Program-made: the position numbers and the translations under genes | The notes under the pieces: generated by a model | Told to the model about the DNA's origin: nothing | The model's database searches: none | What the model saw: only the letters and a program-made list of their open reading frames with translations | Assembly: GCA_039961635.1 (NCBI GenBank) | Contig: JABRWB010000012.1 | Coordinates: forward strand, 22,273 to 86,272 | Reading direction: 5' to 3' | Origin: a bacterium | GTDB lineage: Bacteria; 4484-113; JAGGVC01 | DNA: 64,000 nt | Part shown: positions 1 to 64,000 of the stretch, piece after piece | Layout: every line of letters starts with the position of its first letter | Numbering within the stretch: the first letter of the stretch is position 1

Positions 1-2144
1 TATCGGTAGGCAAGTTCGAGTTTTGAATTTACGAAATTTACCGGAAGAAGGTTGCCTTGAATGCGGCTCGCCAATTCGAGGTCGTTGGCAATATGCTCCT
101 TGTACGCTTCGAGCGCCTCGCTGTGTTCTTTCAGGTTCTCGAAGTTGTATGCGTTCATGAGCGCGCTGGCGAGCTGGCTCGCGACCGTTTCGAGAACCGC
201 GATATCGGATTCCTTGAAGGAATTCGCCGCGCGGTTGGCAACGTCCAGAACTCCCAGAATATGCCTGCCCTTGGTAATCGGGATTGCGATTTCGCTCTGG
301 ATGTTCAGCGCACCGGGAAAGTGGTTCACGAACCGCTCGTCTTTGGAGCAGTCAGGCGCGAATTGGGTCTTTCCGCTTTGGGCGGCGATTCCGATCAAAC
401 CTTCACCGACCGGCACGCGCAGCCCGACATCTATGTAGTCTCCATCTTTTCCGACCGAGCTGTAAAGGTAAAGGCTTCCTATAGCTTCGTCTACGAGAAA
501 AAGAAAAACGTTGTCGTAGCCGAACAACTCGATGAGATTGCGGCCGGCTTCCTTCAAAATCGTGTCGATATGAAGCGACTCCAGAACGCGCTGGGAGAGC
601 TTGTAAATCAGCGCGAACTGCTCGCTCCTGCGCTTTTCAAACTCCAGCAACCTTGCGTTTTGGAGAATCGCCGCAAGCTGGCTGGACAACTGGGTGATGA
701 AGCTGATGGTCGGAGTATCGAACGAATCCGGCTTGTCGCTTTCAAACACAAGCAGGCCGAGCAATTCGTTCTTGTAAATCATGTTTACCACGAGAAGCGA
801 CTGAATCGCTCCGGGGTATGCTTCGGTCACGCCGAAACTTTCAAGGGTGTTGACGTCGAGCTTTCCGACGAACAGTTGCGAAGGCATTCCGCTTTTGAAA
901 GACTGCCAAAGCGGGCTTTTGTGAACGCCCACATCTTCCCCCAGCGGATATCTCGCCGGATTAGGAGGCCGGCATTCGGCCCGGAATGCTCCCAGGTTCT
1001 GCTCGTCGGCAAGCAACAGCGAGAACCTGGTGTAGTGGAAAAGATCCTTCAGCTCCCTGTCCAGCGTGTCCACTATGTCGGAAAGCTTCAAACTTTCATT
1101 AAGCGCCTTGCCGATTTTGACGATCCTGCTGAAAAGCAGATTCCTGGCTATCAAATCGCGTTCGAGCTCGTATCTCTCCGTCACGTCGCGGGCGATGGCG
1201 AGGATGTATACCTGGTCGCCCAGATCCAGCCGCACCGTCCGAAAGTTTGCGATTACGCGTTTGCCGTCCGCGCCCACAAGTTCGAGATCCAGCGAGCGCG
1301 GGCTTTCGCCCGGCTCCATCGGACGGAAAAGCTCCGCCGCGTCCTCGATTTCCTCCGGCGGGAATATGTAAATTATGTTTTTGCCAAGCAAGTCGAACGC
1401 ATTGCAGCCCGTCAATCTTTCGAAGGCCGGATTGCATTCGGTGATGACCAGCGTTTCCGCGTCGATAAGAACGATCGCGTCGCCGGCCTTCGCAACGACC
1501 TGGCTGTATCGCGATTCCGCGTCCAACAGCGCCAGGTTTTGCTCGGTCAGCATTCCCAGAGCCTCCCGGTACTTGGACTCATCCTCCAAACGGACGAGCA
1601 CCTTTCCGCCTCCGGCGGGAAGGAAATCCAGCGTGGCGGTAAAGCTGTACCTTTCCCTGGGAAGCTGCTGGATAAGCGTCAATTTGCACCTTTGCTTGTT
1701 CTGTTTCAGCGATTTGAAAGACTCGATGACCGATTGCCTGCTGGAATCGTCAAACAGGTTCGCCACCAGCAGCGAGCGCGTTGGAATCAGCTCCACATAT
1801 TGCCCGAGATAAGGATGACGCCGCCATTCTTCGTTTACTTCCAGCACGCGCCCCGTTTTGTCGCAAACCGCAATCGCGCCGACCGAATGATTGAAGATAA
1901 ACTCAAGCTCCTGGCGCGATTTCCTCACGGGCGGGATTTGGGTCCGGGCGTTGCTTTTCAGAATATAAAAAAGGACGGCAAAAAGCGCAACCAAATTGGC
2001 CGCGGAAATCGCGATTGGGGTGGGAATCGGGCCGATGCCGGACGGCGCGGCGAAATGCAGTATCGCGTCCAGCACCGTCACGAGCAGAAGGAATCCGGCG
2101 AAAATGGCGGCGATCTGCCTCCAAGATATATTCGCCGTTGACAT
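1..2144 (-). CDS. Membrane-anchored PAS-domain sensor fused to an RsbU/SpoIIE-type PP2C serine phosphatase. The 3' end (phosphatase domain) lies beyond the window start.
   Basis: Hand translation of the minus strand from ATG (complement of 2142-2144) gives MSTANISWRQIAAIFAGFLLLVTVLDAILHFAAPSGIGPIPTPIAISAANLVALFAVLFYILKSNARTQIPPVRKSRQELEFIFNHSVGAIAVCDKTGRVLEVNEEWRRHPYLGQ, i.e. a TM helix followed by PAS-like motifs. The same frame at nt 120..1 reads EALEAYKEHIANDLELASRIQGNLLPVNFVNSKLELAYR, the typical start of SpoIIE/PP2C domains (DLxLAxxIQxxLLP). The track omits this ORF because its stop lies outside the window. The + strand ORF 57..2141 is its antisense shadow. Confidence 0.7.
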   Translation of the reverse strand, partial: MSTANISWRQIAAIFAGFLLLVTVLDAILHFAAPSGIGPIPTPIAISAANLVALFAVLFYILKSNARTQIPPVRKSRQELEFIFNHSVGAIAVCDKTGRVLEVNEEWRRHPYLGQYVELIPTRSLLVANLFDDSSRQSVIESFKSLKQNKQRCKLTLIQQLPRERYSFTATLDFLPAGGGKVLVRLEDESKYREALGMLTEQNLALLDAESRYSQVVAKAGDAIVLIDAETLVITECNPAFERLTGCNAFDLLGKNIIYIFPPEEIEDAAELFRPMEPGESPRSLDLELVGADGKRVIANFRTVRLDLGDQVYILAIARDVTERYELERDLIARNLLFSRIVKIGKALNESLKLSDIVDTLDRELKDLFHYTRFSLLLADEQNLGAFRAECRPPNPARYPLGEDVGVHKSPLWQSFKSGMPSQLFVGKLDVNTLESFGVTEAYPGAIQSLLVVNMIYKNELLGLLVFESDKPDSFDTPTISFITQLSSQLAAILQNARLLEFEKRRSEQFALIYKLSQRVLESLHIDTILKEAGRNLIELFGYDNVFLFLVDEAIGSLYLYSSVGKDGDYIDVGLRVPVGEGLIGIAAQSGKTQFAPDCSKDERFVNHFPGALNIQSEIAIPITKGRHILGVLDVANRAANSFKESDIAVLETVASQLASALMNAYNFENLKEHSEALEAYKEHIANDLELASRIQGNLLPVNFVNSKLELAYR

Positions 2145-2327
2145 GACTAGATTCCGTCGGCCTCCTGCGTCGGGATGCGCCCACCCGCCGCGGATCGCGC
2201 GCGAATCGGGTCGGCGGCTTTGATTATAGCCGTGCTGCAAATAGGTGGCAACCCGCGAATGGCCCGCGAACGGAGCTTTCGATGGCTGTCAATTTGTTTT
2301 CGGACGCATTCCGGCTCGGTTTAGGCG

Positions 2328-2356
2328 TTTGCCGGAAGGTGTTTGGGGGGTATAAT
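2328..2356 (+). promoter_or_regulatory. Sigma70-like promoter: -35 TTTGCC (2328-2333), 17-nt spacer, -10 TATAAT (2351-2356).
   Basis: Hexamers read directly; SD GGAGG lies upstream of ATG 2379. Confidence 0.35.
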
Positions 2357-2378
2357 CAAGGCGCGGAGGTGTACGCAG

Positions 2379-3038
2379 ATGGTCAGACTCGCAATTAGCT
2401 TCGCTTTTGCCGTTGCGCTTCTTTCGGGCGCGGCATTCGCGCAGGGAACGGTGGACGGCACCGTGAAGCACGCTTCGGGGCTGTTCGAATACACGAAAAT
2501 TTCGCTCAAGGGAACTCATAGCGATCAATTCTTCACCTATTGGGTTGGCAGCGCGAAGGGCGTGTCCGCTCCGCTCTGGTACGATCCCTACAACCGGATA
2601 TGGGTGGAGGGGCCGATTTCTTATACACGGTCTACCCTTCCATTCGGGAACGGCCTAGTTGAAGGCTGGACGCGTTCCTACGGGGACGGAAGCGTTGACA
2701 AACGCTTCTTTTTCGGTGTGGACGGCCACGTTTACATGAGAAAGGACGTCTTCCGCAAGCGCAAGATGCAAAACAACCGCCGCCGCAAGCGGCTCGTTTA
2801 CTCATATTGGATGGATTTGGTCACCGGCAAGCGCAGCGATTGGGTATATGCGGAGCCCGGCGAAGCGGTACCCACTCAAGCGGAAATAGAAGCCGCCGCG
2901 GCCGCCGAAACGCCCGCCGAGTCCTTCCCCAACTGGAAGGAGGCTGACGAAAAACCGGTAATCGAAGAGGAGCCGCTCACGGAAGAGGAGCAGCTATCGC
3001 TCGGCGCCGCCATCCGCCAGACGATATCAGGCGGCTAG
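2379..3038 (+). CDS. Hypothetical secreted protein with N-terminal signal peptide.
   Basis: ORF 2343..3038. The likely start is MVRLAISFAFAVALLSGAAFAQG at 2379, preceded by GGAGG. No recognisable domain. Acidic, Pro/Ala-rich C-terminus. Confidence 0.5.
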   Translation: MVRLAISFAFAVALLSGAAFAQGTVDGTVKHASGLFEYTKISLKGTHSDQFFTYWVGSAKGVSAPLWYDPYNRIWVEGPISYTRSTLPFGNGLVEGWTRSYGDGSVDKRFFFGVDGHVYMRKDVFRKRKMQNNRRRKRLVYSYWMDLVTGKRSDWVYAEPGEAVPTQAEIEAAAAAETPAESFPNWKEADEKPVIEEEPLTEEEQLSLGAAIRQTISGG

Positions 3039-3130
3039 ACTTTCTTTTTCCCGGCCGACGGTTCAGTAATTACAACATCGGAGAATGCGCTTGTGCCGTT
3101 TCTAGCACGCTGGCTGCCCGGCCCGGCCTA

Positions 3131-3158
3131 TTGATTTGGCGGAGATAGGAATATAATC
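3131..3158 (+). promoter_or_regulatory. Sigma70-like promoter: -35 TTGATT (3131-3136), 16-nt spacer, -10 TATAAT (3153-3158), upstream of tdh.
   Basis: Hexamers read directly in an otherwise GC-rich intergenic region. Confidence 0.4.
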
Positions 3159-3211
3159 TGGCCTTGCCCGCCCGGGCCGAGTGCTCAATCCGGCGGGCCG
3201 GAGTACCGCTA

Positions 3212-4270
3212 ATGCCCGAAACGATGCTTGCCGCAGTGAAAGCCAAGCCCGCGCCCGGATGCGAGCTGATGGACGTCGCCATCCCCGCGCCCGTGGATAA
3301 CGAAGTGCTTATCAAGGTCGTGCGCACCTCCGTTTGCGGAACCGATCGTCACATATATACATGGGACGAGTGGGCGCAGGGGCGCATCAAGCCGCCGTTG
3401 GTATTCGGCCACGAGGGATGCGGCGAAATCGTCGCGGTCGGCCCAGGCGTGCGCTCGATGAAAGTCGGCGACTTCGTTTCGGCGGAGACACACATCCCCT
3501 GCGGTTTCTGCTTCCAGTGCCGCACCGGCAACCAGCACATCTGCAGCCATCTCACGATCCTCGGCGTTGACGTGGACGGCGTCTTCGCGCAGTACGCCAA
3601 GTTCCCGGAAACCGTCTGCTGGAAGAATCCGCCGGACATGAATCCCGACCACGCGAGCATCCTCGAACCTTTCGGCAACGCGTGCTACACGGTGATGGAG
3701 TCGCAAGTATCGGCGAAGGAAATCCTGATTACGGGCGACGGGCCGATCGCCGCGTTCGCCGCGGGCATCGCGCGCGCGGTGGGAGCGACCAAAATTATCG
3801 TAACGGGCCTTGTTGACTTCCTGCTGGAAATCTGCAAGCAAATGGGCGCGGATTACGTGATAAATGTCGGCAGGGAAAAAGATCCGAAGGCGTTTATCAT
3901 GGATCACACGGGCGGAGAGGGAGTGGATGTTGTGCTTGAAATGTCCGGAGCTCAAGCTGCGATAAACCTCGGCTTCAACGTGCTTAAAAAAGCGGGCACA
4001 TTCACCGCGTTCGGAATAAGCACGCAGGACGTTATTTCGTGGCCCATGAACAACGGCGTCGTCTTCAAGGGGGCGAAGATTCTGGGTATCAACGGCCGCA
4101 AGATGTTCGAGACGTGGTACCAGAGCCGCAACCTTCTTATGGCGGGGCGCGTGGACCCGTCTCCGGTCATCACGAACCGGTTCGCGCTGAAAGAAATAGA
4201 CGCGGCGCTGAAATCCATTTTTCTAGAAGGCCGCAGGGCCAGCAAGGTGACGATCGACCCGTGGGGGTAG
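3212..4270 (+). CDS. tdh: L-threonine 3-dehydrogenase (zinc-dependent MDR family).
   Basis: Strong resemblance to Tdh throughout: CGTDRHIYTWDEW, VFGHEGCGEIVAVG, GxGPIG-like Rossmann motif, RKMFETWY. Start at ATG 3212 (MPETM); the alternative ATG 3224 (MLAAVKAK) aligns to the canonical Tdh N-terminus. Confidence 0.85.
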   Translation: MPETMLAAVKAKPAPGCELMDVAIPAPVDNEVLIKVVRTSVCGTDRHIYTWDEWAQGRIKPPLVFGHEGCGEIVAVGPGVRSMKVGDFVSAETHIPCGFCFQCRTGNQHICSHLTILGVDVDGVFAQYAKFPETVCWKNPPDMNPDHASILEPFGNACYTVMESQVSAKEILITGDGPIAAFAAGIARAVGATKIIVTGLVDFLLEICKQMGADYVINVGREKDPKAFIMDHTGGEGVDVVLEMSGAQAAINLGFNVLKKAGTFTAFGISTQDVISWPMNNGVVFKGAKILGINGRKMFETWYQSRNLLMAGRVDPSPVITNRFALKEIDAALKSIFLEGRRASKVTIDPWG

Positions 4271-4431
4271 GGATTTGCATCGCACTAATTCCAACTGCTG
4301 TTTTATAGGCAAATTTCCGTTGCACTTCAATTTCACGGCATAAAGGCAAATTATCGGATATAATAAAGGTGGCGGCTCGATGGGGTTGTGCCGCCCTATC
4401 GGAGCGCACTTTGCGGGAAAGGGAGACCCGT

Positions 4432-7400
4432 ATGGGCAGGCTTCATTTTCGTTTTGCATATCATCGAAATTCGTTATTGCCGGCGGTTTTCCTTGCAATC
4501 GGCGCCGTCATTGTTTTTGCCAGTTGCCGTGCAGCCGGGCGGCTGTTCGATGCGTCCAATCCGTCGTCGCAACCTCAAAATCTCGTTCCGCCGGCCATTG
4601 AAAACTCGGACCCCGGCGCGCTCTTGGATGCAATATCGGAGATAAGCGAGTTCGAGGTACCGCAAGACGCCGATCCTCAAACCTTCGATATTTTGCGCGC
4701 AAAGCTCATTGAATTTGTTACATCCGCATCCTCCAGAAAATCGGGACTCCGCGAAGCATCCAGCGTGCCAAAGGCAGGATTCGGCGCGGTATCCGATCTC
4801 ATTTACGATGAAGAATCTGGCACGCTATCCTGGACTTATACGAATTGGGGCGATTACGACGGCAGCGGCGAAGTAAATGTGGCCGATATAACGCCGATAG
4901 CCATGTATTTCGGCTCGAAGGTGGAAGACGGCGCCGGATATCCGGAACTTAAAAGGTGGATCGACGGCGACGGCGATGGCGAAATAGGTGTTAGCGATAT
5001 CGTCCCGATCGCTTTGAATTACCTGGGCGAAGTTTGGGGCTACGCCGTGTTCGCGTCAGAAACCCGCGACGGAGCTTTTTCGGCCAAGCTTCCGGGAAGC
5101 GTTGAAACAACGACGGGGGCGGGCATCCCCAAGCGCTGTTCGTTCGAAGTTCCGGCGGAGGCAGGAAATTTTTTCGTGGTAAGGCCGCTCGACGGATCTG
5201 GTAATTATGGAGAGGCGAGCAACATTGCGCCAAAAGGAATCGAGCCGCGGGTTTTGTCCGTAACACCTACTTCGGGCGACCAGGGAAGCGTGGTAACGTT
5301 CGAGGCGCAGGTCGAAGGAAGCGAACCACTCACGTATTTTTGGGATTTCGGAGGCGCCGCACTGCCGAATAATGCGACCGACGCATCGCCTGAAGTCGTG
5401 CTGACTACATATGGTGATTTCCAGGCCACGCTTACTTTATCGAATGCACTCGGCTCCCATGCTTTCGAATTCCCCCTTTCGGTTGTGCCGGTCGGAACCG
5501 CGCCCGAAATACTTTGGGTGCTTCCCGAAACCGCGGTCGAGGGCGAATTCGTGCCGTTTATGCCGTTCGTTACCGGCTCCGCGCCGCTTTTGGCGGAGTG
5601 GGATTTCGGCGAAGGAGCTTCGCCACGGTACTCGAACGAAGCAGCGCCGCTTGTGATATGGGACGAGCCGGGCGATTACAGCGTGCATCTCAAGGTGTCG
5701 AATTATTTCGGCTCTGACGAGGTTGTCATTGTAATTCACATAATTCGCCAAGGAGTATCGCCGGTAGTTTTCGGCGCATCGCCAATAAAGGGGGCAGAAG
5801 GAGAAACGGTCAAGTTCATACCCTTGATTGGCGGCTCGTATCCGATGGACTTCAACTGGCAGTTCGGCGAGGCCGCAACTCCCTCTACAACAACCGACAG
5901 ATTCCCGGTGGTCACGCTGGGTCATCCGGGCAAGTACAGATGCGTTCTGACCGCGTCGAATTACTTCGGTACCGACGAAACGACTTTCGAATTAACTGTC
6001 ACCGACGGCGACGCGTATGGCAACTGGCCCCAGCCAGGCCGCTGGGCGACTCACCGGAGCAGGGCGGATGTGCCGGTTGCAGTGGACAGCGAGAATCCGC
6101 GGGCTGGGAGGATACTCGGATTGCCGGGCAAGGTGGATTCAAGCCCGATTGTGGACGAGTACGGCGCGGTTTATGTCGTTGTGGCGGACGAGTCCGCAGA
6201 TCCCCCGATTGACAGGTTTTGCGCTGCCAAACGGTCAGGCGATATCGAAGTGCTTTTCGAAGCCGTCGACATAATTGACGATCCTGTGATGGACGGCGAA
6301 GGCAGGATATTCCTGAAAGCGGGCGATGGAACGGAGTATTTCCTATATGCGATAGGCCGCGGCTATGGAAACTTGCTTTGGTCCAAGCCTATTGGCGGGG
6401 CGGCGCTTGGATTGGCTTGCACCAAAGATGGAAAAGTCGTTGCAGGAACTTCGATTCCGAACTCGGAACCTTCCGTAAAGTCCTATTGGAATACGGGAGA
6501 ACTCAGATGGTCGATTTCCGCAAAGTCGGAAGGGCCGGGAAGCATCGCTATTGCACCGGACGAAACCGCGTACATTTTTGGCGAAGATGGAATCAAGGCA
6601 TTTGGCTATGATTCGGGCGTTTCATGGTCAAAGTACTGGTCCTATTATGGGGATGGAGGCATATCTATCGGGTTGGGCGGGGAAGTTCTGCTTGCCGCGT
6701 GGCAAGAAAAACTTGTTGCCTTTGATCGTCTCGGCACGGAATTATGGCTAGGCGGGTTGACCGCATGCAGCGGGCCTCCGGCAGTCGGGATTGACGGCTC
6801 CGTATATTATGGAGTGTATCCCAATTACCTGGATTCAATTTCGCAAGAAGGTCAGCAATTGTGGAGCACGGAGTTCACCAATTTGGGGTGGTACGATGGC
6901 GAGGCCAACGGACCATTGATTTCAGCGCCGGCTATGGATTCAAACGGCACGCTGTATTTTCTTTTCTTCGGCCAGATCGATGACCAGAGTCAGGTAGTTT
7001 CCATATCCTCTACCGGAGAATTGCTTTGGGAGTATCCGGTCGGCTCGGTTCAAGTCCACCACAATCCCGCAATCAGCGCCGACGGCAGGCTTTTCGTACC
7101 CGCGGGCGATCTTTACGTTTTCGGCGGAGAAGTGACCGGTCCGCAGGCTGCGCTCGATGTCTCGGAATCAACTGGACAAGTCCCGTTTACGGTGACGCTC
7201 GATGCGTCGGGTAGCACTGACGAAGACGGCTCGTTGCTTACTTACGAATGGGATGTGGAAGGCGACGGCGTTTGGGATTTCAATTCGGGATACGCGCCGA
7301 AAGTCAGGCATACCTACACGCATCCGGGAAGCTATTCGCCGGTAGTCAAAGTGTCCGACGACGGTGAAAGCGATTATGCTCAAGCATCGGTTACTGCATC

Positions 7401-8469
7401 GCCAAGCATGCACGACAAGGAGTGGCACATAACGGTATTGGATTCCGGTTACAATGGCTACTATCGACCATCGATGATTGTGAGTGAGAACAAACCGGGC
7501 ATCGCTATTTCAAAATATGGCGTACTCTTTTATTTGTCGGCATTGGATCCGTATGGACAATCTTGGAATGCGCCAATCGATCCCGGTTTTTCAAATTTCG
7601 GCTTGGTTTTCACTGCATCGGAGATCCTTGGAAAACCTGCAATGGCATTCAGTTCCGACCTGTTCAACGATTACCTGGCTTATGCAACTGCCGAAGACCA
7701 GTCAGGTTTTGTTTGGAGCCCTCCCGTGTCGGTGGATTATCTTATGTATCATGATCCACTTGGTATTTCGTTGCAGGAAGTAAACGGGAATCCTGCAGCT
7801 GCTTTTTCGCGATTTGCGCGTGGCTTTTGGTTCATCCATGCAAACGACCCGGATGGAATATCTTGGGCAGCACCCGTTCAACTTGAGCCCGGGGGAATGA
7901 ACTACTGGGAATACTCGGTATCGTTGGTTGAAGCAGGTGGCAAACCTTGCGTTTTCTACGTCCATGACAACCAGCTAAAGGCAACCGTGGCTCTGGATGC
8001 CAACGGCGACGAATGGAATTCCTCTGTCACTCTCGATGATTTGGAACTAAACTATAGCGAAAACCGTGTAGTGGCAGCGATAGAAGTATCGGGTTGTCCT
8101 GCTGTTGTTTATTTCAATGGAAGCGGAATTTACTATATGCGCGCTTTGGATCCCGAAGGAACAAGTTGGGGCAATAGGGTATTCATAGATAATTCCAATT
8201 CGAATTTTTCGCCTTCGGCAGGAATTATTGGTGGAGTGCCTGCAATTGCATATGCACAACACTTGAATGTGCCAGGGATGTTCGACGGATGCGCGCTCGC
8301 CATCATTCGCGCCACCGATGCGGACGCTACCAGCTGGGGCGAGCCCGAAATCATCGACAGCCTGGGCGACGTTGGCCATTTCGCCTCCATCGCCGAAAAT
8401 TCCGTCGGGCCTTGCATCGCGTATCAGGATCGCACGAAACAGGCGCTGAAGTTCGCAATTTATTATTGA
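4432..8469 (+). CDS. Giant secreted lipoprotein with an N-terminal dockerin-like module, PQQ/BamB-like beta-propeller repeats, a PKD domain and C-terminal repeated propeller-like blades.
   Basis: ORF 4369..8469. Likely start MGRLHF... at 4432 with SD AAGGGAG. Signal peptide ends ...VIVFASC (lipobox). Dockerin-like pair GDYDGSGEVNVADITPIAMYFG / IDGDGDGEIGVSDIVPIALNYL. PKD-like segment VTLDASGSTDEDGSLLTYEWDVEGDGVWDF. Repeated blade-like segments with conserved W/G pattern in the C-terminal half. Confidence 0.75.
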   Translation: MGRLHFRFAYHRNSLLPAVFLAIGAVIVFASCRAAGRLFDASNPSSQPQNLVPPAIENSDPGALLDAISEISEFEVPQDADPQTFDILRAKLIEFVTSASSRKSGLREASSVPKAGFGAVSDLIYDEESGTLSWTYTNWGDYDGSGEVNVADITPIAMYFGSKVEDGAGYPELKRWIDGDGDGEIGVSDIVPIALNYLGEVWGYAVFASETRDGAFSAKLPGSVETTTGAGIPKRCSFEVPAEAGNFFVVRPLDGSGNYGEASNIAPKGIEPRVLSVTPTSGDQGSVVTFEAQVEGSEPLTYFWDFGGAALPNNATDASPEVVLTTYGDFQATLTLSNALGSHAFEFPLSVVPVGTAPEILWVLPETAVEGEFVPFMPFVTGSAPLLAEWDFGEGASPRYSNEAAPLVIWDEPGDYSVHLKVSNYFGSDEVVIVIHIIRQGVSPVVFGASPIKGAEGETVKFIPLIGGSYPMDFNWQFGEAATPSTTTDRFPVVTLGHPGKYRCVLTASNYFGTDETTFELTVTDGDAYGNWPQPGRWATHRSRADVPVAVDSENPRAGRILGLPGKVDSSPIVDEYGAVYVVVADESADPPIDRFCAAKRSGDIEVLFEAVDIIDDPVMDGEGRIFLKAGDGTEYFLYAIGRGYGNLLWSKPIGGAALGLACTKDGKVVAGTSIPNSEPSVKSYWNTGELRWSISAKSEGPGSIAIAPDETAYIFGEDGIKAFGYDSGVSWSKYWSYYGDGGISIGLGGEVLLAAWQEKLVAFDRLGTELWLGGLTACSGPPAVGIDGSVYYGVYPNYLDSISQEGQQLWSTEFTNLGWYDGEANGPLISAPAMDSNGTLYFLFFGQIDDQSQVVSISSTGELLWEYPVGSVQVHHNPAISADGRLFVPAGDLYVFGGEVTGPQAALDVSESTGQVPFTVTLDASGSTDEDGSLLTYEWDVEGDGVWDFNSGYAPKVRHTYTHPGSYSPVVKVSDDGESDYAQASVTASPSMHDKEWHITVLDSGYNGYYRPSMIVSENKPGIAISKYGVLFYLSALDPYGQSWNAPIDPGFSNFGLVFTASEILGKPAMAFSSDLFNDYLAYATAEDQSGFVWSPPVSVDYLMYHDPLGISLQEVNGNPAAAFSRFARGFWFIHANDPDGISWAAPVQLEPGGMNYWEYSVSLVEAGGKPCVFYVHDNQLKATVALDANGDEWNSSVTLDDLELNYSENRVVAAIEVSGCPAVVYFNGSGIYYMRALDPEGTSWGNRVFIDNSNSNFSPSAGIIGGVPAIAYAQHLNVPGMFDGCALAIIRATDADATSWGEPEIIDSLGDVGHFASIAENSVGPCIAYQDRTKQALKFAIYY

Positions 8470-8529
8470 TATCTATAGGGCCGCGACGAAACAGGTGCTT
8501 TCTAGCCGCACAAGTTTACGCGATCGAGA

Positions 8530-8558
8530 TTGACCGCGTTTGCCGCGAGTGCTATACT
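8530..8558 (+). promoter_or_regulatory. Sigma70-like promoter: -35 TTGACC (8530-8535), 17-nt spacer, -10 TATACT (8553-8558), driving the cobalamin riboswitch and btu operon.
   Basis: Near-consensus hexamers with ideal spacing immediately upstream of the riboswitch. Confidence 0.5.
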
Positions 8559-8564
8559 CCTCCC

Positions 8565-8790
8565 GTTCCGTCGGCGGGAAGCCGGTGCAAATCCGGCACG
8601 GACCAGCCACTGTGAGGCGGACTCCCCGGCACTACGCCATTGCCTTCGGGCGAGAAGGCGCCGGGCGGGGTTGAAACCGAGTCAGGAGACCGGGCGGAAA
8701 CTTCAGGGCTTCTCGGAGTAAGCCGCGATGGCTTTCGGCTTTCGCTGTTTCGGCATTGCGATATCTGTATCGGGTGCGCGGCCCGTGCGG
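8565..8790 (+). promoter_or_regulatory. Cobalamin (B12) riboswitch.
   Basis: Conserved core GGGAAGCCGGTGCAAATCCGGCACGGACCAGCCACTGTGA (8575-8615), including the B12 box GCCACTG. Located in the leader of an ABC importer and TonB receptor operon. Confidence 0.75.
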
Positions 8791-8792
8791 TT

Positions 8793-9683
8793 ATGCGCGC
8801 ACGTTCGCATTGCAATGCCCGGATGTGTTCCCGCTCCGAAGCCCGCCGGGGGTGCGGGCGTCTGAGCGCAAGAGCGGCGGTAAACGCAGCGGGAATTTCG
8901 TTCGGATACGACGGCGGGCGCGTGATTGACGGGCTGTCGCTGTCGGTCGCGCCGGGCGAGCTGGTCACGATTAGCGGGCCGAACGGGAGCGGGAAAACGA
9001 CTTTACTGAATCTGCTTTCGGGCGCGCTTGCGCCGGATTCGGGCACGGTCGAGATAAACGGCAAAGCGGTTGCGGATTTCAGCCGCCGGGAGCTTGCAAA
9101 GGCCGTCGCACTGATGCCGCAGTACCTTCCTTATTCGCCCTGGCTGACGGTGCGCGAGATTGTCGCGCTGGGGCGGTATCCGCATATGCCTGCGGCGTTT
9201 TCGCTGTGGGAGCGGGGCGATGACGCATCGGAAGGGAAAGTAGCGGAGGCGATGGAGAAGGCCGGAATTGCGCATCTCGCGGACCGGCTGTCGGGTGAAA
9301 TAAGCGGCGGTGAGCTGCGGCGGACGCACCTGGCACGGGTGCTTGCGCAGGGCGCTTCGATTGTATTGGCGGACGAGCCGACGGGCGATCTGGATTTGCA
9401 GCACGTCGGCGGGATGATAGCGACATTGCGCGGGCTCGCGGAGGGGGGGGCGGCGGTCGCGGCCGTCACGCATGATCTCAACTTCGCGCTGGCGCTCGGT
9501 GGCAGGCTGGTTCTGATGGCGCGCGGGAAAATTGCGGCAGACGGAATCGCGGACGAGATGCTGACGCAAGAGCGGCTTGCGTCGCTTTACGGCGGCGGAT
9601 TCAGAATCGAGGCGCTCGTTTCGGGGGGGAGGGCGGTGCTTCCCGCGTCTTCCGGCCAAGGATTGGAGGCGCATAATGGTTGA
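8793..9683 (+). CDS. btuD: ABC transporter ATP-binding protein (cobalamin/iron-siderophore import type).
   Basis: Walker A GPNGSGKTT, ABC signature LSGGELRR, Walker B ILLADEPT. In-frame ATGs at 8793 and 8823; the track start 8640 (TTG) lies inside the riboswitch. Symbol assigned by operon context only. Confidence 0.85.
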   Translation: MRARSHCNARMCSRSEARRGCGRLSARAAVNAAGISFGYDGGRVIDGLSLSVAPGELVTISGPNGSGKTTLLNLLSGALAPDSGTVEINGKAVADFSRRELAKAVALMPQYLPYSPWLTVREIVALGRYPHMPAAFSLWERGDDASEGKVAEAMEKAGIAHLADRLSGEISGGELRRTHLARVLAQGASIVLADEPTGDLDLQHVGGMIATLRGLAEGGAAVAAVTHDLNFALALGGRLVLMARGKIAADGIADEMLTQERLASLYGGGFRIEALVSGGRAVLPASSGQGLEAHNG

Positions 9684-10713
9684 GAGATACCGCGGACGGC
9701 GGACGGCATACTTTGCGTTTTGCTTCTGGGCGGTTGTGTTCGTCCTGCTGATCGCGCTGCCGTATCTGCGCCAGGCGTACTCGACGTTTTCACGCATACC
9801 CGAAAACAAGAACGCCGGAATCGAATCCCCGGCGGCGAAAAGCGATGCCGAATGGCCTCTGACCAAATTCGACGCACTGGGACGCGAAGTGACATTGGCG
9901 AAACCGCCGGAGCGCATCGTATCGCTCTCTCCCGCGATTACGGAAACGGTATTTGCGCTCGGCGCGGGGGGGAGGCTCGTGGGCCGCTCGGATTTCTGCA
10001 ACTATCCTCCTGAAGTTGCATACATAAAATCAATTGGTGGATTGCTCAACCCGTCGCTTGAAGACATCGTTCTTCTTCAACCGGATCTGGTGTTCGTGCA
10101 GAAGGTCAGCCCGAGGGAAATCGTGGAGAGGCTGGGGGAGGCGGGCGTCGCGGTTTTTGCGGTCGATGAGGCGACATCTCTCAATGGCGTTTTGGAGACG
10201 ATCCGGATAATCGGAATTATGTGCGCAAGCCGCGATAATGCGATTCGGCTTGAATTCGAAAAATCGGCGCTTATGGCGGAGTATAAGTCGCGCAGACGCG
10301 CGCACGCATGGCGCGTGTATTTCGGAGGAGTCGAAGCGCCGTACTACACGGCGGGAGAGGGCACGTTTATAGACGACCTGATTTCACTTGCGGGCGCCAG
10401 GAACATCGCGAGCGGGGAGGGAAGAGAACGGAAATCGTCGCAGGGATGGCCGCAGCTTTCGCCGGAGGAAATAGCCTCCGCGGATCCGGAGGTTATACTC
10501 GTCGGGCATTCTCCGCTCGTCGCGGGGAAAGATGCAACGGATTCCATTCTTTCCGCGGCGCGCAAAAATCCGGCGTTCCGAAACACCTCCGCCGTGAAAT
10601 ACGGACGGATTTGCGTAATAGATCAGGACGAGCTGCTGCGTCCGGGACCGCGCATTTTCAACGCGCTCGAAAAGTTCTCCGCATATCTCGACGGACTGGA
10701 GGATGTCGAGTGA
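9676..10713 (+). CDS. btuF: Periplasmic substrate-binding protein, BtuF/FhuD class (cluster A-2).
   Basis: ATG 9676 preceded by GGAGG; the track start 9577 is a 5' over-extension. N-terminal TM/signal FAFCFWAVVFVLLIAL. PBP motifs IVSLSPAITETVFALGAGGRLVGRSDFCNYP and LQPDLVFV. Overlaps the btuD stop by 8 nt. Confidence 0.85.
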   Translation: MVERYRGRRTAYFAFCFWAVVFVLLIALPYLRQAYSTFSRIPENKNAGIESPAAKSDAEWPLTKFDALGREVTLAKPPERIVSLSPAITETVFALGAGGRLVGRSDFCNYPPEVAYIKSIGGLLNPSLEDIVLLQPDLVFVQKVSPREIVERLGEAGVAVFAVDEATSLNGVLETIRIIGIMCASRDNAIRLEFEKSALMAEYKSRRRAHAWRVYFGGVEAPYYTAGEGTFIDDLISLAGARNIASGEGRERKSSQGWPQLSPEEIASADPEVILVGHSPLVAGKDATDSILSAARKNPAFRNTSAVKYGRICVIDQDELLRPGPRIFNALEKFSAYLDGLEDVE

Positions 10714-11741
10714 CCTCCCCCCCTATTAAAGAGAACGCGAATTCCAGAGATGCGAGGCTTGTGCGGCTTCTTGCAATCGCGCTCACCCTTCTCGCACTCG
10801 GATTGGTTCTTTCGTTGGCCGCGGGAAAGGAGTATGTCAATCCGATATCGCTGTTTACGGGCGCATATTCCGATGACGCCCACCGTAAGGCGCTTTCGAC
10901 GATAGTATGGTCGCTAAGACTTCCCCGCGCGCTCGGCGCGGGGCTTATCGGAATGTCGCTCGCGCTTTCGGGGCTTTTGTTACAGGCGTATTTCCGCAAT
11001 CCGCTTGCCGATCCGTTCATCTTGGGAGTGTCCAGCGGCGCGGCGCTCGGCGCGGCCGTAAAAATTATTTTCTTGCCGAATATTCCGATTCCCCTTCCGG
11101 TGTTCGCGCTCGCGGGCGGGTTCGCGCTTGTGTCCGGAGTATGGCTTATCGCCAGAGGCGTACGGGGAGATGAGACCGTTACGCTGCTGCTTTCCGGAGT
11201 CGCCTTATCGCTTCTTGCGGGAAGCCTTTTGAGCGTGCTCGTTTTGTGGGGCAGGCCTGGCGAAGTGGGGCTTGTGATGCGTTGGCTGATGGGCTCGCTC
11301 GCGGGCGTCGGATATCGCGAGGTCGCGTGGCTTGCCGCGGGCGCGGTTGCGGGGCTTGCGATTTCGCTTGCGCTTTCGCGCGAACTCAATGCGATTCTTT
11401 TGGGCAAAACCGTCGCGCAGAGCATCGGCGTGGACGTGCGCGCGGTGCGGCTGTGGGTCGTGGGCGCGGCGACCGCGCTGGCCGCGCTGGCGGTTTCCGC
11501 CGCGGGAATCGTGGGTTTCGTCGGCCTGGTCGTACCGCATATCGCTCGGTTGATCGTGGGGGGGGGCGCGCGGCGGCTCGTTCCGGTGGCCGCCGCGATC
11601 GGAGCATCGGCGCTTGTGTGGTGCGACTTGGGCGCGCGCGCGGCTCTCCCCTCGGGCGAGCTGCCGATAGGAGCGGCGACCGCGATTATGGGCGTTCCGT
11701 TTTTTCTTTGGCTGATGCGCAGGGGGAGGTATTTGGGATGA
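10710..11741 (+). CDS. btuC: ABC transporter permease, FecCD/BtuC family.
   Basis: GTG 10710 overlaps the btuF stop (GTGA). FecCD motifs LGAGLIGMSLALSGLLLQAYFRNPLADPFILGVSSGAALGAAV. Multiple TM helices. The track start 10308 is an over-extension. Confidence 0.85.
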   Translation: MTSPPIKENANSRDARLVRLLAIALTLLALGLVLSLAAGKEYVNPISLFTGAYSDDAHRKALSTIVWSLRLPRALGAGLIGMSLALSGLLLQAYFRNPLADPFILGVSSGAALGAAVKIIFLPNIPIPLPVFALAGGFALVSGVWLIARGVRGDETVTLLLSGVALSLLAGSLLSVLVLWGRPGEVGLVMRWLMGSLAGVGYREVAWLAAGAVAGLAISLALSRELNAILLGKTVAQSIGVDVRAVRLWVVGAATALAALAVSAAGIVGFVGLVVPHIARLIVGGGARRLVPVAAAIGASALVWCDLGARAALPSGELPIGAATAIMGVPFFLWLMRRGRYLG

Positions 11742-13642
11742 TTTTCCGGCTGCTTGCCGCTATTTGGTTGATACTTTCGCTAAATGCCGCGTGGATCGGG
11801 GCGGCCGAATGCCAAGATGAAGGTTCGGGCGGAAATTCCGAATCTGCCGCCGAAGCCGATTCGGGGCGGGACGATTCCGAAGAAATCGAAGTCGGCGAAG
11901 TGGAGGTTGAAGGCGAGAAACCCGCGTCCGCGGAATCGCTGCCCGGCGAGGATTTTTTGTTGATTGACATCGAGGATTTCTTGATTCCCGGAGAGTCGCT
12001 CGGCGATGTCCTTGATACGCTCGGGGGCGTCGAAGTGCGCGGCCTGGGGGGGGGACTGGATATGACGACGTTTTCGATCCGCGGCGCGGGCGCGCACCAA
12101 ACCGATATTCTGCTTGAAGGCGCGCCGCTTTCGCCCGCGACCGGCGGCGTTTTCGACCTCTCGCTGTTGCCGGCTTGGTTTGTGCAATCCGCTCTCGTCA
12201 CCCGCGGCCCAGGCTCGATAGGCGGGAAAGCGCTCGCGGGAGAACTGGATTTGCGCCTGGCGAACGATACAGGAACTTCATTTTGCTCCGGCCGCGGCAG
12301 TTTCGGGACTTATTCCGCGATGATGAGGGGCGGATGGAACGCAGGAAATTCGAATTTTGTCATGGCCATTGGCTATGATTCTGCGGACGGCGATTTCACC
12401 TACGGGCGGCGCGACGGGAAAACCTACACGCGCTCGAACAACGAACGCGAGCGCGTTGCGGTCGCGCTGTCTTGGCAAACCAAAAACGCCGCGCGGGACG
12501 ATTCCGCATTTTTGCTGGCCGCCGACCGCTCCGGCGGTGTGCCGGGGCTGTCGGAATTTCCGACGCCTTCGGCGCACCAGGACGACACGCTTTTTCTCGC
12601 CGGTTTTTCCTCGACGGACAAATCGTTTGAAAAGGGCGAGTTGACGTGGACCGGCTACTCGCGCGTCCAACACACGGGCTTCGGCGATCCTTCGCCTTAT
12701 CTTGGAAACGCGGTGTATGCTGATCAATCCGAATACGCCGCCGGCGCCGCGGTATCGTTCAGGCGTCCGTCGGGGGGGGGTATCTTCGGTGCAAAAATAT
12801 CTATCGATGGAGCGGTTCTTTCCGACGATTCCTACGGGAATCCTGAACGGAGAACAATCGCCGCGACTCTATGGCGCGAGTTTTACGCCGGCAAGGCGGC
12901 TTTTTCCGCCGCACTGTCCGGGGAGGCGGCGAGCGACGGCCCCGTCGGCTGGCGCGGCAAACTGGGAATGGAGCGTAAACTGGGTGCGGGATTGTCATTA
13001 GCGGGCAGCGCGGCGCGCTCGTTCAGACGGCCCGATTTCGCGGAGCTTTATTATCCCGAATCGGGATTCATCGGCGGCAACCCGGAGCTTTTCCCGGAAA
13101 CCGGATACACGTTCGATTTCGGCCCGCGATTTCGAGGAAGCAAGTTGGATGCTTCACTTGTCGGATTTATCCACCGGTTTTCGGAATCGATCGAATTCGT
13201 GCCCGTATCCGCATACCGGCTTCGCGCGGAAAACACGGGGGGGGTGCGAAGCCGGGGCGTATCGCTGGACATACAAGCGGCTCCCGCGGACGGATGGAAG
13301 CTGGACGGCTCATTCACATTCCTTGACGCGGAATACCTGGACGGCGGACTTCCGCTTGCGGGGAGGTCTCCGCGCAAATGGAGTGTCGGCATATCGCGCG
13401 AGTCCGCCAACTGGCAAGTGTCGGCTTCATTCCTTCACCGCTCTTCCACGCCCGTCGACAGATTCGGCTCGCTGTATGTGGGCGCGGCCGGCGATTTGTC
13501 CGCGGCTCTTGTTTTCAGGCCCGATGATTCCTGGCGGATTTCGGTGTCGGGATTCAACCTGCTCGACGAAGATATCCGGGACAGCCTGGATTTCCCCCGG
13601 CCCGGCCGCTCGTTTTTTCTTTCGGTAAATCGCGAGGTGTAG
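11738..13642 (+). CDS. btuB: TonB-dependent outer-membrane receptor, BtuB-like.
   Basis: ATG 11738 overlaps the btuC stop (ATGA) with SD GGGGGAGG. Signal peptide MIFRLLAAIWLILSLNAAWIGAA. Plug-domain motifs VEVRGLGGGLDMTTFSIRGAGAHQTDILLEGAPLSP and VTRGPGSIGGKALAGELDL. The barrel C-terminus ends ...FFLSVNREV, not the usual aromatic residue. Confidence 0.8.
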   Translation: MIFRLLAAIWLILSLNAAWIGAAECQDEGSGGNSESAAEADSGRDDSEEIEVGEVEVEGEKPASAESLPGEDFLLIDIEDFLIPGESLGDVLDTLGGVEVRGLGGGLDMTTFSIRGAGAHQTDILLEGAPLSPATGGVFDLSLLPAWFVQSALVTRGPGSIGGKALAGELDLRLANDTGTSFCSGRGSFGTYSAMMRGGWNAGNSNFVMAIGYDSADGDFTYGRRDGKTYTRSNNERERVAVALSWQTKNAARDDSAFLLAADRSGGVPGLSEFPTPSAHQDDTLFLAGFSSTDKSFEKGELTWTGYSRVQHTGFGDPSPYLGNAVYADQSEYAAGAAVSFRRPSGGGIFGAKISIDGAVLSDDSYGNPERRTIAATLWREFYAGKAAFSAALSGEAASDGPVGWRGKLGMERKLGAGLSLAGSAARSFRRPDFAELYYPESGFIGGNPELFPETGYTFDFGPRFRGSKLDASLVGFIHRFSESIEFVPVSAYRLRAENTGGVRSRGVSLDIQAAPADGWKLDGSFTFLDAEYLDGGLPLAGRSPRKWSVGISRESANWQVSASFLHRSSTPVDRFGSLYVGAAGDLSAALVFRPDDSWRISVSGFNLLDEDIRDSLDFPRPGRSFFLSVNREV

Positions 13643-13690
13643 TGTCCGCATCTTTCCAGATGCAAAGTGAATAATCTCGGAGGTTAGGAA

Positions 13691-14914
13691 ATGAAGAAGA
13701 ATGTTGTTATCAATATGTTCATTGCAACGGCGGCGTCGCTGGCCATACTGATTGCATCCGGATGCGGAGGCGGCTCCGGTTCCGCAAATCCGCCGCTGCC
13801 GCCCGGAACCAACAAGGTCACTCCGGCCGAGCTTCAGGCCGCGCTTAAAAAGGGGTTTTTCACGACCGGAAGCGCGCCGTCCAGATTCGAGGCGCGGGGC
13901 GCCGAAATATACACGCTCAACTCACTTTCGAACACGATGACCGTCAATTCCGCGTACGACGGCGCCGCGGTGCGCACGATTTCGTTTCCGGTCGGCGCCG
14001 GGCCGTTCGATTTGGAATGGGTCGGAGATGCCTGTTACATCTGTGCTAACGGCACGAACGCGGTTTACCGCTACCGGGCCGGGCAGGACGCTGTTGACGG
14101 CGAGTCTGTTTCGCTCGCATTAGGTGGTCTTGAAGCGCTTGCGTACATCGGCCCGGGAGAAATGGCAGCGTACGGCGGAAAACTGTACGTCCCCATTTCG
14201 GGGATAGTTTCGTTTGGTGACCCATCGAGCGGAATAGAAGCCGAGTACGCGCCCGGAAGAATCGCTGTGTTAGACCTTGCGGCTTTCGCATTCGAGCGTT
14301 TTATAAATGTTCCGTTTGTGAATCCGACCGCGGCCTACACATCGCCCGACGGAATTATCTATTTCGTTTGCACCGGCGAAAGCCAGTTCACCGCGGAATA
14401 CGAGGCCTATGCCGGCAGCGAGGGCGGAATTGTCGCGTTCAATCCAGCATCCGGCCAGGTCGTTTATTCTCTGTCGCTCGGCGAAACGCTGCCGGGCACG
14501 ATTATTCTGGTCAATCAGGATGTCGCCTACGTGGGAAGCAACCTGAAGGCAGAGGTGTACCGGGTGCGGCTGGATACGGGCATCGTTCAGCGCGGCCCGG
14601 ACAACCCTATCGTTCTCACGCAGGAATTCAGCTTCGTGTCGGGATTTGCAGGTCTTCCCGGCCTCGGCGTTCTGGCGGGAAGCTTCAACACCGACGAGGT
14701 GTTCTTCATCGATCCGAACGACGACGGCGTCGGCAAATCACCCTTTACGCAGCCGTTCGATTTCGGAGAAAGCGATACTTTCTTCGGCGGCGTCCAGGAT
14801 GTCTTGTATTTCCGGGAAAATGAAAAGCACAAGATTTTCGTGTTGCAGGGAATCGCCAACAAGGTCGGTGCGGTTGACCTTACGCAACTGTGGAACAGGA
14901 TTCGGCTTGAATAG
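13691..14914 (+). CDS. Surface lipoprotein, beta-propeller-like, hypothetical; last gene of the btu cluster.
   Basis: Lipobox LAILIASGC followed by a GGGSGS linker. Repeated blade-like segments (YTL..., VYRYRA, LYVPISG, IYFVCTG, VVYSLSLG, AYVGSN, VYRVRL). SD GGAGG before ATG 13691. Confidence 0.6.
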   Translation: MKKNVVINMFIATAASLAILIASGCGGGSGSANPPLPPGTNKVTPAELQAALKKGFFTTGSAPSRFEARGAEIYTLNSLSNTMTVNSAYDGAAVRTISFPVGAGPFDLEWVGDACYICANGTNAVYRYRAGQDAVDGESVSLALGGLEALAYIGPGEMAAYGGKLYVPISGIVSFGDPSSGIEAEYAPGRIAVLDLAAFAFERFINVPFVNPTAAYTSPDGIIYFVCTGESQFTAEYEAYAGSEGGIVAFNPASGQVVYSLSLGETLPGTIILVNQDVAYVGSNLKAEVYRVRLDTGIVQRGPDNPIVLTQEFSFVSGFAGLPGLGVLAGSFNTDEVFFIDPNDDGVGKSPFTQPFDFGESDTFFGGVQDVLYFRENEKHKIFVLQGIANKVGAVDLTQLWNRIRLE

Positions 14915-14988
14915 CTCCCATGTTCCTGTTTTGCAATTAACGCGGTTTTTGGGCTAATATCGGCCGTCTAAATCCGCAAGGAAGACAG

Positions 14989-15462
14989 ATGGCCGAATTA
15001 TTCGTGAAGTACGCGCCGCTTTGGGCAGCGCTGTTTTCATGGGTTCTCGCCCAGTGCATAAAGCTGGTGATTTCGCTCGTTCAGGAAGGGCGTATCAACG
15101 TCGCCAAGCTTATCGACACGGGAGGCATGCCCTCTTCGCACAGCGCGCTCGTCGCGAGCATTTGCACCAGCGTGGGGCTGATCCGCGGCTGGGACAGCAT
15201 CGAGTTCGCTATCACAGCTGTGTTCACCGCAATCGTTTTGTACGACGCCACCGGAATCAGGCGCAGCGCCGGGGAGCATGCGGCGGCGCTGAACGACATC
15301 ATTCCGCAGCTTCTTGCGGGCAAGTTCTTAAAGCCCGACACCAAGTTCCGCGAGGAATACCGGGAGCTTTTGGGCCACAATCCCGCGGAAGTCGTGGTGG
15401 GCTCGATACTGGGCGCAATCGTCACATTGCTGTTTCTCTACGGCTACGGGGTGGTTCGATAA
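14989..15462 (+). CDS. DUF212 / divergent PAP2 (YuiD-like) membrane protein.
   Basis: Hallmark GGMPSSHSALV motif and hydrophobic helices; about 157 aa. Confidence 0.75.
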   Translation: MAELFVKYAPLWAALFSWVLAQCIKLVISLVQEGRINVAKLIDTGGMPSSHSALVASICTSVGLIRGWDSIEFAITAVFTAIVLYDATGIRRSAGEHAAALNDIIPQLLAGKFLKPDTKFREEYRELLGHNPAEVVVGSILGAIVTLLFLYGYGVVR

Positions 15463-15495
15463 TCCGTGCGCGGGTATCTGCGCCGCCCGATTGAA

Positions 15496-16272
15496 ATGAA
15501 TGTGGACAATCTGGCGCAACTCCTGGTTACGAACGGGGCCGCGGATGATTTGAAGGCGGCCCGAATGCTGATTCGCAGGGGCAGGGTGACGGTAAACGGA
15601 AAAAACGCGTACGACGAGGAAATGCCGGTCAATCCGGATGCCGCAATAAAGGCTCTTTGCAAACCGGGCGAGTGGGCGAGCCGCGGAGGATTGAAGCTGG
15701 AAGCGGCACTGCTGCATTTCGGAGTATCGCCCGCGGACAAGGTCTGCCTGGATCTAGGCTGCTCGACGGGGGGGTTCACCGACGTGCTGCTGGCTTACGG
15801 CGCGGCGAAAGTGCATGCTGTTGACGTGGGATACGGAGTTTTGGACTGGGTGTTGCGAAATCATCCCAGGGTGGCCGTTCACGAAAGGACAAATGCAAGG
15901 TTTCTTACGGCTGAACAGGTGGGCGAATCGGTTGATTTGATCACGGCAGATCTCAATCACATTTCGCTTGCGGTTGCGCTGCCCGCTCCGGCGAAGCTAT
16001 TGGTCGAAGGAGGCGCGGTACTGGCGCTGGTCAAACCCCAATTCGAAATCCCGAAACAGTGGTGCGTCCAGCCGGATTGGCAAGGCGGAGTGGTCAAGGG
16101 CGATGCGCTTAGAAAACGGATTCTGGATTACTCGGTGGAAAGGCTGGAACGCGAGGGGTTGTCTTGTCAAGGGCTGTTCGAATGTCCGGTTGCCGGCCAC
16201 AAAGGAAACCGCGAATATTTCGCGCTTCTCAAGCCCGCTTTGGCTCATGCTGGAAAACCCCCGGTGATATGA
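15496..16272 (+). CDS. tlyA: rRNA (cytidine-2'-O)-methyltransferase TlyA (hemolysin A family).
   Basis: S4 RNA-binding start MNVDNLAQLLVTNGAADDLKAARMLIRRGRVTVNG, then an FtsJ-type MTase with LDLGCSTGGFTDVLL. The track start 15466 is also possible. Confidence 0.85.
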   Translation: MNVDNLAQLLVTNGAADDLKAARMLIRRGRVTVNGKNAYDEEMPVNPDAAIKALCKPGEWASRGGLKLEAALLHFGVSPADKVCLDLGCSTGGFTDVLLAYGAAKVHAVDVGYGVLDWVLRNHPRVAVHERTNARFLTAEQVGESVDLITADLNHISLAVALPAPAKLLVEGGAVLALVKPQFEIPKQWCVQPDWQGGVVKGDALRKRILDYSVERLEREGLSCQGLFECPVAGHKGNREYFALLKPALAHAGKPPVI

Positions 16273-16276
16273 TTCA

Positions 16277-17197
16277 ATGGCCGGGGCGAATGCCCGGACA
16301 GGCAAGTTGAGAAAAACATCCAAAATCGGCGTAGTCCTTCATCCGTTCAGGGTGAAGCGCAGCTTCATCGAGCGGAAGGTGTTTCCCGTGCTGGAACGCC
16401 ACGGGTTCGCGCCTGAATTTCTGTCGCCAACGCTGAACGAAACGAATCCGCCGCGGCCCGCCGCGCTGCCGAAAGATCACGGCCTGTCGTATTTGATGGT
16501 ATTCGGCGGCGACGGAACATATTTGGGAGCATCCAGGCTGGCCGCGCGCGCGGGGATTCCCATTATCGGCGTCGAAATGGGCAAAATGGGCTTTCTCTGT
16601 CAGGCGAAGCTCGAGGAACTGGAGCCTCTTGCCGCGTTGCTGGCCAGCGGCGGTTACGAGACCGAGAAACGGATACTGCTTCAAGGCTCGATTATCCGCG
16701 GGGGAGCGAAGGCCGCAAGCGACATAGCGCTCAACGACGTGGTTATAGGCAACGCGACAATCCCGCGGATGCTGGATTTGGATTGTTACATTGACGACAA
16801 TTTTCTGGTCAGCTATTACGCGGACGGCTTGATCGTTTCCACCCCCACCGGCAGCACCGCGTACGCGATGGCGGCGGGCGGCCCCATTATCGATCCGACG
16901 CTGCGTACGATAATGGTTACGCCCATTTGCGCGCACTCGCTTTACATCCGGCCTCTGGTCGTGCCCGAAGACAAAACCGTGCGCATCCTGCCGGAGCCGG
17001 GCGGCCCTCCGTTGATGGCGACATTCGACGGACAGGTTTTTTACAACCTGGAAGAGGGCGACGAAGTAAGGATCTCCCGCTATTCGAAGCCGCTAAAAAT
17101 GATCAAACTGCGCGATTTCAACTTTATCAACACGTTAATGAAGAAGTTTAAATGGGGCTTCAAGTACTCAAACGAATATACTTCGGGCGGAGCCTGA
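16277..17197 (+). CDS. nadK: NAD+ kinase.
   Basis: Motifs GGDGT, NDVVI, DGLIVSTPTGSTAYAMAAGGPI. The conserved tlyA-nadK adjacency is seen in many bacteria. Confidence 0.9.
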   Translation: MAGANARTGKLRKTSKIGVVLHPFRVKRSFIERKVFPVLERHGFAPEFLSPTLNETNPPRPAALPKDHGLSYLMVFGGDGTYLGASRLAARAGIPIIGVEMGKMGFLCQAKLEELEPLAALLASGGYETEKRILLQGSIIRGGAKAASDIALNDVVIGNATIPRMLDLDCYIDDNFLVSYYADGLIVSTPTGSTAYAMAAGGPIIDPTLRTIMVTPICAHSLYIRPLVVPEDKTVRILPEPGGPPLMATFDGQVFYNLEEGDEVRISRYSKPLKMIKLRDFNFINTLMKKFKWGFKYSNEYTSGGA

Positions 17198-17298
17198 AGC
17201 GAAGGTTGCCTGCCGAGCTTCACAAGCCGCCGCGCAGGTTAGCGCACGGGCATCCCCTGTGCTAATATCGTCGTTCCCAAATCACTGTTGGAGATGTC

Positions 17299-19374
17299 AT
17301 GTCGCACGTTTCGATAGCAAACAAGCGCAATTTCGCCCTCGTCGGGCACGGCGGGTCGGGTAAGACCACCCTCGCGGAAGCACTGCTTTACGCCACCGGC
17401 GCAACCACTAGAATGGGCAAAATCCAGGACGGAAACACCGTCAGCGACCACCATCCCGAAGAAATCAAGCGCAAGTACTCGATTTTCACCACGGTGATTC
17501 CTGTGGACGACGGCGGATTCCGTTTGAACATTCTGGATACGCCGGGCTATCAGGATTTCATCGGCGAGATGATTGGTGCGCTTTATTCGTCGGACGCGGC
17601 CGTTCTCGTCATCAACGGGCATGCGGGGTTGGAAAGCCAGGCGGAGAAGGCCTGGGAATATTGTGAAAAGCTTGTGCTGCCGAGGCTGATTTTTATTTCG
17701 CAACTCGAAAAGGAAGGAGCCGATTACTTCCGCGTCGTGGGCGAGCTTCGCTCCAGGCTCGGAACAAAAGTCGCCCCGCTTGTCATTCCAATCGGCGAGC
17801 AGCACGGAATAAACGGCGTGATTGACGTCATGGCCCGCAAGGCGTGGTTCGTGGACGGCAAAAACGCGCGAAGCGGCGAGGTGCCCTCCGGCGAATCCGA
17901 CCGCGTCGAGGAAACGAGGCAGAGCCTGCTCGAAGCCATCGTCGAAAACGACGACGAGTTGATGGAGATGTACCTTGCGGATGAAAAAATCCCGGACGAG
18001 CGCTTGATACAGGCGATGCGCGCGGCGACCCTGGCGGGAAGTCTCGTGCCGTGCATTGCCGGCGTTGCCGAGCAGCTAATCGGAGTGCATCCGCTGCTCG
18101 ACCTTGTTAAGGAATTACTGCCCGGTCCGCTGCATCGTGGCAAGATTGTCGGCTTGAAACCGGATGGTTCGGGCGAGGATTCGAGGCCGATCGATCCGGG
18201 TGCGCCTTTTGCGGCTCGCGTTTTCAAGGTCGAGGAATCCCCAATGGGTTCGATCACCTACTTCCGGATTTTTTCGGGCAAGATTAAGGCAGGTGACCAG
18301 TTCTACAATCCCGTGCGCAAATCCAGCGAAAAGATTTCCACTTTGCTGGAAATGACCGGGAAAAACAGAAAGGATGTAAACGAGGCCGAGGCGGGCGACA
18401 TCGTCGCGACGGTCAAACTGAAGGATACCCACCGCGACGACACGATTTGCGACAAGGAACACCCGTTTTTGTTTCAGCCGATTCAATATCCGACGCCGCT
18501 CGCCTTCGAAGCGATCCACGTGGAAAGCAAGGGCGATCTGGAAAAAATCTCTGCCGGATTGTCGGCGATAGCGCTCGAAGATCCGACGCTCAATTTCGGG
18601 CAGGACTCGGACACACGCCAAATGGTTGTGCGGGCGATGGGCGAGCTGCAGTTGGATGTCGCCCGCTCCCTTGTCTCCGACAAGTTTAAAGTCAATTTCA
18701 CTTATGTCGAGCCCAAGATTCCCTACCGGGAAACAATCAGGTCAACCGCTTCTTCGCAAGGAAAACACAAGAAGCAAACGGGCGGGCGCGGCCAATATGG
18801 CGACGTTTGGCTGGAGTTATCTCCGCTTGCCCGCGGCGAAGGATTCAAATTCATTGATGCGATCGTCGGCGGTGTAGTGCCGGGCAAGTTCATCCCCGCC
18901 GTCGAAAAAGGCGTGGTTGAAACGATGGCCGGCGGCATTTTGGCCGGCTGCCAGGTTGTGGACGTACAGGTGAAGTTGTTTGACGGAAGTCATCACTCGG
19001 TGGATTCGTCCGAAATGGCGTTCAAGCTTGCGGCGGCGCTCGGTTTCAAAGCCGCTTTCGAAAAGGCCAATCCGGTGTTGCTGGAGCCGATTTACGCCGT
19101 AAAGGTTACGGTTCCGGAAGCTTTTATGGGCGATGTAATGGGGGATTTGAACAGCCGCCGGGGCAGGCTTCAGGGTATGGATTCGAAGGACGGCGCGCAG
19201 GTGATCAAGGCGAATGTTCCTCTCGCCGAATTGTACAAGTACGTCAATCACCTCCGCTCCATGACGCAAGGCCGCGGCAGCTTCGAAATGGAGTTTTCAC
19301 ATTACGAGGACGTTCCCAGCGACGTCGCGCAAAAGGTGATTGAAGACTACAAGCGTTCCAAAGAGGAAGGCTAG
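17299..19374 (+). CDS. Elongation factor G family GTPase (EF-G paralog).
   Basis: Full EF-G five-domain architecture: G domain (NILDTPGYQDF; P-loop is GHGGSGKTT rather than AHIDAGKTT), then domains II-V (GGRGQYGDVWLELSP, FKLAAALGFKAAF). Confidence 0.85.
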   Translation: MSHVSIANKRNFALVGHGGSGKTTLAEALLYATGATTRMGKIQDGNTVSDHHPEEIKRKYSIFTTVIPVDDGGFRLNILDTPGYQDFIGEMIGALYSSDAAVLVINGHAGLESQAEKAWEYCEKLVLPRLIFISQLEKEGADYFRVVGELRSRLGTKVAPLVIPIGEQHGINGVIDVMARKAWFVDGKNARSGEVPSGESDRVEETRQSLLEAIVENDDELMEMYLADEKIPDERLIQAMRAATLAGSLVPCIAGVAEQLIGVHPLLDLVKELLPGPLHRGKIVGLKPDGSGEDSRPIDPGAPFAARVFKVEESPMGSITYFRIFSGKIKAGDQFYNPVRKSSEKISTLLEMTGKNRKDVNEAEAGDIVATVKLKDTHRDDTICDKEHPFLFQPIQYPTPLAFEAIHVESKGDLEKISAGLSAIALEDPTLNFGQDSDTRQMVVRAMGELQLDVARSLVSDKFKVNFTYVEPKIPYRETIRSTASSQGKHKKQTGGRGQYGDVWLELSPLARGEGFKFIDAIVGGVVPGKFIPAVEKGVVETMAGGILAGCQVVDVQVKLFDGSHHSVDSSEMAFKLAAALGFKAAFEKANPVLLEPIYAVKVTVPEAFMGDVMGDLNSRRGRLQGMDSKDGAQVIKANVPLAELYKYVNHLRSMTQGRGSFEMEFSHYEDVPSDVAQKVIEDYKRSKEEG

Positions 19375-19400
19375 CCGGCTGTCACCGGTCGCTGATTGCC

Positions 19401-19436
19401 AAGAAAAAAAACGGGCGATGCGTACAACCGCATCGC
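19401..19436. terminator. Bidirectional rho-independent terminator between convergent genes.
   Basis: A8 run (19401-19408), then hairpin GGGCGATGCG-tacaacc-GCATCGCCC (19411-19436), then AAATATTT. Reads as hairpin plus U-run on the minus strand (for the 19457..21667 gene) and a weaker terminator on the + strand for the EF-G gene. Confidence 0.5.
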
Positions 19437-19456
19437 CCAAATATTTACCAACGAAA

Positions 19457-21667
19457 TCATCTGTTCCGGCTGCCGGCAGCCGATTGCGCGCCTTCGGCGG
19501 GCGGAGGGATTTTTTGGCTGGAATCCTGCGGAGGCGCCTGCTGGCCGGACTCCGGGGGCGGAGCCTGCTGGACATTCGATTGATCTCCGGTGTTGACCGG
19601 TGCCTGCTGAGGAGCGGCGGTCGCATCGCCGGTGACGGGGGGTGTGGGCGCGCCGCGCGGAACGACTTTGCCGCTTCCGTCTGGGCCGGGTACAACCGGC
19701 CCCATCTCGCCGCCGCCGTAAGTCGGAGCTGGAGCCCCTGGCGTGACGGGACCCTGGCCGGCGGGCGCCGGGGTTCCGGCCGTGACCGGACCGCCTTCAA
19801 CCGGCGCGCCGGGAGCGGCTTCCCCGGCTCCAGCAGCGGGCGTTGCGGGAGTCTCGGGCGCCGGCGGCTGTTTCAGTTCAGTCTGAAGCTTTGGCAGGCC
19901 GGATGCCGGCGGCGGAAGCTGATTCTCCCCGGCGCTGTCCTGGATGTATCTGAAATTCGGATCGTCTGTAAGTCCGAATCCGAGATCTTCAATGTCTCCC
20001 GGAATCGGCGCACGAGCTTCGAATGTGAGAGTGGCCGCCTGGCCGCTGCCCCGCACAGTCCGTATGATGTCGTCAAGCGAAATAGCGATTGTGACCAATC
20101 CGCTGGATTTGTCCGGCTGGGCATAAAACATCGTTGCATCGCGCCCGCCGTCAAACATAGAGCCGATTTTGACTTTTGTAAGGCTGAAGTTGTTCACGTC
20201 GAACGTTACTCCAAACAGTCCGCGGCGAAAATCGGGGATATTGCGGACATCGAGTGAAACTTCCAACGAATCCCCGGGATCCATTCCGGACTTGGGCTTA
20301 TCATATTTCAATTCCGCCGCCGGTTGAGGTGTTTTCACCTCCAAATCCAGCACCGTGGGCTCCGTCAGAGGAACTCCTTTCGGATTTACGATTATCAGGC
20401 TGACCGTGACGGATTCCGCGGTATCGGGAATGAACCGGACGAACGGCTCCGAAAGCGTCAATGTGACCGTCGGCTTGTCCTTGACTTCAACGGCTTCGGC
20501 TTCCTTCGCGGCAATTTCGTCGGTGATCTGCTTTTGAATGTCGTCAATCAGCTTTTCGCCTGCATCCCGCTTGCCCGGCATCGTGAATTCCCAAGGCGTC
20601 GGCCAGGAGTTTCGCTCCTTCAAACCCGCGCCGGTGTCGTCCGAAGCCGTTTCGGGGGCGACGGAATCGGAGTCATTTGCATCTTCTCCGCTTGCTGCAT
20701 CGGTTTCGGTCGAAGGTGTTTCCTCTGCAGGTGCTATTTCCGCTTCGGCGGAAGCCGCCTCGCCGGATTCCATCCCGTCCGCGGGCCGCTCAAGTTCCGT
20801 TGACCCGGATTCAATTTCGGTATCGGATGCCGTTTCATCCGCAGTATCATCTGCGGAGTCAACCGCTTCGACGGAATTCACCACGCCATCGTCCTGAAGC
20901 GCCAATACCGCATACTTGATTTGGCTGTAGTTGCCGAACAGGCTTGCGAAAATCGTACTGCGTTCGTTCCTCGATGCGACGGTGACCGGCGGCGCAGCAG
21001 GCTCGGTTCTGGTCGGCTCGGCCGGTTTCGGCGCAAGCTGCGGCGGCGGCACCGGCTCGCCGGTTTTGAACTGCTGGTTGCCGCCGCTGGGCGCGGCCGG
21101 TTTCTGGTCCATAACTTTGTCCGGCGATACCGTTGCGGGGATGGTTTTGCCATCCACCGTAGCCGGAGCGCCGCCGGCCGGAACCGGAGCGCCCGTATCG
21201 GTTCCCGCGGGCGCCGCGGGAGTTTCGCTTTCTGGTGCGGACGAAGCCGGCGGGACTGCAAGCGCTTTCAGCCTTTCGCGATCCGATTCGTTGACCGGCA
21301 AAAGCTTGCCGCCGGTCACGTGCCATTCGTAGCGGATGTCTTTTTTGTCGGGGTTGTCCACTATGGCGTAAACGTTGTAAGGCTGATTAACCTCGACCTG
21401 GCCGACCTCGAAGCTGATTTGCATAATCGTGACCGGCCGCTCGGGCGCGCGCTGGCCGGATGTCTCGGACTGCCCAGAGGGATTGCCGTAACTCTGCGAG
21501 TTTCGGTTCGGCGTATTCATGTTTTGGTTGTAACTCGGATTCGTCTGAAGGTTGCTTCCGGACGAGGTGCAGGCCGAACCGTACGCGACCGCGGCCGAAA
21601 ACGCCAGAATCAATGCGGAACCAGCGAACTTCGTCGCATGCTCCCTGAAATAATTCCTGATATGCAT
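19457..21667 (-). CDS. Proline/alanine-rich secreted lipoprotein with a cohesin-like beta-sandwich segment.
   Basis: Probable start MHIRNYFREHATKFAGSALILAFSAAVAYGSAC (signal plus lipobox) at 21667; the track ORF extends to 21793. Long low-complexity P/A/T/E-rich tracts. One globular segment (LEVSLDVRNIPDFRRGLFGVTFDVNNFSLTKVKIGSMFDGG) resembles the cohesin-like segment of the 41194..41844 protein. Confidence 0.6.
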   Translation of the reverse strand: MHIRNYFREHATKFAGSALILAFSAAVAYGSACTSSGSNLQTNPSYNQNMNTPNRNSQSYGNPSGQSETSGQRAPERPVTIMQISFEVGQVEVNQPYNVYAIVDNPDKKDIRYEWHVTGGKLLPVNESDRERLKALAVPPASSAPESETPAAPAGTDTGAPVPAGGAPATVDGKTIPATVSPDKVMDQKPAAPSGGNQQFKTGEPVPPPQLAPKPAEPTRTEPAAPPVTVASRNERSTIFASLFGNYSQIKYAVLALQDDGVVNSVEAVDSADDTADETASDTEIESGSTELERPADGMESGEAASAEAEIAPAEETPSTETDAASGEDANDSDSVAPETASDDTGAGLKERNSWPTPWEFTMPGKRDAGEKLIDDIQKQITDEIAAKEAEAVEVKDKPTVTLTLSEPFVRFIPDTAESVTVSLIIVNPKGVPLTEPTVLDLEVKTPQPAAELKYDKPKSGMDPGDSLEVSLDVRNIPDFRRGLFGVTFDVNNFSLTKVKIGSMFDGGRDATMFYAQPDKSSGLVTIAISLDDIIRTVRGSGQAATLTFEARAPIPGDIEDLGFGLTDDPNFRYIQDSAGENQLPPPASGLPKLQTELKQPPAPETPATPAAGAGEAAPGAPVEGGPVTAGTPAPAGQGPVTPGAPAPTYGGGEMGPVVPGPDGSGKVVPRGAPTPPVTGDATAAPQQAPVNTGDQSNVQQAPPPESGQQAPPQDSSQKIPPPAEGAQSAAGSRNR

Positions 21668-21836
21668 CACTTGCGCCCAGCTCCTTGCCTTGAAATGGCA
21701 AACATTTTCAAAGACGCACCGGCGGGCGCGCTGTTCACGTCCGCGCCGTGCATCCGGATAGATTCTACCCCATAATTTGCCGTCTGGGAACATCCCGCCG
21801 GACCGAAATTCGGCGCGTCCGTCAGCAAGCTTTCAA

Positions 21837-22955
21837 CTATCCGGCGCGGGCGGTTTCGGCGGCCAGCAATCCGAATTTCTCGCGGGATTCGTTCCAGGTG
21901 AACCTGGCGGCCAAGCTGCGCGCTTCTTCGCCCTTTTGCTTCCGCAGCTCCGTGCTGGATGCAAGTTCGCCGATGATGCGCGCCGCGTCCAAATCGGATT
22001 CCGCGGGACAGGAAACCGCGTTTTCCCTGTGCGCAGCCACGTTCAGCGCGACCGTCGGCAATCCGGCGAAAGCCGCTTCTGCGACCGGCAGTCCGAATCC
22101 TTCCCATCGGGACAGCGATACGAAAATGTCGGCGGCTGCGTAAAGCTGCGCAAGTTCGTTCCAATCCGGCGCTTCCACTATGATCGCGCCGGTTTGCTTC
22201 AGAGACGCGATTTGGTCGGCGCGGCCCATTCCGGCAAGCACCAACTCAACCGGCGCGCCGCCTTCTTTGAGTTTGGCCGCAACCTGGGCCAGCTCCATCA
22301 CTCCCTTGTACGGATGCGATTTGTAATCCAGCCGCGAAATCGAAAACAACATCACGCGGCTGTCGTCCAATTCCAGCCGCGATCGCATAAGGTTTCTCGC
22401 GTAAGCTCCCGGCTTCGGAAGATGGTCGCCTCCGGGATAAATCACGATCGCTTTCGGTTTGGCCTCGCGCGGCAGGCCGTCCGCGAGAAATTTGGATATC
22501 GCGAGGATTTTGCCGGCCCGGCGAAGATGCCCGGCGTCGCTTATGTCGAGGTACGCCCGGTTAAGCCGCGCCGCTGCGGGCAACCCGGTTGTCGGAGGAT
22601 TGCCGAAATGCAGATGAATGGATGGGCAGCCCAGCACCTTTCCGGCGCCGTAAAACGGAAACGAAGCGGGCAGGGCGAGGTCGAGCTTTCCCGACTGGCC
22701 CAAATCGCTTTTAAGCTTTCTAAGCGTGTTCGTCGCGTCCGCCTCGAACACCTGCAGCACGCGGTTGGCCTGGTCGTTTTCCAGATGAAGCGGGACGATT
22801 GCGTATGGAGCGCCCTTGTATGTGTCGCTGTCCGTGTCGAAACAGTAGACGCGGACCGAATGGCCGTCGTCGCAGAGCCGCCGCGCCCACTGGTCGACGA
22901 CTAGATCGACCCCGAATCCCTTGCGCATCCTGATAGTGAAAAAACCGACGCGCAC
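21837..22955 (-). CDS. Glycosyltransferase family 4 (GT-B fold).
   Basis: GT4 C-terminal motifs: ...ADIFVSLSRWEGFGLPVAEAAFAGLPTVA... (EX7E-like); N-terminal MRVGFFTIR... typical of GT4. Confidence 0.8.
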   Translation of the reverse strand: MRVGFFTIRMRKGFGVDLVVDQWARRLCDDGHSVRVYCFDTDSDTYKGAPYAIVPLHLENDQANRVLQVFEADATNTLRKLKSDLGQSGKLDLALPASFPFYGAGKVLGCPSIHLHFGNPPTTGLPAAARLNRAYLDISDAGHLRRAGKILAISKFLADGLPREAKPKAIVIYPGGDHLPKPGAYARNLMRSRLELDDSRVMLFSISRLDYKSHPYKGVMELAQVAAKLKEGGAPVELVLAGMGRADQIASLKQTGAIIVEAPDWNELAQLYAAADIFVSLSRWEGFGLPVAEAAFAGLPTVALNVAAHRENAVSCPAESDLDAARIIGELASSTELRKQKGEEARSLAARFTWNESREKFGLLAAETARAG

Positions 22956-23016
22956 GAGAAGGATTATAAGCGAAAAGGCAGCCCGCCGTTAGATTTCAGG
23001 CGGAACGACATATCTT

Positions 23017-24552
23017 TCAAGCGTCCGGAATCGAAATGGATTTCGGTGTGCGTTCCACTTGCTCGAGTTCCAAAATATCGTCCTTGATTCCCGCATCAAG
23101 CTCTTTGAATTTCCTGGCCTGCGGCAAAACCCTGGATTCAAGGGAGCCTACCGCCCGGTTGTAAGATTCAACCGCCCCGTCAAGCCCCTTTTTGACTCCG
23201 TTGAAGTGCTCGGCCATAACTCTTATCCGGTTGTACAGCTCCTTGCCGAGATTGCTGATTTGCTTTGCGTTTTCCGCAATCTGCTCCTGGCGCCAGCCAA
23301 ACGCAACGGTTTTGAGCAGCCCCATAAGCATTGCAGGATTCGCAGGGAGAACCCGTTTGTCGAGGGCATATGAAATCAAATCAGGGTCAACCTTAAGCGC
23401 CGACATCAACAAATCCTCGAAAGGCAAAAACATGATTACGAAATCGGGGCTGCCCTGGACGAAATCCCAATATCCTTTTGACGCAAGCTGGTTGATATGG
23501 GTTTTCAAATTGGCCGCGTGCCTTTTCAGGCATTCGGCCTTCATCTCCTCGCTTTCGGCTTCGTAGGCTGAAATATATGCCTCCAGCGGGGCTTTTGAAT
23601 CGACAGGAATGCCGTGACCAGCCGGCATTTTAATAACCATATCGGGCCTGAACCTGGCCTCGCCCGCGGACACGGTGACCTGTTCCGCAAAGTCGCAGTA
23701 AGCCGTCATTCCCGCCAGTTCGACTACTCTTTTCAGCTGCATTTCGCCCCAGCTCCCCCACATGGTAGGTTTGCCGCGCAGCGCTGAAGTCAAACTGTCG
23801 GCCTTTGCGTGCAAATCTTTTTCGGCTTCTTGAAGGTTTCTGATTTGCTCGGTAAGAGTGGCGTACGCCTTGATTCTGCTTTCCTCGATCTCCCTGACAT
23901 GCGCCGAAAATTCCTCAAGTTTTTCTTTGAGCGGTTTTACCAGCGATTCCACTTTTTCCCTGCCCAATTCAAGCTCGTTTTTGGCTTGCTCGTTAAAGCT
24001 GCCCAGATTTTCCTTGGCAAGTTCCAGGAAACTTCTGGCGTTTCTGCTTAACGCGTCCGCCGACAAGGTTGAAAAAGCGTCTTTCAGTTGCTGTTTGGCC
24101 GCTTCCAAAAGCGCAAGTTTTTCTTCCGAATTTCTTTTTTCGTCGTCAAGCGCGGTACTCGCCGCGGCAAGGGCTTTTTCCAGGTTTTTGGTTAATTCGA
24201 TTTGTTCCGCGTACTTGGTTTTCCATTCGAGCGCTTCATTTCGAGAATGCTCCAAAAACGCCTCCTGGGACGATGCTCTTTCGCGCAGCTTCGAAATTTC
24301 TTCCGCGTCCGCTTTGGCGGCGGCCGTCAGTTCGTCTATTCTTTGAATACGTTCTTGGTTTTCATTGAGCGCCGACTGGAGCTCCGCGTCGCGGCTGCCA
24401 AGCCTTTCGTTCAGCAAAACGATTTCCGATTCCGCCCTGGAAACAGCATTCCTGACCGCCGCGTCAAGTTTTGCTTTGGAGCCGAGCCAGCATGAGCCAT
24501 ACCCTACGGCCAAACCGACGATCAGAAAAATCAAGTAAAATATCCAGTCCAT
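23017..24552 (-). CDS. rmuC: DNA recombination protein RmuC.
   Basis: N-terminal TM helix, long coiled-coil region, C-terminal RmuC nuclease-like domain (FRPDMVIKMPAGHGIPVDSKAPLEAY...FVIMFLPFEDLL). Confidence 0.85.
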   Translation of the reverse strand: MDWIFYLIFLIVGLAVGYGSCWLGSKAKLDAAVRNAVSRAESEIVLLNERLGSRDAELQSALNENQERIQRIDELTAAAKADAEEISKLRERASSQEAFLEHSRNEALEWKTKYAEQIELTKNLEKALAAASTALDDEKRNSEEKLALLEAAKQQLKDAFSTLSADALSRNARSFLELAKENLGSFNEQAKNELELGREKVESLVKPLKEKLEEFSAHVREIEESRIKAYATLTEQIRNLQEAEKDLHAKADSLTSALRGKPTMWGSWGEMQLKRVVELAGMTAYCDFAEQVTVSAGEARFRPDMVIKMPAGHGIPVDSKAPLEAYISAYEAESEEMKAECLKRHAANLKTHINQLASKGYWDFVQGSPDFVIMFLPFEDLLMSALKVDPDLISYALDKRVLPANPAMLMGLLKTVAFGWRQEQIAENAKQISNLGKELYNRIRVMAEHFNGVKKGLDGAVESYNRAVGSLESRVLPQARKFKELDAGIKDDILELEQVERTPKSISIPDA

Positions 24553-24625
24553 TTTTTCCTCTTAAAATACGGGAATCCATTATATCAAGGCGCCATGTCA
24601 AGGCGCCGCGAAATGAGGCTATACT

Positions 24626-25576
24626 TTGGCCGTGCGCTTCGCCGAACGACTTGAGAGATTATTCGCCCCGGTGCTTCGGCGCATCCCGTATCTGTACGAT
24701 TCGGAAGTCGGATTCAATCCGGTGATTGTGGCGGACTGGAGGGTGTTCAGGCACGATTTTCGCAAAAAGCGCCTTCATTATTTTTTGCTTACAATGATTA
24801 TGTATCTGGTTTTTCCTACTTCGGTATCTGCGTTTGTCGTTTATCAAAACTATTTGGCGGCAGGTTACACGCAAATGCCGCCGGAATATTTAACAAGCTG
24901 CCTAAACATGTTGACGTATGCGGTCGCCGCAATCGCATTGCTGCATTATTTTTCGATTGTGCTGCTTAGCCTGGTCAGCCCTCTCGGAAATGGCACTCAA
25001 AACTTGATTTATTCCGATCCCCCGATTGCGCAGTCGATTTCGCGGCGCGTTTTTTGGGGAAGGCTTCTTCCAAGGATTGCCGTAATTCCGTTTTTTGCGA
25101 TTGCAATATTCATGTATGAATATGGGACGGCGGCATGGAGATTGGACACGGGTTATGCGAATATATTTCAGCTGAATGTGCTTGTTTCGATTTCGGCATT
25201 ATTGGCGGGATTCCAGCTGCTTTCATATTCGGTGCTGGCGCATATGTACATTCCGTTTCCTTGGGCCAGGGCGATTCTTGTGTGCACGATGTTGACTGCA
25301 TTCGCGGTCACCACGAATATTAGCGGCGCGTCGACTGAATCCTATTCCCTATTAGATGCACTCAGGATTTTGAATCCCTTTTCGAGCGCGGCCGCGATAT
25401 CCGCATCCTTTCTCCGCAGTCAGCCTTTTTTGTCTCCTGGAACCGCGCCGTCCGCCTTGTATCCAATGTATAAAGTTGCGTTGGCATTCGCCGGGCAAAC
25501 GATCATCAACGTATTTTTGTGGCGTGCAAACTACGGAAGCTTCATCGCTCGATTTGGAAGATGCCGCGTGGAATGA
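24626..25576 (+). CDS. Hypothetical polytopic membrane protein encoded in a low-GC patch.
   Basis: Multiple hydrophobic helices. GC of 24780-25560 is visibly lower (about 47-50 %) than the flanks. No recognisable domain. The start is uncertain: the 5' 150 nt are GC-rich and may not be coding. Confidence 0.45.
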   Translation: MAVRFAERLERLFAPVLRRIPYLYDSEVGFNPVIVADWRVFRHDFRKKRLHYFLLTMIMYLVFPTSVSAFVVYQNYLAAGYTQMPPEYLTSCLNMLTYAVAAIALLHYFSIVLLSLVSPLGNGTQNLIYSDPPIAQSISRRVFWGRLLPRIAVIPFFAIAIFMYEYGTAAWRLDTGYANIFQLNVLVSISALLAGFQLLSYSVLAHMYIPFPWARAILVCTMLTAFAVTTNISGASTESYSLLDALRILNPFSSAAAISASFLRSQPFLSPGTAPSALYPMYKVALAFAGQTIINVFLWRANYGSFIARFGRCRVE

Positions 25577-25622
25577 ACGTGGAACTGCTTGATTGCGCTG
25601 CGGTTACTCCGCGAAAATCCGC

Positions 25623-26858
25623 CTAATACCTTTCGACGGTAATCTCCGTCTTTGACGGCTTCTTGGCCTTTCCAACGCGCTTGGCGCGCCTGAAGACTAT
25701 CCTGTCCTCGTCATGCTGCGCGTCGAACGCGACGTCGGCCACGATGAAATCGCCCGGCTTGATATTGCCGTAGCCCAGGTGCTCGGCCAGCTTCGTTTCA
25801 ATGTAACGCTCTACGGCCTTGACCAAAGGCCGAACGCCCATTTCGAGGTCAAGCCCGCGGTCCACCAGCCAGTCGCGCGCGGCCTGCGTAAGCTGCACCT
25901 GGAATCCGAGATGCGCGAACCTCGTCGCGCTTATGTTCAGCAATTTCTGCAGGATTTTATACAGCGCTTCTCGGTTTAACGCGCGGAAAACAATGAAGTC
26001 GGTTATGCGGTTGCGGAACTCCGGCGTGAAGGCGCGTTTCATCGCTTCCTTGACGGTTTCGTAAATGTCCTGGTCGGCCTTGTCCATCGAAACGGTCTGG
26101 TGCTTGAATCCGATGCGCTGCTCCTTCATGAGCCGGTCGATTTCCGGCGCGCCTACGTTGGAGGTCATGATCGGGATCGTATTCGTGAAATCCACGATAC
26201 CGTCGTCGTCCTTGGTGCGCCTGGCCAGAGTCAGCCTGCCCTCGTCCATAATCTGCAAGAGAAGGTTATGCAGCCGGAAGTGCGCCTTTTCGATTTCGTC
26301 GAACAGAACGATCGTGTTGGGCTTGCCCTCGACGGCCTCCTTTGAAAAAATCACCGGAAGGTCGCTTCCCACGTATCCCGGAGGGCTGCCGATCAGACGC
26401 GAAATGGCGTGCGGCTCGCTGTATTCGCTGCAGTCCACCTTGATCATCTTGCGGTAGTCGCCGTGCAAAGCGCGCGCCAGCGCGCGGGCGGTTTCGGTTT
26501 TGCCGACCCCGGTCGGCCCGGCGAAGTACATGACCGCTATAGGCTTGTAAGGATTGCGGAATCCGGCATAGTTTCTAATCAAAGCGCGGCATATCGCTTC
26601 GATCGCGCGCTCCTGGCCAATGACTTCTTCCGTCAAAATACGCCGGATGCTGTCAACGGGGCCGGGCTGGTCTTCTTTTATTTTCAGCGGAACGGTCGCT
26701 TTGGGGATAATGTCCACGCGCTTCCCGCCGCCGCCTTCGGTCGGGCCGCCGGGCAAAGCGGTGTCGGGGGCTTCGCCCTCATCCTTGTGCTTCGCCGGAT
26801 GGCCGGGCTTGGGTTTTTCCTTCTCCGGCTCGGCCGGCGCTTTTTCGGGTTCGTACAT
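25623..26858 (-). CDS. Stand-alone AAA+ ATPase of the ClpA/ClpB D2-domain type, with a disordered Pro/Glu/Lys-rich N-terminus.
   Basis: VIGQERAIEAI...GPTGVGKTETARALARAL...VDCSEYSEPHAISRLIGSPPGYVGSD...VLFDEIEKAH...MDEGRLT...TSNVG, plus a ClpB D2-small C-terminal domain. No N-domain, D1 or middle domain. Confidence 0.75.
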   Translation of the reverse strand: MYEPEKAPAEPEKEKPKPGHPAKHKDEGEAPDTALPGGPTEGGGGKRVDIIPKATVPLKIKEDQPGPVDSIRRILTEEVIGQERAIEAICRALIRNYAGFRNPYKPIAVMYFAGPTGVGKTETARALARALHGDYRKMIKVDCSEYSEPHAISRLIGSPPGYVGSDLPVIFSKEAVEGKPNTIVLFDEIEKAHFRLHNLLLQIMDEGRLTLARRTKDDDGIVDFTNTIPIMTSNVGAPEIDRLMKEQRIGFKHQTVSMDKADQDIYETVKEAMKRAFTPEFRNRITDFIVFRALNREALYKILQKLLNISATRFAHLGFQVQLTQAARDWLVDRGLDLEMGVRPLVKAVERYIETKLAEHLGYGNIKPGDFIVADVAFDAQHDEDRIVFRRAKRVGKAKKPSKTEITVERY

Positions 26859-26875
26859 TCAGTTTTCCACCGCGC

Positions 26876-27862
26876 TCATTTTACCCCGCTTGGGCTCGAT
26901 TGCAAAAACCAGTCGAATGTGCGCACGAGTCCGGATTTCAAATCCGTTTTGGGATTCCATTCGAAATCCCGCGCCGCCTTTGAAGAATCGAGCGCGATCC
27001 GCATCACTTCGCCCGATCTGGGCGGGCCGTTATCTCTTCCCGAGGGCTCGATGCCGCGTGACCTTGCAACATCTTCCAGCAATGCCGCTATTTGCGTTAC
27101 GGGAGTTTCGACGCCAGCGCCGACGTTGTACGCCAGATCGCTTATCGAGGTCGGCGGGCGCCAGCGCCCGCTTTCGAGATAGGTCAACGCGAGCAGCAAT
27201 GCATCGACCGCGTCATCAACGTATACGTAATCCCGTGTAGCTTCACCGGTGCCGTGGATCACGAGCGGCTTTCCCGCGATAATCCTGCTGCAAAAAATCG
27301 CCACCACGCCGGCTTCTCCGCAGGGATCCTGTCGCGGGCCGTAAACGTTGCCGGGTCTGACTGATACGCCGCGGATTTTCTTGCGCTCCGCCGCGTATAC
27401 GAGCACCCTCTCGAACTCGTACTTCGAGCGGCTGTAAGGAAACGGCAATCGCTTGTCCGCGGTTTCGGAGATCGGATATTCGACGAACGGAGTTTGGTCG
27501 CCGTACACGATGCCGGTTGAAACATTGACGAAATATTCCGCGCCTGACAGAATGGCCGCCGCGAGCACGTTCTGGCTTCCGCCGGCATTTATCGAGAAAT
27601 CCCTGTCCGGATCGCGGATGCTGTCCGGGACGCTCACCTGCGCGGCGAGATGAAATACTGCGTCCGGTTTGAATGCCGAAAGCAAATCCGAAAGGCGATC
27701 CTCGCGGATGTCCGCCTGCTCGAACTTCACGGAGGCGTTAAGATTTTCCCGTTTTCCCGTCGAAAGGTCGTCAATCACCAGTACCGCGTGCCGCAGGCCG
27801 ACGAGCGCGTCGACAAGATGACTCCCTATGAATCCAGCTCCGCCGGTTACCGCAACGCGCAC
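26876..27862 (-). CDS. NAD-dependent epimerase/dehydratase (extended SDR; UDP-sugar 4-epimerase-like).
   Basis: MRVAVTGGAGFIGSHLVDAL Rossmann motif and a YxxxK region. About 328 aa. Confidence 0.85.
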   Translation of the reverse strand: MRVAVTGGAGFIGSHLVDALVGLRHAVLVIDDLSTGKRENLNASVKFEQADIREDRLSDLLSAFKPDAVFHLAAQVSVPDSIRDPDRDFSINAGGSQNVLAAAILSGAEYFVNVSTGIVYGDQTPFVEYPISETADKRLPFPYSRSKYEFERVLVYAAERKKIRGVSVRPGNVYGPRQDPCGEAGVVAIFCSRIIAGKPLVIHGTGEATRDYVYVDDAVDALLLALTYLESGRWRPPTSISDLAYNVGAGVETPVTQIAALLEDVARSRGIEPSGRDNGPPRSGEVMRIALDSSKAARDFEWNPKTDLKSGLVRTFDWFLQSSPSGVK

Positions 27863-27898
27863 GGCCCGATTCTACCGCATTGCATCCGGAATGGCAGG

Positions 27899-29791
27899 CT
27901 AACGTGCCGTCTCGAGCTTCGGCCCGCCGGGCTTGTGCGAGCCGAGCTGTATCAACCTTGTCGCGCCGACGATTATCACGCCGACGCTGAACAGGATTAA
28001 AAGTACGATGGTCACGGCGAGCACGTTGCGCTGCACCAGGTCCGCGGGCGCCTTCTTGAACAGCCCCTGGAGCTGGTAAATGAGCGAATAAAGCGTGGTC
28101 GCGGTCATAAACACCGCGGGAATGAGCGTATACCAGGCGGTTTTCTTTCTGTTGACCAGCCAGATGCTTATCGCTATAAGCGCGAGCGCGGCCATCATCT
28201 GGTTCGCGGTGCCGAATACGGGCCAGATGATTTTGTATCCGTTGTTTACCGCAAGCAGAAACATAAGTCCCACGCTCAATCCGGCGTTGAACATATAGTT
28301 CATCAATAACGCGGGCGGCGTCTTCCAGATGAACCGCCACAATTCCTCGAAAAGATACCGGTTGAGCCTGACCGCGCTGTCCAGCGTCGTTACAATGAAT
28401 CCCTCGACCGCGAGTATGCCGAAAATTGTCGCAAGGTAAAGCGGGATTCCCAGAGCTTTGTTGGCCAGGCCGCCGAATCCCAGGGCGAATGTGAGTATCG
28501 GGTTTCCTTTGCCCGCCTCGGGATACATGTTCGCCATATATCCGCCGTGCCCCAGTCCGGCTGCCAGCGCGATGATCACTCCGGTCGCCAAAAGCCCTTC
28601 GAGAAGCATCCCGCCGTACGCGATGCGCTTGGCGTCGGACTCGGTCGCGCACTGCTTTGCAGTGGTGCCGCCGGCGACCAGCGAATGGAATCCGCTTATC
28701 GCGCCGCAGGCGATTGTGATGAACAAAATCGGCCAGATCGGCCCGAGCAGAGCGGTTCCCTTGGCTACGTTGTCGCCGAGCTTGAACAGCTCGGGGTCGG
28801 CTGTTATGCCCATAACTCCGCCAGCCAATCCTGCAATCAACAACACGGCGACGCCGGTGTATAGTATGAAGCTGTTGATGAAATCGCGCGGCTGAAGAAC
28901 GATCCAGACCGGAATGCCCGCGGCGACGAATGTGTATACCGTGAGAATTAGCATCCAGGGCAGCTTGATGTGCTCGTATGTCCCGTCGCCTATGACAACT
29001 GGAAGCTGCATTCCGACAAGGATGCTTCCAAGCGAAACGCAAAGCGCGATGGCAACCGCGGCCCAGGTTTTAATCCCGCGCCGGTAAACTATGAATCCGA
29101 CTATGGGCGCAATCAGCGTGATGATAATCACGGACGTCGTCGCGATGCCGCCGATGCGCACCATTTCCGCGCCGTCAACCATGGTTTTGTGCAAAGGGAA
29201 AAGAGCGGTACCCTCGGCGTTTCCGAAATACTTTCCGTCAACTATCGAAGTCAGCGAAACGACGGTCAAATCAAGAAACGCGCTCGTCACGAGCAGTATC
29301 AGCAATATCGTGAATGCGATGTAAAGAAAAAATCCCAGCTTGCCGGTCGTTTTGCCAGTTATTTCCGCAACGCTTCTGCCCTTCTCGCGTAAGCTTGCGA
29401 ACAAAGCCGTGTAGTCGTGCACCGCGCCGAAGAACACGCTGCCGACGACGATCCAAGCCCACGCGGGAAGGAATCCGTAAACAAGAGCGAGAGTCGGCCC
29501 GACAATCGGCCCGGCTCCCGCGATCGTCGCGAAATGGTGGCTGAACAGAATCGTCGGACGGGTAGGAACGTAATCCACGCCGTCTTCCATGGCTTTTGCG
29601 GGGGTGGGATTGCCGTCGTTTTCCTCGAACTGGCGGGCTATGAAGCGGGCGTAGAACTTGTATCCTGCTACGCCGATCGCGATCGAAATTAGCAAAATCA
29701 AGCCGATGTTCACCGAGCACCTCCATGGGCGCCTCCCCCCATCTGTCGCCGGAACAGCGGTTCCAGCGGCCTTATCCGGCGGCCGTCCCAT
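27899..29791 (-). CDS. cstA: Carbon starvation protein A (peptide/pyruvate transporter CstA family).
   Basis: CstA N-terminal signature ...YKFYARFIA...TRPTILFSHHFATIAGAGPIVGPTLALVYG... and about 16 TM helices. An in-frame GTG about 80 nt downstream of the track ATG, preceded by GGAGGTG, may be the true start. Confidence 0.85.
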   Translation of the reverse strand: MGRPPDKAAGTAVPATDGGRRPWRCSVNIGLILLISIAIGVAGYKFYARFIARQFEENDGNPTPAKAMEDGVDYVPTRPTILFSHHFATIAGAGPIVGPTLALVYGFLPAWAWIVVGSVFFGAVHDYTALFASLREKGRSVAEITGKTTGKLGFFLYIAFTILLILLVTSAFLDLTVVSLTSIVDGKYFGNAEGTALFPLHKTMVDGAEMVRIGGIATTSVIIITLIAPIVGFIVYRRGIKTWAAVAIALCVSLGSILVGMQLPVVIGDGTYEHIKLPWMLILTVYTFVAAGIPVWIVLQPRDFINSFILYTGVAVLLIAGLAGGVMGITADPELFKLGDNVAKGTALLGPIWPILFITIACGAISGFHSLVAGGTTAKQCATESDAKRIAYGGMLLEGLLATGVIIALAAGLGHGGYMANMYPEAGKGNPILTFALGFGGLANKALGIPLYLATIFGILAVEGFIVTTLDSAVRLNRYLFEELWRFIWKTPPALLMNYMFNAGLSVGLMFLLAVNNGYKIIWPVFGTANQMMAALALIAISIWLVNRKKTAWYTLIPAVFMTATTLYSLIYQLQGLFKKAPADLVQRNVLAVTIVLLILFSVGVIIVGATRLIQLGSHKPGGPKLETAR

Positions 29792-29914
29792 ATTTTATCA
29801 CTGAAAAGCGCACGGCCTGCCAATTCCGGACTTGGCGCTCCGGTATCTTTACGAGGCTGCAGTCTTCGGCTAAAATGCGGCATCCCCGCGGGGATATGCT
29901 CATTCCGGGAGTGG

Positions 29915-30655
29915 TTGATGAAGAAGTTTGCCCTTGTTGCAGTGCTTTTCGCCGTTATCGGGGCCGTATGCGCGCCTAGGCCCGCGCAGGCGAAAATAAC
30001 CGAGTTGAACCAGATTCCGACTGCGGACGTAATCGGGGTCGCCAAATTCAGAATCAATTTCGACGTGAGTTTCACAGGCGGCGAGAACACCATCGGCAGC
30101 ATCACCGAGGACGGCACCGGCTTCCTTCTCGGCGCGACTGCGGGAGTTTTCCCCAAGCTTGAAGTGGGAGTCACCGTCCCGTTCGAAGAATTCGACATCG
30201 GAGCGGGTTTCTGGCCGGAGGCGCCTTCCCAGACCGACGCGCAGTTCGAGTTCAAGTTCAACGTTATCGAGGAAAGCCTTACGATGCCGGGCGTTTCGGT
30301 CGGTATGCGCAACATAGCCAGCGACGCGGATGCCAATTACTTCGTCGTCGTTTCCAAGCACTTCACCGAGCTGGTCGGACTGCATGCAGGCGCACAGGGG
30401 AACACCTTCGGCATGGACGACGACATACAGTTCTTCGCCGGCGCGAACGCCAAGGTTATCCCCGGCATGCTGGAACTAATGGCCGACTGGCAAAACAACG
30501 ACGGCGACGAGCTTGACCAGGGCGTGTTCGGCCTCGGCGTAAAGTGGCAGGGCTTCCCGATGTTCGACATCATCGCGAAGGGCTTCTTCGTGGACGGGGA
30601 CAACAATCCGTTCGATAATCTGTACGTCGTGGAAGTCGCCTGGAACAGCATCTAG
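29915..30655 (+). CDS. Hypothetical secreted/outer-membrane protein with signal peptide.
   Basis: MMKKFALVAVLFAVIGAVCAPRPAQA signal peptide; alternating beta-strand-like pattern; no recognisable domain. Confidence 0.5.
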   Translation: MMKKFALVAVLFAVIGAVCAPRPAQAKITELNQIPTADVIGVAKFRINFDVSFTGGENTIGSITEDGTGFLLGATAGVFPKLEVGVTVPFEEFDIGAGFWPEAPSQTDAQFEFKFNVIEESLTMPGVSVGMRNIASDADANYFVVVSKHFTELVGLHAGAQGNTFGMDDDIQFFAGANAKVIPGMLELMADWQNNDGDELDQGVFGLGVKWQGFPMFDIIAKGFFVDGDNNPFDNLYVVEVAWNSI

Positions 30656-30791
30656 TCCTTGCCGGCGTTTCATTTGGAGAACTAATCCGGTGCAGGCCGC
30701 AATCGGAGCCGATTCGTTGCGGTCTGCACCGGGTCTTTGACCCGAACCTCGCGTTGACGGAGCGGTGGCAAAATAATAATCTTGGTGGGTC

Positions 30792-33272
30792 TTGCGGTTC
30801 CGCGTTTCCATTACGGGCATCGTCCAGGGCGTCGGCTTTCGTCCGAACGTTCACAAGCTGGCGGAGCGCTTCGGAATCCGCGGCTGGGTGCTCAACAATT
30901 CAAGCGGCGTCACGATGGAGATCGAGCCGCCTCCCGGGGGCGGAAAAAACGAGCTGACGCGCTTCCTGCTTGCCCTAAAGGACGAAGCTCCGCCGCTTGC
31001 GAAAATCCTTACGATTGAAGCCATCGAGCTTCCGGCCGTCGGTTTCGCCGGATTCGAAATCCGCGACAGCGAGCGGCTTCCCGGCGAGCTTACGCTTATA
31101 AGCCCGGACGTCGCGCTTTGCGCGGACTGCAAAGCCGAGCTGTTCGATCCGGGCGACCGGCGCCATCTGTATCCGTTCATCAACTGCACAAACTGCGGGC
31201 CGCGCTATTCGATAATCCGCTCGATTCCCTACGACCGGCCGAACACAACGATGGCCGCGTTTACGATGTGCGATGCGTGCGCGGCGGAATACTCCGACGT
31301 CGGCGACCGCCGCTATCACGCCCAGCCTGATTGCTGCCCCGCCTGCGGTCCGTCGGTCGAGCTTGTGGATTTCACCGGTGTTAAAATTGCGGGGGGGGAG
31401 TCAGATGAAACCGGTGCGATTGCGGTCTGCGCGCGCATGATCCTGGACGGCAAAATCGTCGCGATTAAAGGCGTCGGTGGATTCCACCTGGCATGCGACG
31501 CGTCGAATCCCGCGGCGGTCGGCCTTCTGCGCGCCCGCAAACGTCGAGCCCGGGCAAAACCTTTTGCCGTAATGGTGCGCGATCTCAAATCCGCGCTTGA
31601 AATCTGCGATGTTTCGGAACTTGAGGCGTCGCTGATTTCTTCCACCGCAGCGCCGATTATGCTTCTAAAGCGCGCGCGCTTGGAGCGGCATCCGGTCGCT
31701 TCCGAAGTCGCCCCGGGCCAATCCAGGCTGGGCGTTATGATTGCGTACGCGCCGCTGCATCACGTGATTTTCCACTGGCTTGAGCGATTGCGCGTTTCTC
31801 CGCTTGAATCCAAGGATACGCGTCTGGACAAAGCGGGTGTCCCCCGTTCCATCATCCTGGTCATGACCAGCGCGAATATTTCCGAAGAGCCGCTGGTCTC
31901 GCAAAACCGCGAAGCGCTGGAAAAACTTTCCGGCCTTGCGGACGCTTTGCTTATGCACAACCGGGACATCCACGCGAAATGCGACGACAGCGTTGCGCGC
32001 GTGGTTTCGGGACGCATCCAGCTGATCCGCCACAGCCGGGGCTTTTCGCCGCATCCAGTCAGTTTCGCATCGGACGGACCGCAGGTTTTGGGAGTGGGCG
32101 CCGAGAAAAAAAACACCTTCGCGCTTTCGCGCGGCCGCTTCGGTTTTCTCTCTCCGCACATGGGTGATATGGAAAATCTCGAAACGATGCGGTTTTTCGA
32201 GGAAACGCTGGAACATTACAAATCGCTTTTTTCAATCGAGCCCGAAGCGGTCGCGTGCGACCTTCATCCGGATTACCTCGCGACGAAGTGGGCGGAGGAA
32301 TACACCGCACGCAACGGGCTGCCGCTTTACCGCGTCCAGCACCACCACGCGCACATGGCGTCCGTCCTTGCGGAGCATGGCGAGGCCGGCCCCGCGCTGG
32401 GCGTATCATTCGACGGCACCGGCTACGGCCCGGACGGTACGCTGTGGGGGGGGGAGTTTCTATGGGGCGGTCTTTCGGATTACCGTCGATTCGGCAAGTT
32501 TTTTCCGCTCAAACTGCCGGGGGGCGAGGGTGCAATCAAGGAGCCATGGCGCGTCGCGCTCGCGGCTTTGTCCACGCTCGACGACGGGGAACTCGCCGGA
32601 GCCGCGCGGTCGCTTCTGGAAAAGCGGCTTTCTGCGGACGCAATCCCCGTTGACAAAATCGCCGACGTACGCCGGATGATCGATCGAAACGCGAACTGCG
32701 TTGCCACTTCGTCCTGCGGCCGCTTGTTCGACGCCATCAGCGCGCTCGTCGGGTTATGCCATACCGCAAGCTATGAAGGTCAGGCGGCGATGCTGCTGGA
32801 GGAGGCGATGGGCGATCCGCTGGCCTGGCGGGGCGAACTTGATCCGTACCGCTGGCGGTGGCGGGAGGCGCGGCCGACGGAGGCCATCGCCGGCTTTCTT
32901 TCAAGCGAAGACGGAGGCGGGCATCCGCCGCCGATAGTGCTGGACTGGCGCCCGCTCGTCGAGGATGCTTGCAAGGATCTGCTTTCGGGATTGTCGCTCG
33001 CGCGCATTTCGGCGAGGTTCCACCTTGCGATTGTGGACATAGTATGCGACGCGGCTTTTCGCGCGCACACCGTTCTCGGAGCGGAAATCGTCGCGCTTTC
33101 CGGCGGATGTTTCCAGAACGCCTTTTTGGTGGAAGAAATAACGCGCCGCCTGCCGAAAACGCGGTTCCGCGTTCTCACCGGCTCGCTCGTGCCGCCCAAC
33201 GACGCGGGAGTATCTCTCGGTCAAGTGGCATCCGCGCGTGCGGCGATTGGTAAATCCGGTGCGCAGGGTTGA
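30792..33272 (+). CDS. hypF: [NiFe]-hydrogenase maturation carbamoyltransferase HypF.
   Basis: Acylphosphatase domain (VQGVGFRP); two Zn-finger motifs (CADCKAELFDPGDRRHLYPFINCTNCGPRYSI and CDACAAEYSDVGDRRYHAQPDCCPACGP); YrdC and Kae1-like C-terminal domains. TTG start per the track. Confidence 0.9.
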   Translation: MRFRVSITGIVQGVGFRPNVHKLAERFGIRGWVLNNSSGVTMEIEPPPGGGKNELTRFLLALKDEAPPLAKILTIEAIELPAVGFAGFEIRDSERLPGELTLISPDVALCADCKAELFDPGDRRHLYPFINCTNCGPRYSIIRSIPYDRPNTTMAAFTMCDACAAEYSDVGDRRYHAQPDCCPACGPSVELVDFTGVKIAGGESDETGAIAVCARMILDGKIVAIKGVGGFHLACDASNPAAVGLLRARKRRARAKPFAVMVRDLKSALEICDVSELEASLISSTAAPIMLLKRARLERHPVASEVAPGQSRLGVMIAYAPLHHVIFHWLERLRVSPLESKDTRLDKAGVPRSIILVMTSANISEEPLVSQNREALEKLSGLADALLMHNRDIHAKCDDSVARVVSGRIQLIRHSRGFSPHPVSFASDGPQVLGVGAEKKNTFALSRGRFGFLSPHMGDMENLETMRFFEETLEHYKSLFSIEPEAVACDLHPDYLATKWAEEYTARNGLPLYRVQHHHAHMASVLAEHGEAGPALGVSFDGTGYGPDGTLWGGEFLWGGLSDYRRFGKFFPLKLPGGEGAIKEPWRVALAALSTLDDGELAGAARSLLEKRLSADAIPVDKIADVRRMIDRNANCVATSSCGRLFDAISALVGLCHTASYEGQAAMLLEEAMGDPLAWRGELDPYRWRWREARPTEAIAGFLSSEDGGGHPPPIVLDWRPLVEDACKDLLSGLSLARISARFHLAIVDIVCDAAFRAHTVLGAEIVALSGGCFQNAFLVEEITRRLPKTRFRVLTGSLVPPNDAGVSLGQVASARAAIGKSGAQG

Positions 33273-33365
33273 TTTGAGAAGACGTTTTAATTGGGGCATA
33301 TCGACGGTGGTACGAGCTGATTATATTAATTTATAAAACCTGTGCAGCAAGTAAATGCATAAACA

Positions 33366-34952
33366 TCACATCAAATCATCAGGAAAAATGTTGTTTTTCC
33401 ATTCGCAATCGCGAAGAAACTCGTCGGAAAGCGTGCCCGTGCGCAGCCCTTCGTATATATGGTTGAAATTGGCGATATGCGATTTCGTGCGCATTACCGC
33501 ATAGGACACCATTGTTCCCGTCTGCATTATGAACGCCCAATCGCTGGCCTGCAATAAAAGCAGCTCCCGCCGCGCCTGGGCCAGCGCGCGGCGGACAAAC
33601 CCGTCTTCCCAGTGGCCGAAATGGACTTCCAGTTCGTCCATCCTGCGCGCCAGTTGGAAAAAGTGCGGATATATCCACTCGTTCGATGCGGACAGCCAAA
33701 ACTCGCAGTAGCCTTTGTCCCCCCAGCTTGATTGCGCCGGCACCGCAACTTGATTCGCGGGGAACGCGTCGAGATAGTCCGGCGCGGTGCAAAGAGCGAC
33801 GGCGCCGGGATGCTCCGCGCAGCGGCGGATGACGGCTTCCAGCCACAGCGGGCCTTCGTACCACCAGTGGCCGAAAAGCTCCGCGTCGTATGGCGCCACC
33901 ACAAGGGGGGGGCGGTCAATCACCGCCGCGAGATGCTTGAACTGCTCCGTGCGGTTGAAGTGGAAATTGGACGCGTGCTCGTTAAGCTTGTTCCATGCGG
34001 CAACGGGATCGTATATGCGTTTGTGCGCCGTTTTGCCGGTTATCGCGTAGTACTTGAAACCGGTGTGGATGCGGACTCGTCCCTCGTGAATATAGGGAGC
34101 GACGTATTCCAGCGGCAGATCGAAGCCGATGTCGCGGTAAAAATCGCGGTAATTCCGGTCGCCGGGGTAGCCTTCCTGCGCGCTCCACACGGACTTGGAG
34201 GACTCCTTGTCCCTTCCGAACGCGGCGACGCCGTTTTCGCAGTAGACGGGCGCATGCACGCCGTATACTGGCGGGGGGGACGCATGTTCCAGTCCGTGCG
34301 TGTCAAGGAAGAAATAGCGCAAGCCTTCGTCCAACAAGAAGCTCTCGAGCCCGGGAAAGTAGCCGCATTCAGGCAGCCAGATGCCTTCCGGGCGCTCACC
34401 GAGGACGCGCTCGTGATACGCACACGCGACCGCCACTTGGCGGCGTATCGCGGACGGGGTGGGCTGCGCAAGCGGGAGGAACATGTGGGTGGCCGCGCAG
34501 GTGATGATTTCGAGCGCGCCGGATTCTCTGAAGCGGCGGAAGCCGCGGACGAGGAAGGTTTGGTATTGCTCCGCGAATACCGCGCGGCAATGCTCGAGGC
34601 GGGAGCGGTACATCAGCGCCAGGTTGTGGAATTCGCGGTCGTTATTCCATGTGCGCTCCGCCTCGCGGTTTGCAAGCTCGATGTGCGAGTCGAGGAATCG
34701 AAGATAGCGCATGCGCAGAAGCTCGTCCTCGAGCATCGCGAGAAGCGTCGGCGTGAGCGACATCGTGATTCGGAAGGGGATGCCGTCGCGTTCCAAGCGC
34801 TCCATCATATCGAGGAGCGGAATGTATGTTTCCGTGATAGCTTCGTACAGCCAGCGTTCCTCTAGGTGGTGCTCGTGCTCTGGATGGCGCACGTAAGGCA
34901 GGTGCGCGTGGAGCACGAACATAAGAAGGCCGGGCAAATTATCCTTCGGCAT
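33366..34952 (-). CDS. GH57-family 1,4-alpha-glucan branching enzyme (DUF1957-type).
   Basis: N-terminal GLLMFVLHAHLPYVRHPEHE...ERWLYEAITETYIPLL typical of GH57 branching enzymes; about 528 aa. Confidence 0.8.
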   Translation of the reverse strand: MPKDNLPGLLMFVLHAHLPYVRHPEHEHHLEERWLYEAITETYIPLLDMMERLERDGIPFRITMSLTPTLLAMLEDELLRMRYLRFLDSHIELANREAERTWNNDREFHNLALMYRSRLEHCRAVFAEQYQTFLVRGFRRFRESGALEIITCAATHMFLPLAQPTPSAIRRQVAVACAYHERVLGERPEGIWLPECGYFPGLESFLLDEGLRYFFLDTHGLEHASPPPVYGVHAPVYCENGVAAFGRDKESSKSVWSAQEGYPGDRNYRDFYRDIGFDLPLEYVAPYIHEGRVRIHTGFKYYAITGKTAHKRIYDPVAAWNKLNEHASNFHFNRTEQFKHLAAVIDRPPLVVAPYDAELFGHWWYEGPLWLEAVIRRCAEHPGAVALCTAPDYLDAFPANQVAVPAQSSWGDKGYCEFWLSASNEWIYPHFFQLARRMDELEVHFGHWEDGFVRRALAQARRELLLLQASDWAFIMQTGTMVSYAVMRTKSHIANFNHIYEGLRTGTLSDEFLRDCEWKNNIFPDDLM

Positions 34953-35006
34953 AAGAGATTCGCCCGGTGCATGGTGCGGCGGGCAAGGTATGATACCACC
35001 GGCCTG

Positions 35007-36344
35007 TCAATCGTCGTCCGGGTCGGGATGGAGAAATCGGAAGCGGGTTATCCCGAACGAGGGCGGCGGCGGCGCTGTGTATACGGTGTGCACTCCTGTG
35101 TCCGGATGGATGAATCCCAGCCTCCACGCGTGCAACAGATGGCCGCCGTAGGGATAGCCGTCCTCGATTCCTAGAAGCCCTCGTATCCGAATCCTTTCTT
35201 CATTATCTGAAACAAGCCCGGAAAGCGCGGGAGGCAGCGCTTCGATATCGCGCTTTCTTCCGGTGTCGACCGCTCGAACGAACCGCGCATTTATGCCTGT
35301 TCCATACAGCACGTCGCCCACGATTTCCAGCCCGATTGATTTGAGGTGGACGCGGATTTGGTGCGTTCTGCCTGTATGAAGAATGCATCGCAGGAGCGAG
35401 AAGCAATCGTTCGATTCGAGAACTTCGTAATCCGTGCGGGCGAATCGCGCCTTCGTGCCCGCGCGCGCCAGTATGTCGCCCGAAGCGAACTGTTTTCGCT
35501 CCTTTGGATGACGGCCGATCGGCGCGTCCAACGTTCCAAACGGCTCCTTCGGCGCCCCGTACACCACGGCGAGATATTCCTTCTGCACCGAGCGCGCCGC
35601 GAAGTCGCTTGAAATGTGCCGGTGCGCAATCACGTCGCGCGCTACGACCAGGCATCCCGTCGTCATTTTGTCGAGACGATGGACTATTCCGACGCCGCAG
35701 TGCGCGGAAAGCGCCGCTTTGATTTTCTCCACCGGGTCGTACTCGAACTCGGCGCGGCCGGGCAAGTAGGCCGGCTCGTCGGATTCCGACATTTCTTCTT
35801 CTTCCGAGGCGTTGCCGGACGGGAAAAAGCTGTCCGGTTCTTCAATGCGCTGTTCTTCGGTTTCCAACGGATGCGGGGCAGGGGACGGCGCGTCGAAGCG
35901 CGGAATTTCGAGCGGGATCGAAAGCGCGGGCGCGCCGTATCGGTGAAGCAGCGCCCCCGCGACGGTCGGTCCGCGGTCGCTCGGCGACGGATGCACCGCG
36001 ACGCCCGCTTGTTTGTTAATTACAATTATGCGGGCATCTTCGTGAATTACGTCAAGCGGAATGTCCTGCGGCTCGATTGTGATGCTTCCCAAAAATTCTT
36101 CAATCAGCGCTGCGATGCGCTCCGGCGATGCGGCGATTTCCAGCATTCCTTCGCGCAGCTTTGATGCGGGCTTCAGCCGCTTGCCGTCCTGGCTAACCAG
36201 GCCGGTCGTAATGATGGTTTTCGCCCGCTCGCGGGACACGTTCATATCGAGCCGCTCTGTCAAAAGCGCGGCGACCGCGGTGTCCGCGCGCTGACCAGCG
36301 CGGGCGGAAGTAATCTCTATCTGAAAAGCTCCTCCTTCGCCCAC
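35007..36344 (-). CDS. RluA/RluD-family 23S rRNA pseudouridine synthase with an S4 domain and an unusual roughly 70-aa acidic insertion.
   Basis: S4-like N-terminus; catalytic motif VGIVHRLDKMTTGCLVVA and ...HTGRTHQIRVHL. An inserted Glu/Asp/Pro-rich segment (PAPHPLETEEQRIEEPDSFFPSGNASEEEEMSESDEP) sits between the S4 and catalytic domains. Confidence 0.8.
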   Translation of the reverse strand: MGEGGAFQIEITSARAGQRADTAVAALLTERLDMNVSRERAKTIITTGLVSQDGKRLKPASKLREGMLEIAASPERIAALIEEFLGSITIEPQDIPLDVIHEDARIIVINKQAGVAVHPSPSDRGPTVAGALLHRYGAPALSIPLEIPRFDAPSPAPHPLETEEQRIEEPDSFFPSGNASEEEEMSESDEPAYLPGRAEFEYDPVEKIKAALSAHCGVGIVHRLDKMTTGCLVVARDVIAHRHISSDFAARSVQKEYLAVVYGAPKEPFGTLDAPIGRHPKERKQFASGDILARAGTKARFARTDYEVLESNDCFSLLRCILHTGRTHQIRVHLKSIGLEIVGDVLYGTGINARFVRAVDTGRKRDIEALPPALSGLVSDNEERIRIRGLLGIEDGYPYGGHLLHAWRLGFIHPDTGVHTVYTAPPPPSFGITRFRFLHPDPDDD

Positions 36345-36419
36345 GAAGGCATTTTAGCGCAATGCCTGGCGGAAACGCCCGCATCCCGCAGGCGTTAGTG
36401 CGGCATTCGTGGAAATCTC

Positions 36420-36455
36420 AAAAAAGGGAAGCCGGCGCGTAGCCGGACTTCCCTT
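36420..36455 (-). terminator. Rho-independent terminator of the MarR-like plus Cys-rich-protein operon.
   Basis: Hairpin GGGAAGCCGGC-gcgta-GCCGGACTTCCC (36426-36455), followed on the minus strand by a U6 run (A-run 36420-36425 on the top strand), 12 nt downstream of the 36467 stop. Confidence 0.55.
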
Positions 36456-36466
36456 GAAACCGGATG

Positions 36467-36676
36467 TTACTTGCAGCAGGAATCTCCGTCGCCGTCGTCC
36501 TTGCAGCATTCGCAATCGCAATTGCATCCGCAAGAGCAACAGCTGCAGGTGCACTGGCCTCTAAGGAACGCCTGGATGCGCTCGCCCCACTCGGCGCGGA
36601 TTTCCTCGTCCTCGCTTTCGACCGTGAGCATGTAGCCCTTGTCGGTCTTCGTGAGCTTGATCGTCAACATGTCCAT
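36467..36676 (-). CDS. Small (69-aa) cysteine-rich protein, metallothionein-like (12 Cys in the last 30 residues).
   Basis: MDMLTIKLTKTDKGYMLTVESEDEEIRAEWGERIQAFLRGQ-CTCSCCSCGCNCDCECCKDDGDGDSCCK. SD GGAGG lies 7 nt before the ATG. Follows the MarR-like gene by 55 nt. Followed by a terminator. Confidence 0.6.
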   Translation of the reverse strand: MDMLTIKLTKTDKGYMLTVESEDEEIRAEWGERIQAFLRGQCTCSCCSCGCNCDCECCKDDGDGDSCCK

Positions 36677-36733
36677 CGGACAACCTCCGTAAATCAGTTT
36701 AGAGTTTAGATTTGAGAGTTTTGAGTTGGAAAA

Positions 36734-37309
36734 TCAGCAGCAAGTGCCGCCTTCGGATTTTTCGAACGCGGAGATCAGCTCCTCAAGCGCGTCAACGACA
36801 TTCTTCCGCCGATCGCTCGGAATCATGCCAAGAACGTCTTCCAGAAAGCCGATTTTTCGCGAACGGATTTTCGCGGCAACGTCCGCTCCCCGCCCCGTGC
36901 AACACAGCCGGATGACCCTTCTGTCGCCGCCCTCGACGCGCTCCACAAATCCCGCCGACACAAGCGGATCGACGTGACGCGTCAGCGTTGATGCGGACAC
37001 GCCCGTCTGCTCCGCCAGCGTCGCGCACGTGCAGCCGGGGCAAAGGCAGAGCGTTTCGAGGGTGCGGCACTGGGCCGGCGTCAGCCCGTCGCAGCAGGGA
37101 GCAGCCTCGTCCCGGGAAAGCGCTTTCCCGAGCCGTCGCAGCACTGCATCCAGCCTGTGCGCTAGTGCATGGATTCCGCCGCGCCGGGAAGCCGCGCCGC
37201 AGGAGCCTGACGCACAGCAGCATTCGCCCTGCCTTGAAAGGACAGCGGCCGGCGGGAGCTCTCCGCGGCGGGCGGGGCCGGACTTTGGTTTTGCAGCCTG
37301 ATTCGCCAA
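36734..37309 (-). CDS. MarR-family transcriptional regulator with Cys-rich N- and C-terminal extensions.
   Basis: Winged-HTH core LTPAQCRTLETLC...ATLAEQTGVSASTLTRHVDPLVSAGFVERVEGGDRRVIRLCCTGRG. Cys clusters ECCCASGSCG, PCCDG, CLCPGCTC, and terminal GGTCC. Confidence 0.7.
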   Translation of the reverse strand: MANQAAKPKSGPARRGELPPAAVLSRQGECCCASGSCGAASRRGGIHALAHRLDAVLRRLGKALSRDEAAPCCDGLTPAQCRTLETLCLCPGCTCATLAEQTGVSASTLTRHVDPLVSAGFVERVEGGDRRVIRLCCTGRGADVAAKIRSRKIGFLEDVLGMIPSDRRKNVVDALEELISAFEKSEGGTCC

Positions 37310-37588
37310 CCTTTAACTCTCCTTGGATTCAACCGTCCGGACTTGAGGCCGCCGCCAAGACAAGAAAGCACGCAGGGACGAAGATACAAGGCCAATACGG
37401 CTCAATCAATCAAGCCGCATTCGCATCCTGCCTCCGGCCAAGCGGCTCGCAACGCCGCCGTCCAGATAGTTGTAGATTACAAATATCAGATATTCGAAGG
37501 ATTGTCAAGTAGAAAATGTGGTTTCGCTCAAAATGCTTATGCGCTGTATCCGATCGTTCCGCAAGGCCTGATGCGACGAATCCGCCTG

Positions 37589-40500
37589 TCAAAGAGTTTC
37601 CCCCCAGCGGTAACCGATTTGGCCCGCATCCCGCTCGTCTATCACGCCGTCCGCGTTGCAGTCGAACAGCGGATTGAATCCGGTGTCGGCGCTCGTCAGG
37701 AAAAGCACATCCGAGAAGCCGTCGAGATCACCTTCGCCGACCGTCCCGTCGCCGTTGGTATCGCCCACTAGGTTATACAGCCAAAATGGAAGCGAAATAG
37801 GGATCGATGAATCCCCGTTCGAGTTGAACGCCGTCACTACAACCTGCGCCCTTTGATTCGGAAGGGCGTTGTTTCCCACGCTGAAAGTGACGCCGAACGG
37901 CTCGTCCGAGATTTGGAACAATTGGTCGTACTCATCCTCCCGGCCGAGAGGCGCGTAATCCAGCCTGTATTCCACTCTTTCGACATAGGTAAGGCCGCTG
38001 ACCGAAAACGTCGCACTGTATTGATTCGTGATCTTTCCGAATATCCCGCTCGGGTTCATCGAGGCCTGCTCCACCACCGGCCATTTGAGAACGACGGACC
38101 GGTTGTTGATTTCGACGTCGTCCAGCCATGCGCCAATTCCGTTTGTCTGGTCGTTCCCCCACGCCCACCAGCAAAGCGCGCCCGAATATCCCTTGTAGTT
38201 GTTCAGCGGGAACAGCTCCTGGTACCAATCCGGCCGGTCGTTCGCCCATCCGCCGATCCACATGTAACCTTCCCAAGTGTTGTAAAGGTAAAGCCCGCCG
38301 CCGAAACCGTCCGGCAAATCCGCCTTGAACCAGTACGCAAGCACCGGATCGTCGACCGCGTCGCCCGCAAGATCCACGCATTGACGTCCCGCGGCCGGCG
38401 TAAGCCCGGAGTACCATAATCCTTCGCTGTTGTATTGTCCGAACGGCGCTTCATAGCCGAACGAAGTCGGCGCGGAGTGCGAGTCGGTCGTGACCGGCCG
38501 CCAGTCCGGCGCAATTCCGTCGGAGCCGTATCCCCAGTTATCAGTGCCGCCTTCAAGGTCGTCGAAAATCGGATAGGGGCGGTCGTTTTTCCACTTGAGC
38601 GAGATTGACGCAGGCTCGGACGGCAGTCCGTCGTTGTCCTCCGAAATCACCTTCAGGACGATATTCGGATGGTTGTCGTCGTCAAGTGTATTTCGAGTGT
38701 ATTCCCAGGGAGCATCTTCATCAGTGGAAACCAGCCAGTCGTGCAGATAGAAATACACGCGCTCGACAGCGTTGTCGTCCGATGCGTCCGCGGTGAAGGT
38801 TGCATCGCCTGAAATGACGTCGCCTTCGATGTGGCTTGTGATGGCCGCGGTAGGCGGATCGCTCGGCGCTTCCCGGAGCATGAAATCGTCTATGTTCGCT
38901 CCAAGCCCCGCGTCCGCGGTCGGATGCACCGAGCCGGTGTACCTCAGCTCTATGTATGCGCCGGTGCCTTGCAATTCGAAAGTGCGGTTCCAGAGCGTCC
39001 ATCCCCAGTTTGGCTGCACCCTGTCCACAAGCCGCCAGGTCGCGCCTTCGTCGGTGGTCGCGTAAACCTCGAACGTATCGCGCGATCGGTAGAAAAATTT
39101 CATGTGTATCCGGTTCGTGAATCCGGATATGTCGACGCGCTGGCTGCGCAGCTTGTCCTTGTTAGCATTGTGCCAGGTGTCTGCTCCGCCGTACGGGCGC
39201 ACCCAAGCCTCGTTGCCGGCGCCGAGCGGCGCGGGATCGCCGGGGCTGGTTCGCGTGTCCCATGCGGTGTATTGCCCGCCGGGTTCGCGCGGAGCGTTGA
39301 GGATTTTCCACTTGAATAAACCGCTTTCGAAATCGTCGGAAAGCGTTGTCACCCCGGCGTTGTCCACGGTCACGAAAATCGTGTCGGATGCGGACTGGCC
39401 GTTCCCGTCGAATGCGCGCGCGGTGATTTCAACCGATTTGTTGAACTCGACACGCGTGTTCCATGCGTAGTTGTACGGCGCGGAAGTCAGGTCCGCGGTC
39501 CATTCGCCGTCGATGAAAAGCTCGACTTTTGAAATCGAATCGTCGTCCGCCGCATCTACTGAAATCACTTCTCCGCCGCTTACGGTATCTCCCGGCCCCG
39601 GAGAAGTAATAGCGACCGACGGCGCGGAATCCGGATACAAAAGAATGTCTGCCGTCATCACCGCGCCGGCGGGAGAAATGTTGTTGACCGTGATTCCGGT
39701 GGGCGCGCCGGAGTAGTCGTTGGAATTGGGATAAGTGACCGGCGATAACGAAGTTCCTTCCGTGTAATAATCGCCGGCGTTCGCTCCCCCACCGTTTTCG
39801 ATTTCATCCAGTCCGTCCGCCTCCATAAGCTTGATGTACTTGTGGTCGGTGTACGAGTTGTTGTAACGCGTTCCCCCCCCTTCGTCGACGCGCGCATCTA
39901 TATGCCATATCAGAAGACCGCTGTTTGGATACCCTGCGTCCGAGCCTTCGGCCTGCCTGTTTTCGATCATGAAATATTCGGCCCACGGCGTCACGCCGTC
40001 GAACCATGGCATCGCAAGCACCGCGTCCGGATTTGCAATCACTTTGTCCAGCTGCTCTCCCGGCAGATTCGTGAACGTGATCGTTGGGGAAAGCCAGCCG
40101 AGCATATATTTGCTGAAGCAGCAATGCCCGCCCCAGCCGCCCATCATGTCGAGCCCGCCCACTCCGCCGCGCTCGCCCACCGAATCATCGTAGTCGTAAT
40201 AATCGGGCAGCCCAAGTCCGTGGCCGGTTTCGTGAATGACGGTTCCGGGATCCCACACTTCCGGAAGCGGCGGCTCCTCACCGAAGTAGTACCATCGCTC
40301 CGGCTGCCATGAGTAGCTTCCGAATTCGACGCCGTCCAGCGAAAATCCGCCCATCCACATCGCGAATCCCCACCAGTAAGTCGCCCAATCGCCGTTTGGC
40401 CCGGTCCAGAGAATCGTGAACCCGTCCACCAGGCCGTCCTTGTCGTTGTCGTACTGCGAAAAATCCACGCCCGCGTCGTCCGCCGCGGTCAGCGCTTCGA

Positions 40501-41197
40501 TAATGAGCTCGCGCTGGCGCTCCCCGTCGGTCGGCAATCCTTCGTTTTGATCGGGATGGTAATAGTCGCGTGTCCGGCTGGCCATATGCCAGGAAAAAAC
40601 ATCGCCCGTTATCTGAAGCTGGCCGTAGCTCTGCTCCAAATAATACTGTCGCAGGCCTATGTACGGCGCGCCGGGATCGCCGTCGCCGTAAAGCACGTCG
40701 TCGAACTGCTCTTCGGTGAAATAATGCGGGTAATTGGGGAATTCAATCGGCAGGCAGAACATCTTGACCGTACCGATTGAGGGGAGGACCGCAGTGTCCC
40801 TTGGCATTTCGAATCCGAGAACCAGCAGGTCGCGTTCGTCCACGACGCGGTCGTGATTAAGGTCGTATTCGATGTACGAAAGCTCGCGCGACGTGCTGCG
40901 GCCGATTTCGCTCGCGGATTTGCCGTCGAGCGAGCGGCCGAGATTGGCGAGTATTCCGTCGGCGATTTCGCGAGGACTCAATGCAGCGATTTCGAGCGCG
41001 CCGCGCTTGGGTACTTTTGCTTCCCAATTGCCGAGCCTTTTCGCGTTTTCGAGCGCCTCGGCGTAAGTACCTTCGCGCTTCATCCGCTCGATCATTCCGG
41101 GCTTGGGCGGCTCAAGCGCAAAAGCATGGCATGGCAACAAAACCGGAACAGCGAAAATCGCGGCAACCGGAATAAGAAGGGCAGGGGAGGATTTCAT
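37589..41197 (-). CDS. Secreted M6-family (immune inhibitor A-like) metalloprotease with Ig-like/PPC-like modules and a C-terminal dockerin-like module.
   Basis: Signal peptide MKSSPALLIPVAAIFAVPVLLPCHAFA. M6 zinc site TVIHETGHGLGLPDYYD. The C-terminus VGDTNGDGTVGEGDLDGFSDVLFL...FDCNADGVIDERDAGQIGYRWG is a two-segment dockerin-like Ca-binding repeat. Confidence 0.85.
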   Translation of the reverse strand: MKSSPALLIPVAAIFAVPVLLPCHAFALEPPKPGMIERMKREGTYAEALENAKRLGNWEAKVPKRGALEIAALSPREIADGILANLGRSLDGKSASEIGRSTSRELSYIEYDLNHDRVVDERDLLVLGFEMPRDTAVLPSIGTVKMFCLPIEFPNYPHYFTEEQFDDVLYGDGDPGAPYIGLRQYYLEQSYGQLQITGDVFSWHMASRTRDYYHPDQNEGLPTDGERQRELIIEALTAADDAGVDFSQYDNDKDGLVDGFTILWTGPNGDWATYWWGFAMWMGGFSLDGVEFGSYSWQPERWYYFGEEPPLPEVWDPGTVIHETGHGLGLPDYYDYDDSVGERGGVGGLDMMGGWGGHCCFSKYMLGWLSPTITFTNLPGEQLDKVIANPDAVLAMPWFDGVTPWAEYFMIENRQAEGSDAGYPNSGLLIWHIDARVDEGGGTRYNNSYTDHKYIKLMEADGLDEIENGGGANAGDYYTEGTSLSPVTYPNSNDYSGAPTGITVNNISPAGAVMTADILLYPDSAPSVAITSPGPGDTVSGGEVISVDAADDDSISKVELFIDGEWTADLTSAPYNYAWNTRVEFNKSVEITARAFDGNGQSASDTIFVTVDNAGVTTLSDDFESGLFKWKILNAPREPGGQYTAWDTRTSPGDPAPLGAGNEAWVRPYGGADTWHNANKDKLRSQRVDISGFTNRIHMKFFYRSRDTFEVYATTDEGATWRLVDRVQPNWGWTLWNRTFELQGTGAYIELRYTGSVHPTADAGLGANIDDFMLREAPSDPPTAAITSHIEGDVISGDATFTADASDDNAVERVYFYLHDWLVSTDEDAPWEYTRNTLDDDNHPNIVLKVISEDNDGLPSEPASISLKWKNDRPYPIFDDLEGGTDNWGYGSDGIAPDWRPVTTDSHSAPTSFGYEAPFGQYNSEGLWYSGLTPAAGRQCVDLAGDAVDDPVLAYWFKADLPDGFGGGLYLYNTWEGYMWIGGWANDRPDWYQELFPLNNYKGYSGALCWWAWGNDQTNGIGAWLDDVEINNRSVVLKWPVVEQASMNPSGIFGKITNQYSATFSVSGLTYVERVEYRLDYAPLGREDEYDQLFQISDEPFGVTFSVGNNALPNQRAQVVVTAFNSNGDSSIPISLPFWLYNLVGDTNGDGTVGEGDLDGFSDVLFLTSADTGFNPLFDCNADGVIDERDAGQIGYRWGETL

Positions 41198-41844
41198 GAC
41201 TGCGCCTCCCTCGTCTCGGTGTCGAAGCTAATTCGCCTTCCCGATGAATCGCGCAGCTGCATGAAAGCGGGGTCGGACATGAATCCGAAGCGCCTGCTTG
41301 GATTTTCGTTTGAAATCACGCGGAATCTGACGCGCAGAAGCTCGCTTTCGCCCGGCCGGATTTGCGCACCGCCCGGCAGCGCCGTGAACGAAAACGGAAC
41401 AGCACCTTCAAGATTCAGTCCGGCGACGGACAGCGTTTCATCCGGAAGTCCCGCGCCCCGGGAAGCCTTAATTGGCCGGTACTTTCGGGAATCGAAAACG
41501 ATCCTCGTGCTGCCCTGGAATACCGGCTCGCAGTTTCGCACGCTCAAGACCGCGTCGAATTCGTCGCCGGTTTTGTAATCGGAAGATGCGGGCGTCACAA
41601 GCGAAAGCACCGTTCTTCCTCCGGCATCCGCTGCTAAGCCGGGATTCGATTCGCTGCCGCCGGTTGAATTCGGATGCATCGGGCTTTTGCCCGATTTGCA
41701 TGCGGGAGCGGTCAACAGCGCCAGAAGCGCAAATCCAAAAAGCCAGGCCAGGCGAATCGTGTTTTGCAATCCGGACTCCGCGTATAAATATAGAGGCGGA
41801 GAGCCGCCTCGCGGAGCGGATTGTAGCATCCGGCCCGCGTACAA
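41194..41844 (-). CDS. Cohesin-like lipoprotein translationally coupled to the M6 protease.
   Basis: Signal/lipobox ...LFGFALLALLTAPAC. Beta-sandwich-like segment FDAVLSVRNCEPVFQGSTRIVFDSRKY...LSVAGLNLEGAVPFSFTALPGG. Its stop overlaps the protease start (ATGA, 41194-41197). Start uncertain: ATG 41844 or ATG 41829. Confidence 0.55.
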   Translation of the reverse strand: MYAGRMLQSAPRGGSPPLYLYAESGLQNTIRLAWLFGFALLALLTAPACKSGKSPMHPNSTGGSESNPGLAADAGGRTVLSLVTPASSDYKTGDEFDAVLSVRNCEPVFQGSTRIVFDSRKYRPIKASRGAGLPDETLSVAGLNLEGAVPFSFTALPGGAQIRPGESELLRVRFRVISNENPSRRFGFMSDPAFMQLRDSSGRRISFDTETREAQS

Positions 41845-41920
41845 TCACCGGCAATCAGCCTTGATACGAGCATTCTTTGTATAGTCTGGAAAACCCGTCG
41901 CCGGCAAGATATCATCCATC

Positions 41921-42598
41921 GTGCTTCGTTCGATATGCGCATTTGTGCTTTTGGCTGCGCCGCTGGTTTTGCTGGCGGCGGCACATCAAATTCCCGCGGA
42001 GCTTCCGCGCGAATACGGTTTCTCGGCGGAGCTTGCCGCGAAATTCGATGCCTGGGTGAAGGAAACGCTCGACTGGACGAATGAGAAGGGCAAATACGCT
42101 GTAATTGTGGATAAAAGCAAGTATTCGCTTTACCTGGCGATTAACGGCAAGGTCGTCGCCGCGATGCCAATTGAACTCGGATTCGAGCCGGTAGCCGACA
42201 AGCGGATGGAGGGCGACGGCGCGACGCCGGAGGGGAAATACAAAGTCGCGGAGAAGCGCGACGTCGGCCAGACGCGGTTTCACCGGGGATTGCTTCTCGA
42301 TTACCCGAACGAAACCGACCGCAGCGAATTCCGCGAATGGAAGGCCGCGGGCGAAATTCCGGCGGATGCAGCAATAGGCGGATTGATTCTGATTCACGGC
42401 TCCGGCTCCGGCAAGCGGCCCGCGGAAGGCGGCTCGAACTGGACGCTCGGATGCGTCGCGCTTTCGAATTCCGACATCGATCGGCTTTTCCGTCACGCGT
42501 ACAAAGGAATGCCGGTCACAATCGTGCGGTTCACGAATGCGGACTTGAGTCCAAAATATTCCCGGAAAAACAAAGCTCCGAATACCAGTTCTGCGTAA
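41921..42598 (+). CDS. L,D-transpeptidase (YkuD/ErfK catalytic domain).
   Basis: Signal peptide. Catalytic region GDGATPEGKYKV...HRGLLLDYPN...IHGSG...GGSNWTLGCVALSNSDIDRLF with active-site Cys. Confidence 0.8.
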   Translation: MLRSICAFVLLAAPLVLLAAAHQIPAELPREYGFSAELAAKFDAWVKETLDWTNEKGKYAVIVDKSKYSLYLAINGKVVAAMPIELGFEPVADKRMEGDGATPEGKYKVAEKRDVGQTRFHRGLLLDYPNETDRSEFREWKAAGEIPADAAIGGLILIHGSGSGKRPAEGGSNWTLGCVALSNSDIDRLFRHAYKGMPVTIVRFTNADLSPKYSRKNKAPNTSSA

Positions 42599-42652
42599 AT
42601 TGAATTGCGGTTCGCTGGTCTGGAGACCGGCGGCATATTTCAATACCTAATA

Positions 42653-43441
42653 TTACGCGAAGATTTCCTCGAAGAAATCAAGCATCGCCCGCCAGCTTCG
42701 CTTGTCGGCGGATTCGTTGTAAGCGGCGCCGCGGGACGGGTCGCTTCCCGCATTCCAGTCGCTGAATGCGTGCACCGCGCCGCCGTAAAGAACAATCTGG
42801 TAATCCGCGCCGGCCGCGCGCATTTCGTCCTCGAAAGCCTTCAACTGATCGCCCGCGATGTTCTTGTCGTCCGCGCCGTGAAGCACCAAAACTTTCGCCT
42901 TGATTTGCCCCGGCGCGGCGGGCATTTTCGTTTCGAACGAGCCGTGGAAGCTGACTACTCCCGCGATTTTCGCGCCGGTGCGCGCCAACTCAAGCACTCC
43001 GCCCCCGCCGAAGCAGTATCCGATCGCGGCGATGCGCTTCGGATCGACGTCCTTTTGCGCCAGAAGCGCGTCAAGCGCCGCGTTAAGCCGCGCGCGGAAC
43101 AACTCCGGGTCGCTGCGGTATTTTCCCGCCTGCGCGCCCGCTTCCTCCATATTTTGCGGCCGCACGCCTTTGCCGTAAATGTCGGCGCAGAACACGACGT
43201 AGCCCAGCTCGGCGAGCATCTCCGCCCGCTTTTTCTCGTAGTCGGACAGCCCGCGCCACTGGTGCACGATCAAAACGCCCGGCCGCGCGCCGCCTGCAAC
43301 GCTTTCGCGCACGACCCATCCTTCAAGCGGGACGCCGCCTTGCTCGTATTCGTAGGTTGTTCCCGTCACTTTTGCTTCCGCGAGCGATGAATGCAATACC
43401 ATTGCAATTGCAATCGCCGCCATCAAATATAAGGATTTCAT
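42653..43441 (-). CDS. Dienelactone hydrolase family protein (secreted).
   Basis: Signal peptide; GYCFGGG nucleophile elbow; ...VLHGADD... and HAF motifs typical of DLH. Confidence 0.85.
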   Translation of the reverse strand: MKSLYLMAAIAIAMVLHSSLAEAKVTGTTYEYEQGGVPLEGWVVRESVAGGARPGVLIVHQWRGLSDYEKKRAEMLAELGYVVFCADIYGKGVRPQNMEEAGAQAGKYRSDPELFRARLNAALDALLAQKDVDPKRIAAIGYCFGGGGVLELARTGAKIAGVVSFHGSFETKMPAAPGQIKAKVLVLHGADDKNIAGDQLKAFEDEMRAAGADYQIVLYGGAVHAFSDWNAGSDPSRGAAYNESADKRSWRAMLDFFEEIFA

Positions 43442-43526
43442 GTACGCTCCGCAGCCCCGCCCTGCGGGACGCCATTATCCTTACCCCCAAAACCGTTTCC
43501 CTATTTGGAAGGAGCGGGACGTTAGT

Positions 43527-44516
43527 CTACCTGTTCACCGCGCCCATTGCGCGTTCTGGATAGCGCAGTCCCGCGGTAATTCCCGCTGGCACGGCCTCGT
43601 CAATCGCGGCAAGCTCGTCCGAAGAAAGCTCGACCTGAACGGCCGCGATGTTTTCGTCAAGTCTTTCGCGCCGCTTCGTGCCGGGGATCGGGACGATGTG
43701 CTCGCCGCGGTGAAGCAGCCATGCAAGGCAAAGCTGCGCGGGAGTCACGCCCTTCGATTCCGAGATCTCCGAAAGCATTTCAACCAGCGCCCGGTTTTTT
43801 TGGAAATTTTCGCCCTGGAAGCGAGGGTGGTTGCGGCGCGCATCGTCTTCCGCCAAATCGCTTTCCGTCTTGAACATTCCCGCAAGCATCCCGCGGCCCA
43901 GCGGGCTGTACGCGACGAAGCAGATTCCCAGCTCCCTGCACAAATCCAGATGACCGCCCGCCTCCGGGTCGCGCGTCCACAGGCTGTACTCGGTTTGCAG
44001 CGCCGCAATCGGATGCACCGCCTGTGCGCGCTTTATAGTTTCCGGCGCGGCCTCCGACAGTCCAAGGTAGCGGATTTTCCCCGCATTCTTGAGCTCCACC
44101 ATCGCGCCGACGGTTTCCTCTATCGGCGTCTCCGGGTCGACGCGGTGCTGGTAGTAAAGGTCTATGCAGTCCACGCCGAGCCTGGAAAGGCTCGCGTCGC
44201 ACGCCGCTTTGACGTATTCCGGCTTGCCGCACACGCCTCGCCAGTTGCCGTCCGCGTCACGCACGTTGCCGAATTTGGTGGCGAGGAACACTTCGCCCCG
44301 CCGCCCGGCTATCGCACGGCCGACAAGCTCTTCGTTTCTGCCGCAGCCGTAAACGTCGGCGGTGTCGAGGAAGTTGACTCCGCGGTCGAGCGCATGGTGG
44401 ATGGTGGCGACGCTCTCGGCGTCGTCGCGGCCCGAGTAGAAGTCGCTCATCCCCATGCAGCCAAGCCCAAGAGCGGAAACCCGCTCGCCGGTGTAACCTA
44501 ATGTGCGATATTTCAT
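43527..44516 (-). CDS. Aldo/keto reductase.
   Basis: [24 protein letters not shown]...[10 protein letters not shown]...LATKFG AKR signatures; 329 aa. Confidence 0.9.
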
Positions 44517-44575
44517 GACGATTTATTCTACTTCATCTCGATCCTGTCCACATAGACTCTAGCCGCCCAGAAACC

Positions 44576-47500
44576 TCATTCTGAATGTTGTTCCGTTTTC
44601 ACTACTTCCACGCGTTCCACCTCCACCGACAGGCTGCCGTGATTGTCCGCAACGCGGCCCAGGACCGCGGCCACCTCTCCCGGATGTCCCATCGCCACCG
44701 CGCGGTCGTACGCGTCCGGCCACATCACGCAGTTGATCACGCCCTCCGGCCGGTCGAGCGTGAGGAACCGCATCCGCCGGTCCTGCTTCGTCACGGTGCG
44801 CCGCGCCTCGATAACGTAGCCGCAGACGATGACGTATCTTCCGACGTAATCCGCAAGCTGCGTCTGGAGGATGACGGGGATGCCTGTTCCGTTCCTGGAA
44901 TTGTACGGGTGGGCTTTGTATCTGCCCGAATTCGAATATCCGGATATACCGCCGGTCTCCGGAGCGGCGTGCATTGAATTATCCCAATTGTTTTTGGATG
45001 CGCCCTTATGAGGAAATGCGGCGTGTTTCGGTTTTTCCCTCAATTTTTCCACCGCTGCTTCAAGCTCCTCACTCCATATCTCCACCGGGTGCGCCCGCGG
45101 CGAAAATCCTAGCGACCTCCACTCCGCCAGCATTATTTCCTTTTCAGATGGAGCGGGCAGCTCCGGTACCGCGATTTGCGAATAAGGTTTGTCGTCGAAC
45201 AATGCGACGGCCGCCGCAGAGGCGCACTGCGTGCGCCCGCCCGAATCGTAGGGGCGGGGTTTATCCCCGCCCGCAGATTGAGGCGGGGGCGGGTAAACCG
45301 CCCCCCTACAGTTTTCATTTGAAACCTGCGCCAGCCAGTGCAGTTCGTTGCGGTTGTATTTTTTGGGAGTGCGGGAGCTCGCTCCCACCCAAGGCACCGG
45401 CGAGCCGGTGCACTCCCCAAAGTCCAGTGCGCCGCAGTCCACAAGATGCCGAGCCTCGTCGTCGCCCGGCCGCACGCGCGACATGAAATCGGCCGCGTCG
45501 CGGAACGGCCGCGCCGCGCGCTCGGCCAGTATCCGCTCCCGCGTCGCGCCCGACAGCCCGAATATCGAGCGAAGCCCCGTCCGTATCGCGGGTATGTCGT
45601 TCACCCCCTCCGCTCCGGAAGCGTATTCCGCAACCCACCTGTCCTCGCTTTTGTTCACGTCCGGCGGGAGCACCGCCACCCCCGTCCGCCGCGCCTCGCT
45701 GACGTACGCCTGCGGCCCGCTCGTTATGTAATAAATTCCGCTCCCGTTCGAGAGCACCGCGGCCATGTACTCCGCCGGAAAATGCTCTTTCAGGTAGACC
45801 GCGAGCCCGCTCACGCGCGCGAACGCGGCCGCGTGCGCCTTGCAGAAACTGTACCCGGCGAAGCTGCGCAGCTCCTCCGCGAGCTGCTCCACCGCGTCGC
45901 GCGGAATCCCGCGCTCCGCGCACCGCCGCCTGAAATCCACGAGCGCCACGGCCATCAGCTCGCCCCCGCGCAGGCTGCGCTCCTTCCCGCTCATCGCGCG
46001 GCGGAACGTATCCGCCTCGGCCCAGCTCATCCCGGCGATATCGTGCGCGACCTGCATCACCTGCTCCTGAAAGACGAGCTTGCCGTACGTCGAGCGCAGC
46101 ACCGGCTCTAGCTCCGGCAGAAGGTAGTTCGCCTTCTCCAGCCCCAGCCTGCACCGGACGTACTGCTCCTTCGCTCCCGTTCCGGCCGCGCCGGGCCGGA
46201 TCACGCTCGTGTTTATCGTCGCCTCGGGATAGCTCTGGCATTTCGTTAGGAAATAAAGCTCGCGCATTCCCGGGCTTTCGATGTCGAAACAGCCGATCGT
46301 CCGCGCCTCGCGCATCCGCGCTTTCGTGCGCTCGTCGCCGTAAATCGCGTCCACGTCCTGCGGATTTATCTCCAGCCTTCCGTTCACATCGCGAATCGTC
46401 TGCTGCACGGTTTCGAGCGCCCGCAGCGAAAGGATGTCCACCTTCACAAGCCCCACGTCCTCGACACCCCACATGTCCAGCTGCGTGAGCATGATCCCGG
46501 ATTTCGCCGTCGGCTGCACCGGGAGGAACCGCGACAGCTTTCCCGGCGCGATTACTACGCCCCCGCAGTGCACCGAAAGATGCGTCGGAAATCCCGCGAT
46601 GCCTTTCGCGATGTCGATGATGCGCGCGTGCGGCTCGTCGCGAAGCTGGGCTACCGCGGGATTGGCGTCGAACTCCGGGTCGCCGATGTATTCGAGTTGC
46701 CGGCCGCGCAATCCCGACAGCATCTTCGTAATCCGCGTGATTTGCGCGTCGGAGTATCCGAGAACCTTCGCCACCTCGCGGTAGCCGCTTTTCGCTTGGA
46801 ACGTGACGTATGTGCAAACGTTCGCGACGCGGTCGCCGCCGTATTTGTTGTAGATGTATTCGTAGACGCGGTCGCGATCCTTCCACGAAAAATCTATGTC
46901 TATGTCGGGCAGGCTCTTGCGCTCCGGGTTAAGGAACCGCTCGAAGAAGAGGTCGTGCTTTATCGGGTCTACGTCGGTAATCCCCAGCGCGTACGCGACC
47001 AGGCTGTTCGCCGCGCTGCCGCGCCCTATCGTGAACATCCCCCGCGAGTGCGCCCAGGCCACGATATCGTGCAAAATCAGGAAATACGGAATGAAACGCC
47101 CGTCGGCGATTATCCTGATTTCGTATTCGAGCTGGTTCAAATAACGCGAGCCCGCGTCCGGAATCCGCGCTTTCAGCCCGCTTAAGCAAAGGTCGTGAAA
47201 ATACTGCCACTCGGACAGCCCGAACGGGAGCGGGAACTTGGGAAAGTGCCACTTGCCCAGGTTCGGCGCGAACGCGCAGCGCTCCGCGATCGCCGCTGCG
47301 TTGCGCACCGCGTCCGGATACCGGAAATACCGCGACCATATTTCGTTGGCGGATAGGATCTTCTGCTCCGGCTGCGCGACCTCGCCCTGCCGAAGCGCGG
47401 AAAGCGTGGTCAGCTCGCGCATCGCGCGCAGCACGTGGTGCCGCGTCATCTCGCCGCGCGTCCCGTTCGCGGAGTACGCCGCGGCGGTCGCCGCGAGCGG

Positions 47501-48055
47501 GATGCGGTTCGCGCGCGCGAAGTCCGCCAGCTTCGCCGCGCGCTTTCTGTCCGCGTCGAAATCGGTCAGGATTATTTCGGCGAAAATCCTACCGCGCCAT
47601 TCCTGCACCAAACCATCAAGCAATTCCGCCCACGGCGAAATCAGAATCAATCCATCCGGGTCGGCGCGGCGCAGCGCGGGAACAAGCTCGAAATCCGCGT
47701 CGCAATGCCTGGCAGTTATCAGACCGCAAAGCGTTTCGTATCCCTTTTCGTTCTCGCACAGGAGTACCGCGTACTTCCACCATCCCGCCGCGGGCGCGGG
47801 ATCGCGCGCGGGTTCGCCGGGCGCGGCGGGCGCGCGGGGCTCGGTCACCGCGGCGCCGATGATGGGGCGAATGCCCGCTCGGTTGCATTCCTCGACGAAA
47901 ACCGTCATCCCGTATAGCCCGTCTGTGTCGGTGAGCGCGAGCGCGCGCATTCCCAGCGCGGAGGCGCGGTCCACAAGCTCGCCGGGCACGTTCGCGCCCG
48001 CCTGCATCGAATAGCAGGAATGCGTATGAAGATGAGTGAAGTTGCCGGAGATCAT
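44576..48055 (-). CDS. dnaE2: Error-prone DNA polymerase III alpha-subunit paralog DnaE2 (ImuC).
   Basis: PHP domain start MISGNFTHLHTHSCYSMQAGA; polymerase core; C-terminal OB fold (...VIVCGYVIEARRTVTKQDRRMRFLTLDRPEGVINCVMWPD). Assigned dnaE2 because of the adjacent imuB-like gene. Contains an apparent in-frame insertion of about 60-70 aa (around 45250-45420) encoded by palindromic repeat elements. Confidence 0.85.
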   Translation of the reverse strand: MISGNFTHLHTHSCYSMQAGANVPGELVDRASALGMRALALTDTDGLYGMTVFVEECNRAGIRPIIGAAVTEPRAPAAPGEPARDPAPAAGWWKYAVLLCENEKGYETLCGLITARHCDADFELVPALRRADPDGLILISPWAELLDGLVQEWRGRIFAEIILTDFDADRKRAAKLADFARANRIPLAATAAAYSANGTRGEMTRHHVLRAMRELTTLSALRQGEVAQPEQKILSANEIWSRYFRYPDAVRNAAAIAERCAFAPNLGKWHFPKFPLPFGLSEWQYFHDLCLSGLKARIPDAGSRYLNQLEYEIRIIADGRFIPYFLILHDIVAWAHSRGMFTIGRGSAANSLVAYALGITDVDPIKHDLFFERFLNPERKSLPDIDIDFSWKDRDRVYEYIYNKYGGDRVANVCTYVTFQAKSGYREVAKVLGYSDAQITRITKMLSGLRGRQLEYIGDPEFDANPAVAQLRDEPHARIIDIAKGIAGFPTHLSVHCGGVVIAPGKLSRFLPVQPTAKSGIMLTQLDMWGVEDVGLVKVDILSLRALETVQQTIRDVNGRLEINPQDVDAIYGDERTKARMREARTIGCFDIESPGMRELYFLTKCQSYPEATINTSVIRPGAAGTGAKEQYVRCRLGLEKANYLLPELEPVLRSTYGKLVFQEQVMQVAHDIAGMSWAEADTFRRAMSGKERSLRGGELMAVALVDFRRRCAERGIPRDAVEQLAEELRSFAGYSFCKAHAAAFARVSGLAVYLKEHFPAEYMAAVLSNGSGIYYITSGPQAYVSEARRTGVAVLPPDVNKSEDRWVAEYASGAEGVNDIPAIRTGLRSIFGLSGATRERILAERAARPFRDAADFMSRVRPGDDEARHLVDCGALDFGECTGSPVPWVGASSRTPKKYNRNELHWLAQVSNENCRGAVYPPPPQSAGGDKPRPYDSGGRTQCASAAAVALFDDKPYSQIAVPELPAPSEKEIMLAEWRSLGFSPRAHPVEIWSEELEAAVEKLREKPKHAAFPHKGASKNNWDNSMHAAPETGGISGYSNSGRYKAHPYNSRNGTGIPVILQTQLADYVGRYVIVCGYVIEARRTVTKQDRRMRFLTLDRPEGVINCVMWPDAYDRAVAMGHPGEVAAVLGRVADNHGSLSVEVERVEVVKTEQHSE
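45248..45309. repeat. GC-rich imperfect nested palindrome inside the dnaE2 coding sequence.
   Basis: GTAGGGGCGGGGTTTA-TCCCCGCCCGC-AGATTGA-GGCGGGGGCGGG-TAAACCGCCCCCCTAC; the outer and inner arms are mutually complementary. Translated in dnaE2 as ...CRGAVYPPPPQSAGGDKPRPYDSGG... Confidence 0.6.
45365..45417. repeat. REP/MITE-like nested-palindrome element, copy 1 (inside dnaE2 CDS, in-frame).
   Basis: GGGAGTGC-GGGAGCtcGCTCCC-acccaag-GCACCGGCgaGCCGGTGC-ACTCCC: outer arms GGGAGTGC/GCACTCCC enclosing two internal hairpins. An inverted second copy lies at 48084-48137. Confidence 0.7.
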
Positions 48056-48059
48056 GTTT

Positions 48060-48137
48060 TTATGTGGGAGTGCACCTTTATGTGGGAGTGCACCGGCTTG
48101 CCGGTGCCTTTGTCGGGAGCAAGCTCCCGCACTCCCA
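48060..48137. repeat. REP/MITE-like nested-palindrome element, copy 2, with a partial tandem duplication of its 5' arm. Located between the dnaE2 start and the DUF72 start.
   Basis: TTATGTGGGAGTGCACC (48060-48076) then TTTATGTGGGAGTGCACC-GGCTTGCCGGTGC-CTTTGTC-GGGAGCaaGCTCCC-GCACTCCC (48077-48137). The reverse complement matches copy 1 at about 85 % identity. Confidence 0.7.
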
Positions 48138-48159
48138 AAATTCCTTTTATAATCCCACC

Positions 48160-49149
48160 GTGGAAATCCACATCGGCACGTCGGGCTGGAGCTACCCCGA
48201 ATGGATCGGGCCGTTCTACCCGCGGGGCACGGGCCGCGCGAAGCTGCTCGAAGCGTACTCGGCGGTGTTCGATGCGGCGGAGGTGAACTCCACCTACTAC
48301 AGGCTGCCGGGCGCGAAGACCGTCGAGGGATGGGTGGAAAAAACCGGCGGCAGGATGATTTTCGCCGTCAAGCTCCCGAAGGAGCTGACGCACGCGGGAA
48401 GCCCGGTCGCGGGCAGCGCGGACGCGGGATGGGAGGTGGACGCCGCGGTCGAGCGCGCGGCGGAGGCGGTACGGCAGTGCGTCGCGCCGCTCGCGGACGC
48501 GGGCGCGCTTGGATGCCTGCTCGCGCAATTTCCGTCCAGCTTCCACCGCAACCGCGAAAACTCGCGCTACCTGGGATGGCTGCGCGGCGCGCTGAAAGAA
48601 TTTCCGCTCGTCGTCGAATTCAGGAACGACGAATGGATACGCCCCGAAATTCTGAAATGGCTCGCGGATACCGGCACTGGATTCGCCTGCGTTGACCAGC
48701 CGCGGCTCGCGGGACTCGCGCCGCCGTTCTTTCTCGCGACGGGCGAAACGGGATACGTGCGGATGCACGGGCGCAACTCGGCGAACTGGTGGACGGGCGA
48801 CAACGTGACGCGGTACGAGTACGATTACAGCGACGCTGAATTGAATGAATGGGCGGATGTCGTCCGCCGCGCAATCCAGAATTTCGGAGGCGGTACCTCC
48901 CAGTCCCGCAAAGAAGCCGATTCGTCCGAAACGTCCGCGTCCGCGATCCCGCTCGACGCCGATGCGGAAGTGTTTTTGAAGGAACGCAAGGTTTTCGACT
49001 GGGACAGAACACTCGGCGTCGAGTCCTCGATGACCGAAGCCCGCGCGATGCTCAAAAAGATTTTCTTCTTCTACAACAACCACTCGCACGCGTACGCCGC
49101 CAAGAACGCGTTGCGGTTCAGGGAAATGATGATGGAGGAATCGCGTTAG
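48160..49149 (+). CDS. DUF72 (YecE-like) family protein.
   Basis: GTG 48160 (VEIHIGTSGWSYPEWIGPFYP matches the DUF72 N-terminal signature IGTSGWxYxxW). A -10 TATAAT at 48148-48153 is only 6 nt upstream, suggesting a leaderless transcript. The track start 48064 would read through the repeat element. Confidence 0.8.
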   Translation: MEIHIGTSGWSYPEWIGPFYPRGTGRAKLLEAYSAVFDAAEVNSTYYRLPGAKTVEGWVEKTGGRMIFAVKLPKELTHAGSPVAGSADAGWEVDAAVERAAEAVRQCVAPLADAGALGCLLAQFPSSFHRNRENSRYLGWLRGALKEFPLVVEFRNDEWIRPEILKWLADTGTGFACVDQPRLAGLAPPFFLATGETGYVRMHGRNSANWWTGDNVTRYEYDYSDAELNEWADVVRRAIQNFGGGTSQSRKEADSSETSASAIPLDADAEVFLKERKVFDWDRTLGVESSMTEARAMLKKIFFFYNNHSHAYAAKNALRFREMMMEESR

Positions 49150-49157
49150 TCGTTTGC

Positions 49158-50189
49158 TCATGCCCCCACCCCCGCGAGCTCGCGGCCGGTTTTTATCGCT
49201 TCGAATCCGTACTTCGCGCGCACCCGGTTGACGCTGCGCTCAAGCGCTTCGCCCTTCACCCGCGACGCGGGAACGAACAGCCTGTCCTGCACGACGAACG
49301 GATAGAACCGCGACGCGGTTATCTCGACCGCGGCCACGTTCACGCGCCGAGTGTGCGCCCGCTCCGCGAGCTCCCGCGACGCGCACAGCATGTCGCACGC
49401 GTACGGCGTAGGCTCGGCCAAAGTCGCGCCCGCGTACCGCCTGCCGCCGTCTATGTAATGCAGCGCGAGGTCCAGCCTGCGCACCGCGCGCATCGCGCCC
49501 TCCCTGTACAGCGCGAACGAAAGCCGGTCGCAGACCACTTCCAGATACGGCGCAAGCCCGTCCGGCGACGAGACGCCGGGCGCGGGGACGGGCATCCGCT
49601 CGACAATCGCCTGCGGCCGCTCGGCCAGCTTCGGCGGAGAGACGTCCCGGCCGCGGCACTGGTGGAACGCTATATGGGCGAACCTGCGGCCGACGAGCAA
49701 ATCCAGGGCGCCGCGCTCAAGCCGCGCCACATCGCCAAGCTGGCGCAATCCGATCCGATGGAGCCGCTCCAAAGCTGGCTCCGGCAAATAAAGCGCGGGG
49801 AGAGGAAGTGGGGCGACCGCTTCGGATTCCGCGCCCGCGGGAACGAGCAGACCGCCGCGGCATTCAGCGCGCCGCCATTTGACGACCAAGCGCGCGACGG
49901 TCGCGTTGGGAGCGAGGCACATCGCGGCCGAGTCCGCGCCGCGCGCGCACGCGTGCTCCAGCGCAACCAGCGCCGCGCGCCCGGCCTCGAACACGTCCGG
50001 ATACACACGTCCGCAGCCGGTGAAGTCGGCCAGCCAGTCGCACCGCGGACGCGGCTCGACCGCGGGCGCGAACCGCCAAAGAAGCGTGCGTCCCGCATCC
50101 GGCCAGAGCGGCGGCCCGTCCATCCCGGCGCCGATCGAATACCAGGCGTACGATCGGGCGGCCGCCTCCGGGTTATCAATACTGAACAC
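49158..50189 (-). CDS. imuB: ImuB-like Y-family polymerase paralog (catalytically degenerate), accessory to DnaE2.
   Basis: Y-family HhH/thumb-like region LPLPALYLPEPALERLHRIGLRQLGDVARLERGALDLLVGRRFAHIAFHQCRGRDVSP resembles the DinB LPVxKLWGVG...LGIxTxGDL segment. The N-terminal region lacks catalytic acidic motifs. Shorter (343 aa) than typical ImuB. Confidence 0.55.
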   Translation of the reverse strand: MFSIDNPEAAARSYAWYSIGAGMDGPPLWPDAGRTLLWRFAPAVEPRPRCDWLADFTGCGRVYPDVFEAGRAALVALEHACARGADSAAMCLAPNATVARLVVKWRRAECRGGLLVPAGAESEAVAPLPLPALYLPEPALERLHRIGLRQLGDVARLERGALDLLVGRRFAHIAFHQCRGRDVSPPKLAERPQAIVERMPVPAPGVSSPDGLAPYLEVVCDRLSFALYREGAMRAVRRLDLALHYIDGGRRYAGATLAEPTPYACDMLCASRELAERAHTRRVNVAAVEITASRFYPFVVQDRLFVPASRVKGEALERSVNRVRAKYGFEAIKTGRELAGVGA

Positions 50190-50234
50190 AAGTATAGTAT
50201 ACTTGTTTTCAGCGAAGAATGCAAGCGGAGGGAG

Positions 50235-50840
50235 TTAGCCGTTGTCCCAGCGCGGCGGCTTGCCGCCCGCGCCGGATAAATCCGATAGATTAACGCGCGT
50301 GACCGGATATGGAACCGGACGGACGTATTCGAATTGGAGCTGGTCCACGTTTTCGCCTTGAACGAAAAGCGAAGACTTGAAAACGCCGACTTGGTTGAAT
50401 CCCAGTTTCGGATAAAGCGGGATGAGCGGATCCCAGCCCGCGGCCGAAGATATCGTCACGCGATCCATACGACAATCGCCGGTCAGGTAGTCACGCGCGA
50501 GCGTCAGCGCTTCGAGCCAAGCTTCTTCGTCGAGCGGAACCGCCGGGTCGGGGTACGGCTTGAGCCGAGCCGCGTTGCGCTGGGCCTGGACTCCCGGAAT
50601 GTGGATGTAACCCAGAGCTTTCATCGTTTCCGCTTCGAAAACGATGAACCACGGGCCTTTCGGCAACTGCCAGTCGTGAGACGGAGCTTCGAATTTGCCT
50701 TCCTTCAATTGTTTTTCGATGTCCGCGGTGCGCACCAATTCCCACTTCTCGCGCCAGACGCACCGGTTGTACAGCCCTGCGACGATTTCCGCGTCCGGCG
50801 ACGCCGCGCCGCGGAGCATTACCTTTTCACCTTTAAGCAT
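50235..50840 (-). CDS. GNAT-family N-acetyltransferase (RimJ/RimL-like).
   Basis: Acetyltransf_3-like pattern (LRGAASPDAEIVAGLYN...FIVFEAETMKALGYIHI...). Start trimmed to an internal ATG to reduce overlap with the upstream GNAT gene; the track start is 50861. Confidence 0.5.
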   Translation of the reverse strand: MLKGEKVMLRGAASPDAEIVAGLYNRCVWREKWELVRTADIEKQLKEGKFEAPSHDWQLPKGPWFIVFEAETMKALGYIHIPGVQAQRNAARLKPYPDPAVPLDEEAWLEALTLARDYLTGDCRMDRVTISSAAGWDPLIPLYPKLGFNQVGVFKSSLFVQGENVDQLQFEYVRPVPYPVTRVNLSDLSGAGGKPPRWDNG

Positions 50841-52011
50841 CGGGAACCTCCCTTGCGCCATACCATTCTTCTCTGGAAACGCCGTATAGCGCCGCGCCCG
50901 AAGGCGGACGGCGGCCTTCCTCGACGCCGGAGAACACGGCCTCGAACCGCAGCCCAGCGCGCAAAAGCGAGCATCGCGCCGCGCGGTTGTATTGGCTCGT
51001 CCCGGCGTAGATGCGGTTTATCGGCCACACGTCGAATCCGTGTCCCATCGCCAGAAGTTTCGCCTCGGTGCCGTAACCTTTTCCGCGGTCCGCGACGTCC
51101 ACAAGCAGCGTGCCTACCTCGGCCTCGCCGTTGCGCTTGTCGTATCCCCACATTCCCACCTGGCCCAGCGGCTTGCCGTCCAGCGTTTCGATGACGAATG
51201 TGTGGTTCGTGTCGCCCCAGAAATCGCCCTCGTCGTACCACTTGTTGTAGTCGTCGAGCGTGCAGATTTCGTGGTCGAGATACGGATACGGCTGCGACCA
51301 AAGGTTGGAGAGAAATATCCCGTCTTCTTTTTCCGTCGGACGTATCGCGATTAGCTTGCCGACAAGCCGCGTCTGCGCTTTTTCGGAATCGGGGACTTCG
51401 CGCGGTTCGACGGGATCGGTGTTGCCGTACAACTTCCAATCGCGCTTCGCCGCCCTGTAGTCCGAGCGCGTCATGCCATAGTTGTAGAAATCACAATACT
51501 TGCCGTGAATGAACCGGATATTGCGAGCGATTCCCTCGCGCTTGAATCCGCACTTTTCGAGCGACCGGATCGCGGGCGCGTTTTCCACATGCGTCGACGC
51601 GGACACGCGCTCGATCCGGAACGCGCGGAAGAGGTAGTCAACGAGCAGCATCTTCGCGCGCGTGCCCGCGCCCGTGCCGCGGTACGCGGCGGAGATTTTC
51701 GTCCCGACTTCGCACTCGCCGGTGACGTCGCGGAAATGCACGCCGATGTCGCCGATCGGAACGGCCGCGCCGTCCCGCTCGATTTCGACGATGAACAACT
51801 TCGTCTTGTCGTCCCAGAAGCCGCCCTTCTCCATCTGCTTCGCGATGAACGAGCGCGGGCACAGGTTCGTACGGTTGTACGCGACCGGCTCGCAATCGTT
51901 CTTCCAGAGGAAATCAACGTCGGAATCCGCGACGGGCCGAAGCCCCACGGTTCCGTCATACAAATCGTACTTGGTCACTTCCTTTCTCCGAATGAAATTA
52001 GTCCCGAACAT
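50833..52011 (-). CDS. Tandem-domain GNAT-family N-acetyltransferase.
   Basis: Two successive GNAT-like halves, each with an LRPV/IRPT start motif and a conserved ...G...G.G-like acetyl-CoA loop (VGTKISAAYRGTGAGTRA; VGTLLVDVADRGKGYGTEA). Confidence 0.6.
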   Translation of the reverse strand: MFGTNFIRRKEVTKYDLYDGTVGLRPVADSDVDFLWKNDCEPVAYNRTNLCPRSFIAKQMEKGGFWDDKTKLFIVEIERDGAAVPIGDIGVHFRDVTGECEVGTKISAAYRGTGAGTRAKMLLVDYLFRAFRIERVSASTHVENAPAIRSLEKCGFKREGIARNIRFIHGKYCDFYNYGMTRSDYRAAKRDWKLYGNTDPVEPREVPDSEKAQTRLVGKLIAIRPTEKEDGIFLSNLWSQPYPYLDHEICTLDDYNKWYDEGDFWGDTNHTFVIETLDGKPLGQVGMWGYDKRNGEAEVGTLLVDVADRGKGYGTEAKLLAMGHGFDVWPINRIYAGTSQYNRAARCSLLRAGLRFEAVFSGVEEGRRPPSGAALYGVSREEWYGAREVPDA

Positions 52012-52025
52012 AAATGAATCCGGGC

Positions 52026-52052
52026 AAAAAAAAACCCTCCGTTGCCGGAGGG
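52026..52052 (-). terminator. Orphan rho-independent terminator (minus-strand orientation) upstream of the GNAT operon.
   Basis: A9 run (52026-52034), then CCCTCCG-ttgc-CGGAGGG (52035-52052). On the minus strand this reads hairpin plus U9. No annotated minus-strand gene ends here. Confidence 0.5.
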
Positions 52053-52302
52053 CGGAACCTGGCCTGCGCGCAAGCGCCTAGCCGGACGGGCCGCCCCCTG
52101 GGATTGGGAGAACCGGGAGAACGATGCTGTAAGAGTGCGGGAAAACAGGGCAGGGCGCGGCCGCGGGCCGCTTCGGGATGCAAAGCGCAAAATTCATCAA
52201 GCCGTCCTCCTTTGGATGGATTTCCCCGGTGATGCGGTCAGCCCGCATGCCGTGGATTGCGCATTTTACCCCAGATCGCGGGAAATGCAACAGAAAAAAG
52301 TA

Positions 52303-52377
52303 GCCGAGTTGAGAGTTGCCGAGTTGTGAGTTGCCGATTTGTGAGTTGCCGAGTTGTGAGTTGCCGAGTCGAGGGTT
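52303..52377. repeat. Tandem direct repeat, 5 copies of a 15-nt unit (GCCGAGTTGTGAGTT consensus).
   Basis: GCCGAGTTGAGAGTT / GCCGAGTTGTGAGTT / GCCGATTTGTGAGTT / GCCGAGTTGTGAGTT / GCCGAGTCGAGGGTT, read directly; located in a 630-bp intergenic region. Confidence 0.8.
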
Positions 52378-52800
52378 GGAAACAATATCTACAAGGAGCC
52401 GAGGCTTCAGCCTCGGCGGAACGCAATGGAAACCGTGGCAAGTGCAAGGCAAGCCAATCCGAGGAGCGCCGCCCCCAATGGCTGCAAATCAAATGCCTCC
52501 ATATTGGCAGCTATGCAATTCCGCGAACCAAATGCCGGAATCCGGGTCTATAATGACGGCGATGGGGATTTTCCAGCGGGACGAATACGGGCCGATCATC
52601 TCGCCGCGCCGCCGCGCTCCGATTAACGGGTATTCCGGTACCCGAATGTGGATGCGCGCAAATTCCGCGCCAGTGGTACCTTACAAAAGCGCGTAATAGG
52701 GACTCAAGCGGGGTATAATACCAGCGAGCGGTCACCTTCCCGGAGGTTGGTGCAACTTGTCGGGAACACGCCGATTGGTTTTGCACATTGGAGAAAGGAT

Positions 52801-54483
52801 GTGAAAAGGGAGCTTTCGCAACGGTCGTTAATCGGGCCGTTATTTTTTTGTTTGCTTGCTGCGCTCGCGCTGTTAGCTGCGCTTGCCGGATGCGCCGGTT
52901 ATTCTCATCAGAAATACGCACGAGCCGGACACTCGACGCCTCTGTCCGCCGCGCTGGCCGAAATCCGCAACGCCGCGCCTCCCCAAGGCGCAGATCCCGC
53001 GGTTTTCGATTCGCTCAAGCTGCAGCTTGAATCCGAACTAGCCGCGCGCTACGGCGACACCGGACGAATCCCGTCTCGAACCGGAAGCCGGGTTGAAGAT
53101 TTGAGCTACGATACGGGCACGGGATTCATCATTTGGACGTACGTAAACGCGGCGGATTACGACGCGAACGGCGAGACGAGCATCTCGGATGTCACCCCGA
53201 TCGCGCTGAACTGGCAGGCGATTTGCGACGACGGAATAGGCGACGACGCTCACGAATCCTGGATAGACGGCGATCATTCGAACGAAGTGGGGATTTCCGA
53301 CGTGACTCCCATCGCGCTCAATTGGCAGTCCACAGTCGCCGAGTACATAGTCTTTGCTGCCGATGATGAGGCGGGGCCGTTCACCGAAGTCGCCAGAGTG
53401 CCGTTCGGAGATGTTATCGACAGCTGGCCGCCGCACTTCGAGCTGGAATGGCAGCCAGCTTGGGGCGATTATGGCGCGGTTCAGCCCGCGGACGGCGAAG
53501 GCAACACTGGCGAGATGAGCAACGTGGTGGCCATCGGCGGCGCGCTTAAGGATATCGAAATCATGGAGCCGTCCATCACCGCTACGGCGCTTGTGGACAC
53601 CGAAATTCAAAGGACGATCCGCGTAAGAAACAACACGGACGGTCCGATCGACTGGTCGCTCGACCTGACCGGCGCGTTCCTCGCGGCGGATCCCGCATCG
53701 GACACGACAGGCGCGCATTCGATTACCCAGGTGACCGTGACGCTTTCGGCAGTCGGCCTGCTTCCGGGCGTGTACAACGGCGGAATCGCGCTGGATTCGA
53801 TTGCGGGATTCGACAGCTGCCCCGTGTTTTTCACCGTCAACGAATTCGGCGCGGTCGTCAGCATTTTGGAGGATTCGATTTCCGCGACCGCGCCGGAGGA
53901 CGGCTCGGACTCCGAGGTATTCACCCTAAGGAACGACGGAAATATCGACCTTGACTGGGAGGCGTTCGCGGACGATCCGTGGATTACCTTCGATCCCTCA
54001 TCCGGCACTCTGGGCGCCGGGCTTGAAGTTCAGATTACCGCCGATTTCTCGGCCGCGGGAATGCAGGAAGGCGAATACGATTCGACGATCACGGTCGAGG
54101 AATCCGGCAATCCGGCGAACGCGGACTCTTGCGAGGCGCAATTTACGGTGACCACAGGCGGAGTTCCGGTTCTCGACCGCCTGACCGTGGACGGCGCGAC
54201 CGGCGGTTCGGGGACGCAGGCCGACCCGTGGGTGTTCCCAGTGGGCACGACCGCAGTCCAGTTCCACGCGTGGGACACCGACGACAACGAAATCACGGAG
54301 CATCCTTCGATGCTGTTCGATTTCGGAGCGGGCGTTTCGCCCAGCCCGGCCACCGGATGGAGCGTGTCGACAGCCGGAAACTTGATATGGGGCGAATTCG
54401 ATTCGTTAATCGAAGTAACCGGTCAGTACGACGGGTGGCCCGATCCTGCGATGAGTTATTGGATATACAAGGCTCCGTTTTAA
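52801..54483 (+). CDS. Secreted lipoprotein with an N-terminal dockerin-like module (paralogous to the N-terminus of the 4432..8469 protein) and Ig-like domains.
   Basis: Probable GTG start 52801 (SD GGAGAAAGG), giving VKRELSQRSLIGPLFFCLLAALALLAALAGC (lipobox). Dockerin-like ADYDANGETSISDVTPIALNWQ / IDGDHSNEVGISDVTPIALNWQ. N-terminal region PQGADPAVFDSLKLQLESELAARYGDTG parallels PQDADPQTFDILRAKLIEFVTS of the 4432 protein. The track start 52648 is probably an over-extension. Confidence 0.65.
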   Translation: MKRELSQRSLIGPLFFCLLAALALLAALAGCAGYSHQKYARAGHSTPLSAALAEIRNAAPPQGADPAVFDSLKLQLESELAARYGDTGRIPSRTGSRVEDLSYDTGTGFIIWTYVNAADYDANGETSISDVTPIALNWQAICDDGIGDDAHESWIDGDHSNEVGISDVTPIALNWQSTVAEYIVFAADDEAGPFTEVARVPFGDVIDSWPPHFELEWQPAWGDYGAVQPADGEGNTGEMSNVVAIGGALKDIEIMEPSITATALVDTEIQRTIRVRNNTDGPIDWSLDLTGAFLAADPASDTTGAHSITQVTVTLSAVGLLPGVYNGGIALDSIAGFDSCPVFFTVNEFGAVVSILEDSISATAPEDGSDSEVFTLRNDGNIDLDWEAFADDPWITFDPSSGTLGAGLEVQITADFSAAGMQEGEYDSTITVEESGNPANADSCEAQFTVTTGGVPVLDRLTVDGATGGSGTQADPWVFPVGTTAVQFHAWDTDDNEITEHPSMLFDFGAGVSPSPATGWSVSTAGNLIWGEFDSLIEVTGQYDGWPDPAMSYWIYKAPF

Positions 54484-54550
54484 ACGGCCGGCAAATTATC
54501 TCGTCAACCTTGATTTTTTCCGGAGCCGGAACCGGAAGAAATAAACCGGC

Positions 54551-57500
54551 ATGGAGTTTGAAATGGCGAAAAGGAATCTGATTGCTGTTGTCGTGCTCGT
54601 GCTTGCGTTTGCGATGTACGCCTGTGGAGGCGGCAGGAAGCTAAGCTCTCCCGCTCCTATTCCGTCCGGCCCAGTCTCCGACCAACAGGCAGGCGGCTCC
54701 GACAATACGGTTGGCTCGCTCTCGGATGCGCTGAAGGCAATCGTGGATTACGAAAACTCGCAGACCGCGATGCAGGCCGCGCGGGATGCCGCCCGCAAGC
54801 CGAGCGCCGTGCCGAATACGCTTCTTGGCGACGAGGAGTGGATGAAAGGCCCGACGATGAACAACTATGAAGAGGATTTCGATTCGCACACCCTTACGGC
54901 GATAAGCGATTCCTCCGATATCGAAGACGTCGGATTTTTGGGCTTCGCCGTGTACAGGTTCGACGGGCATGCCGCCGATACCGATCTTTCCCTCGCCGCA
55001 GAAATAGAGCCTGCGCCGGGAAGCTCCTTTTACATTTACGTGGTGAGCTGGGATGGACCGCCAAGATGGATAAGCTTCGGTCCGTTTTTTGAAAATCCAG
55101 GTCCGCCGGATTGGCCGATCGAATTCGCGTTCGACGCGGTTTCGCCAACCGGCAGCATTTACGTCGGGATTGCGGTTTACGCCGAAAGCGAAGCGACAAC
55201 CTGGTCGTTTACTGTGGATTCCACCGGAGGTGCATCAAGTCCTCCATTCGCGGATATTCAGGCCAATCCAAAGTCGGGAGATCCGCCGCTAAATGTTTCG
55301 TTTGATGCCGGAAACAGCTACGACCCTGACGGAGGGGCGATAACGTTATTCGAGTGGGATTTCGAAGGCGACGGCGTTTACGACGAATCTGGCGCATCAT
55401 GGACGGCTTCCCACATTTACAACGCGCCGGGCGTTTATGCCGCAACTGTTCGAGTAACGGACGACGAAGGGGAAAAGGACACAGCGCACACGATTGTGCG
55501 CGCGGGAGCGAATCCGTATTACGAAACGGAGGACAACGACGACCTTCCGCAGGCGAACGCGCTGCCTGCGTTCGACTTCTCGGGCAACACGGTGTCCGGC
55601 TCCATCGGCAACGACGATCCCGAAGGCAATTACCCGGGCTACGACGGGGACAGTTCGGATGCGTTTTCTTTTGCCATAACCGAGGCCAGCACGGTTTCGC
55701 TGACAATTCTGTATGACTGGGAAACCTGCGGGCTTGGATTCGACGTGTACGACGAAATGTGGAATTATTACGGCGGCGGCAATGGCGACAACGGTATCGC
55801 ATTCGCCGAAGTGGGATTGACAAATCCAGGCACTTACTACGTTTGGTTATACAGTTGGTGGGGATACAGCGATTACATAATCACCGGCTCGCGCGTGTCG
55901 GGGGTCAAACCGGTTGCAGATATCGTGGCTGAACCTTCGTCCGGCGAGGCACCGCTTGACGTTCAATTGGACGCCGGTGCAAGTTATGATCCCGACGGCG
56001 GCTCCATCGTCAAGTACGAATGGGATTTCGAAGGCGACGGAATTTATGACGAAGATACCGGCGGTACGCCCATAACCAACCACATTTATGCGGACGATGG
56101 ATTTTATCTTGCGACCGTCCGGGTAACTGACGACGAAGGCGCAGCCGCAACCGACTCCGCTCTTGTATATGTTGGAACTCCGTTTTACGAAGTTGAAGAC
56201 AACGAGGAGTTTTACCAGGCAACACCGCTTCCGGCATTTCCTTTCCCGGCTCCGCTTGTGAACGGCAGCGTAGGTTCAAGTTTGGATTATCCGGGTTACG
56301 ACGGCGATTACTACGATGTATTTTCGTTTGCAACAACAGAGGCAGGCGCTGTTGAATTCCTGCTTACATACGGCACCGACTATGGTACGGCATATTTCGA
56401 CATTTACGACGGGGATTGGAATTATTACGGCGGCTCTTGGGACGGCGACGGAGACGGTTACCTGGTGGTGTATTTAGACAATCCCAATACCTACTATATT
56501 TCGGTTGGGATGAACACGGGCGAATGGACCGAATACGAATTGGAAGGGGCGTTTTATCCGGGCCAGCTTCCAGTCGCCGACATAGTCGCAGCGCCCGCAT
56601 ACGGCGATCCGCCGCTCGACGTGGATTTTGACGCGGCCGCAAGCTACGATCCCGACGGAGGAGCCATCGTCAAATACGAATGGGATTTCGACGGCGACGG
56701 GGTTTGGGACGAGGACACGGGGGGCAGTCCGGTTGCTTCGCACCAATACACGTCCGAAGGTGTGTATGTCGCGGCGGTCCGCGTGACCGACGACGAGGGC
56801 GCGCCGGATATAGACACCAAGGTGATAGTTGTCGGCAATCCGCAGTATTTCGAAATCGAGGATAACGATTGGATGGATGAAGCCAATCCGTTGCCCGATT
56901 TGCCGTTCCCGTCGCCCTTGGTCAACGGCAGCATAGGCTGGGGCAGCGGCTATGATGGTTACGACGGCGATACAGAAGACTTCTTTAGTTTCGAAACCGA
57001 TGAATCCGGAAGCATTAATCTCTTTATCGAATTCGAGCAAATGACCGCACCGAACACCGAAGCCTACGTAATCAACTCAAATGAAGACTGGATCGCAGGA
57101 GATTACGACAGGGACGGCGACGGAGACATAGAGCTTCAGGCGTTCCTGCCGGATCCGGGCAAATACTATATAGCGGTTTTCAACAGTGGTTTTGAGGAAT
57201 TCTCTGATTACGAAATAACGGCGGAATTAATCCCAGGCGATCCGCCCGTAGCGGATTTCACAGCCGATCCGATCTGGGGCTCGCCTCCGCTGGCGGTGGA
57301 TTTTGACGCTTCCGCAAGCTACGACCCGGACGGAGGCCCGATTGTCAATTACATGTGGGATTACGACGGGGACGGCATTTACGATGAAGAATCGCCCGGC
57401 GATCCGACGATATCCCATTCGTACGATGACGCGGGGATTTATAACGCGACGCTCAAAGTGATTGACGAGGAGGGCGCGTATACCTCGGCCAGCATTAGAA

Positions 57501-57883
57501 TAATCGTCGGGCCGTTTTACGAAACCGAGGACAACGACGACTCGACGGAAGCGGACGCGCTTCCGGCATTCCCGTTCTATTCGGATACGGTGACCGGCAA
57601 TTTGGGAGCCGGCGGATACAACGGAGACAACGAGGATTGGTTTGAATTCGAGATTACAGATCCCGGCGAAATTTACTTTTACATCGAATACAACTTCAAT
57701 CTCGCCAACCTGCAGGTGGAGATTTTCGACTCATCGCTAAACCAAATCTACTCTTCCTATATGGACGGCGATTACGAGGAGATAGATTACTGGCTGGATT
57801 CACCCGGCACTTATTACCTGCGCTGTTTCGTCAACTCCGGTCAGACGAACTACGTGATGTCCGGCGAATTCTGGAGCTGGTAG
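54551..57883 (+). CDS. Giant lipoprotein with four tandem PKD plus pre-peptidase C-terminal (PPC) domain pairs.
   Basis: Lipobox VVLVLAFAMYACGGG. Four PKD units (PPLNVSFDAGNSYDPDGGAITLFEWDFEGDGVYDE...; APLDVQLDAGASYDPDGGSIVKYEWDFEGDGIYDE; PPLDVDFDAAASYDPDGGAIVKYEWDFDGDGVWDE; PPLAVDFDASASYDPDGGPIVNYMWDYDGDGIYDE), each followed by a PPC-like unit (YYETEDNDD...A..LPAF.F...V.G..G...Y.GYDGD..D.FSF). Repeat period is about 660-670 bp. Confidence 0.75.
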   Translation: MEFEMAKRNLIAVVVLVLAFAMYACGGGRKLSSPAPIPSGPVSDQQAGGSDNTVGSLSDALKAIVDYENSQTAMQAARDAARKPSAVPNTLLGDEEWMKGPTMNNYEEDFDSHTLTAISDSSDIEDVGFLGFAVYRFDGHAADTDLSLAAEIEPAPGSSFYIYVVSWDGPPRWISFGPFFENPGPPDWPIEFAFDAVSPTGSIYVGIAVYAESEATTWSFTVDSTGGASSPPFADIQANPKSGDPPLNVSFDAGNSYDPDGGAITLFEWDFEGDGVYDESGASWTASHIYNAPGVYAATVRVTDDEGEKDTAHTIVRAGANPYYETEDNDDLPQANALPAFDFSGNTVSGSIGNDDPEGNYPGYDGDSSDAFSFAITEASTVSLTILYDWETCGLGFDVYDEMWNYYGGGNGDNGIAFAEVGLTNPGTYYVWLYSWWGYSDYIITGSRVSGVKPVADIVAEPSSGEAPLDVQLDAGASYDPDGGSIVKYEWDFEGDGIYDEDTGGTPITNHIYADDGFYLATVRVTDDEGAAATDSALVYVGTPFYEVEDNEEFYQATPLPAFPFPAPLVNGSVGSSLDYPGYDGDYYDVFSFATTEAGAVEFLLTYGTDYGTAYFDIYDGDWNYYGGSWDGDGDGYLVVYLDNPNTYYISVGMNTGEWTEYELEGAFYPGQLPVADIVAAPAYGDPPLDVDFDAAASYDPDGGAIVKYEWDFDGDGVWDEDTGGSPVASHQYTSEGVYVAAVRVTDDEGAPDIDTKVIVVGNPQYFEIEDNDWMDEANPLPDLPFPSPLVNGSIGWGSGYDGYDGDTEDFFSFETDESGSINLFIEFEQMTAPNTEAYVINSNEDWIAGDYDRDGDGDIELQAFLPDPGKYYIAVFNSGFEEFSDYEITAELIPGDPPVADFTADPIWGSPPLAVDFDASASYDPDGGPIVNYMWDYDGDGIYDEESPGDPTISHSYDDAGIYNATLKVIDEEGAYTSASIRIIVGPFYETEDNDDSTEADALPAFPFYSDTVTGNLGAGGYNGDNEDWFEFEITDPGEIYFYIEYNFNLANLQVEIFDSSLNQIYSSYMDGDYEEIDYWLDSPGTYYLRCFVNSGQTNYVMSGEFWSW

Positions 57884-57941
57884 CCTCCGCTCCCGCTCGA
57901 TTAGGTTTCAGTAAGGGAGCTTGCGTTTTCGGAATAACCGG

Positions 57942-58358
57942 CTATTCCTTCTGTCCGAACGCGGTGTTGCCGATTATGTAAAGCTTTCCGCGGTCGCCGA
58001 AGACGTGAAGGTTGTAATTCACCTGCTGCTCGTCGCGGAAGATGCGCTCGTAGTAGACCATCCCGACCGATGCAGCGGGATCGAAGTTGCGGCTGCCGGT
58101 GTCCGCAATCGGCTTTTTCGTGTACGGATTCTCCGGCCATTTTTCGTTCGGAAGAAGATATTGTTTTACCTGCTCCAGCGACTCCGGATACTCGGCGACG
58201 TCGCGGAAGTATTCGTCGATAAGCCGGGAAATGCGCTTCGCTCCCTTCATCATCTCGTAGTCCTTGCCCACGAACTCACCCGGCCGTTTGGGGCAGGAAA
58301 GGAGCGGCAGCAATAAGCAGATAATCAAAACTGCAAAAGCCAAATTCGACAGCTTCAT
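57942..58358 (-). CDS. Hypothetical small lipoprotein.
   Basis: MKLSNLAFAVLIICLLLPLLSC lipobox. Lower GC than the flanks. No domain recognised. Confidence 0.5.
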   Translation of the reverse strand: MKLSNLAFAVLIICLLLPLLSCPKRPGEFVGKDYEMMKGAKRISRLIDEYFRDVAEYPESLEQVKQYLLPNEKWPENPYTKKPIADTGSRNFDPAASVGMVYYERIFRDEQQVNYNLHVFGDRGKLYIIGNTAFGQKE

Positions 58359-58434
58359 CTTGTCACCCCCATCTTTGATGAAGTGCGGGACGGAATAGTT
58401 CCGTCATAATCCTGTTTTATCGCGCGCTGTAAGA

Positions 58435-59595
58435 TTATCCCAGCGCGCACTCGTTTTTGCCGCCTTCCAGGATGTCCGCTTCCATTTCGGACACCTTGAA
58501 CAGGCCGGCGTTTATTCCCTTAATCTGCCTGTAAGCTTCAGGGGGATTGGAGATGCGGCTTTCGACCCATTCGAAAAACGCATCGGGATCTGAAACCGAC
58601 AGGTGTGCGTTGCCAGATTTTATTTCGCCGAATGTGCGCCAGATTGTCCTGTCCTCGTTTCGCTCCGATTCCGAACCGTAGTGTGCGGGCAGAACGCGCA
58701 GCCCTTCCGGCCACTCCCGCTTCGCGCGATCGATGCTCGCGAGCAAATCCTCGCTCCAGTCCCGCGTCTTTCCCGCCAGGTCCGGGCGCCCGATGGATGC
58801 GATAAACATAAAATCGCCCGTGAACGCGCCATCGCCTGCAACGAAACAAGTGCTCCCTTCGGTGTGCCCCGGAGTATGAATCGCGCGCACGATCCCGTTT
58901 CCGACCTTGATTTCGAATCCGTCCGAGAGCGGAGCAATATCCAGTTTGCCCGGCGTGCCGTCGTACGGGTACGCGTTGTCCGCCGGATGCAGGTAGTACG
59001 GAATCCCCAGCTTCGCCGCGAGCGCGGGCGCGCCGCTGATGTAATCCGCATGAACGTGCGTGTCCGCGACCGCAATTATCCGTGCGCCCGATTCCCCCGC
59101 GGCTTTTTCGATTTCGCCAAACTCGCGCGGAATGTCTATCGCAAGCGCCTCTCCGCCGGATATCAGCAGGTATGCAAGCGAGCCTTTCGCGATCCGGTCG
59201 AACTGGAGCAGCCGGTCGAATCCATCCGGCGGAGCTATTTCGCGGGCGACAAGCACGTGGTTCCACGCCGCCATCCCGCCCGAAAGCGACACCGCATCGA
59301 ATCCGCATTCGCACAGGTGCATCGCGACGCGCATGCTGTCGTGACCGCGCCCGCACACCGTCACGACGGGGAGCGAGCGGTCCAGCCCCGCTGCGGACGG
59401 ATCGTCCATTTCGACCACCTGCGAGCCGCGCACGTTTACGAACCGCGCGGGGGGCGCGACGTCCACCTTGCCAGCGGCCAGCCGCTCCGGCGCGCGCACG
59501 TCAAGCACCTGCAGCGCGGCGCCTCCCTCGATGCGCGCCGCCAATTCCGCCGGCGCGATTTCCATTCCGTTACCCAATTGCGGCTGGTGCGGCAT
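58435..59595 (-). CDS. Rhodanese-domain / metallo-beta-lactamase-fold fusion protein (persulfide dioxygenase-like).
   Basis: N-terminal rhodanese (…VTVCGRGHDSMRVAMHLCECGFDAVSLSGGMAAWN). MBL fold motifs ADTHVHADYISG...HTPGHTEGS...D. Start chosen at internal ATG 59595 (MPHQPQ...); ATG 59670 and ATG 59565 are alternatives. Confidence 0.7.
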   Translation of the reverse strand: MPHQPQLGNGMEIAPAELAARIEGGAALQVLDVRAPERLAAGKVDVAPPARFVNVRGSQVVEMDDPSAAGLDRSLPVVTVCGRGHDSMRVAMHLCECGFDAVSLSGGMAAWNHVLVAREIAPPDGFDRLLQFDRIAKGSLAYLLISGGEALAIDIPREFGEIEKAAGESGARIIAVADTHVHADYISGAPALAAKLGIPYYLHPADNAYPYDGTPGKLDIAPLSDGFEIKVGNGIVRAIHTPGHTEGSTCFVAGDGAFTGDFMFIASIGRPDLAGKTRDWSEDLLASIDRAKREWPEGLRVLPAHYGSESERNEDRTIWRTFGEIKSGNAHLSVSDPDAFFEWVESRISNPPEAYRQIKGINAGLFKVSEMEADILEGGKNECALG

Positions 59596-59625
59596 ACCCT
59601 TCCCCTGAAACGGAGGTGAAAATGA

Positions 59626-59814
59626 AGATACGAATTGTACCGCGGCGAAGAGGCGAAAATCGAAAGGCAAAAGCCATGGCGGCGCGATCCGGACGGCAAC
59701 GGCGTGGAGCTGTACTGGGACAAGCCAAAGGAGGAATGGCCGCGCGACGCGGAGGGGAATATCGAGATGTACACGCGGCCGGCGGATTTGGGGCGGGAGT
59801 TGGGGAGAAGTTGA
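59626..59814 (+). pseudogene. Remnant (C-terminal about 45 aa) of a VOC/glyoxalase-family gene.
   Basis: A reading frame with no M start but a strongly protein-like translation ...KPWRRDPDGNGVELYWDKPKEEWPRDAEGNIEMYTRPADLGRELGRS* matching the conserved C-terminus of VOC-family proteins (FRDPDGNxIELYWDRP...W...M.T.PLDL). Preceded by an in-frame stop at 59623. Confidence 0.4.
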
Positions 59815-59823
59815 AGTGCCAGT

Positions 59824-60216
59824 TTAGGTTTGGTCTTTGATAACTGTCGAAGCCCAGGCAAAAACGGCTTCCGCCAATTCAATCGCCTCAGCCAAATCCT
59901 GCTCGGTCGCATCTCTGTCCGGGCCCGGATACCTTAATGTCGTGGCGTAGTCGGTTAGGGAAAACGCGGCTGCAAGTTCCGCCGGGAATTCGGTGAATTC
60001 GGCTACTTTCCCTGCCAACGCTTCAATATCGTGTACCCAGGGAGGTTCCACGCCGAAGGATAAAATTACGGCTTTCAGCGATTTCTCCACGCACTGGTGA
60101 GCGCCGTTGCACAGCTCCTCGATGCAAACGCCCTCGGGGCGTTCCACCTTGGCTAGATTCAGATTGCTGCGAGCGATAACAAGCCAATCCGCTGGCGAGC
60201 CGGATTCAGGATTCAT
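59824..60216 (-). CDS. hepT: HEPN-domain toxin (HepT-like) of a type VII toxin-antitoxin pair.
   Basis: 130-aa HEPN-like protein. Overlaps the upstream MNT gene by 11 nt. Confidence 0.75.
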   Translation of the reverse strand: MNPESGSPADWLVIARSNLNLAKVERPEGVCIEELCNGAHQCVEKSLKAVILSFGVEPPWVHDIEALAGKVAEFTEFPAELAAAFSLTDYATTLRYPGPDRDATEQDLAEAIELAEAVFAWASTVIKDQT

Positions 60217-60589
60217 ATACGGTTTTGCCCTCGCGAAGAATCGTGCGGTAAATCAAGCCGATATTATCCGCATACTTTGCAAGCTCGCTGACCGTCGTAA
60301 CCAGGATGTCCTTAGCGGCGCCGCCGCCTTCCACGACTCTATAAAGGTGCCTTGCCGTTTTTCGCCGCGGCGTCCCGTCCGGCATGACGACTAGCAGGTC
60401 GAAGTCGCTGTCCGGCCCCATCTCTCCCCGCGCCGCCGAGCCGAAGAGGATTATCCTGACGGGATGCACCGCCTCGACGATCTGGCTTACCAGGCTGTCG
60501 AGCTGCGCGGAAAAGTCTGCTTTGGTCGCGGTTGACACCGTGAAAATTATACCGCACGGCGCGAGTACGCGCCGCCGGTTGCGCTTCAC
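60206..60589 (-). CDS. mntA: Minimal nucleotidyltransferase antitoxin (MntA-like).
   Basis: Pol-beta-type NTase motif ILFGSAARGEMGPDSDFDLLVV. 127 aa. Upstream of and overlapping the HEPN gene. Confidence 0.8.
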   Translation of the reverse strand: MKRNRRRVLAPCGIIFTVSTATKADFSAQLDSLVSQIVEAVHPVRIILFGSAARGEMGPDSDFDLLVVMPDGTPRRKTARHLYRVVEGGGAAKDILVTTVSELAKYADNIGLIYRTILREGKTVYES

Positions 60590-60656
60590 CGCCGCGTGGC
60601 AAATGCGTAAACCGCCAATTCACAATCACGGATGAACATTCACAATCGTCGCCTGC

Positions 60657-61361
60657 ATGATCGCGATTACCTTGCTTGCGTCCCCCGAAAAAGCGCGGAC
60701 TTGGCCCGTGCAGACGGTCAGGGTTTTTCCGGCGTTCTCCACTTTGCCCGTCGCCAGGAACCGCTCGCCGGCAGCCGGGCGCATGAAGTTGATCTTGAAC
60801 TCCGCCGAAACGACCTCGCAGCCGGGAGAGCTTCTGGCCCAGGACGCGTTTTACGTGGGATACCTGAAAGGGGTGGGCAAGGTTTATCTTCAGGCGGTTG
60901 TGGATACTTACGGGAGCTACGCCTTCGGCTTTCTGCACACCGGCAAGCTTCCCGTCTGCAGCGTTGCGGTGCTCCACAACGACGTGCTTCCGCAGTACAG
61001 GAAGTGGCGCGTCCCGGTGAAGGCTGTTCTCACCGACAACGGCCGGGAGTTCTGCGGAACGGACAACCATCCGTTCGAGCTCTACCTGGCCCTGAACGAC
61101 ATCGAGCACAAGAGAACCAAAGTGAGGCGGCCGCAGAGCAACGGCTTCGTGGAGAGATTCAACCGCACGGTGCTGGACGAATTCTTCCGCCTGAAATTCC
61201 GGGAGCGCTTCTACGAATCGGTGGATTCACTGCAAAGGGACCTGAACGAATGGCTGATCTTTTACAACAACGAGCGTCCACACCATGGCTACCGCAACAT
61301 GGGAAAACGCCCGATCGACACCATTAACGAATTCCAAAAGAGCGTTAGACAAGATGGTTAG
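60657..61361 (+). mobile_element. 5'-truncated IS481-family (DDE, rve) transposase remnant.
   Basis: rve core PGELLAQDAFYVG...LQAVVDTYGSYAF...LTDNGREFCG...RRPQSNGFVERFNRTVLDEFF...YNNERPHHGYRNMGKRP is complete. The N-terminal HTH region (about 100-150 aa) is absent and the upstream sequence is occupied by the MNT gene. Ends 14 nt from the tmRNA 3' end. Confidence 0.7.
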
Positions 61362-61375
61362 TGGTACAAACACAA

Positions 61376-61720
61376 TGGAGGTGGGGGGAATCGAACCCCC
61401 GTCCGAACGGGCACCCGGGACGGCGTCTACGGCGGTAGTCTGCGGATTAATCTTAACGCCCTTCGGAAGCCGCAAACGACACCTCCGGGCGGGCAGCCCT
61501 TAATCTTTCGCGGATGCCGGGCGTTCTCCGCGGCATCCCCTGGATCTGGCCGCGCATCCGAGCCCCAGGGGCCCGGCGCGGTGCGCGGTCGTCGCTATGT
61601 TAAGCGGCGAGAGCGAAATCGCGGTTGGCGATTATGTTTTGCTGGGGTTGTTGACCCGGCGTCCAGCCGCCGGGCGTCGCAGCCGATCGTGCATCCCATC
61701 CGTCGAATCCATACACCCCC
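61376..61720 (-). ncRNA. ssrA: Transfer-messenger RNA (tmRNA, ssrA).
   Basis: Minus-strand 5' end GGGGGTGTATGGATTCGACGG... (complement of 61720 downward). Tag ORF ...GCCAACCGCGATTTCGCTCTCGCCGCTTAA = ANRDFALAA* (around 61601-61630). 3' tRNA-like end GGACGGGGGTTCGATTCCCCCCACCTCCA with encoded CCA (complement of 61376-61378). Confidence 0.85.
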
Positions 61721-62156
61721 ATGTAAATGTGCAGGCGCGGGACAGGGCGGAAAAGCGCGCCCTCCACGCGGACACATTATACCCCGGTTTCGTCAAGTTT
61801 GAATGGGAGCCGGCAAAAAGGAGAATGGCCGGGACGAGCCGGCCCGTAATCCAAGCAGGAAATATACCCCCTATCTCCAGATCGGGGTAAGGTAGGTCTC
61901 TACGCCGCTCAAGAGAGCGGCGGTATATGTTTCAAAGGTTGATTCGGTGAACGTTGCTCTGAAGACCGGCGGCGTATATGGCAAAAGTTGATGAATTGAA
62001 CGCCGGCATCGAGATCGACCGTATATTATGTTATCAATTCCCGCTCGTTACATCTCTCACAAGCCCGCAATTCAGGTATATCAGTACCAGAATACCGATA
62101 TAAACATGCGGGTGCCAGGGAACGGCGCCCGTTGTTTGATTCCAAGGAGGAACATC

Positions 62157-62897
62157 GTGAACAACACAATCGACTTTAATCTTACCGTAGGCGAAATCGT
62201 GGCCGAGCGCATAGGACGCAGCCGCGTCCTGGAAAGCTACGGACTAGACTATTGCTGCGGCGGCGGAACACCGTTCGCGGACGCCTGCGCGGCGAAAGGA
62301 CTGGATCCCGACGAGGTCGCCGCGGCGATCGCCGAATCCGATGCCGCGCCCGCGGCGGGCGAGGACGACGGGGCGGACTACCGCAGCATGCCGCTTTCGC
62401 GTCTGTGCGACCACATCGAGGAAACGCACCACGTATTCATGAAGCGTGAGGTGCCGCGGCTGACCGAGCTTCTGGACAAAACGTTCAAGGCGCACGGCGA
62501 GAACCATCCGGAGCTTGCGCAGGTGGTGCGCGTATATGCGGGGCTGCGCGCCGAAATAGAAGCTCACTTGTTGAAGGAAGAACAGGTGCTTTTCCCGTTC
62601 ATCCGCCAGATGGAAGCGACCGGCGGGGTGCCGCAGTTCCATTGCGGAAGTCTTCAGGCGCCGATTGGCGTGATGCTGCAGGAGCACGACAACGCAGGCG
62701 ACGCGCTGCGCAAGCTGAGCGAACTGACGAACGGCTACGCTGTGCCGGAGGACGCCTGCAGCACTTACCGCGCCGCGCTTGACGGGCTGCGGGAGATGGA
62801 ACTCGACCTGCACCTGCACATCCACAAGGAGAACAACATCCTCTTCCCGCGGGCGCTGGAGGAGGAGCAGATTCGGTACGAAACGGCGGCGGGCTAG
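62157..62897 (+). CDS. ytfE: Iron-sulfur cluster repair di-iron protein (RIC/YtfE/ScdA family).
   Basis: GTG 62157 with perfect SD AAGGAGG 6 nt upstream. ScdA_N motif LDYCCGGG, then a hemerythrin-like H/E cation-binding region (HH..E...LFP). The track start 62028 is an over-extension. Confidence 0.8.
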   Translation: MNNTIDFNLTVGEIVAERIGRSRVLESYGLDYCCGGGTPFADACAAKGLDPDEVAAAIAESDAAPAAGEDDGADYRSMPLSRLCDHIEETHHVFMKREVPRLTELLDKTFKAHGENHPELAQVVRVYAGLRAEIEAHLLKEEQVLFPFIRQMEATGGVPQFHCGSLQAPIGVMLQEHDNAGDALRKLSELTNGYAVPEDACSTYRAALDGLREMELDLHLHIHKENNILFPRALEEEQIRYETAAG

Positions 62898-62937
62898 CCC
62901 GAAGCGGAATGCAAAAGGAGCAATTCAAAAGGGTGCG

Positions 62938-63591
62938 TCAGGCGCCCTTTATTTTTGCATTTACAATCATCACCGCGGTGGCGAGTTCCGCGTTGGAAGG
63001 GAAGCGGAGCTGCCCGTTCTGGTAAATGCTCCTCGCGTCGGTGTAGTAGCCGTAGTATTCCCATATCGAGCCGCCGACAAGAAAGTATGCGGGATTCTTC
63101 TCATCCAGGCCCAAATCGCGCCTGGTGCTAGTCACCTGCGCCGCGACGTCGCCGCGCGCCGCGCCCGTAACCGGCCCGTCGAAGCTGCCGGAACGTATCG
63201 CGCCGTACTGGTTCATGTCGCGCTCGGCCTTGAGCTTGTCCTGGAATTTCTTCAGCAGGATAGCCCACGTGCCGTTCTTTTTCGGCAGCTTGGAGCGGTC
63301 GCCGGAAACCAGTCCGGAAGTGATTTTCACGGTTTTCGACTCGCCGATCTTGTAAAGCTTGTCGTCCAGCAGAACGATTGCGGCATTTGCGCCCGCAACC
63401 GTTTTGATGGTGTCGTCGAGGCGCACAGGCATGCCAAGCTCGGCGTCCACGCCAGCAACCTTTACGTTCCCGTTGAAACTGACGACGAACGCGAGTATCT
63501 CCTTTTCCGCGGAAAAGGCCAGGGGCGCGTGAAAAACCGCGGACGCGTAAACGAGCAGTCCGCCGACTGCAGTCAGAATCAATCGAAACAT
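62938..63591 (-). CDS. Secreted FecR-domain-like protein, downstream of the adenylate/guanylate cyclase gene.
   Basis: Signal peptide MFRLILTAVGGLLVYASAVFHAPLAFSA. Segment GNVKVAGVDAELGMPVRLDDTIKTVAGANAAIVLLDDKLYKIGESKTVKI resembles the FecR/DUF4974 beta-sandwich. Assignment is weak. Confidence 0.4.
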   Translation of the reverse strand: MFRLILTAVGGLLVYASAVFHAPLAFSAEKEILAFVVSFNGNVKVAGVDAELGMPVRLDDTIKTVAGANAAIVLLDDKLYKIGESKTVKITSGLVSGDRSKLPKKNGTWAILLKKFQDKLKAERDMNQYGAIRSGSFDGPVTGAARGDVAAQVTSTRRDLGLDEKNPAYFLVGGSIWEYYGYYTDARSIYQNGQLRFPSNAELATAVMIVNAKIKGA

Positions 63592-63654
63592 GGTGTCCTC
63601 CGGGACAAGACATGCGAATTATACCCGCAAGAGGGGCGCGATTTTCGGGGAGCG

Positions 63655-64000
63655 TCAGATGCCGAGTTCTTTGTCCGCCCTGCCGTTCATCGCGCGCGCG
63701 CGTGAGCCGGCGCCCGACAGCTCGCCGACCCGGTAAATCACGACCGGTTGCGAGCGGCCGCGCACCGTGAAGCTGCCGATTTCGGAAAGCTCTGCGATTC
63801 CGTCCAGATCGGCCTTGGTTTCCTGGGTCACCACCACGGCGACGCCCTGGCGTTTCGCCTCCTCGACAATCCGCTGGCAAACGTTGACCGCGTCGCCTAT
63901 CACGGTGTATTCCATCCTTTGCGGGGAGCCGATGTTACCGACGCTCGCCGGCCCGGTGTGAACGCCGATGGTCGCGCCGAAATTTTCGACGCCGTAGCGC
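63655..64000 (-). CDS. Class III adenylate/guanylate cyclase catalytic domain (C-terminal part; the gene start lies beyond the window end).
   Basis: The minus strand reads ...[61 protein letters not shown]..., the canonical CYTH-unrelated class III cyclase core (GxHxGP...G...YTxxGDxVNxAxRL). The track shows only the internal-Met fragment 63655..63915. Confidence 0.75.

Follow-up and report, generated by a model that had tools for sequence, protein, structure and literature searches.

Type I cellulosomal dockerins (Pfam PF00404; PDB chains 1ohz_B, 2ccl_B, 4fl4_A and 2y3n_B) consist of a duplicated segment of ~22 residues, in which a 12-residue calcium loop, immediately preceded by Gly and ending in Asp, is followed by a helix; a linker helix joins the repeats, and internally the whole is almost two-fold symmetric. 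Among the dockerin features given in PMC3821032 are the Gly preceding D1 and an Asp at loop position 12; according to the same paper, the N and C termini are in contact in solved structures (the 'clasp'). These domains are free-standing and occupy the C-terminus of secreted enzymes. In the XDoc dyads of types II/III (2b59_B, 4u3s_B, 4wi0_B), the dockerin is coupled to a supporting Ig-like β-sandwich, a separate domain that precedes it. The glycoside hydrolase complexes of Clostridium perfringens (2ozn; cohesin 2vo8_A) use cohesin and dockerin outside cellulose degradation, where the pair joins extracellular proteins.

Within a window of 64,000 nucleotides, two lipoproteins, protein A (4432..8469, forward strand; 1345 aa) and protein B (52801..54483, forward strand; 560 aa), share a real membrane-proximal module of ~210 residues, comprising a helical hairpin and an FN3 domain with a dockerin inserted in one loop. 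In contrast to type I dockerins, this dockerin sits within the FN3 B–C loop, close to the lipoprotein N-terminus, and in contrast to the XDoc dyads it interrupts the sandwich, with strands A–B before it and C–G after it. The host differs as well, being an uncultured lineage and probably diderm, since the window encodes a TonB-dependent receptor.

The shared module of proteins A and B

Proteins A and B are homologous far beyond chance, since BLASTP aligns A 67-337 with B 51-316 at 35% identity over 281 aa (E 2e-33). As the first-pass annotation of this DNA had proposed, both N-termini fit a PROSITE PS51257-type lipobox pattern, with ...AIGAVIVFASC in A (signal peptide and lipobox VFASC, Cys32; 4432..4527) and ...ALALLAALAGC in B (LAGC, Cys31; 52801..52893), and A would be processed at Cys32 by the lipoprotein pathway. 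The NCBI counterpart of A, MEP0813427.1 ('PKD domain-containing protein [bacterium]'; by identity to P0016/P0160), has its start called 15 aa downstream of the ORF start used here, and B starts with GTG, with GGAG 7 nt upstream. The lipobox Cys is followed by a disordered tether of ~25 aa, a two-helix hairpin, a linker of ~15 aa and the FN3 β-sandwich, and the module is predicted by AF2 as one compact unit (pTM 0.78). The hairpin, which carries P-x-G-[AV]-D…F..LK..L in the family, spans aa 62-102 of A (4615..4737) and, by alignment to A, aa 48-85 of B (52942..53055); in A it shows the conserved turn P-x-[DG]-A-D-P plus F..L...L, modelled as helices H2-14 and H23-43 with pLDDT 88-97. The helix segment previously noticed in both proteins is indeed shared, reading PQDADPQTFDILRAKLIEFV in A and PQGADPAVFDSLKLQLESEL in B.

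The FN3 domain was recognized by a profile of 39 sequences from which the dockerin had been cut out. This spliced profile matches the FN3 domains of titin (E 3.4e-12) and fibronectin (E 3.4e-5) in alignments that cross the splice, which places the dockerin inside the FN3 fold, and the invariant W and Y of the family coincide with the W of FN3 strand B and the Y of strand C. Single spliced sequences did not reach the Pfam fn3 threshold. Specifically, strands A and B comprise aa 118-138 of A (GAVSDLIYDEESGTLSWTYTN; 4783..4845; model strands E65-67 and E72-76), where W135 falls in strand B in the titin and fibronectin alignments, and by alignment aa 96-116 of B (53086..53148). Strands C to G comprise aa 198-269 of A (…WGYAVFAS…FFVVRPLDGSGNYGEASN…; 5023..5238) and, again by alignment, aa 176-246 of B (53326..53538). 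Compared with ordinary FN3 domains (Pfam PF00041), a folded domain of 60 residues here replaces the B–C loop, and the touching dockerin termini make insertion into a loop geometrically allowed. The earlier anatomy of a helix and a dockerin followed at once by divergence was therefore incorrect: the two β-strands N-terminal to the first calcium loop form the N-terminal part of the FN3 domain, and the module continues for ~70 residues beyond the second repeat, to A ~269 and B ~246, as the C-terminal half of the same domain.

The insert occupies aa 139-197 of A (4846..5022) and aa 117-175 of B (53149..53325; family dockerin HMM E 5e-30). As previously described, both proteins hold a double calcium loop with SD[IV]TPIA repeats, and within the window the SD.TP.A motif occurs in the A and B ORFs only. 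In A, the two F-hand loops read DYDGSGEVNVAD and DGDGDGEIGVSD; an I[TV]PIA helix comes after each loop, and a linker helix connects the two repeats. The AF2 model contains three helices, 91-99, 112-118 and 128-136. Across the family, G-D-Y-D-x-x-G-x-V-x-x-x-D-I-T-P-I-A is found twice, and the helix motif D-I-T-P-I-A-x-N-[YF] differs from the classical dockerin motifs. Unlike type I dockerins, both inserts stay below the Pfam Dockerin_1 threshold, A with 14.9 bits (cut-off 22.9; E 0.031) and B without a match, whereas the close relative P0014 passes at 43.6 bits.

A profile of 45 dockerin segments searched against PDB retrieved solved dockerins first, with 4fl4_A at E 1.8e-6, followed by 2y3n_B, 4wi0_B, 4u3s_B, CelD, 2b59_B, 2ccl_B and 1ohz_B, so that type I and XDoc chains are both among the best matches. 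The matches cover both repeats, and EF-hand proteins follow the dockerins within roughly a factor of ten in E-value. Calmodulin-like EF-hand pairs likewise have two calcium loops with D-x-D-x-[DNS]-G spacing, and single sequences match them in PDB at E ~1e-3. In contrast to EF-hand pairs, loop 1 is preceded in the model by a β-strand instead of an entering helix, position 12 is an invariant Asp in both loops of all members, and the Gly (G0) before D1 is invariant or near-invariant. These features agree with the earlier designation of the repeats as dockerin-type rather than generic EF-hands. In an alignment of 161 members, the flanks are conserved as well as the D-x-D-x-D-G loops, including W75, Y77, N79 and G81 on the N-terminal side of loop 1 and Y145 on the C-terminal side of loop 2, and T-P-I-A after both loops is nearly invariant lineage-wide.

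Passenger domains and distribution of the module

As the first-pass annotation had stated, the passengers of A and B differ. Protein A continues with three PKD/Ig-like repeats (aa ~276-530, 5257..6021; four PKD/PKD_4 stretches with Ig_3/I-set matches), a PQQ_2/BamB-like β-propeller region (aa 530-910, 6019..7161; Pfam PQQ_2 E 9.8e-10, 38.9 bits, above cut-off) and a PKD domain (aa 911-988, 7162..7395; Pfam PKD_4 E 3e-26). Its C-terminal repeats of ~50 aa (G.PA.A…Y..A.D..G..W..P; 7396..8466) had no match in Pfam, resemble repeats in another lipoprotein (L001:11370-13721) and probably form a further propeller. Protein B carries a BACON_2/HYDIN-type Ig-like domain (aa 355-433, 53863..54099; Pfam BACON_2 E 6.6e-12).

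Beyond this genome, the module is matched by 2,331 cluster representatives (50% identity clusters), 791 of them at E<=1e-30, and the MAGs that bear it are labelled "Planctomycetales"/UBP7. The same base appears on thousands of predicted lipoproteins of one uncultured lineage, with at least 18, 14, 13 and 11 distinct copies in single MAGs. It lies at about residues 10-260 of the matched proteins, almost always N-terminal behind a lipobox; a lipobox-like Cys stands ~21 aa upstream in 97 of 105 genomic copies (the other eight are cut by contig ends), and positions +2/+3 show a strong preference for Gly-Gly. Of 146 representatives, 10 carry a second copy close to the C-terminus. The heads are diverse, mostly PKD arrays, Ig/BACON domains and β-propellers with a small number of enzymes, and in contrast to the cargo of type I dockerins they rarely include carbohydrate-active enzymes (1 GH5 in 64).

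A small cohesin-like family

The first-pass annotation had also placed cohesin-like lipoproteins in this genome. Two lipoproteins of the window belong to a small family whose assignment as cohesin-like is marginal (best E 0.0015); no Pfam Cohesin match appeared in anything searched. The first candidate partner (19457..21793, reverse strand; probable start 21667, lipobox YGSAC) has long Pro/Ala/Thr/Glu-rich linkers and a cohesin-like domain at nt 19868-20356, whose best PDB match is cohesin 3ul4_A (E 0.045) and whose single-sequence AF2 model is poor. The second, a small lipoprotein-like protein (41194..41844, reverse strand), bears such a domain at nt 41221-41613 (E 3.8e-6 against the cohesin-like profile). 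Searched against PDB, the family profile gave only four matches, the top three being cohesins (4ums_A 0.0015, 4uyp_A 0.019, 3ul4_A 0.094), and a profile of 9 sequences brought no better E than the first of these; cohesins ranked likewise in other PDB searches with cohesin-like domains, and public collections added no further members. Compared with the C. perfringens pairs, which involve few secreted Gram-positive enzymes, the module here recurs on dozens of lipoproteins in each genome, and dockerin and cohesin candidates alike appear to be lipid-anchored.

The stop codon of the second candidate overlaps the start of an M6-family peptidase gene (37589..41197, reverse strand; Peptidase_M6 and Big_7 matches) as ATGA, and the two genes are apparently translationally coupled. 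This peptidase ends in a classical dockerin-like pair (37592..37771, reverse strand; Pfam Dockerin_1 E 0.007, sub-threshold; family dockerin HMM E 0.003). Elsewhere, a cohesin-like lipoprotein lies 2 kb from a module gene (L020). At four loci in three MAGs (L005, L025, L058, L079), a cohesin-like domain stands where the hairpin would be, immediately before the FN3-dockerin, and in P0047 one lies between two dockerin-FN3 units.

Possible roles of the module

A plug-and-socket system of envelope assembly is plausible from these sequences. Protein A would be a lipid-anchored multi-domain envelope protein, of which the first ~270 residues form the conserved base and the rest an exchangeable head. 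The dockerin, with its two predicted calcium-binding F-hand loops and three helices, would fold upon Ca2+ binding and plug the membrane-proximal end into cohesin-like domains of the same genome, mostly borne by lipoproteins, so that many different heads may be gathered, possibly surface-exposed, on a common envelope scaffold. For this plug-and-socket assembly, we consider the chances evenly balanced. An already lipid-anchored protein needs no dockerin for attachment, and the near-invariant T-P-I-A could equally reflect intramolecular packing on FN3 or the hairpin instead of a binding face. Such packing constraints, together with the compact prediction of the module, would also suit an insert that merely rigidifies a membrane-proximal stalk distancing the heads and has no protein partner. 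Orphan dockerins are common, and many non-cellulosomal dockerin-like modules reportedly lack a known partner. Given the marginal cohesin evidence, the cohesin-like proteins might then be unrelated β-sandwich lipoproteins or serve only classical C-terminal dockerins, such as that of the M6 peptidase, a dockerin that departs from the module in its helix motif and has a cohesin-like gene of its own next to it. We regard this stalk function as unlikely but deserving real weight, since the repeated fusion of cohesin-like domain and FN3-dockerin is typical of interacting partners, the two-fold repeat symmetry is a hallmark of cohesin-binding dockerins, and a plain spacer does not need a conserved 60-residue calcium module in a loop.

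The ligand could instead be an envelope polysaccharide, peptidoglycan, an S-layer or an outer-membrane protein, by which the lipoproteins are fixed to another envelope layer. The membrane-proximal position and the probably diderm host agree with this, and a conserved face near-identical in dozens of paralogues suits one invariant ligand; but to our knowledge all dockerins whose partners have been identified bind cohesins, and the presence of cohesin-like domains, sometimes fused to the module, makes a non-cohesin ligand quite improbable. We consider it very improbable that the base is read by machinery for lipoprotein transport or surface exposure and sets destination rather than assembly. Its strictly N-terminal place at a fixed distance from the lipidated Cys, the many unrelated heads and the Gly-Gly bias would fit such a signal, whereas the sorting signals we know of are short peptides beside the Cys rather than 210-residue folded units, and neither the C-terminal second copies nor the variants lacking the hairpin are accounted for. 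That A and B merely share D-x-D-x-D-G calcium loops, as the calmodulin matches of single sequences might suggest, has a vanishingly small probability; it is refuted by their pairwise E-value, by the flanks and non-loop regions conserved across the 161 sequences, and by the single architecture found in all 2,331 homologous clusters.

The shared N-terminal module of two lipoproteins

Two lipoprotein genes of the window, those of protein A (4432..8469, plus strand, 1345 aa) and protein B (52801..54483, plus strand, 560 aa), had been proposed in the first-pass annotation to share an N-terminal dockerin-like module and to differ in their passenger domains. Both ORFs are present as claimed, and BLASTP aligns residues 67–337 of A with residues 51–316 of B at 35% identity (E = 2e-33); chance similarity of the two is excluded. 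The motif SD[IV]TPIA occurs twice in A, twice in B and nowhere else within the window. The signal peptides terminate in a lipobox at Cys32 of A and Cys31 of B, as defined by the PROSITE PS51257-type pattern [LIVMFWSTAG](2)-[LIVMFYSTAGCQ]-[AGS]-C without a charged residue at the 6 preceding positions, and lipidation and cleavage by Lgt/LspA are predicted from this pattern. As described earlier, the passengers assigned by Pfam are different: A carries three PKD/Ig-like repeats with a PQQ_2/BamB-like propeller (E = 9.8e-10) and PKD (E = 3e-26), while B carries BACON_2/HYDIN-type Ig domains. The C-terminus of A (7396..8466, plus strand) consists of about 360 aa of roughly 50-aa units (G.PA.A..…Y..A.D..G..W..P), which no Pfam model matches. 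An unrelated lipoprotein of 783 aa, adjoining a member of the module family (L001:11370-13721), also ends in units of this type.

The architecture of the module was derived from an alignment-based AlphaFold model covering residues 60–275 of A (mean pLDDT 83.9, pTM 0.78). In module numbering, two helices (2–14 and 23–43) and a low-confidence linker are followed by a β-hairpin (strands 65–67 and 72–76), by three helices, of which the first follows Ca loop 1 (91–99), the second separates the loops (112–118) and the third follows Ca loop 2 (128–136), and by later strands at 144–150, 176–180 and 188–194. Since the strands flank the three Ca-loop helices, we deleted the dockerin-like residues in silico, so that ...LSWTYTN runs directly into LGEVWGYAVF..., and compared the resulting 39-member family profile with PDB sequences. 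The top matches are FN3 arrays of titin (E = 3.4e-12) and FN3 domains of fibronectin (E = 3.4e-5), whose alignments cross the splice point and place the family-invariant Trp and Tyr on the FN3 strand-B Trp and strand-C Tyr, respectively. The module shows both the FN3 sequence signature (strand-B Trp, strand-C Tyr and F-G motif) and the seven-strand β-sandwich fold. Single spliced sequences stay below the threshold of Pfam fn3 (PF00041; best E = 0.15), and single-sequence searches found no Pfam or NCBIfam model for the module. A Foldseek search of the module against PDB returned only low-TM Hsp90 matches, which were dismissed as noise. From the model layout and the spliced-profile matches together, we conclude that the module is a helical hairpin plus an FN3 domain in which a 60-residue Ca-loop insert takes the place of the B-C loop.

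The insert was judged against the definition of a dockerin as a tandem of segments about 22 residues long, both with a 12-residue Ca loop (D-x-[DN]-x-[DNS]-G-x-[IV]-x-x-x-D) and a subsequent helix, that is, an F-hand. In A the repeats read DYDGSGEVNVAD followed by ITPIAMYF and DGDGDGEIGVSD followed by IVPIALNY, and B has the equivalent, so that both contain tandem F-hands. Both loops have an invariant D1 and D12 across 45–161 sequences, the Gly directly before D1 is at least 90% conserved in the family, and in the model of the A module a strand, not an entering helix, precedes loop 1. A dockerin fold has three helices, of which helices 1 and 3 are antiparallel; the model places three helices in the insert. 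Dockerins have a Gly-0 before the first Asp, and their N and C termini are in contact (PMC3821032). Contacting termini make insertion into a single loop geometrically easy, and those of the insert should be spatially adjacent because it sits in one FN3 loop.

Against Pfam Dockerin_1 (PF00404), the A insert scores 14.9 bits (E = 0.031; cut-off 22.9) and the B insert gives no match, whereas the close relative P0014 reaches 43.6 bits and 3 of 64 members overall exceed the cut-off. Single-sequence phmmer against PDB returned calmodulins at about 1e-3. With a profile of 45 insert segments, solved dockerins rank first (4fl4_A, E = 1.8e-6), followed by 2y3n_B, 4wi0_B, 4u3s_B, CelD, 2b59_B, 2ccl_B and 1ohz_B, with alignments that cover both repeats; calmodulins and other EF-hand proteins are about tenfold weaker. 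On the strength of these family-profile matches, of P0014 and of the dockerin-specific details, we regard the insert as a probable, divergent dockerin, although A and B themselves fall below the Pfam threshold.

Size, distribution and cargo of the module family

A word-indexed search retrieved only 13 relatives, all with a lipobox and several from one NCBI MAG, whereas an exhaustive profile search yielded 2,331 cluster representatives, 791 of them with E ≤ 1e-30. Nearly all representatives (protein lengths 250–1434 aa) carry the module at about residues 10–260. The GTDB species representatives contain 205 module-encoding stretches, 80 of which were kept; these 80 loci come from a handful of MAGs labelled by record title as Planctomycetales/Planctomycetia bacterium or 'bacterium', two being named UBP7, and include three CPR copies. 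They encode 105 distinct module ORFs. In 97 of these a lipobox-like Cys precedes the module by about 21 residues, and the remaining 8 are cut by contig ends. A strict PROSITE-type lipobox is present in 123 of 161 family sequences, and most of the others have Thr at −1 or are truncated. Among the representatives P0014-P0159, about 20 members have this Thr ('LSTCGG', 'LITCGG'), which lies outside the PS51257 pattern, and positions +2/+3 after the lipobox Cys show a strong Gly-Gly bias.

Single MAGs carry at least 18, 14, 13 and 11 distinct copies. The passengers of 64 representatives include PKD (41), Ig-like domains, several propeller families, CarboxypepD_reg and one GH5, and a second dockerin-FN3 unit lies near the C-terminus in 10 of 146 representatives. 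Existing labels of module proteins read only 'PKD domain-containing' or 'hypothetical'; the representative P0016, annotated as 'PKD domain-containing protein [bacterium]', is protein A itself. Clustering of the neighbours of module genes for a conserved adjacent partner gave mostly antisense shadow ORFs. The CPR copies, located in the complete 0.6-Mb Kazan genome (CP011216.1), in METB01 and in a 'Saccharibacteria' assembly (loci L027, L048 and L029, respectively), combine a lipobox, FN3-dockerin and PKD with a divergent hairpin region, and could reflect horizontal transfer or mis-binning.

Cohesin-like candidate partners

The window contains two cohesin-like candidates. The larger is a lipoprotein encoded by a 778-aa ORF (19457..21793, minus strand, probable start 21667), which comprises, from its N-terminus, an Ig-like domain, a low-complexity stretch of about 300 aa rich in Pro, Ala, Thr and Glu, the cohesin-like β domain (nt 19868-20356) and finally a Pro-rich tail. 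The smaller is a small lipoprotein (41194..41844, minus strand) with its domain at nt 41221-41613. Neither domain matches Pfam Cohesin (PF00963). When the 19868-20356 domain alone was compared with the whole PDB, cohesin 3ul4_A ranked first (E = 0.045), with a collinear alignment of 108 residues, and cohesin 4uyp_A ranked third. Gathering family members, the smaller window gene among them, with the domain as query on the fetched loci and then with successive profiles gave a 6-sequence profile for which 4ums_A (E = 0.0015), 4uyp_A (0.019) and 3ul4_A (0.094) are the first three of only four PDB matches, and a 9-sequence profile with E values of 0.013 and 0.021. Cohesins have a nine-strand jelly-roll fold; a structure model of the candidate built from a single sequence was poor.

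Further members are a 275-aa lipoprotein whose gene lies 2 kb away from that of a module protein (locus L020) and a partial copy (L047). In the lipoproteins of four loci (L005, L025, L058 and L079), the cohesin-like domain replaces the hairpin between the lipobox and FN3-dockerin, and in P0047 it lies between two dockerin-FN3 units; these variants would be scaffoldin-like, carrying both a putative plug and a putative socket. Searches of public protein collections and a metagenome scan gave at most one fragment of the cohesin-like family, and the only homologue of the 19457..21793 protein found in public collections is the shorter lipoprotein of L020. The middle region of P0014 resembles a cohesin by eye, but this is not supported: it has no PDB match, shows no similarity to the window candidate and reaches E = 0.65 against the cohesin-like profile.

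The smaller window gene and the gene of an M6-family (immune inhibitor A-like) peptidase (37589..41197, minus strand) share an ATGA, which holds the stop of the former and the start of the latter. The peptidase contains Big_7 domains, and its last 60 residues form a classical dockerin-like pair (nt 37592-37771, minus strand). The two genes look like a putative cognate socket/plug operon, apart from the N-terminal FN3-nested type. The candidate cohesin-dockerin link is contextual, hinted at by the FN3-dockerin fusions and the ATGA-coupled peptidase gene.

Possible role of the module and relation to known systems

The first-pass annotation suggested modular surface display, and the best supported reading, to which we give about an even chance, is that the module serves as a docking base for cohesin-like lipoproteins. 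Specifically, the host FN3 domain would hold a Ca-loaded dockerin rigid near the membrane, the base dockerin would bind cohesin-like domains on other lipoproteins, and a common scaffold would in this way gather many different heads. That the two domain types are functionally linked is supported by their repeated fusion and by the gene pair in which a cohesin-like gene is coupled to that of the dockerin-bearing peptidase. The module could instead be a structural, Ca-stabilised stalk without any partner, an alternative that we regard as unlikely; it is quite unlikely that the base binds a non-cohesin envelope ligand.

A TonB-dependent receptor in the window suggests a diderm envelope, and the compartment of A/B-type lipoproteins is therefore uncertain. 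That the base acts as a sorting determinant for lipoprotein transport is very unlikely. An extension of the docking reading, which we consider unlikely as a whole, is a lipoprotein cohesin-dockerin network in an uncultured lineage that is probably diderm. In each cell, dozens of ectodomains would stand interchangeably on the FN3-nested dockerin base and plug into cohesin-like lipoproteins, with dual-domain lipoproteins chaining them into a membrane-proximal scaffold or lattice. If so, a cellulosome-like assembly principle would be reused as a general envelope architecture, not for polysaccharide degradation.

The components, namely dockerin, FN3, lipobox and possibly cohesin, are already known. 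In the literature searched, we found no precedent for their arrangement and nothing specific on UBP7 or lipoprotein dockerins. Here the dockerin is nested in an FN3 loop; it lies at the N-terminal, lipid-anchored end, whereas classical dockerins occupy the C-terminus of secreted enzymes; its cargo is nearly devoid of carbohydrate-active enzymes; and expansion in an uncultured lineage has led to dozens of paralogues in each genome. The nearest analogues are XDoc dyads, in which a sandwich adjoins the dockerin instead of being interrupted by it, and the few known non-cellulosomal cohesin-dockerin pairs.

To our knowledge, dockerin-like modules outside cellulosomes are widespread and almost none has a known role. 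The module family makes this role testable. The data set is unusually large and uniform, with over 2,300 clusters and a fixed architecture, and the genomes concerned also encode a family of candidate partners, in some cases as fusions with the module, so that partner prediction by co-evolution, complex modelling and Ca/EDTA binding assays are feasible. A base-module model would also annotate a large share of the lineage's envelope proteome, and the nested FN3-dockerin, as a compact natural domain insertion, is a possible display scaffold.

Additionally, several features of the window lie outside the module proteins. Within a non-coding gap of about 790 bp upstream of the B gene there is a 15-bp tandem repeat (52299..52369; AGTTGCCGAGTTGTG, 4.7 copies, 92% match), and immediately downstream of B lies the gene of a 1110-aa lipoprotein (54551..57883, plus strand; lipobox MYAC) in which four PKD domains and PPC-like domains alternate and the shared base module is absent. 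At the window edge, a 694-aa ORF (57..2141, plus strand) has an Arg/Lys/Phe-rich, protein-unlike translation with no Pfam match, and is probably the antisense shadow of a minus-strand gene extending past that edge.

Follow-up and report, generated by a model that had tools for sequence, protein, structure and literature searches.

A candidate B12-repressed corrinoid uptake operon relayed through a leader open reading frame and including a BtuG-like lipoprotein

When a cobalamin riboswitch precedes a cluster of transport genes, it must be asked which start codon the RNA regulates, and which of the genes that follow belong to the uptake system. An earlier note on the 64,000-nucleotide stretch of bacterial DNA analyzed here (the window, with positions counted from its first nucleotide) had described a complete riboswitch-controlled operon of four genes, encoding an ATPase, a periplasmic binding protein, a permease and an outer-membrane receptor. 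A riboswitch-controlled btu operon as such is routine. From the comparisons presented below, this locus is likely to be a corrinoid (vitamin B12) uptake operon that is repressed by B12 and organized as a relay of six reading frames, one of which encodes a BtuG-like lipoprotein (Table 1). All loci used for comparison (L001 to L016) derive from metagenome assemblies.

Table 1. Features of the predicted corrinoid uptake locus (window positions).
Feature	Position	Strand	Basis
Sigma-70-type promoter	8530..8558	+	-35 TTGACC (8530-8535), 17-nt spacer, -10 TATACT (8553-8558)
Cobalamin riboswitch aptamer	8547..8712	+	Rfam RF00174, 85.5 bits, E 1.1e-19
P13-like hairpin GGCUU-CUCGGAGU-AAGCC	8707..8724	+	GCUUCU(N)GGAG...AGC conserved, 10/10 loci
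Leader ORF (uORF), 45 codons	8728..8865	+	ATG 8728, TGA 8863-8865
Hairpin GCCCGCC-GGGG-GUGCGGGC inside uORF	8841..8859	+	ViennaRNA folds
ABC transporter ATPase (BtuD-like)	8862..9683	+	PF00005 (ABC_tran), 111 bits
Periplasmic substrate-binding protein (BtuF/haem-binding class)	9676..10713	+	PF01497 (Peripla_BP_2), 112 bits
FecCD-family permease (BtuC-like)	10710..11741	+	PF01032, 281 bits
TonB-dependent outer-membrane receptor (BtuB-like, 634 aa)	11738..13642	+	Plug PF07715 and barrel PF00593
Lipoprotein, 407 aa, seven-bladed YVTN/YncE-type β-propeller (predicted)	13691..14914	+	Lipobox, structure model

The Rfam scan bears out the riboswitch proposed in the earlier note. It returns a strong match to RF00174, with 85.5 bits where the gathering threshold is 31.5 bits; the match spans the full model from 1 to 189, and ten related loci share it. 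The B12 box GCCACTG (GCCACUG in the RNA) occupies positions 8606-8612, and the L5 loop ACCAG occupies 8602-8606. RF00174 recurs at the equivalent position in L001, L003, L005, L006, L008-L013 and L015, and the core blocks GGGAAG, GCCACUG and AGGAGACC are invariant among nine aligned loci.

The promoter is likewise present where it had been placed, and a TG at 8550-8551 gives it an extended -10 element. It is the single site of its kind within positions 8300-15600; shuffled sequences carry 2.4±1.6 such sites, and therefore the match by itself is not beyond chance. The promoter call is supported by its conserved position in ten related loci: a TAnnnT hexamer lies 16-19 nt 5′ of the aptamer block GGGAAG in all ten and is TG-extended in nine, and four close loci carry TTGAC 17 nt further 5′ of this hexamer. 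Transcription would thereby begin at the base of the riboswitch, with a predicted start near 8563-8566. The Rfam match overlaps the -10 element in its first ~16 nt, and these are probably not transcribed.

The hairpin that follows the aptamer holds the Shine-Dalgarno (SD) sequence GGAG (8715-8718) in its loop, and a start codon always lies 6-9 nt 3′ of this GGAG in the loci compared. The loop sequence CU(C)GG is complementary to CCAG of L5, which suggests a putative kissing loop. In distant loci, L5 CCAG and the loop CUGG are exactly complementary, and in the window's subgroup one bulged base is needed. The stems of these hairpins differ among loci only by U-A/U-G changes and therefore display no compensatory covariation, which counts against the predicted structure. 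Conservation and the known mechanism of this riboswitch class suggest that L5 of the B12-bound aptamer pairs with the hairpin loop. Because the paired loop holds the SD, the ATG at 8728 would then be hidden from ribosomes. No intrinsic terminator was found within positions 8700-8870.

The GGAG of this hairpin directly precedes the ATG of a leader ORF, and not that of the ATPase gene. The regulated SD and start codon thus appear to belong to the leader ORF, and the riboswitch would not act directly on the ATPase gene. Of the earlier proposal, a riboswitch-controlled and translationally coupled cluster stands; the leader ORF of 45 codons had been overlooked. Leader ORFs of 18-58 codons occur in 8/8 operon loci, with unconserved peptides and sequences that cannot be aligned. 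Nevertheless, in the seven relatives the uORF stop codon overlaps the ATPase start by 4-11 nt (ATGA, GTGA, or overlaps of 8 or 11 nt). A shuffle test of this overlap gives P values of 0.02-0.09 per locus with a product of 2.5e-11, or ~6e-10 without the window, whose ATPase start was chosen afterwards.

The codon that lies on the uORF stop in the window is CTG (CTGA overlap), and the alternative ATPase start is ATG 8823. CTG 8862 is the best fit to the N-termini of orthologues and is unchanged in an independent assembly, and no in-frame ATG, GTG or TTG was found between 8823 and 8922. Against this assignment, CTG is a rare start codon, and ATG 8823, the only canonical alternative, lies 40 nt inside the uORF. 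Gene callers place the start at ATG 8793. As the earlier note had noticed, the longest mechanically derived ORFs (starting at 8640, 9577, 10308 and 11246) extend too far, into the riboswitch or the preceding gene; automatic annotation of related genomes mis-starts the ATPase gene and mostly overlooks the leader ORF.

The purine-rich stretch that resembles an SD for the ATPase gene lies in the predicted hairpin inside the uORF, and this hairpin ends 2 nt 5′ of CTG 8862. In most related loci, ViennaRNA also predicts a stable hairpin that includes the ATPase SD and ends 2-5 nt before the ATPase start, as exemplified by CUCCGGG...CCCGGAG in L009; the stem in L003 is a different, longer one. We therefore propose a relay in which ribosomes that start at ATG 8728 translate the leader ORF, whose peptide itself would be of no importance, and melt the hairpin that masks the ATPase ribosome-binding site. 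These ribosomes would terminate at the uORF stop codon, on the ATPase start (CTG 8862, possibly ATG 8823). Translation of the ATPase would thus depend on translation of the leader through unfolding, termination-reinitiation or both. We infer this dependence from an architecture that is observed, at the sequence level, in eight loci.

Beyond the ATPase gene, all three junctions overlap as the earlier note had described: by 8 nt between the ATPase and binding-protein genes (ATG 9676 against TGA 9681-9683), by GTGA at 10710-10713 between the binding-protein and permease genes, and by ATGA at 11738-11741 between the permease and receptor genes. A GGAGG-type SD lies 6-8 nt 5′ of the start codon at each of these junctions. 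Through these stop/start overlaps, translation would continue from the ATPase gene into each of the three genes after it, the last of which encodes the BtuB-like receptor. Pfam matches to ABC_tran, Peripla_BP_2, FecCD, and Plug plus TonB barrel agree with the four functions originally assigned, and a FecCD permease, an ABC ATPase and a class III (Peripla_BP_2) binder are encoded together, as in type II importers of the BtuCD-F kind.

The substrate is less readily derived from these proteins. NCBIfam cutoffs are not reached by the permease (BtuC equivalogs, 215 versus 461 and 210 versus 334 bits), the ATPase (BtuD, 106 versus 281 bits; corrinoid ATPase, 184 versus 537 bits) or the binding protein (BtuF, 73.6 versus 234 bits). 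BtuC models are the best for the permease, although below cutoff. The ATPase scores best with a model of haem ABC ATPases (205 bits, also below cutoff), and the PDB neighbors of the binding protein are haem and iron binders, at the top, together with BtuF. The ABC components are as close to haem systems as to Btu, which counts against a corrinoid assignment. Because the ABC sequences alone cannot separate the two substrates, the corrinoid assignment rests on the riboswitch and the receptor.

The receptor has a signal peptide, an acidic disordered linker (approximately residues 24-66), a TonB-box-like motif EIEVGEVEVEGEK, a plug and a barrel, and its AF2 model (pLDDT 85.4) displays a plug with a long antiparallel barrel. 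The nine best matches in a PDB sequence search are all BtuB, those of Bacteroides thetaiotaomicron being the best, and the top 16 Foldseek matches in the PDB are also all BtuB, with Escherichia coli BtuB (1nqg) the closest (E 3.7e-33, TMq 0.76). TonB-B12 is the best NCBIfam model, and the equivalog cutoff of TIGR01779 is not reached (68.3 versus 599.7 bits). Judged by these sequence comparisons, the protein is a very distant relative of BtuB.

The receptor ends in ...SVNREV* at 13642 and so lacks the C-terminal aromatic residue of the canonical β-signal, as the earlier note had pointed out. The residue in this register is the hydrophobic Val in the window, Trp in close orthologues and Leu in distant ones. 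The frameshift that had been suspected near this end is contradicted by the orthologue-like length of the protein, by the lack of a better reading frame there, by exactly the same end in three independent assemblies, and by the aliphatic end (Leu) of the distant orthologues.

The four genes do not make the operon complete, as had been claimed, because a fifth gene at 13691-14914 accompanies that of the receptor in all relatives. Its ATG is preceded by GGAGG at a distance of 7 nt, and its product carries the lipobox LIASG-C25, whose Cys is invariant in 14 homologues, followed by a Gly/Pro-rich linker and a seven-bladed propeller that is modeled with high confidence. No Pfam or NCBIfam family matches this lipoprotein. 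BtuG proteins are its top Foldseek matches; when the family sequence profile is compared with the PDB, BtuG1/2 rank as the second-best family (E 5e-5) and a generic YVTN propeller scores higher. No sequences bridging to BtuG were found among 150 representatives. Wexler et al. 2018 used BlastP as their criterion for BtuG; here, sequence homology to BtuG1-3 does not extend beyond the profile level, and for this reason we do not file the lipoprotein as a member of the BtuG family.

The genomic comparison shows that the lipoprotein is linked to both the receptor and B12 regulation. The two genes adjoin in the window and in L001-L011, L013, L014 and L016, and this adjacency is kept at 25-58% identity across different flanking genes. 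Two further species (L012 and L015) carry a stand-alone lipoprotein gene directly behind its own cobalamin riboswitch, which ties the lipoprotein to B12 independently of its neighbors. The family is small, with ~20 clusters (50% identity) in a set of 1.8 billion representatives, and its hosts are apparently Planctomycetota-like bacteria. The lipoprotein is probably the counterpart of Bacteroides BtuG and a candidate B12-capturing partner of the receptor; most likely it would bind corrinoids and cooperate with the receptor in the manner of Bacteroides BtuG. We infer that it binds corrinoids, is located at the surface and contacts the receptor. The more specific reading, in which BtuB-type receptors of a Planctomycetota-like lineage have their corrinoid-capturing partner in this previously unannotated family, under the control of a riboswitch-leader ORF-hairpin relay, is plausible but tentative.

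Other explanations of these observations can be considered. The earlier note had named two findings that would overturn its reading, the lack of an Rfam cobalamin match and a siderophore or haem specificity of the transporter, and neither is observed. A transporter for haem or an iron chelate would fit the haem ABC ATPase model and the iron/haem binders at the top of the binding protein's PDB list. These haem matches say little, since BtuF and the haem binders form one closely related class. Every related locus has a cobalamin riboswitch ahead of the cluster, the best permease models are BtuC, and the solved structures nearest to the receptor are exclusively BtuB by both sequence and fold, such that import of haem or an iron chelate instead of corrinoids is highly improbable. 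The leader ORF could also be untranslated or irrelevant, with control exerted by transcription termination or Rho-dependent polarity, or with the ATPase initiating from its own SD. The ATPase genes do have their own SD-like sequences, DNA with 55-70% G+C often contains open frames of 18-58 codons, and other translational riboswitches are known to involve Rho-dependent effects. However, an SD and a start codon are conserved right after the regulated hairpin in every locus, and the uORF stop meets the ATPase start in 8/8 loci (at CTG in the window) despite sequences that cannot be aligned. Furthermore, the ATPase SD is buried in a predicted hairpin inside the uORF, the region 8700-8870 yielded no intrinsic terminator, and Rho polarity would be an addition to leader translation rather than a replacement for it. 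We consider it rather unlikely that the leader ORF has no role, and favor a relay through its translation.

A stronger challenge concerns the lipoprotein, which might be merely syntenic with the receptor gene, or might act on the periplasmic side as an outer-membrane-anchored periplasmic protein or an unrelated enzyme, and not as a B12-binding partner at the surface. Downstream genes for DUF212, FtsJ and NAD kinase are also syntenic in close relatives, where the adjacency of lipoprotein and receptor could therefore simply be inherited. The propeller fold is a generic YVTN/YncE one, Pfam, NCBIfam and the bridging search give no sequence-level membership in BtuG, no surface-export signal is known for the host lineage, and the linkage and riboswitch evidence would also be compatible with a periplasmic B12-related role. 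On the other hand, the pairing persists at 25-33% identity where the flanks differ, the lipoprotein ATG overlaps the receptor stop codon (ATGA) in the distant loci L009-L011, and in L012 and L015 a gene that lies outside the operon still follows its own cobalamin riboswitch. This alternative is unlikely, though less so than those above, and a BtuG-like partner of the receptor remains our preferred interpretation.

If this interpretation is correct, B12 uptake with the help of a lipoprotein, as by BtuB-BtuG, extends beyond Bacteroidota and has arisen or persisted in a phylum whose surface lipoproteins are essentially unstudied. The lipoprotein also provides a concrete protein for B12-binding work. 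Control by a cobalamin riboswitch via a translated leader ORF has so far been shown only in Mycobacterium tuberculosis, and conservation of the riboswitch-leader ORF design across a deep, unrelated lineage suggests a general solution, in which a leader ORF would allow the switch and the first gene to meet their sequence requirements separately.

The four transport functions are common to this locus and to the Btu system of E. coli and Salmonella (btuB with a cobalamin riboswitch; btuCED; btuF), as is a cobalamin riboswitch acting on translation initiation, which is predicted here. In contrast to that system, a single riboswitch-controlled operon contains all the genes here, in the order ATPase, binder, permease and receptor. 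Their junctions overlap, a leader ORF separates the riboswitch from the first gene, a lipoprotein gene is added, and the sequences are too diverged for any NCBIfam Btu equivalog cutoff. In M. tuberculosis, the uORF (uPPE2) and ppe2 behind a B12 riboswitch share an AUGA overlap, L13, the hairpin pairing with L5, contains the uORF SD, and ppe2 expression needs uORF translation (Kipkorir et al., NAR 2024, PMC11260477). The architecture reported here, as known from sequence and predicted folds, is identical, with pairing to L5 and dependence on uORF translation as predictions. The two cases differ, however, in operon, phylum and uORF peptide, which here has neither a polyproline stretch nor conservation; in addition, the downstream SD of the present locus would be masked by a further hairpin, and the overlap codon in the window is CTG, not ATG.

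Seven-bladed β-propellers of the YncE/YVTN type (PDB 3vgz, 1l0q, 3bws) are not lipoproteins of a B12 locus, and none is linked to a TonB-dependent receptor or a cobalamin riboswitch, whereas the lipoprotein described here is linked to both. Lids of the BtuG type on TonB-dependent receptors have been described as confined to Bacteroidota (PMC6143338, PMC10404256, bioRxiv 10.1101/2023.03.17.533168). The closest parallel for this part of the operon is found in the BtuB-BtuG loci of B. thetaiotaomicron (PMC6143338, PMC10404256; PDB 8bmx, 8blw, 8p97), in which a riboswitch-controlled BtuB gene is likewise followed by a gene for a seven-bladed β-propeller lipoprotein, as is predicted for the locus presented here.

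Pfam identifies the four genes that the earlier note had placed after the riboswitch (see table), and the overlaps it described at their junctions are present as well, with the binding-protein start lying 8 nt inside the ATPase gene and the permease and receptor genes beginning at GTGA and ATGA. Each junction start is preceded by a GGAGG-type Shine-Dalgarno (SD) sequence 6-8 nt upstream. That note was also right to regard the mechanical ORF starts as over-extended, as the longest frames begin at 8640, 9577, 10308 and 11246. A fifth gene, encoding a lipoprotein, starts 48 nt past the receptor stop with GGAGG located 7 nt before its ATG; it shares the reading frame of the receptor gene, with stops between them. 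The binding protein begins with MVERYRGRRTAYFAFCFWAVVFVLLIALPYL, in which a long hydrophobic segment comes after an Arg-Arg motif, and has no obvious signal-peptidase site or lipobox at its N-terminus. Judged from this sequence, the protein could be exported by the Tat system or anchored in the membrane instead of being free in the periplasm.

Related loci were gathered from public assemblies via the lipoprotein. In L001/L002/L008, L003/L004/L006, L005 and L007 this protein is 53-58% identical to that of the window, and in L009, L010, L011 and L013 it is 28-33% identical. L012 and L015 carry stand-alone copies, and L014 and L016 are further relatives. The related MAGs are labelled ‘uncultured Planctomycetia’, ‘Planctomycetales’ or ‘Planctomycetota bacterium’, and this label is the basis for the phylum. 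All results are based on sequence, comparative genomics, predicted structures and metagenome assemblies.

Coordinates of features in the window and in related loci
Feature	Locus	Position	Strand	Details
Gene upstream of operon	window	4369-8469	+	1366-aa protein with PKD and Ig-like repeats
TTGACC	window	8530-8535		17-nt spacer to TATACT
TG	window	8550-8551		ahead of TATACT
TATACT	window	8553-8558		
RF00174 match	window	8547-8712	+	full-length; 85.5 bits (gathering 31.5), E 1.1e-19
L5 CCAG	window	8603-8606		
B12 box GCCACTG	window	8606-8612		
Platform hairpin	window	8707-8724	+	GGCUU-CUCGGAGU-AAGCC; loop holds GGAG
Leader ORF	window	8728-8865	+	45 codons; ATG 8728, TGA 8863-8865
Leader ORF	L001	5101-5262		53 codons; ATPase ATG 5252; overlap 11 nt
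Leader ORF	L003	4972-5148		58 codons; ATPase GTG 5145; overlap GTGA
Leader ORF	L005	5112-5279		55 codons; ATPase ATG 5272; overlap 8 nt
Leader ORF	L009	4963-5028		21 codons; ATPase ATG 5018; overlap 11 nt
Leader ORF	L010	4875-4931		18 codons; ATPase ATG 4928; overlap ATGA
Leader ORF	L011	4872-4928		18 codons; ATPase ATG 4925; overlap ATGA
Leader ORF	L013	4901-4963		20 codons; ATPase ATG 4953; overlap 11 nt
Predicted SD-masking hairpin	window	8841-8859		GCCCGCC-GGGG-GUGCGGGC
Predicted SD-masking hairpin	L009			CUCCGGG-N7-CCCGGAG
Predicted SD-masking hairpin	L013			GCUCCGGU-N4-ACCGGAGC
ABC ATPase	window	ends TGA 9681-9683		PF00005
Class III periplasmic binding protein	window	start ATG 9676		PF01497; N-terminal region 9676-9800 (+)
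FecCD permease	window	start at GTGA 10710-10713		PF01032
TonB-dependent receptor, plug and barrel	window	start at ATGA 11738-11741		PF07715, PF00593
Acidic linker of receptor	window	11807-11935	+	residues ~24-66
Lipoprotein	window	13691-14914		407 aa
DUF212 gene	window	14989-15462	+	adjoins operon
DUF212 gene	L009	4306-4743	-	divergent, just upstream of riboswitch
DUF212 gene	L013	4206-4634	-	divergent, just upstream of riboswitch
Lipoprotein homologue with extra segment	L009	9653-11071		
Lipoprotein homologue with extra segment	L010	9683-11077		
Lipoprotein homologue with extra segment	L011	9680-11074		
Lipoprotein homologue with extra segment	L012	9605-11029		
Lipoprotein homologue with extra segment	L013	9632-11038		
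Lipoprotein homologue with extra segment	L015	10001-11419		
Propeller homologue	L014	3077-5023		648 aa
tmRNA gene, full-length	window	61373-61720	-	RF00023; 130 bits, E 1.4e-50

The near-consensus promoter and the B12 box reported earlier can both be read in the sequence, and an Rfam scan returns the cobalamin riboswitch over its full length. The TTGACC/TATACT pair is the only sigma-70-like site in 8300-15600; because shuffled sequence yields 2.4±1.6 such sites, this match by itself proves nothing. The call is credible because its elements are conserved in position across loci: a TAnnnT hexamer lies 16-19 nt 5′ of the aptamer GGGAAG in all ten loci compared, TGn precedes it in nine, and TTGAC occurs 17 nt further upstream in the four close loci. 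Therefore, the RNA probably starts at about 8563-8566, with ~16 nt at the start of the Rfam match likely to be promoter DNA rather than aptamer. RF00174 heads the cluster, at 87-103 bits, wherever a locus extends far enough upstream. The gene upstream of the operon, whose stop is 60 nt before the -35 element, is not kept in relatives, unlike the downstream genes.

All loci share a hairpin directly 3′ of the aptamer, with a start codon 6-9 nt after its GGAG. In this riboswitch class, an L5-L13 kissing loop between the aptamer and the expression-platform hairpin hides the ribosome-binding site, and the conserved hairpin appears to fit this arrangement. Its loop CUGG is exactly complementary to L5 CCAG in distant loci, and in the subgroup of the window the pairing requires one bulged base. 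The start codon that follows the hairpin in the window does not open the ATPase gene, but rather a leader ORF in a different frame. Such an ORF follows the hairpin in 8/8 operon loci. It is called as a 55-aa gene in L005 and is unannotated in the other loci.

The leader peptides are unrelated among loci, and the DNA from the hairpin to the ATPase gene does not align. Nevertheless, the frame always remains open as far as the ATPase start, where it closes. When each leader was shuffled, the chance that the first in-frame stop would land between -3 and +12 nt relative to the ATPase start was 0.02-0.09 per locus. The product over eight loci is 2.5e-11, or about 6e-10 without the window, whose start was chosen afterwards; the closely related L010 and L011 should count once. 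Folding also predicts, in most related loci, a stable hairpin that contains the ATPase SD and ends 2-5 nt before the ATPase start; the fold in L003 is a different, longer stem. Folded as a whole, the leader does not exceed shuffles in stability (z 0.44). An intrinsic terminator was also considered as the expression platform, and none was found between 8700 and 8870.

From these leader sequences, the most economical reading is a relay in which the riboswitch gates the leader ORF, whose translation would pass the signal to the ATPase gene. B12 would stop initiation at the leader ORF. If the leader is not translated, the hairpin downstream of it would remain closed and no terminating ribosome would be delivered to the ATPase start.

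In the window, the codon that overlaps the leader stop is CTG 8862-8864 (CTGA), which is identical in an independent assembly. Initiation at this candidate start would give the N-terminus (M)SARAAVNAAGISFGYDG, the same length as MSDSAPAIEARDLSFGYDG of L001. The sole canonical in-frame starts, ATG 8823 and ATG 8793, are 40 and 70 nt into the leader ORF, and starting at GTG 8922 would cost the ATPase fold its first strand. Gene callers use ATG 8793, which gives 296 aa (8793-9683, equal to 1103-1993 of locus L018).

Substrate specificity was evaluated by asking what each component most resembles. The ABC parts are far from all curated models, and all fall below the NCBIfam equivalog cutoffs. The top NCBIfam models for the permease are BtuC, the top model for the ATPase is a haem ATPase, and the binding protein is as near to haem binders as to BtuF, such that the binding-protein and ATPase sequences do not discriminate between corrinoid and haem. 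The receptor is more informative. Its nine best PDB sequence matches are all BtuB, with three Bacteroides thetaiotaomicron proteins (E about 1e-13) ahead of E. coli BtuB. The top 16 Foldseek matches to its AlphaFold model (pLDDT 85.4) are likewise BtuB (1nqg 3.7e-33; 8bmx_A TMq 0.80), and PqqU, Cir and siderophore receptors rank below. Taken with the riboswitch, this likeness points to corrinoid uptake as by far the most probable function of the operon.

The receptor ends in ...SVNREV, in line with the ...NREV of the earlier note, but the C-terminal frameshift it considered possible is not borne out. The end aligns without gaps to orthologues, with Val replacing the Trp of close relatives (...KYSW, ...GYRW, ...KFSW) or the Leu of distant ones (...RTEL, ...RSEL, ...RSDL, ...NTQL, ...ETKL). 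Neither other frame ends better, the length matches that of orthologues, and three assemblies from separate sequencing runs are identical here, so the end is real. It is hydrophobic but not aromatic, and the lack of a terminal aromatic residue is a common trait of this receptor family. Near the other terminus, a long acidic, low-complexity linker predicted to be disordered (pLDDT below 50) separates the signal peptide from a TonB-box-like motif, EIEVGEVEVEGEK. The motif is kept in close orthologues, and linker length is variable.

The lipoprotein is the most unusual part of the operon. It carries a lipobox (LIASG-C25) followed by a Gly/Pro-rich linker; Pfam gives no match to it, and no NCBIfam model scores above cutoff. 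A word-indexed profile search places only 13 clusters in its family, and exhaustively searching 1.84 billion proteins with an HMM recovers ~22 full-length representatives at 50% clustering, past which matches grade into generic YVTN repeat proteins. AlphaFold confidently predicts an all-β propeller (pLDDT 90.3, pTM 0.85). Structure and sequence comparisons of this protein are not in full agreement. Foldseek against the PDB is led by Bacteroides B12-binding lipoproteins (BtuG2 8ptf 2e-13, BtuG1 8ptd, 8blw_B, BT1954), which make up 11/20 top matches. The family profile run against PDB sequences finds BtuG2 and BtuG1 at E 5e-5, behind an archaeal YVTN propeller (3e-8), and a BtuG2 fragment compared with the 150 nearest representatives of the family retrieved only generic YVTN repeat proteins and no bridging sequence. 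Therefore, the lipoprotein shares the fold class and repeat type of BtuG and is not classed in the BtuG family. Distant homologues carry an extra ~60-100 residues between lipobox and propeller that the window's protein lacks. The L014 homologue lies downstream of a receptor (gene order permease-ATPase-receptor-propeller), and has an ordinary signal peptide, no lipobox and a different N-terminal region.

The genomic evidence is stronger than these comparisons. In all relatives, including those at only 25% identity, the lipoprotein gene comes after the receptor gene despite changing flanks; its ATG overlaps the receptor stop (ATGA) in L009, L010 and L011, and the gap in L013 is 10 nt. In L012 and L015, which are 61% identical to each other, the gene is outside the operon and stands by itself on a 2.7-Mb contig, flanked by unrelated genes in opposite orientation. 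It is directly preceded by a cobalamin riboswitch, with the hairpin, GGAG and ATG opening the lipoprotein gene itself. Retaining a B12 riboswitch apart from the transporter marks the gene as B12-related in its own right. It seems likely, by analogy with BtuG, that its product binds corrinoids and passes them to the receptor; alternatively, it may have a periplasmic role.

No convincing terminator was found after 14914, so read-through into the adjoining gene, a member of the DUF212 (divergent PAP2 phosphatase) family, is possible. In close relatives DUF212 is also just downstream on the same strand, and in L009 and L013 it is divergent and immediately upstream of the riboswitch. This continued proximity to the operon in two arrangements could reflect a functional link, for example a phosphatase in corrinoid salvage, or coincidence.

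At the level of annotation these findings are ordinary: riboswitch-controlled btu clusters are already known, and the four-gene part is a new, very diverged member. Both the lipoprotein and the relay offer testable leads for researchers of B12 uptake and riboswitch mechanisms. BtuG homologues have been reported as exclusive to Bacteroidetes (PMC6143338), and receptor-lid pairs as almost only in Bacteroidota (bioRxiv 10.1101/2023.03.17.533168); our literature search found no paper naming BtuG together with Planctomycetota. The proposed leader-ORF relay is a second, independent case of a mechanism whose only described example is from M. tuberculosis. In the ppe2 riboswitch of that species, the SD of an upstream ORF is located in L13, the ORF and ppe2 share AUGA, and PPE2 requires translation of the ORF, mainly through termination-reinitiation (PMC11260477). 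Compared with ppe2, the relay proposed here is maintained across a deep lineage and includes a further hairpin predicted to mask the SD.

Follow-up and report, generated by a model that had tools for sequence, protein, structure and literature searches.

The riboswitch operon and its last gene

Within the window, the whole stretch of 64,000 nucleotides that was analysed, a cobalamin riboswitch is followed by five genes on the same strand, joined by overlaps of 4 to 8 nt or by short gaps, and the last of them encodes a lipoprotein (Table 1). The start codons of the btuF-like gene (ATG 9676, overlapping the stop of the ABC ATPase gene), the btuC-like gene (GTG 10710, 4-nt overlap) and the transporter gene (ATG 11738, 4-nt overlap) all have GGAGG in front of them, and Shine-Dalgarno sites of this type precede at least the last four of the five genes. 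Such sites are unusual for Bacteroidota. From the stop codon of the transporter gene (13640-13642) a gap of 48 nt leads to the lipoprotein ORF, and a search of this gap for a terminator-like site found none. The promoter-like match is the sole one in the interval 8300-15600, for which shuffled sequence gives an expectation of 2.4 sites.

Table 1. Features of the operon and of the lipoprotein that it encodes (positions in the window)
Feature	Positions	Strand	Basis or remark
Sigma-70-like promoter match TTGACC-17-TATACT, TG extended	8530..8558	+	At the 5' edge of the riboswitch; weak evidence
Cobalamin riboswitch aptamer RF00174, operon leader	8547..8712	+	cmscan 85.5 bits, E 1.1e-19, full model 1-189
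btuD-like ABC ATPase	~8823..9683	+	PF00005 E 1.2e-31; start uncertain, ATG 8793 or 8823
btuF-like periplasmic binding protein	9676..10713	+	PF01497 Peripla_BP_2 E 5e-32
btuC-like permease	10710..11741	+	PF01032 FecCD E 3e-83
BtuB-like TonB-dependent transporter, 634 aa	11738..13642	+	Plug and TonB_dep_Rec_b-barrel
Shine-Dalgarno GGAGG of the lipoprotein gene	13679..13683	+	7 nt 5' of the ATG, read from sequence
Lipoprotein ORF, 407 aa	13691..14914	+	ATG start; fifth and last cistron
Signal peptide and lipobox LIASG-C25	13691..13765	+	Cys codon 13763-13765; sequence; helix 2-24 in the model
Flexible tether rich in Gly/Ser/Pro, residues 26-44	13766..13822	+	pLDDT <50 at residues 24-32, low to ~40
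Seven-bladed beta-propeller domain, residues ~52-400	13844..14890	+	AlphaFold model
Family motif T228-G-E-x-Q-F233	14372..14389	+	Alignments A1, A2, A5
Family signature S331-F-N-T-D-E336, blade 6	14681..14698	+	Invariant in alignments A1 and A3

The best sequence matches of the transporter in the PDB are BtuB2 and BtuB3 of B. thetaiotaomicron (E 1.5e-13 and 9e-13), followed by BtuB of E. coli (E 4e-8). Among NCBIfam models, TIGR01779 (TonB-B12) fits best, but far below its cut-off. The name btuB, given to this gene in a sequence-only reading of the same DNA, agrees with the closest solved relatives. The same reading had placed the lipoprotein gene in a riboswitch-controlled unit, directly behind btuB with a GGAGG site and a 48-nt gap, and had described its product as a 407-aa lipoprotein with a lipobox and a linker. 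The unit is confirmed by the RF00174 aptamer and the five same-strand genes behind it, the ribosome binding site and the gap can be read from the sequence, and the description of the product is borne out by Cys25 and the tether that follows it.

Since eight orthologues of equal length exist (53-58% identity) and the structure model is confident, the lipoprotein ORF is a real gene and not a chance ORF. The N-terminus of its product reads MKKNVVINMFIATAASLAILIASG-C25-GGGSGSANPPLPPGT and comprises a signal peptide and a lipobox followed by a tether of Gly/Ser/Pro; the lipobox cysteine is conserved at 90% or more in alignments of 26 and of 38 family members. The mature protein has a net charge of -19 and a pI of 4.4; all 26 family members examined are likewise acidic (net charge -9 to -48, pI 4.0-4.9). 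The sequence of the lipoprotein has no match in Pfam, NCBIfam or PDB, and its similarity to PQQ_2/BamB is weak (E 0.073).

Fold and relationship to BtuG

The AlphaFold model of the lipoprotein is a seven-bladed beta-propeller (pLDDT 90.3), which is a generic fold. When the model was compared with solved structures by Foldseek, the top four matches by E-value were BtuG1/2/3 of B. thetaiotaomicron with cobalamin bound (E 2e-13 to 1e-11), and these three proteins account for about a dozen of the best 20 matches. The lead of BtuG1/2/3 among the solved structures agrees with the BtuG analogy that had been drawn from the sequence.

A search of the PDB with the family HMM placed BtuG1 first among natural full propellers (E 8.5e-4). 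Comparison by hhalign with an alignment of the BtuG1 clade (PF16819) gave a probability of 97.1%, E 7.5e-11 and a score of 86 over 218 columns, against scores of 51 and 36 for blade-shifted registers; this clade alignment (A4) was assembled from gene fragments of at most 267 aa, found with the BtuG1 fragment from the PDB alignment. Generic YVTN propellers used as controls scored 41-68, and three YVTN proteins of the Bacteroidota type score higher to both families. The ranking among YVTN-type propellers at the sequence level should be taken as soft, because the match of BtuG1 to an archaeal S-layer propeller (E 4.5e-9) is stronger than its match to BtuG2/3 (E ~1e-3). The PF16819 model (BtuG/DUF5074) does not match the lipoprotein at E<=0.1 nor any of the 26 family members at E<=0.01, whereas the BtuG1 fragment and its relatives do match it. 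Nevertheless, Foldseek ranks BtuG1/2/3 first and the comparison with the BtuG1-clade profile reaches 97%, and therefore the lipoprotein is probably a very remote relative of BtuG rather than a convergent invention. The earlier statement that the protein shows no obvious sequence similarity to BtuG and would thus be a convergent or undescribed accessory was too strong in view of the HMM and hhalign values given above.

Among the closest known systems are BtuG1/2/3 of B. thetaiotaomicron (PF16819/DUF5074; 8PTD, 8PTF, 8BMZ, 8OKV, 8BLW, 8BMX). The acidic seven-bladed propeller behind an N-terminal lipoprotein signal is common to BtuG and the window protein, and in both cases the gene adjoins btuB within a cobalamin-riboswitch locus. 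The differences are also considerable: identity is 12-16%, blade 1 of the window family aligns to blade 2 of BtuG, and the operon of the window, unlike BtuG loci, has the order btuD-F-C-B-lipoprotein with Shine-Dalgarno sites. After the lipid-bearing cysteine, the window protein continues with GGGSGS, whereas relatives of BtuG1 carry the acidic export signal of Bacteroidota, CDDMEDKP. This signal is specific to the phylum, and so its absence bears on membership in BtuG and not on localisation. We also considered a circular permutation, with the C-terminal blade corresponding to the N-terminal 'EGxF' blade of BtuG, and rejected it: the C-terminal piece aligns weakly, to BtuG blade 2, with a probability of 3.7%.

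Cobalamin is contacted in BtuG2 by E55, G56, F58, Q93, N107, S131, R135, W149, S195, Q219 and W272, and in BtuG1 by F60, R141, R244, E249 and Y290 (10.1101/2024.02.16.580637). Judged from the alignments, these residues appear to be mostly not conserved in the lipoprotein family. In a profile alignment of uncertain register, R141 of BtuG1 falls on F106, Q139 on G104, R244 on T228 and E249 on F233, and Asn/Ser64 and Asn77 alone look equivalent to Gln93/Asn107 of BtuG2, whose contacts were placed only via their spacing relative to BtuG1. The family motif T228-G-E-x-Q-F233 aligns with the BtuG1 segment T-R244-G-E-D-V-E249, which contains two of the B12 contacts (10.1101/2024.02.16.580637). Its G229 is the sole residue that is invariant over the whole superfamily; F332 and D335 of the blade 6 signature are conserved at 90% or more in the 38-sequence superfamily alignment.

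Unlike the window family, the seven-bladed propellers of the YncE/YVTN type (YncE of E. coli 3VGZ, Lp49 of Leptospira 3BWS, the archaeal S-layer protein 1L0Q) are not tied to B12 loci. YncE gave no sequence-level match in the PDB search, PF21783 was not reached at E<=0.1, and the similarity to YncE-like propellers is one of fold only. The YncE-like assignment, as well as an enzyme assignment, was rejected on thresholds and context. BamB is an eight-bladed propeller, whereas the model of the lipoprotein has 7 blades, and a BamB/PQQ_2 identity was rejected with PF13360 at 13.1 bits (cut-off 27.6) and TIGR03300 at 11.5 (cut-off 285).

Genomic context of the family

Relatives of the lipoprotein came chiefly from an exhaustive search of representative sequences, and the representative clusters number ~194; a word-indexed profile search with the 26-sequence alignment returned 16 proteins with one new family member (P0028), and degenerate-pattern scans of genomes and metagenomes returned 6 and 9 loci. 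All relatives come from uncultured organisms. The related genomes are labelled Planctomycetes (titles given by the submitters, Planctomycetia or Planctomycetales, in 4 of 6 genomes), whereas BtuG was reported to be 'exclusively found in the Bacteroidetes' (PMC6143338). The assignment to this lineage draws on these titles and on the GGAGG Shine-Dalgarno sites.

The family is linked deeply and strictly to B12-riboswitch transport loci. The survey of genomic context reached down to 26% identity to the lipoprotein and included subgroups that match its C-terminal half only, and in each of the ~25 distinct loci covered the family is associated with B12 uptake. No homologue among them stands in an unrelated context outside B12, which would have spoken against the sequence-only reading. 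The upstream DNA was long enough for a check in 14 loci, and all 14 contain a cobalamin riboswitch; orthologous riboswitches stand at the same position in L001, L004, L008, L012, L013, L014, L022, L023 and L026. A TonB-dependent transporter is adjacent to every homologue surveyed, or one gene away from it, except at L029, a stand-alone member directly behind its own cobalamin riboswitch.

In the core family (26-58% identity) the gene directly upstream of the lipoprotein gene always encodes the TonB-dependent transporter; the gap is small, and the two ORFs often overlap. The complete order ABC-PBP-FecCD-TBDR-lipoprotein is found in all loci that include 5 kb or more of upstream sequence. This conservation could largely reflect vertical inheritance within one lineage. 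The flanks vary: in close relatives a DUF212-FtsJ-NADK group lies downstream, L012/L022/L023 have it upstream in divergent orientation, and L025/L026 lack it; a tRNA gene lies downstream at L013/L014. The distant subgroups L027, L028 and L030 have another layout, riboswitch-TBDR-lipoprotein-...-PBP-FecCD-ABC, and the genes of the P0044 locus stand in this order too.

The probable role in corrinoid uptake

Capture on the propeller and subsequent hand-over to BtuB is the working mode of BtuG in Bacteroides. We suggest a similar role for the lipoprotein of the window, which is probably a B12-capturing, BtuG-like helper of its transporter; we put the probability of this reading at about 0.6. At low intracellular B12 the riboswitch would permit expression of the operon, and the lipoprotein would be produced together with the BtuB-like transporter encoded 48 nt upstream. 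Cys25 would anchor it in the outer membrane through a flexible tether of ~20 residues, exposed at the cell surface rather than in the periplasm and in complex with the transporter. Corrinoids would be bound by the propeller on its conserved loop face, which carries N64, N77, E230, Q232, N333, D335 and E336, and handed over to the transporter barrel, and BtuF/BtuCD-like proteins would then carry them inward. The face of BtuG that attracts B12 is negatively charged (PMC10404256), and the acidity of all 26 family members matches this property. TonB-transporter lids and co-receptors, namely SusD, XusB and HmuY in Bacteroidota and TbpB/HpuA in Neisseria, are likewise lipoproteins encoded next to their transporters and capture substrate at the surface, as we propose here, but their folds and substrates differ.

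One could argue that the lipoprotein serves B12 uptake without binding free corrinoids itself, either structurally, as a lid on the transporter or its stabiliser, or as a docking receptor for a foreign or host protein that carries corrinoids. The linkage to operon and riboswitch would be equally expected in this case, and the contact residues of BtuG appear mostly not to be kept. A precedent is also at hand in the BtuK proteins of B. thetaiotaomicron (9S6C, 4R5O), lipoproteins with a PKD domain and a seven-bladed propeller: BtuK1 binds cyanocobalamin, but BtuK2, also a propeller lipoprotein of a B12 locus, does not bind cobamides from solution (PMC13616437). With BtuK the window protein shares the propeller, the lipoprotein nature and the riboswitch-controlled B12 locus. 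It differs in having no N-terminal domain (the propeller begins at residue ~52) and no PKD match, 4R5O is not among its best 50 Foldseek matches, and BtuK genes, unlike the gene of the window, are not btuB-adjacent partners. An accessory that does not bind corrinoids is nevertheless unlikely in our opinion, as the closest solved relatives found by Foldseek and by the HMM bind B12 directly, and the stand-alone member behind its own riboswitch argues for an autonomous function such as binding.

Another alternative is that the lipoprotein faces the periplasm, from the inner leaflet of the outer membrane or from the inner membrane, and relays B12 to the BtuF-like protein or retains it in the periplasm. 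The lipobox alone does not tell the leaflet, and an export signal of the Bacteroidota type does not follow Cys25. However, with the Peripla_BP_2 protein the operon has a periplasmic binder already, so that a second, purely periplasmic one would seem redundant, and the solved structures closest to the lipoprotein are those of surface lids. To our knowledge, a periplasmic lipoprotein relay does not occur in any B12 system (BtuB-BtuF-BtuCD), which also counts against this alternative. Taken together, we regard a position facing the periplasm as quite improbable.

An extracytoplasmic enzyme, for example of the lactonase/SGL/Vgb-lyase kind, that remodels or releases corrinoids or acts on a related substrate before uptake is very unlikely. 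Some family members do match Lactonase, SGL, Vgb_lyase, Arylesterase or Phytase-like models (best E 1e-6 to 1e-2, none shown at gathering score), and the polar motifs TGExQF and SFNTDE are invariant. These matches, however, are to single blades in few members, with none in the window protein, and no pattern of catalytic metal binding was seen; in addition, we know of no extracellular enzyme that remodels corrinoids. Finally, an unrelated passenger that came to lie 3' of the transporter gene by chance, such as a BamB-like assembly factor or a generic surface protein, would fit the generic fold and the weak PQQ_2/BamB similarity but is hardly credible, as the matches to BamB models fall well short of their thresholds and the riboswitch linkage survives changed operon layouts, changed flanks, identities below 30% and the reduction to a stand-alone riboswitch-gene unit.

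Few microbes make B12 and most need it, so that the machinery of its capture shapes microbial communities. Lipoprotein-assisted capture, with BtuG on BtuB, is currently regarded as a trait of Bacteroidota. Lids surveyed so far by conserved proximity are almost all from this phylum, and the authors of that 2023 survey ask why transporter lids are confined to it (10.1101/2023.03.17.533168); according to a review of September 2026, only BtuH and BtuJ reach beyond Bacteroidota (PMC13616437). The remark in the sequence-only reading that nothing equivalent is described outside this phylum agrees with the literature searched (PMC6143338, 10.1101/2023.03.17.533168, PMC13616437). The lipoprotein is probably a B12 helper of a kind that has so far been described in gut Bacteroides alone, here in another bacterial lineage and in an unannotated protein family. 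A distinct B12-riboswitch propeller family elsewhere would extend the BtuB-BtuG paradigm to environmental bacteria and supply new candidates for ultra-tight B12 binders as reagents. It would also improve the annotation of B12 scavenging in metagenomes, where genes of the family are now called 'hypothetical protein', and make surface lipoprotein export outside Bacteroidota a directly testable question.

Matches that extend over at least 180 residues come from about 100 clusters at 50% identity. It is conceivable, at somewhat less than even odds, that the family is part of a large superfamily, so far unannotated, of cobalamin-riboswitch propeller lipoproteins with several non-Bacteroidota lineages and layouts, and that BtuG of Bacteroidota represents a single divergent branch of this ancient module for corrinoid capture. 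Neither lids on TonB-dependent B12 transporters nor the export of lipoproteins to the surface would then be a speciality of Bacteroidota; Planctomycetes-like bacteria and other diderms would use such lids as well. Some of them would even carry relays of several lipoproteins, as may be the case at L027 and L028, where three lipoproteins follow the transporter. Family members of ~460 aa have an additional N-terminal segment of ~70-110 residues, which recalls the two-domain layout of BtuK.

The riboswitch operon and its last gene

The cobalamin riboswitch is present as a full-length aptamer, and the five same-strand genes behind it (table) form one translationally coupled unit, in which neighbouring genes overlap by 4-8 nt or leave a short gap and a GGAGG-type Shine-Dalgarno site lies ahead of at least the last four. 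The start codons of the transporter and lipoprotein genes are 1953 nt apart in the same reading frame, with two in-frame stops between them, and a scan of the 48 nt gap that separates the two genes found no terminator-like hairpin. In the N-terminus of the lipoprotein, MKKNVVINMFIATAASLAILIASG-C25-GGGSGSANPPLPPGT, a signal peptide is followed by a lipobox and a tether of Gly, Ser and Pro. The sequence-only reading had placed an open reading frame of this length, with its GGAGG, its 48-nt gap, its lipobox and a Gly/Ser linker, inside the riboswitch-controlled unit, and all of this is retained. The gene is real, since it has eight orthologues (404-423 aa, 53-58% identity) and a confident AlphaFold2 model; the identical database copy is titled 'MAG: hypothetical protein HRF49_02045'.

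Features of the operon and its downstream flank
Feature	Position	Strand	Remark
Cobalamin riboswitch	8547..8712	+	Rfam, 85.5 bits
ABC ATPase	~8823..9683	+	operon gene 1
Peripla_BP_2 binding protein	9676..10713	+	operon gene 2
FecCD permease	10710..11741	+	operon gene 3
Plug + TonB-dependent barrel transporter	11738..13642	+	operon gene 4
GGAGG of lipoprotein gene	13679-13683	+	7 bases ahead of ATG
Lipoprotein	13691..14914	+	ATG start, 407 aa
DUF212 (divergent PAP2)	14989..15462		downstream of lipoprotein gene, outside the unit

The upstream gene had been called btuB. The label 'btuB-like' is justified, because the nearest solved relatives of the transporter are the three BtuB proteins of B. thetaiotaomicron (E 1.5e-13 to 9e-13), with E. 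coli BtuB next (E about 4e-8), and its top NCBIfam model is TonB-B12, at a score far under the curated cut-off. Residues ~25-62 of the transporter (window 11810-11920), between signal peptide and plug, are a long acidic low-complexity stretch, DEGSGGNSESAAEADSGRDDSEEIEVGEVEVEGEK; comparable stretches occur in transporters across the family, close relatives share an EI-D/E-x-GE-I/V-x-V segment, and the stretch may contain the TonB box.

Propeller fold and relation to BtuG

Searches of Pfam, NCBIfam and PDB sequences with the lipoprotein returned nothing significant. Nine sequences went into the AlphaFold2 model, which has high confidence (mean pLDDT 90.3, pTM 0.85). Residues 2-24 form the signal-peptide helix, about 24-44 are a disordered tether, 45-50 make up a short helix, and about 52 to 400 fold into seven four-stranded blades, the last of which is closed by the N-terminal strand; blade-like repeats had also been seen in the sequence. 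In the structural comparison with BtuG that had been proposed, carried out with Foldseek, whose score combines 3Di states and residues, cobalamin-bound BtuG1, BtuG2 and BtuG3 of B. thetaiotaomicron occupy ranks 1-4 and about a dozen of the top 20 (E 2e-13 to 1e-11, 10-16% identity), with TM-scores of only ~0.5 and among 1558 chains that pass E 1e-3.

BtuG belongs to Pfam PF16819/DUF5074 (PMC13398666), a model that matched neither our protein nor its family members, but an HMM of 26 family members found the BtuG1 chains 8PTD/8PTF at E 8.5e-4, better than any other full-length propeller of natural origin in the PDB; neither YncE nor Lp49 was matched in this search. In the fold library 8PTF is entered as 'BtuG2 in complex with cyanocobalamin'; according to the preprint of its depositors, both 8PTD and 8PTF contain BtuG1, together with CNCbl and Cbi, and the chain sequence agrees with BT1490-type (BtuG1) proteins. 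Alignment of the family by hhalign to 18 BtuG1-clade sequences, pieced together from fragments, gave a probability of 97.1% (E 7.5e-11, score 86, 218 columns), and the match is register-specific, since blade-shifted alternatives score only 51 and 36. As a control, generic YVTN propellers scored 41-68 against either family; three type-IX-secretion YVTN proteins scored higher against both families. BtuG1 itself meets BtuG2/3 at only E ~1e-3, and an archaeal S-layer propeller is a stronger BtuG1 match.

In the best register, blade 1 of the family aligns with blade 2 of BtuG, and its unusually long blade 3 (GKLYVPISG...GRIAVLDLAAF) with the NSGG-containing blade (GKLYVSNSGG...TVSVIDITTF). The BtuG1 contacts R141, R244 and E249 (10.1101/2024.02.16.580637) correspond to F106, T228 and F233, and BtuG2 Gln93/Asn107 alone have positional counterparts, in Asn/Ser64 and Asn77. 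The family has invariant polar motifs of its own, TGExQF (228-233), SFNTDE (331-336) and a strand-B-ending Asn in several blades, which, judging from the architecture of YVTN-type blades, would sit in loops ringing the central channel on the face where BtuG binds B12. In its mature form the protein is acidic, with a net charge of -19 and a pI of 4.4, and the same holds for each of the 26 family members examined (net -9 to -48); in BtuG2 a negatively charged face attracts the positively charged corrinoid (PMC10404256). Our reading of these alignments is that the protein probably sits, as a very distant relative, among the YncE/YVTN-like propellers, with BtuG as its nearest characterised family, and is neither a PF16819 member nor demonstrably convergent with BtuG. 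The earlier view of a convergent or undescribed protein with no obvious similarity to BtuG is to be corrected for this weak homology.

Homologues and their gene contexts

A word-indexed search found nine proteins only, the eight orthologues among them. HMMER, run exhaustively against 1.84 billion cluster representatives, gave 194 with E<=1e-3, of which 51 reach E<=1e-10; among the matches listed, 109 cover at least 180 query residues, and a crude pattern detects a lipobox-like motif in 73 of these. Gene context was surveyed in the DNA of about 25 distinct loci. In the core family (26-58% identity, 400-495 aa) a TonB-dependent transporter gene lies directly upstream at every locus, with a small gap or, often, overlapping frames, and the order ABC ATPase, binding protein, FecCD permease, transporter, lipoprotein recurs in every contig with 5 kb of upstream DNA. 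The flanking genes vary between core subgroups, so what is conserved is the block of five genes. Most core members have ~460-495 aa, and those of L012, L013, L019, L021-L023, L025 and L026 (alignments A1/A2) carry an extra ~70-110 residues between lipobox and propeller, which the window protein does not have and which could represent a small Ig-like domain comparable to that of BtuK.

In distant subgroups the match is confined to the C-terminal 200-250 query residues and the layout differs from the core. L027 and L028 have two more lipoproteins behind riboswitch, transporter and propeller lipoprotein, and at L027 the binding protein, permease and ATPase genes come next; L030 has riboswitch, transporter, a 771-aa ORF, propeller lipoprotein and the same three genes, and the locus of the homologue P0044, known from gene order only and outside the riboswitch scan, has transporter, propeller lipoprotein and these three. 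The 771-aa ORF (L030:2235-4550) and the extra lipoproteins (L027:4393-7118, L028:9580-11907), each set behind one riboswitch per locus, have no Pfam match; the first extra lipoprotein is common to L027 and L028 (E 2e-60), and the two loci may represent a multi-lipoprotein B12 relay outside Bacteroidota. At L029:2713-4425 a 473-aa propeller lipoprotein, P0036, stands alone directly behind its own cobalamin riboswitch (69 bits), and no TonB-dependent transporter was found among the called genes of this 5.7-kb contig that were scanned with Pfam, all but two at the contig ends; next to P0036 lie genes for a protein kinase and a methyltransferase.

All 14 loci with sufficient upstream sequence have a cobalamin riboswitch by Rfam; these are the window, L001, L004, L008, L012, L013, L014, L022, L023, L026, L027, L028, L029 and L030. 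Thus at none of the about 25 loci was a homologue seen in an unrelated, non-B12 context, which would have spoken against the sequence-only reading. The core family may be a single vertically evolving lineage, so much of the weight is carried by the distant loci, with their other gene order, and by the stand-alone riboswitch unit.

Proposed role, lineage and surroundings

A BtuG-like model is, on our analysis, the best-supported one. Under B12 limitation the riboswitch would permit expression of the operon, and the lipoprotein, made at the same time as the transporter and anchored in the outer membrane through Cys25, would capture corrinoids with the acidic, conserved face of its loops and deliver them to the transporter barrel, presumably in complex with it, before BtuF/BtuCD-like proteins finish import. 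Of this model, the analysis shows the regulation, the coupling of the genes, the fold, the lipidation signal, the conserved linkage and the remote homology; the binding of a ligand, the face that binds it, the side of the membrane and the complex are inferred. By our estimate a role in B12 acquisition has a probability of about 0.85. That the protein binds corrinoids directly is somewhat more likely than not; the nearest rival is a non-binding lid or a receptor for a carrier protein, which would share the linkage to the transporter gene. A surface-exposed lid is proposed tentatively; the lipidation signal would also suit a periplasmic relay. An enzyme is an unlikely further rival, and a mere passenger in the operon is hard to reconcile with a block conserved amid varying flanks.

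Four of the six species-representative genomes with relatives bear a Planctomycetia/Planctomycetales label (submitters' titles, two submitters), and a Bacteroidota origin is argued against by strong Shine-Dalgarno sites and the absence of the Bacteroidota export signal. Price and Arkin found conserved-proximity homologues of transporter lids virtually all in Bacteroidota and posed the reason as a question (10.1101/2023.03.17.533168); a September 2026 review names BtuH (three Firmicutes) and BtuJ/DUF4465 (eight clades) as the only cases that reach beyond this phylum (PMC13616437). The searchable full-text literature, to which most subscription journals do not belong, yields only Bacteroides papers on B12-riboswitch propeller lipoproteins with TonB transport, in agreement with the earlier remark that nothing equivalent is described elsewhere. 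The family is undescribed within this literature and has no Pfam or NCBIfam annotation. The overall interpretation thus gains in silico support, amended by the weak BtuG homology: a distinct, very divergent family appears to serve lipoprotein-assisted B12 uptake of the BtuB-BtuG type in other lineages. This would extend a known uptake mechanism and reveal no new one; it would surprise a specialist in B12 uptake, and one recombinant protein is enough for direct testing.

DUF212 is followed by a TlyA/FtsJ methyltransferase and an NAD kinase. This trio (14989-17197) lies outside the operon unit and keeps company with it in close relatives; in L012, L022 and L023 it lies upstream of the riboswitch in divergent orientation, and L025 and L026 lack it. 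Two very large PKD-domain proteins are encoded at 4369-8469 (+, 1366 aa), ending just upstream of the riboswitch, and 54551-57883 (+, 1110 aa). A candidate 778-aa Pro/Ala/Gly-rich ORF with no Pfam match (19457-21793, -) lies opposite overlapping plus-strand ORFs. The window is chromosomal, with DnaE, HypF, RmuC, CstA, a GC content of 58.6% and a standard tmRNA gene (61373-61720, -; RF00023, 130 bits).
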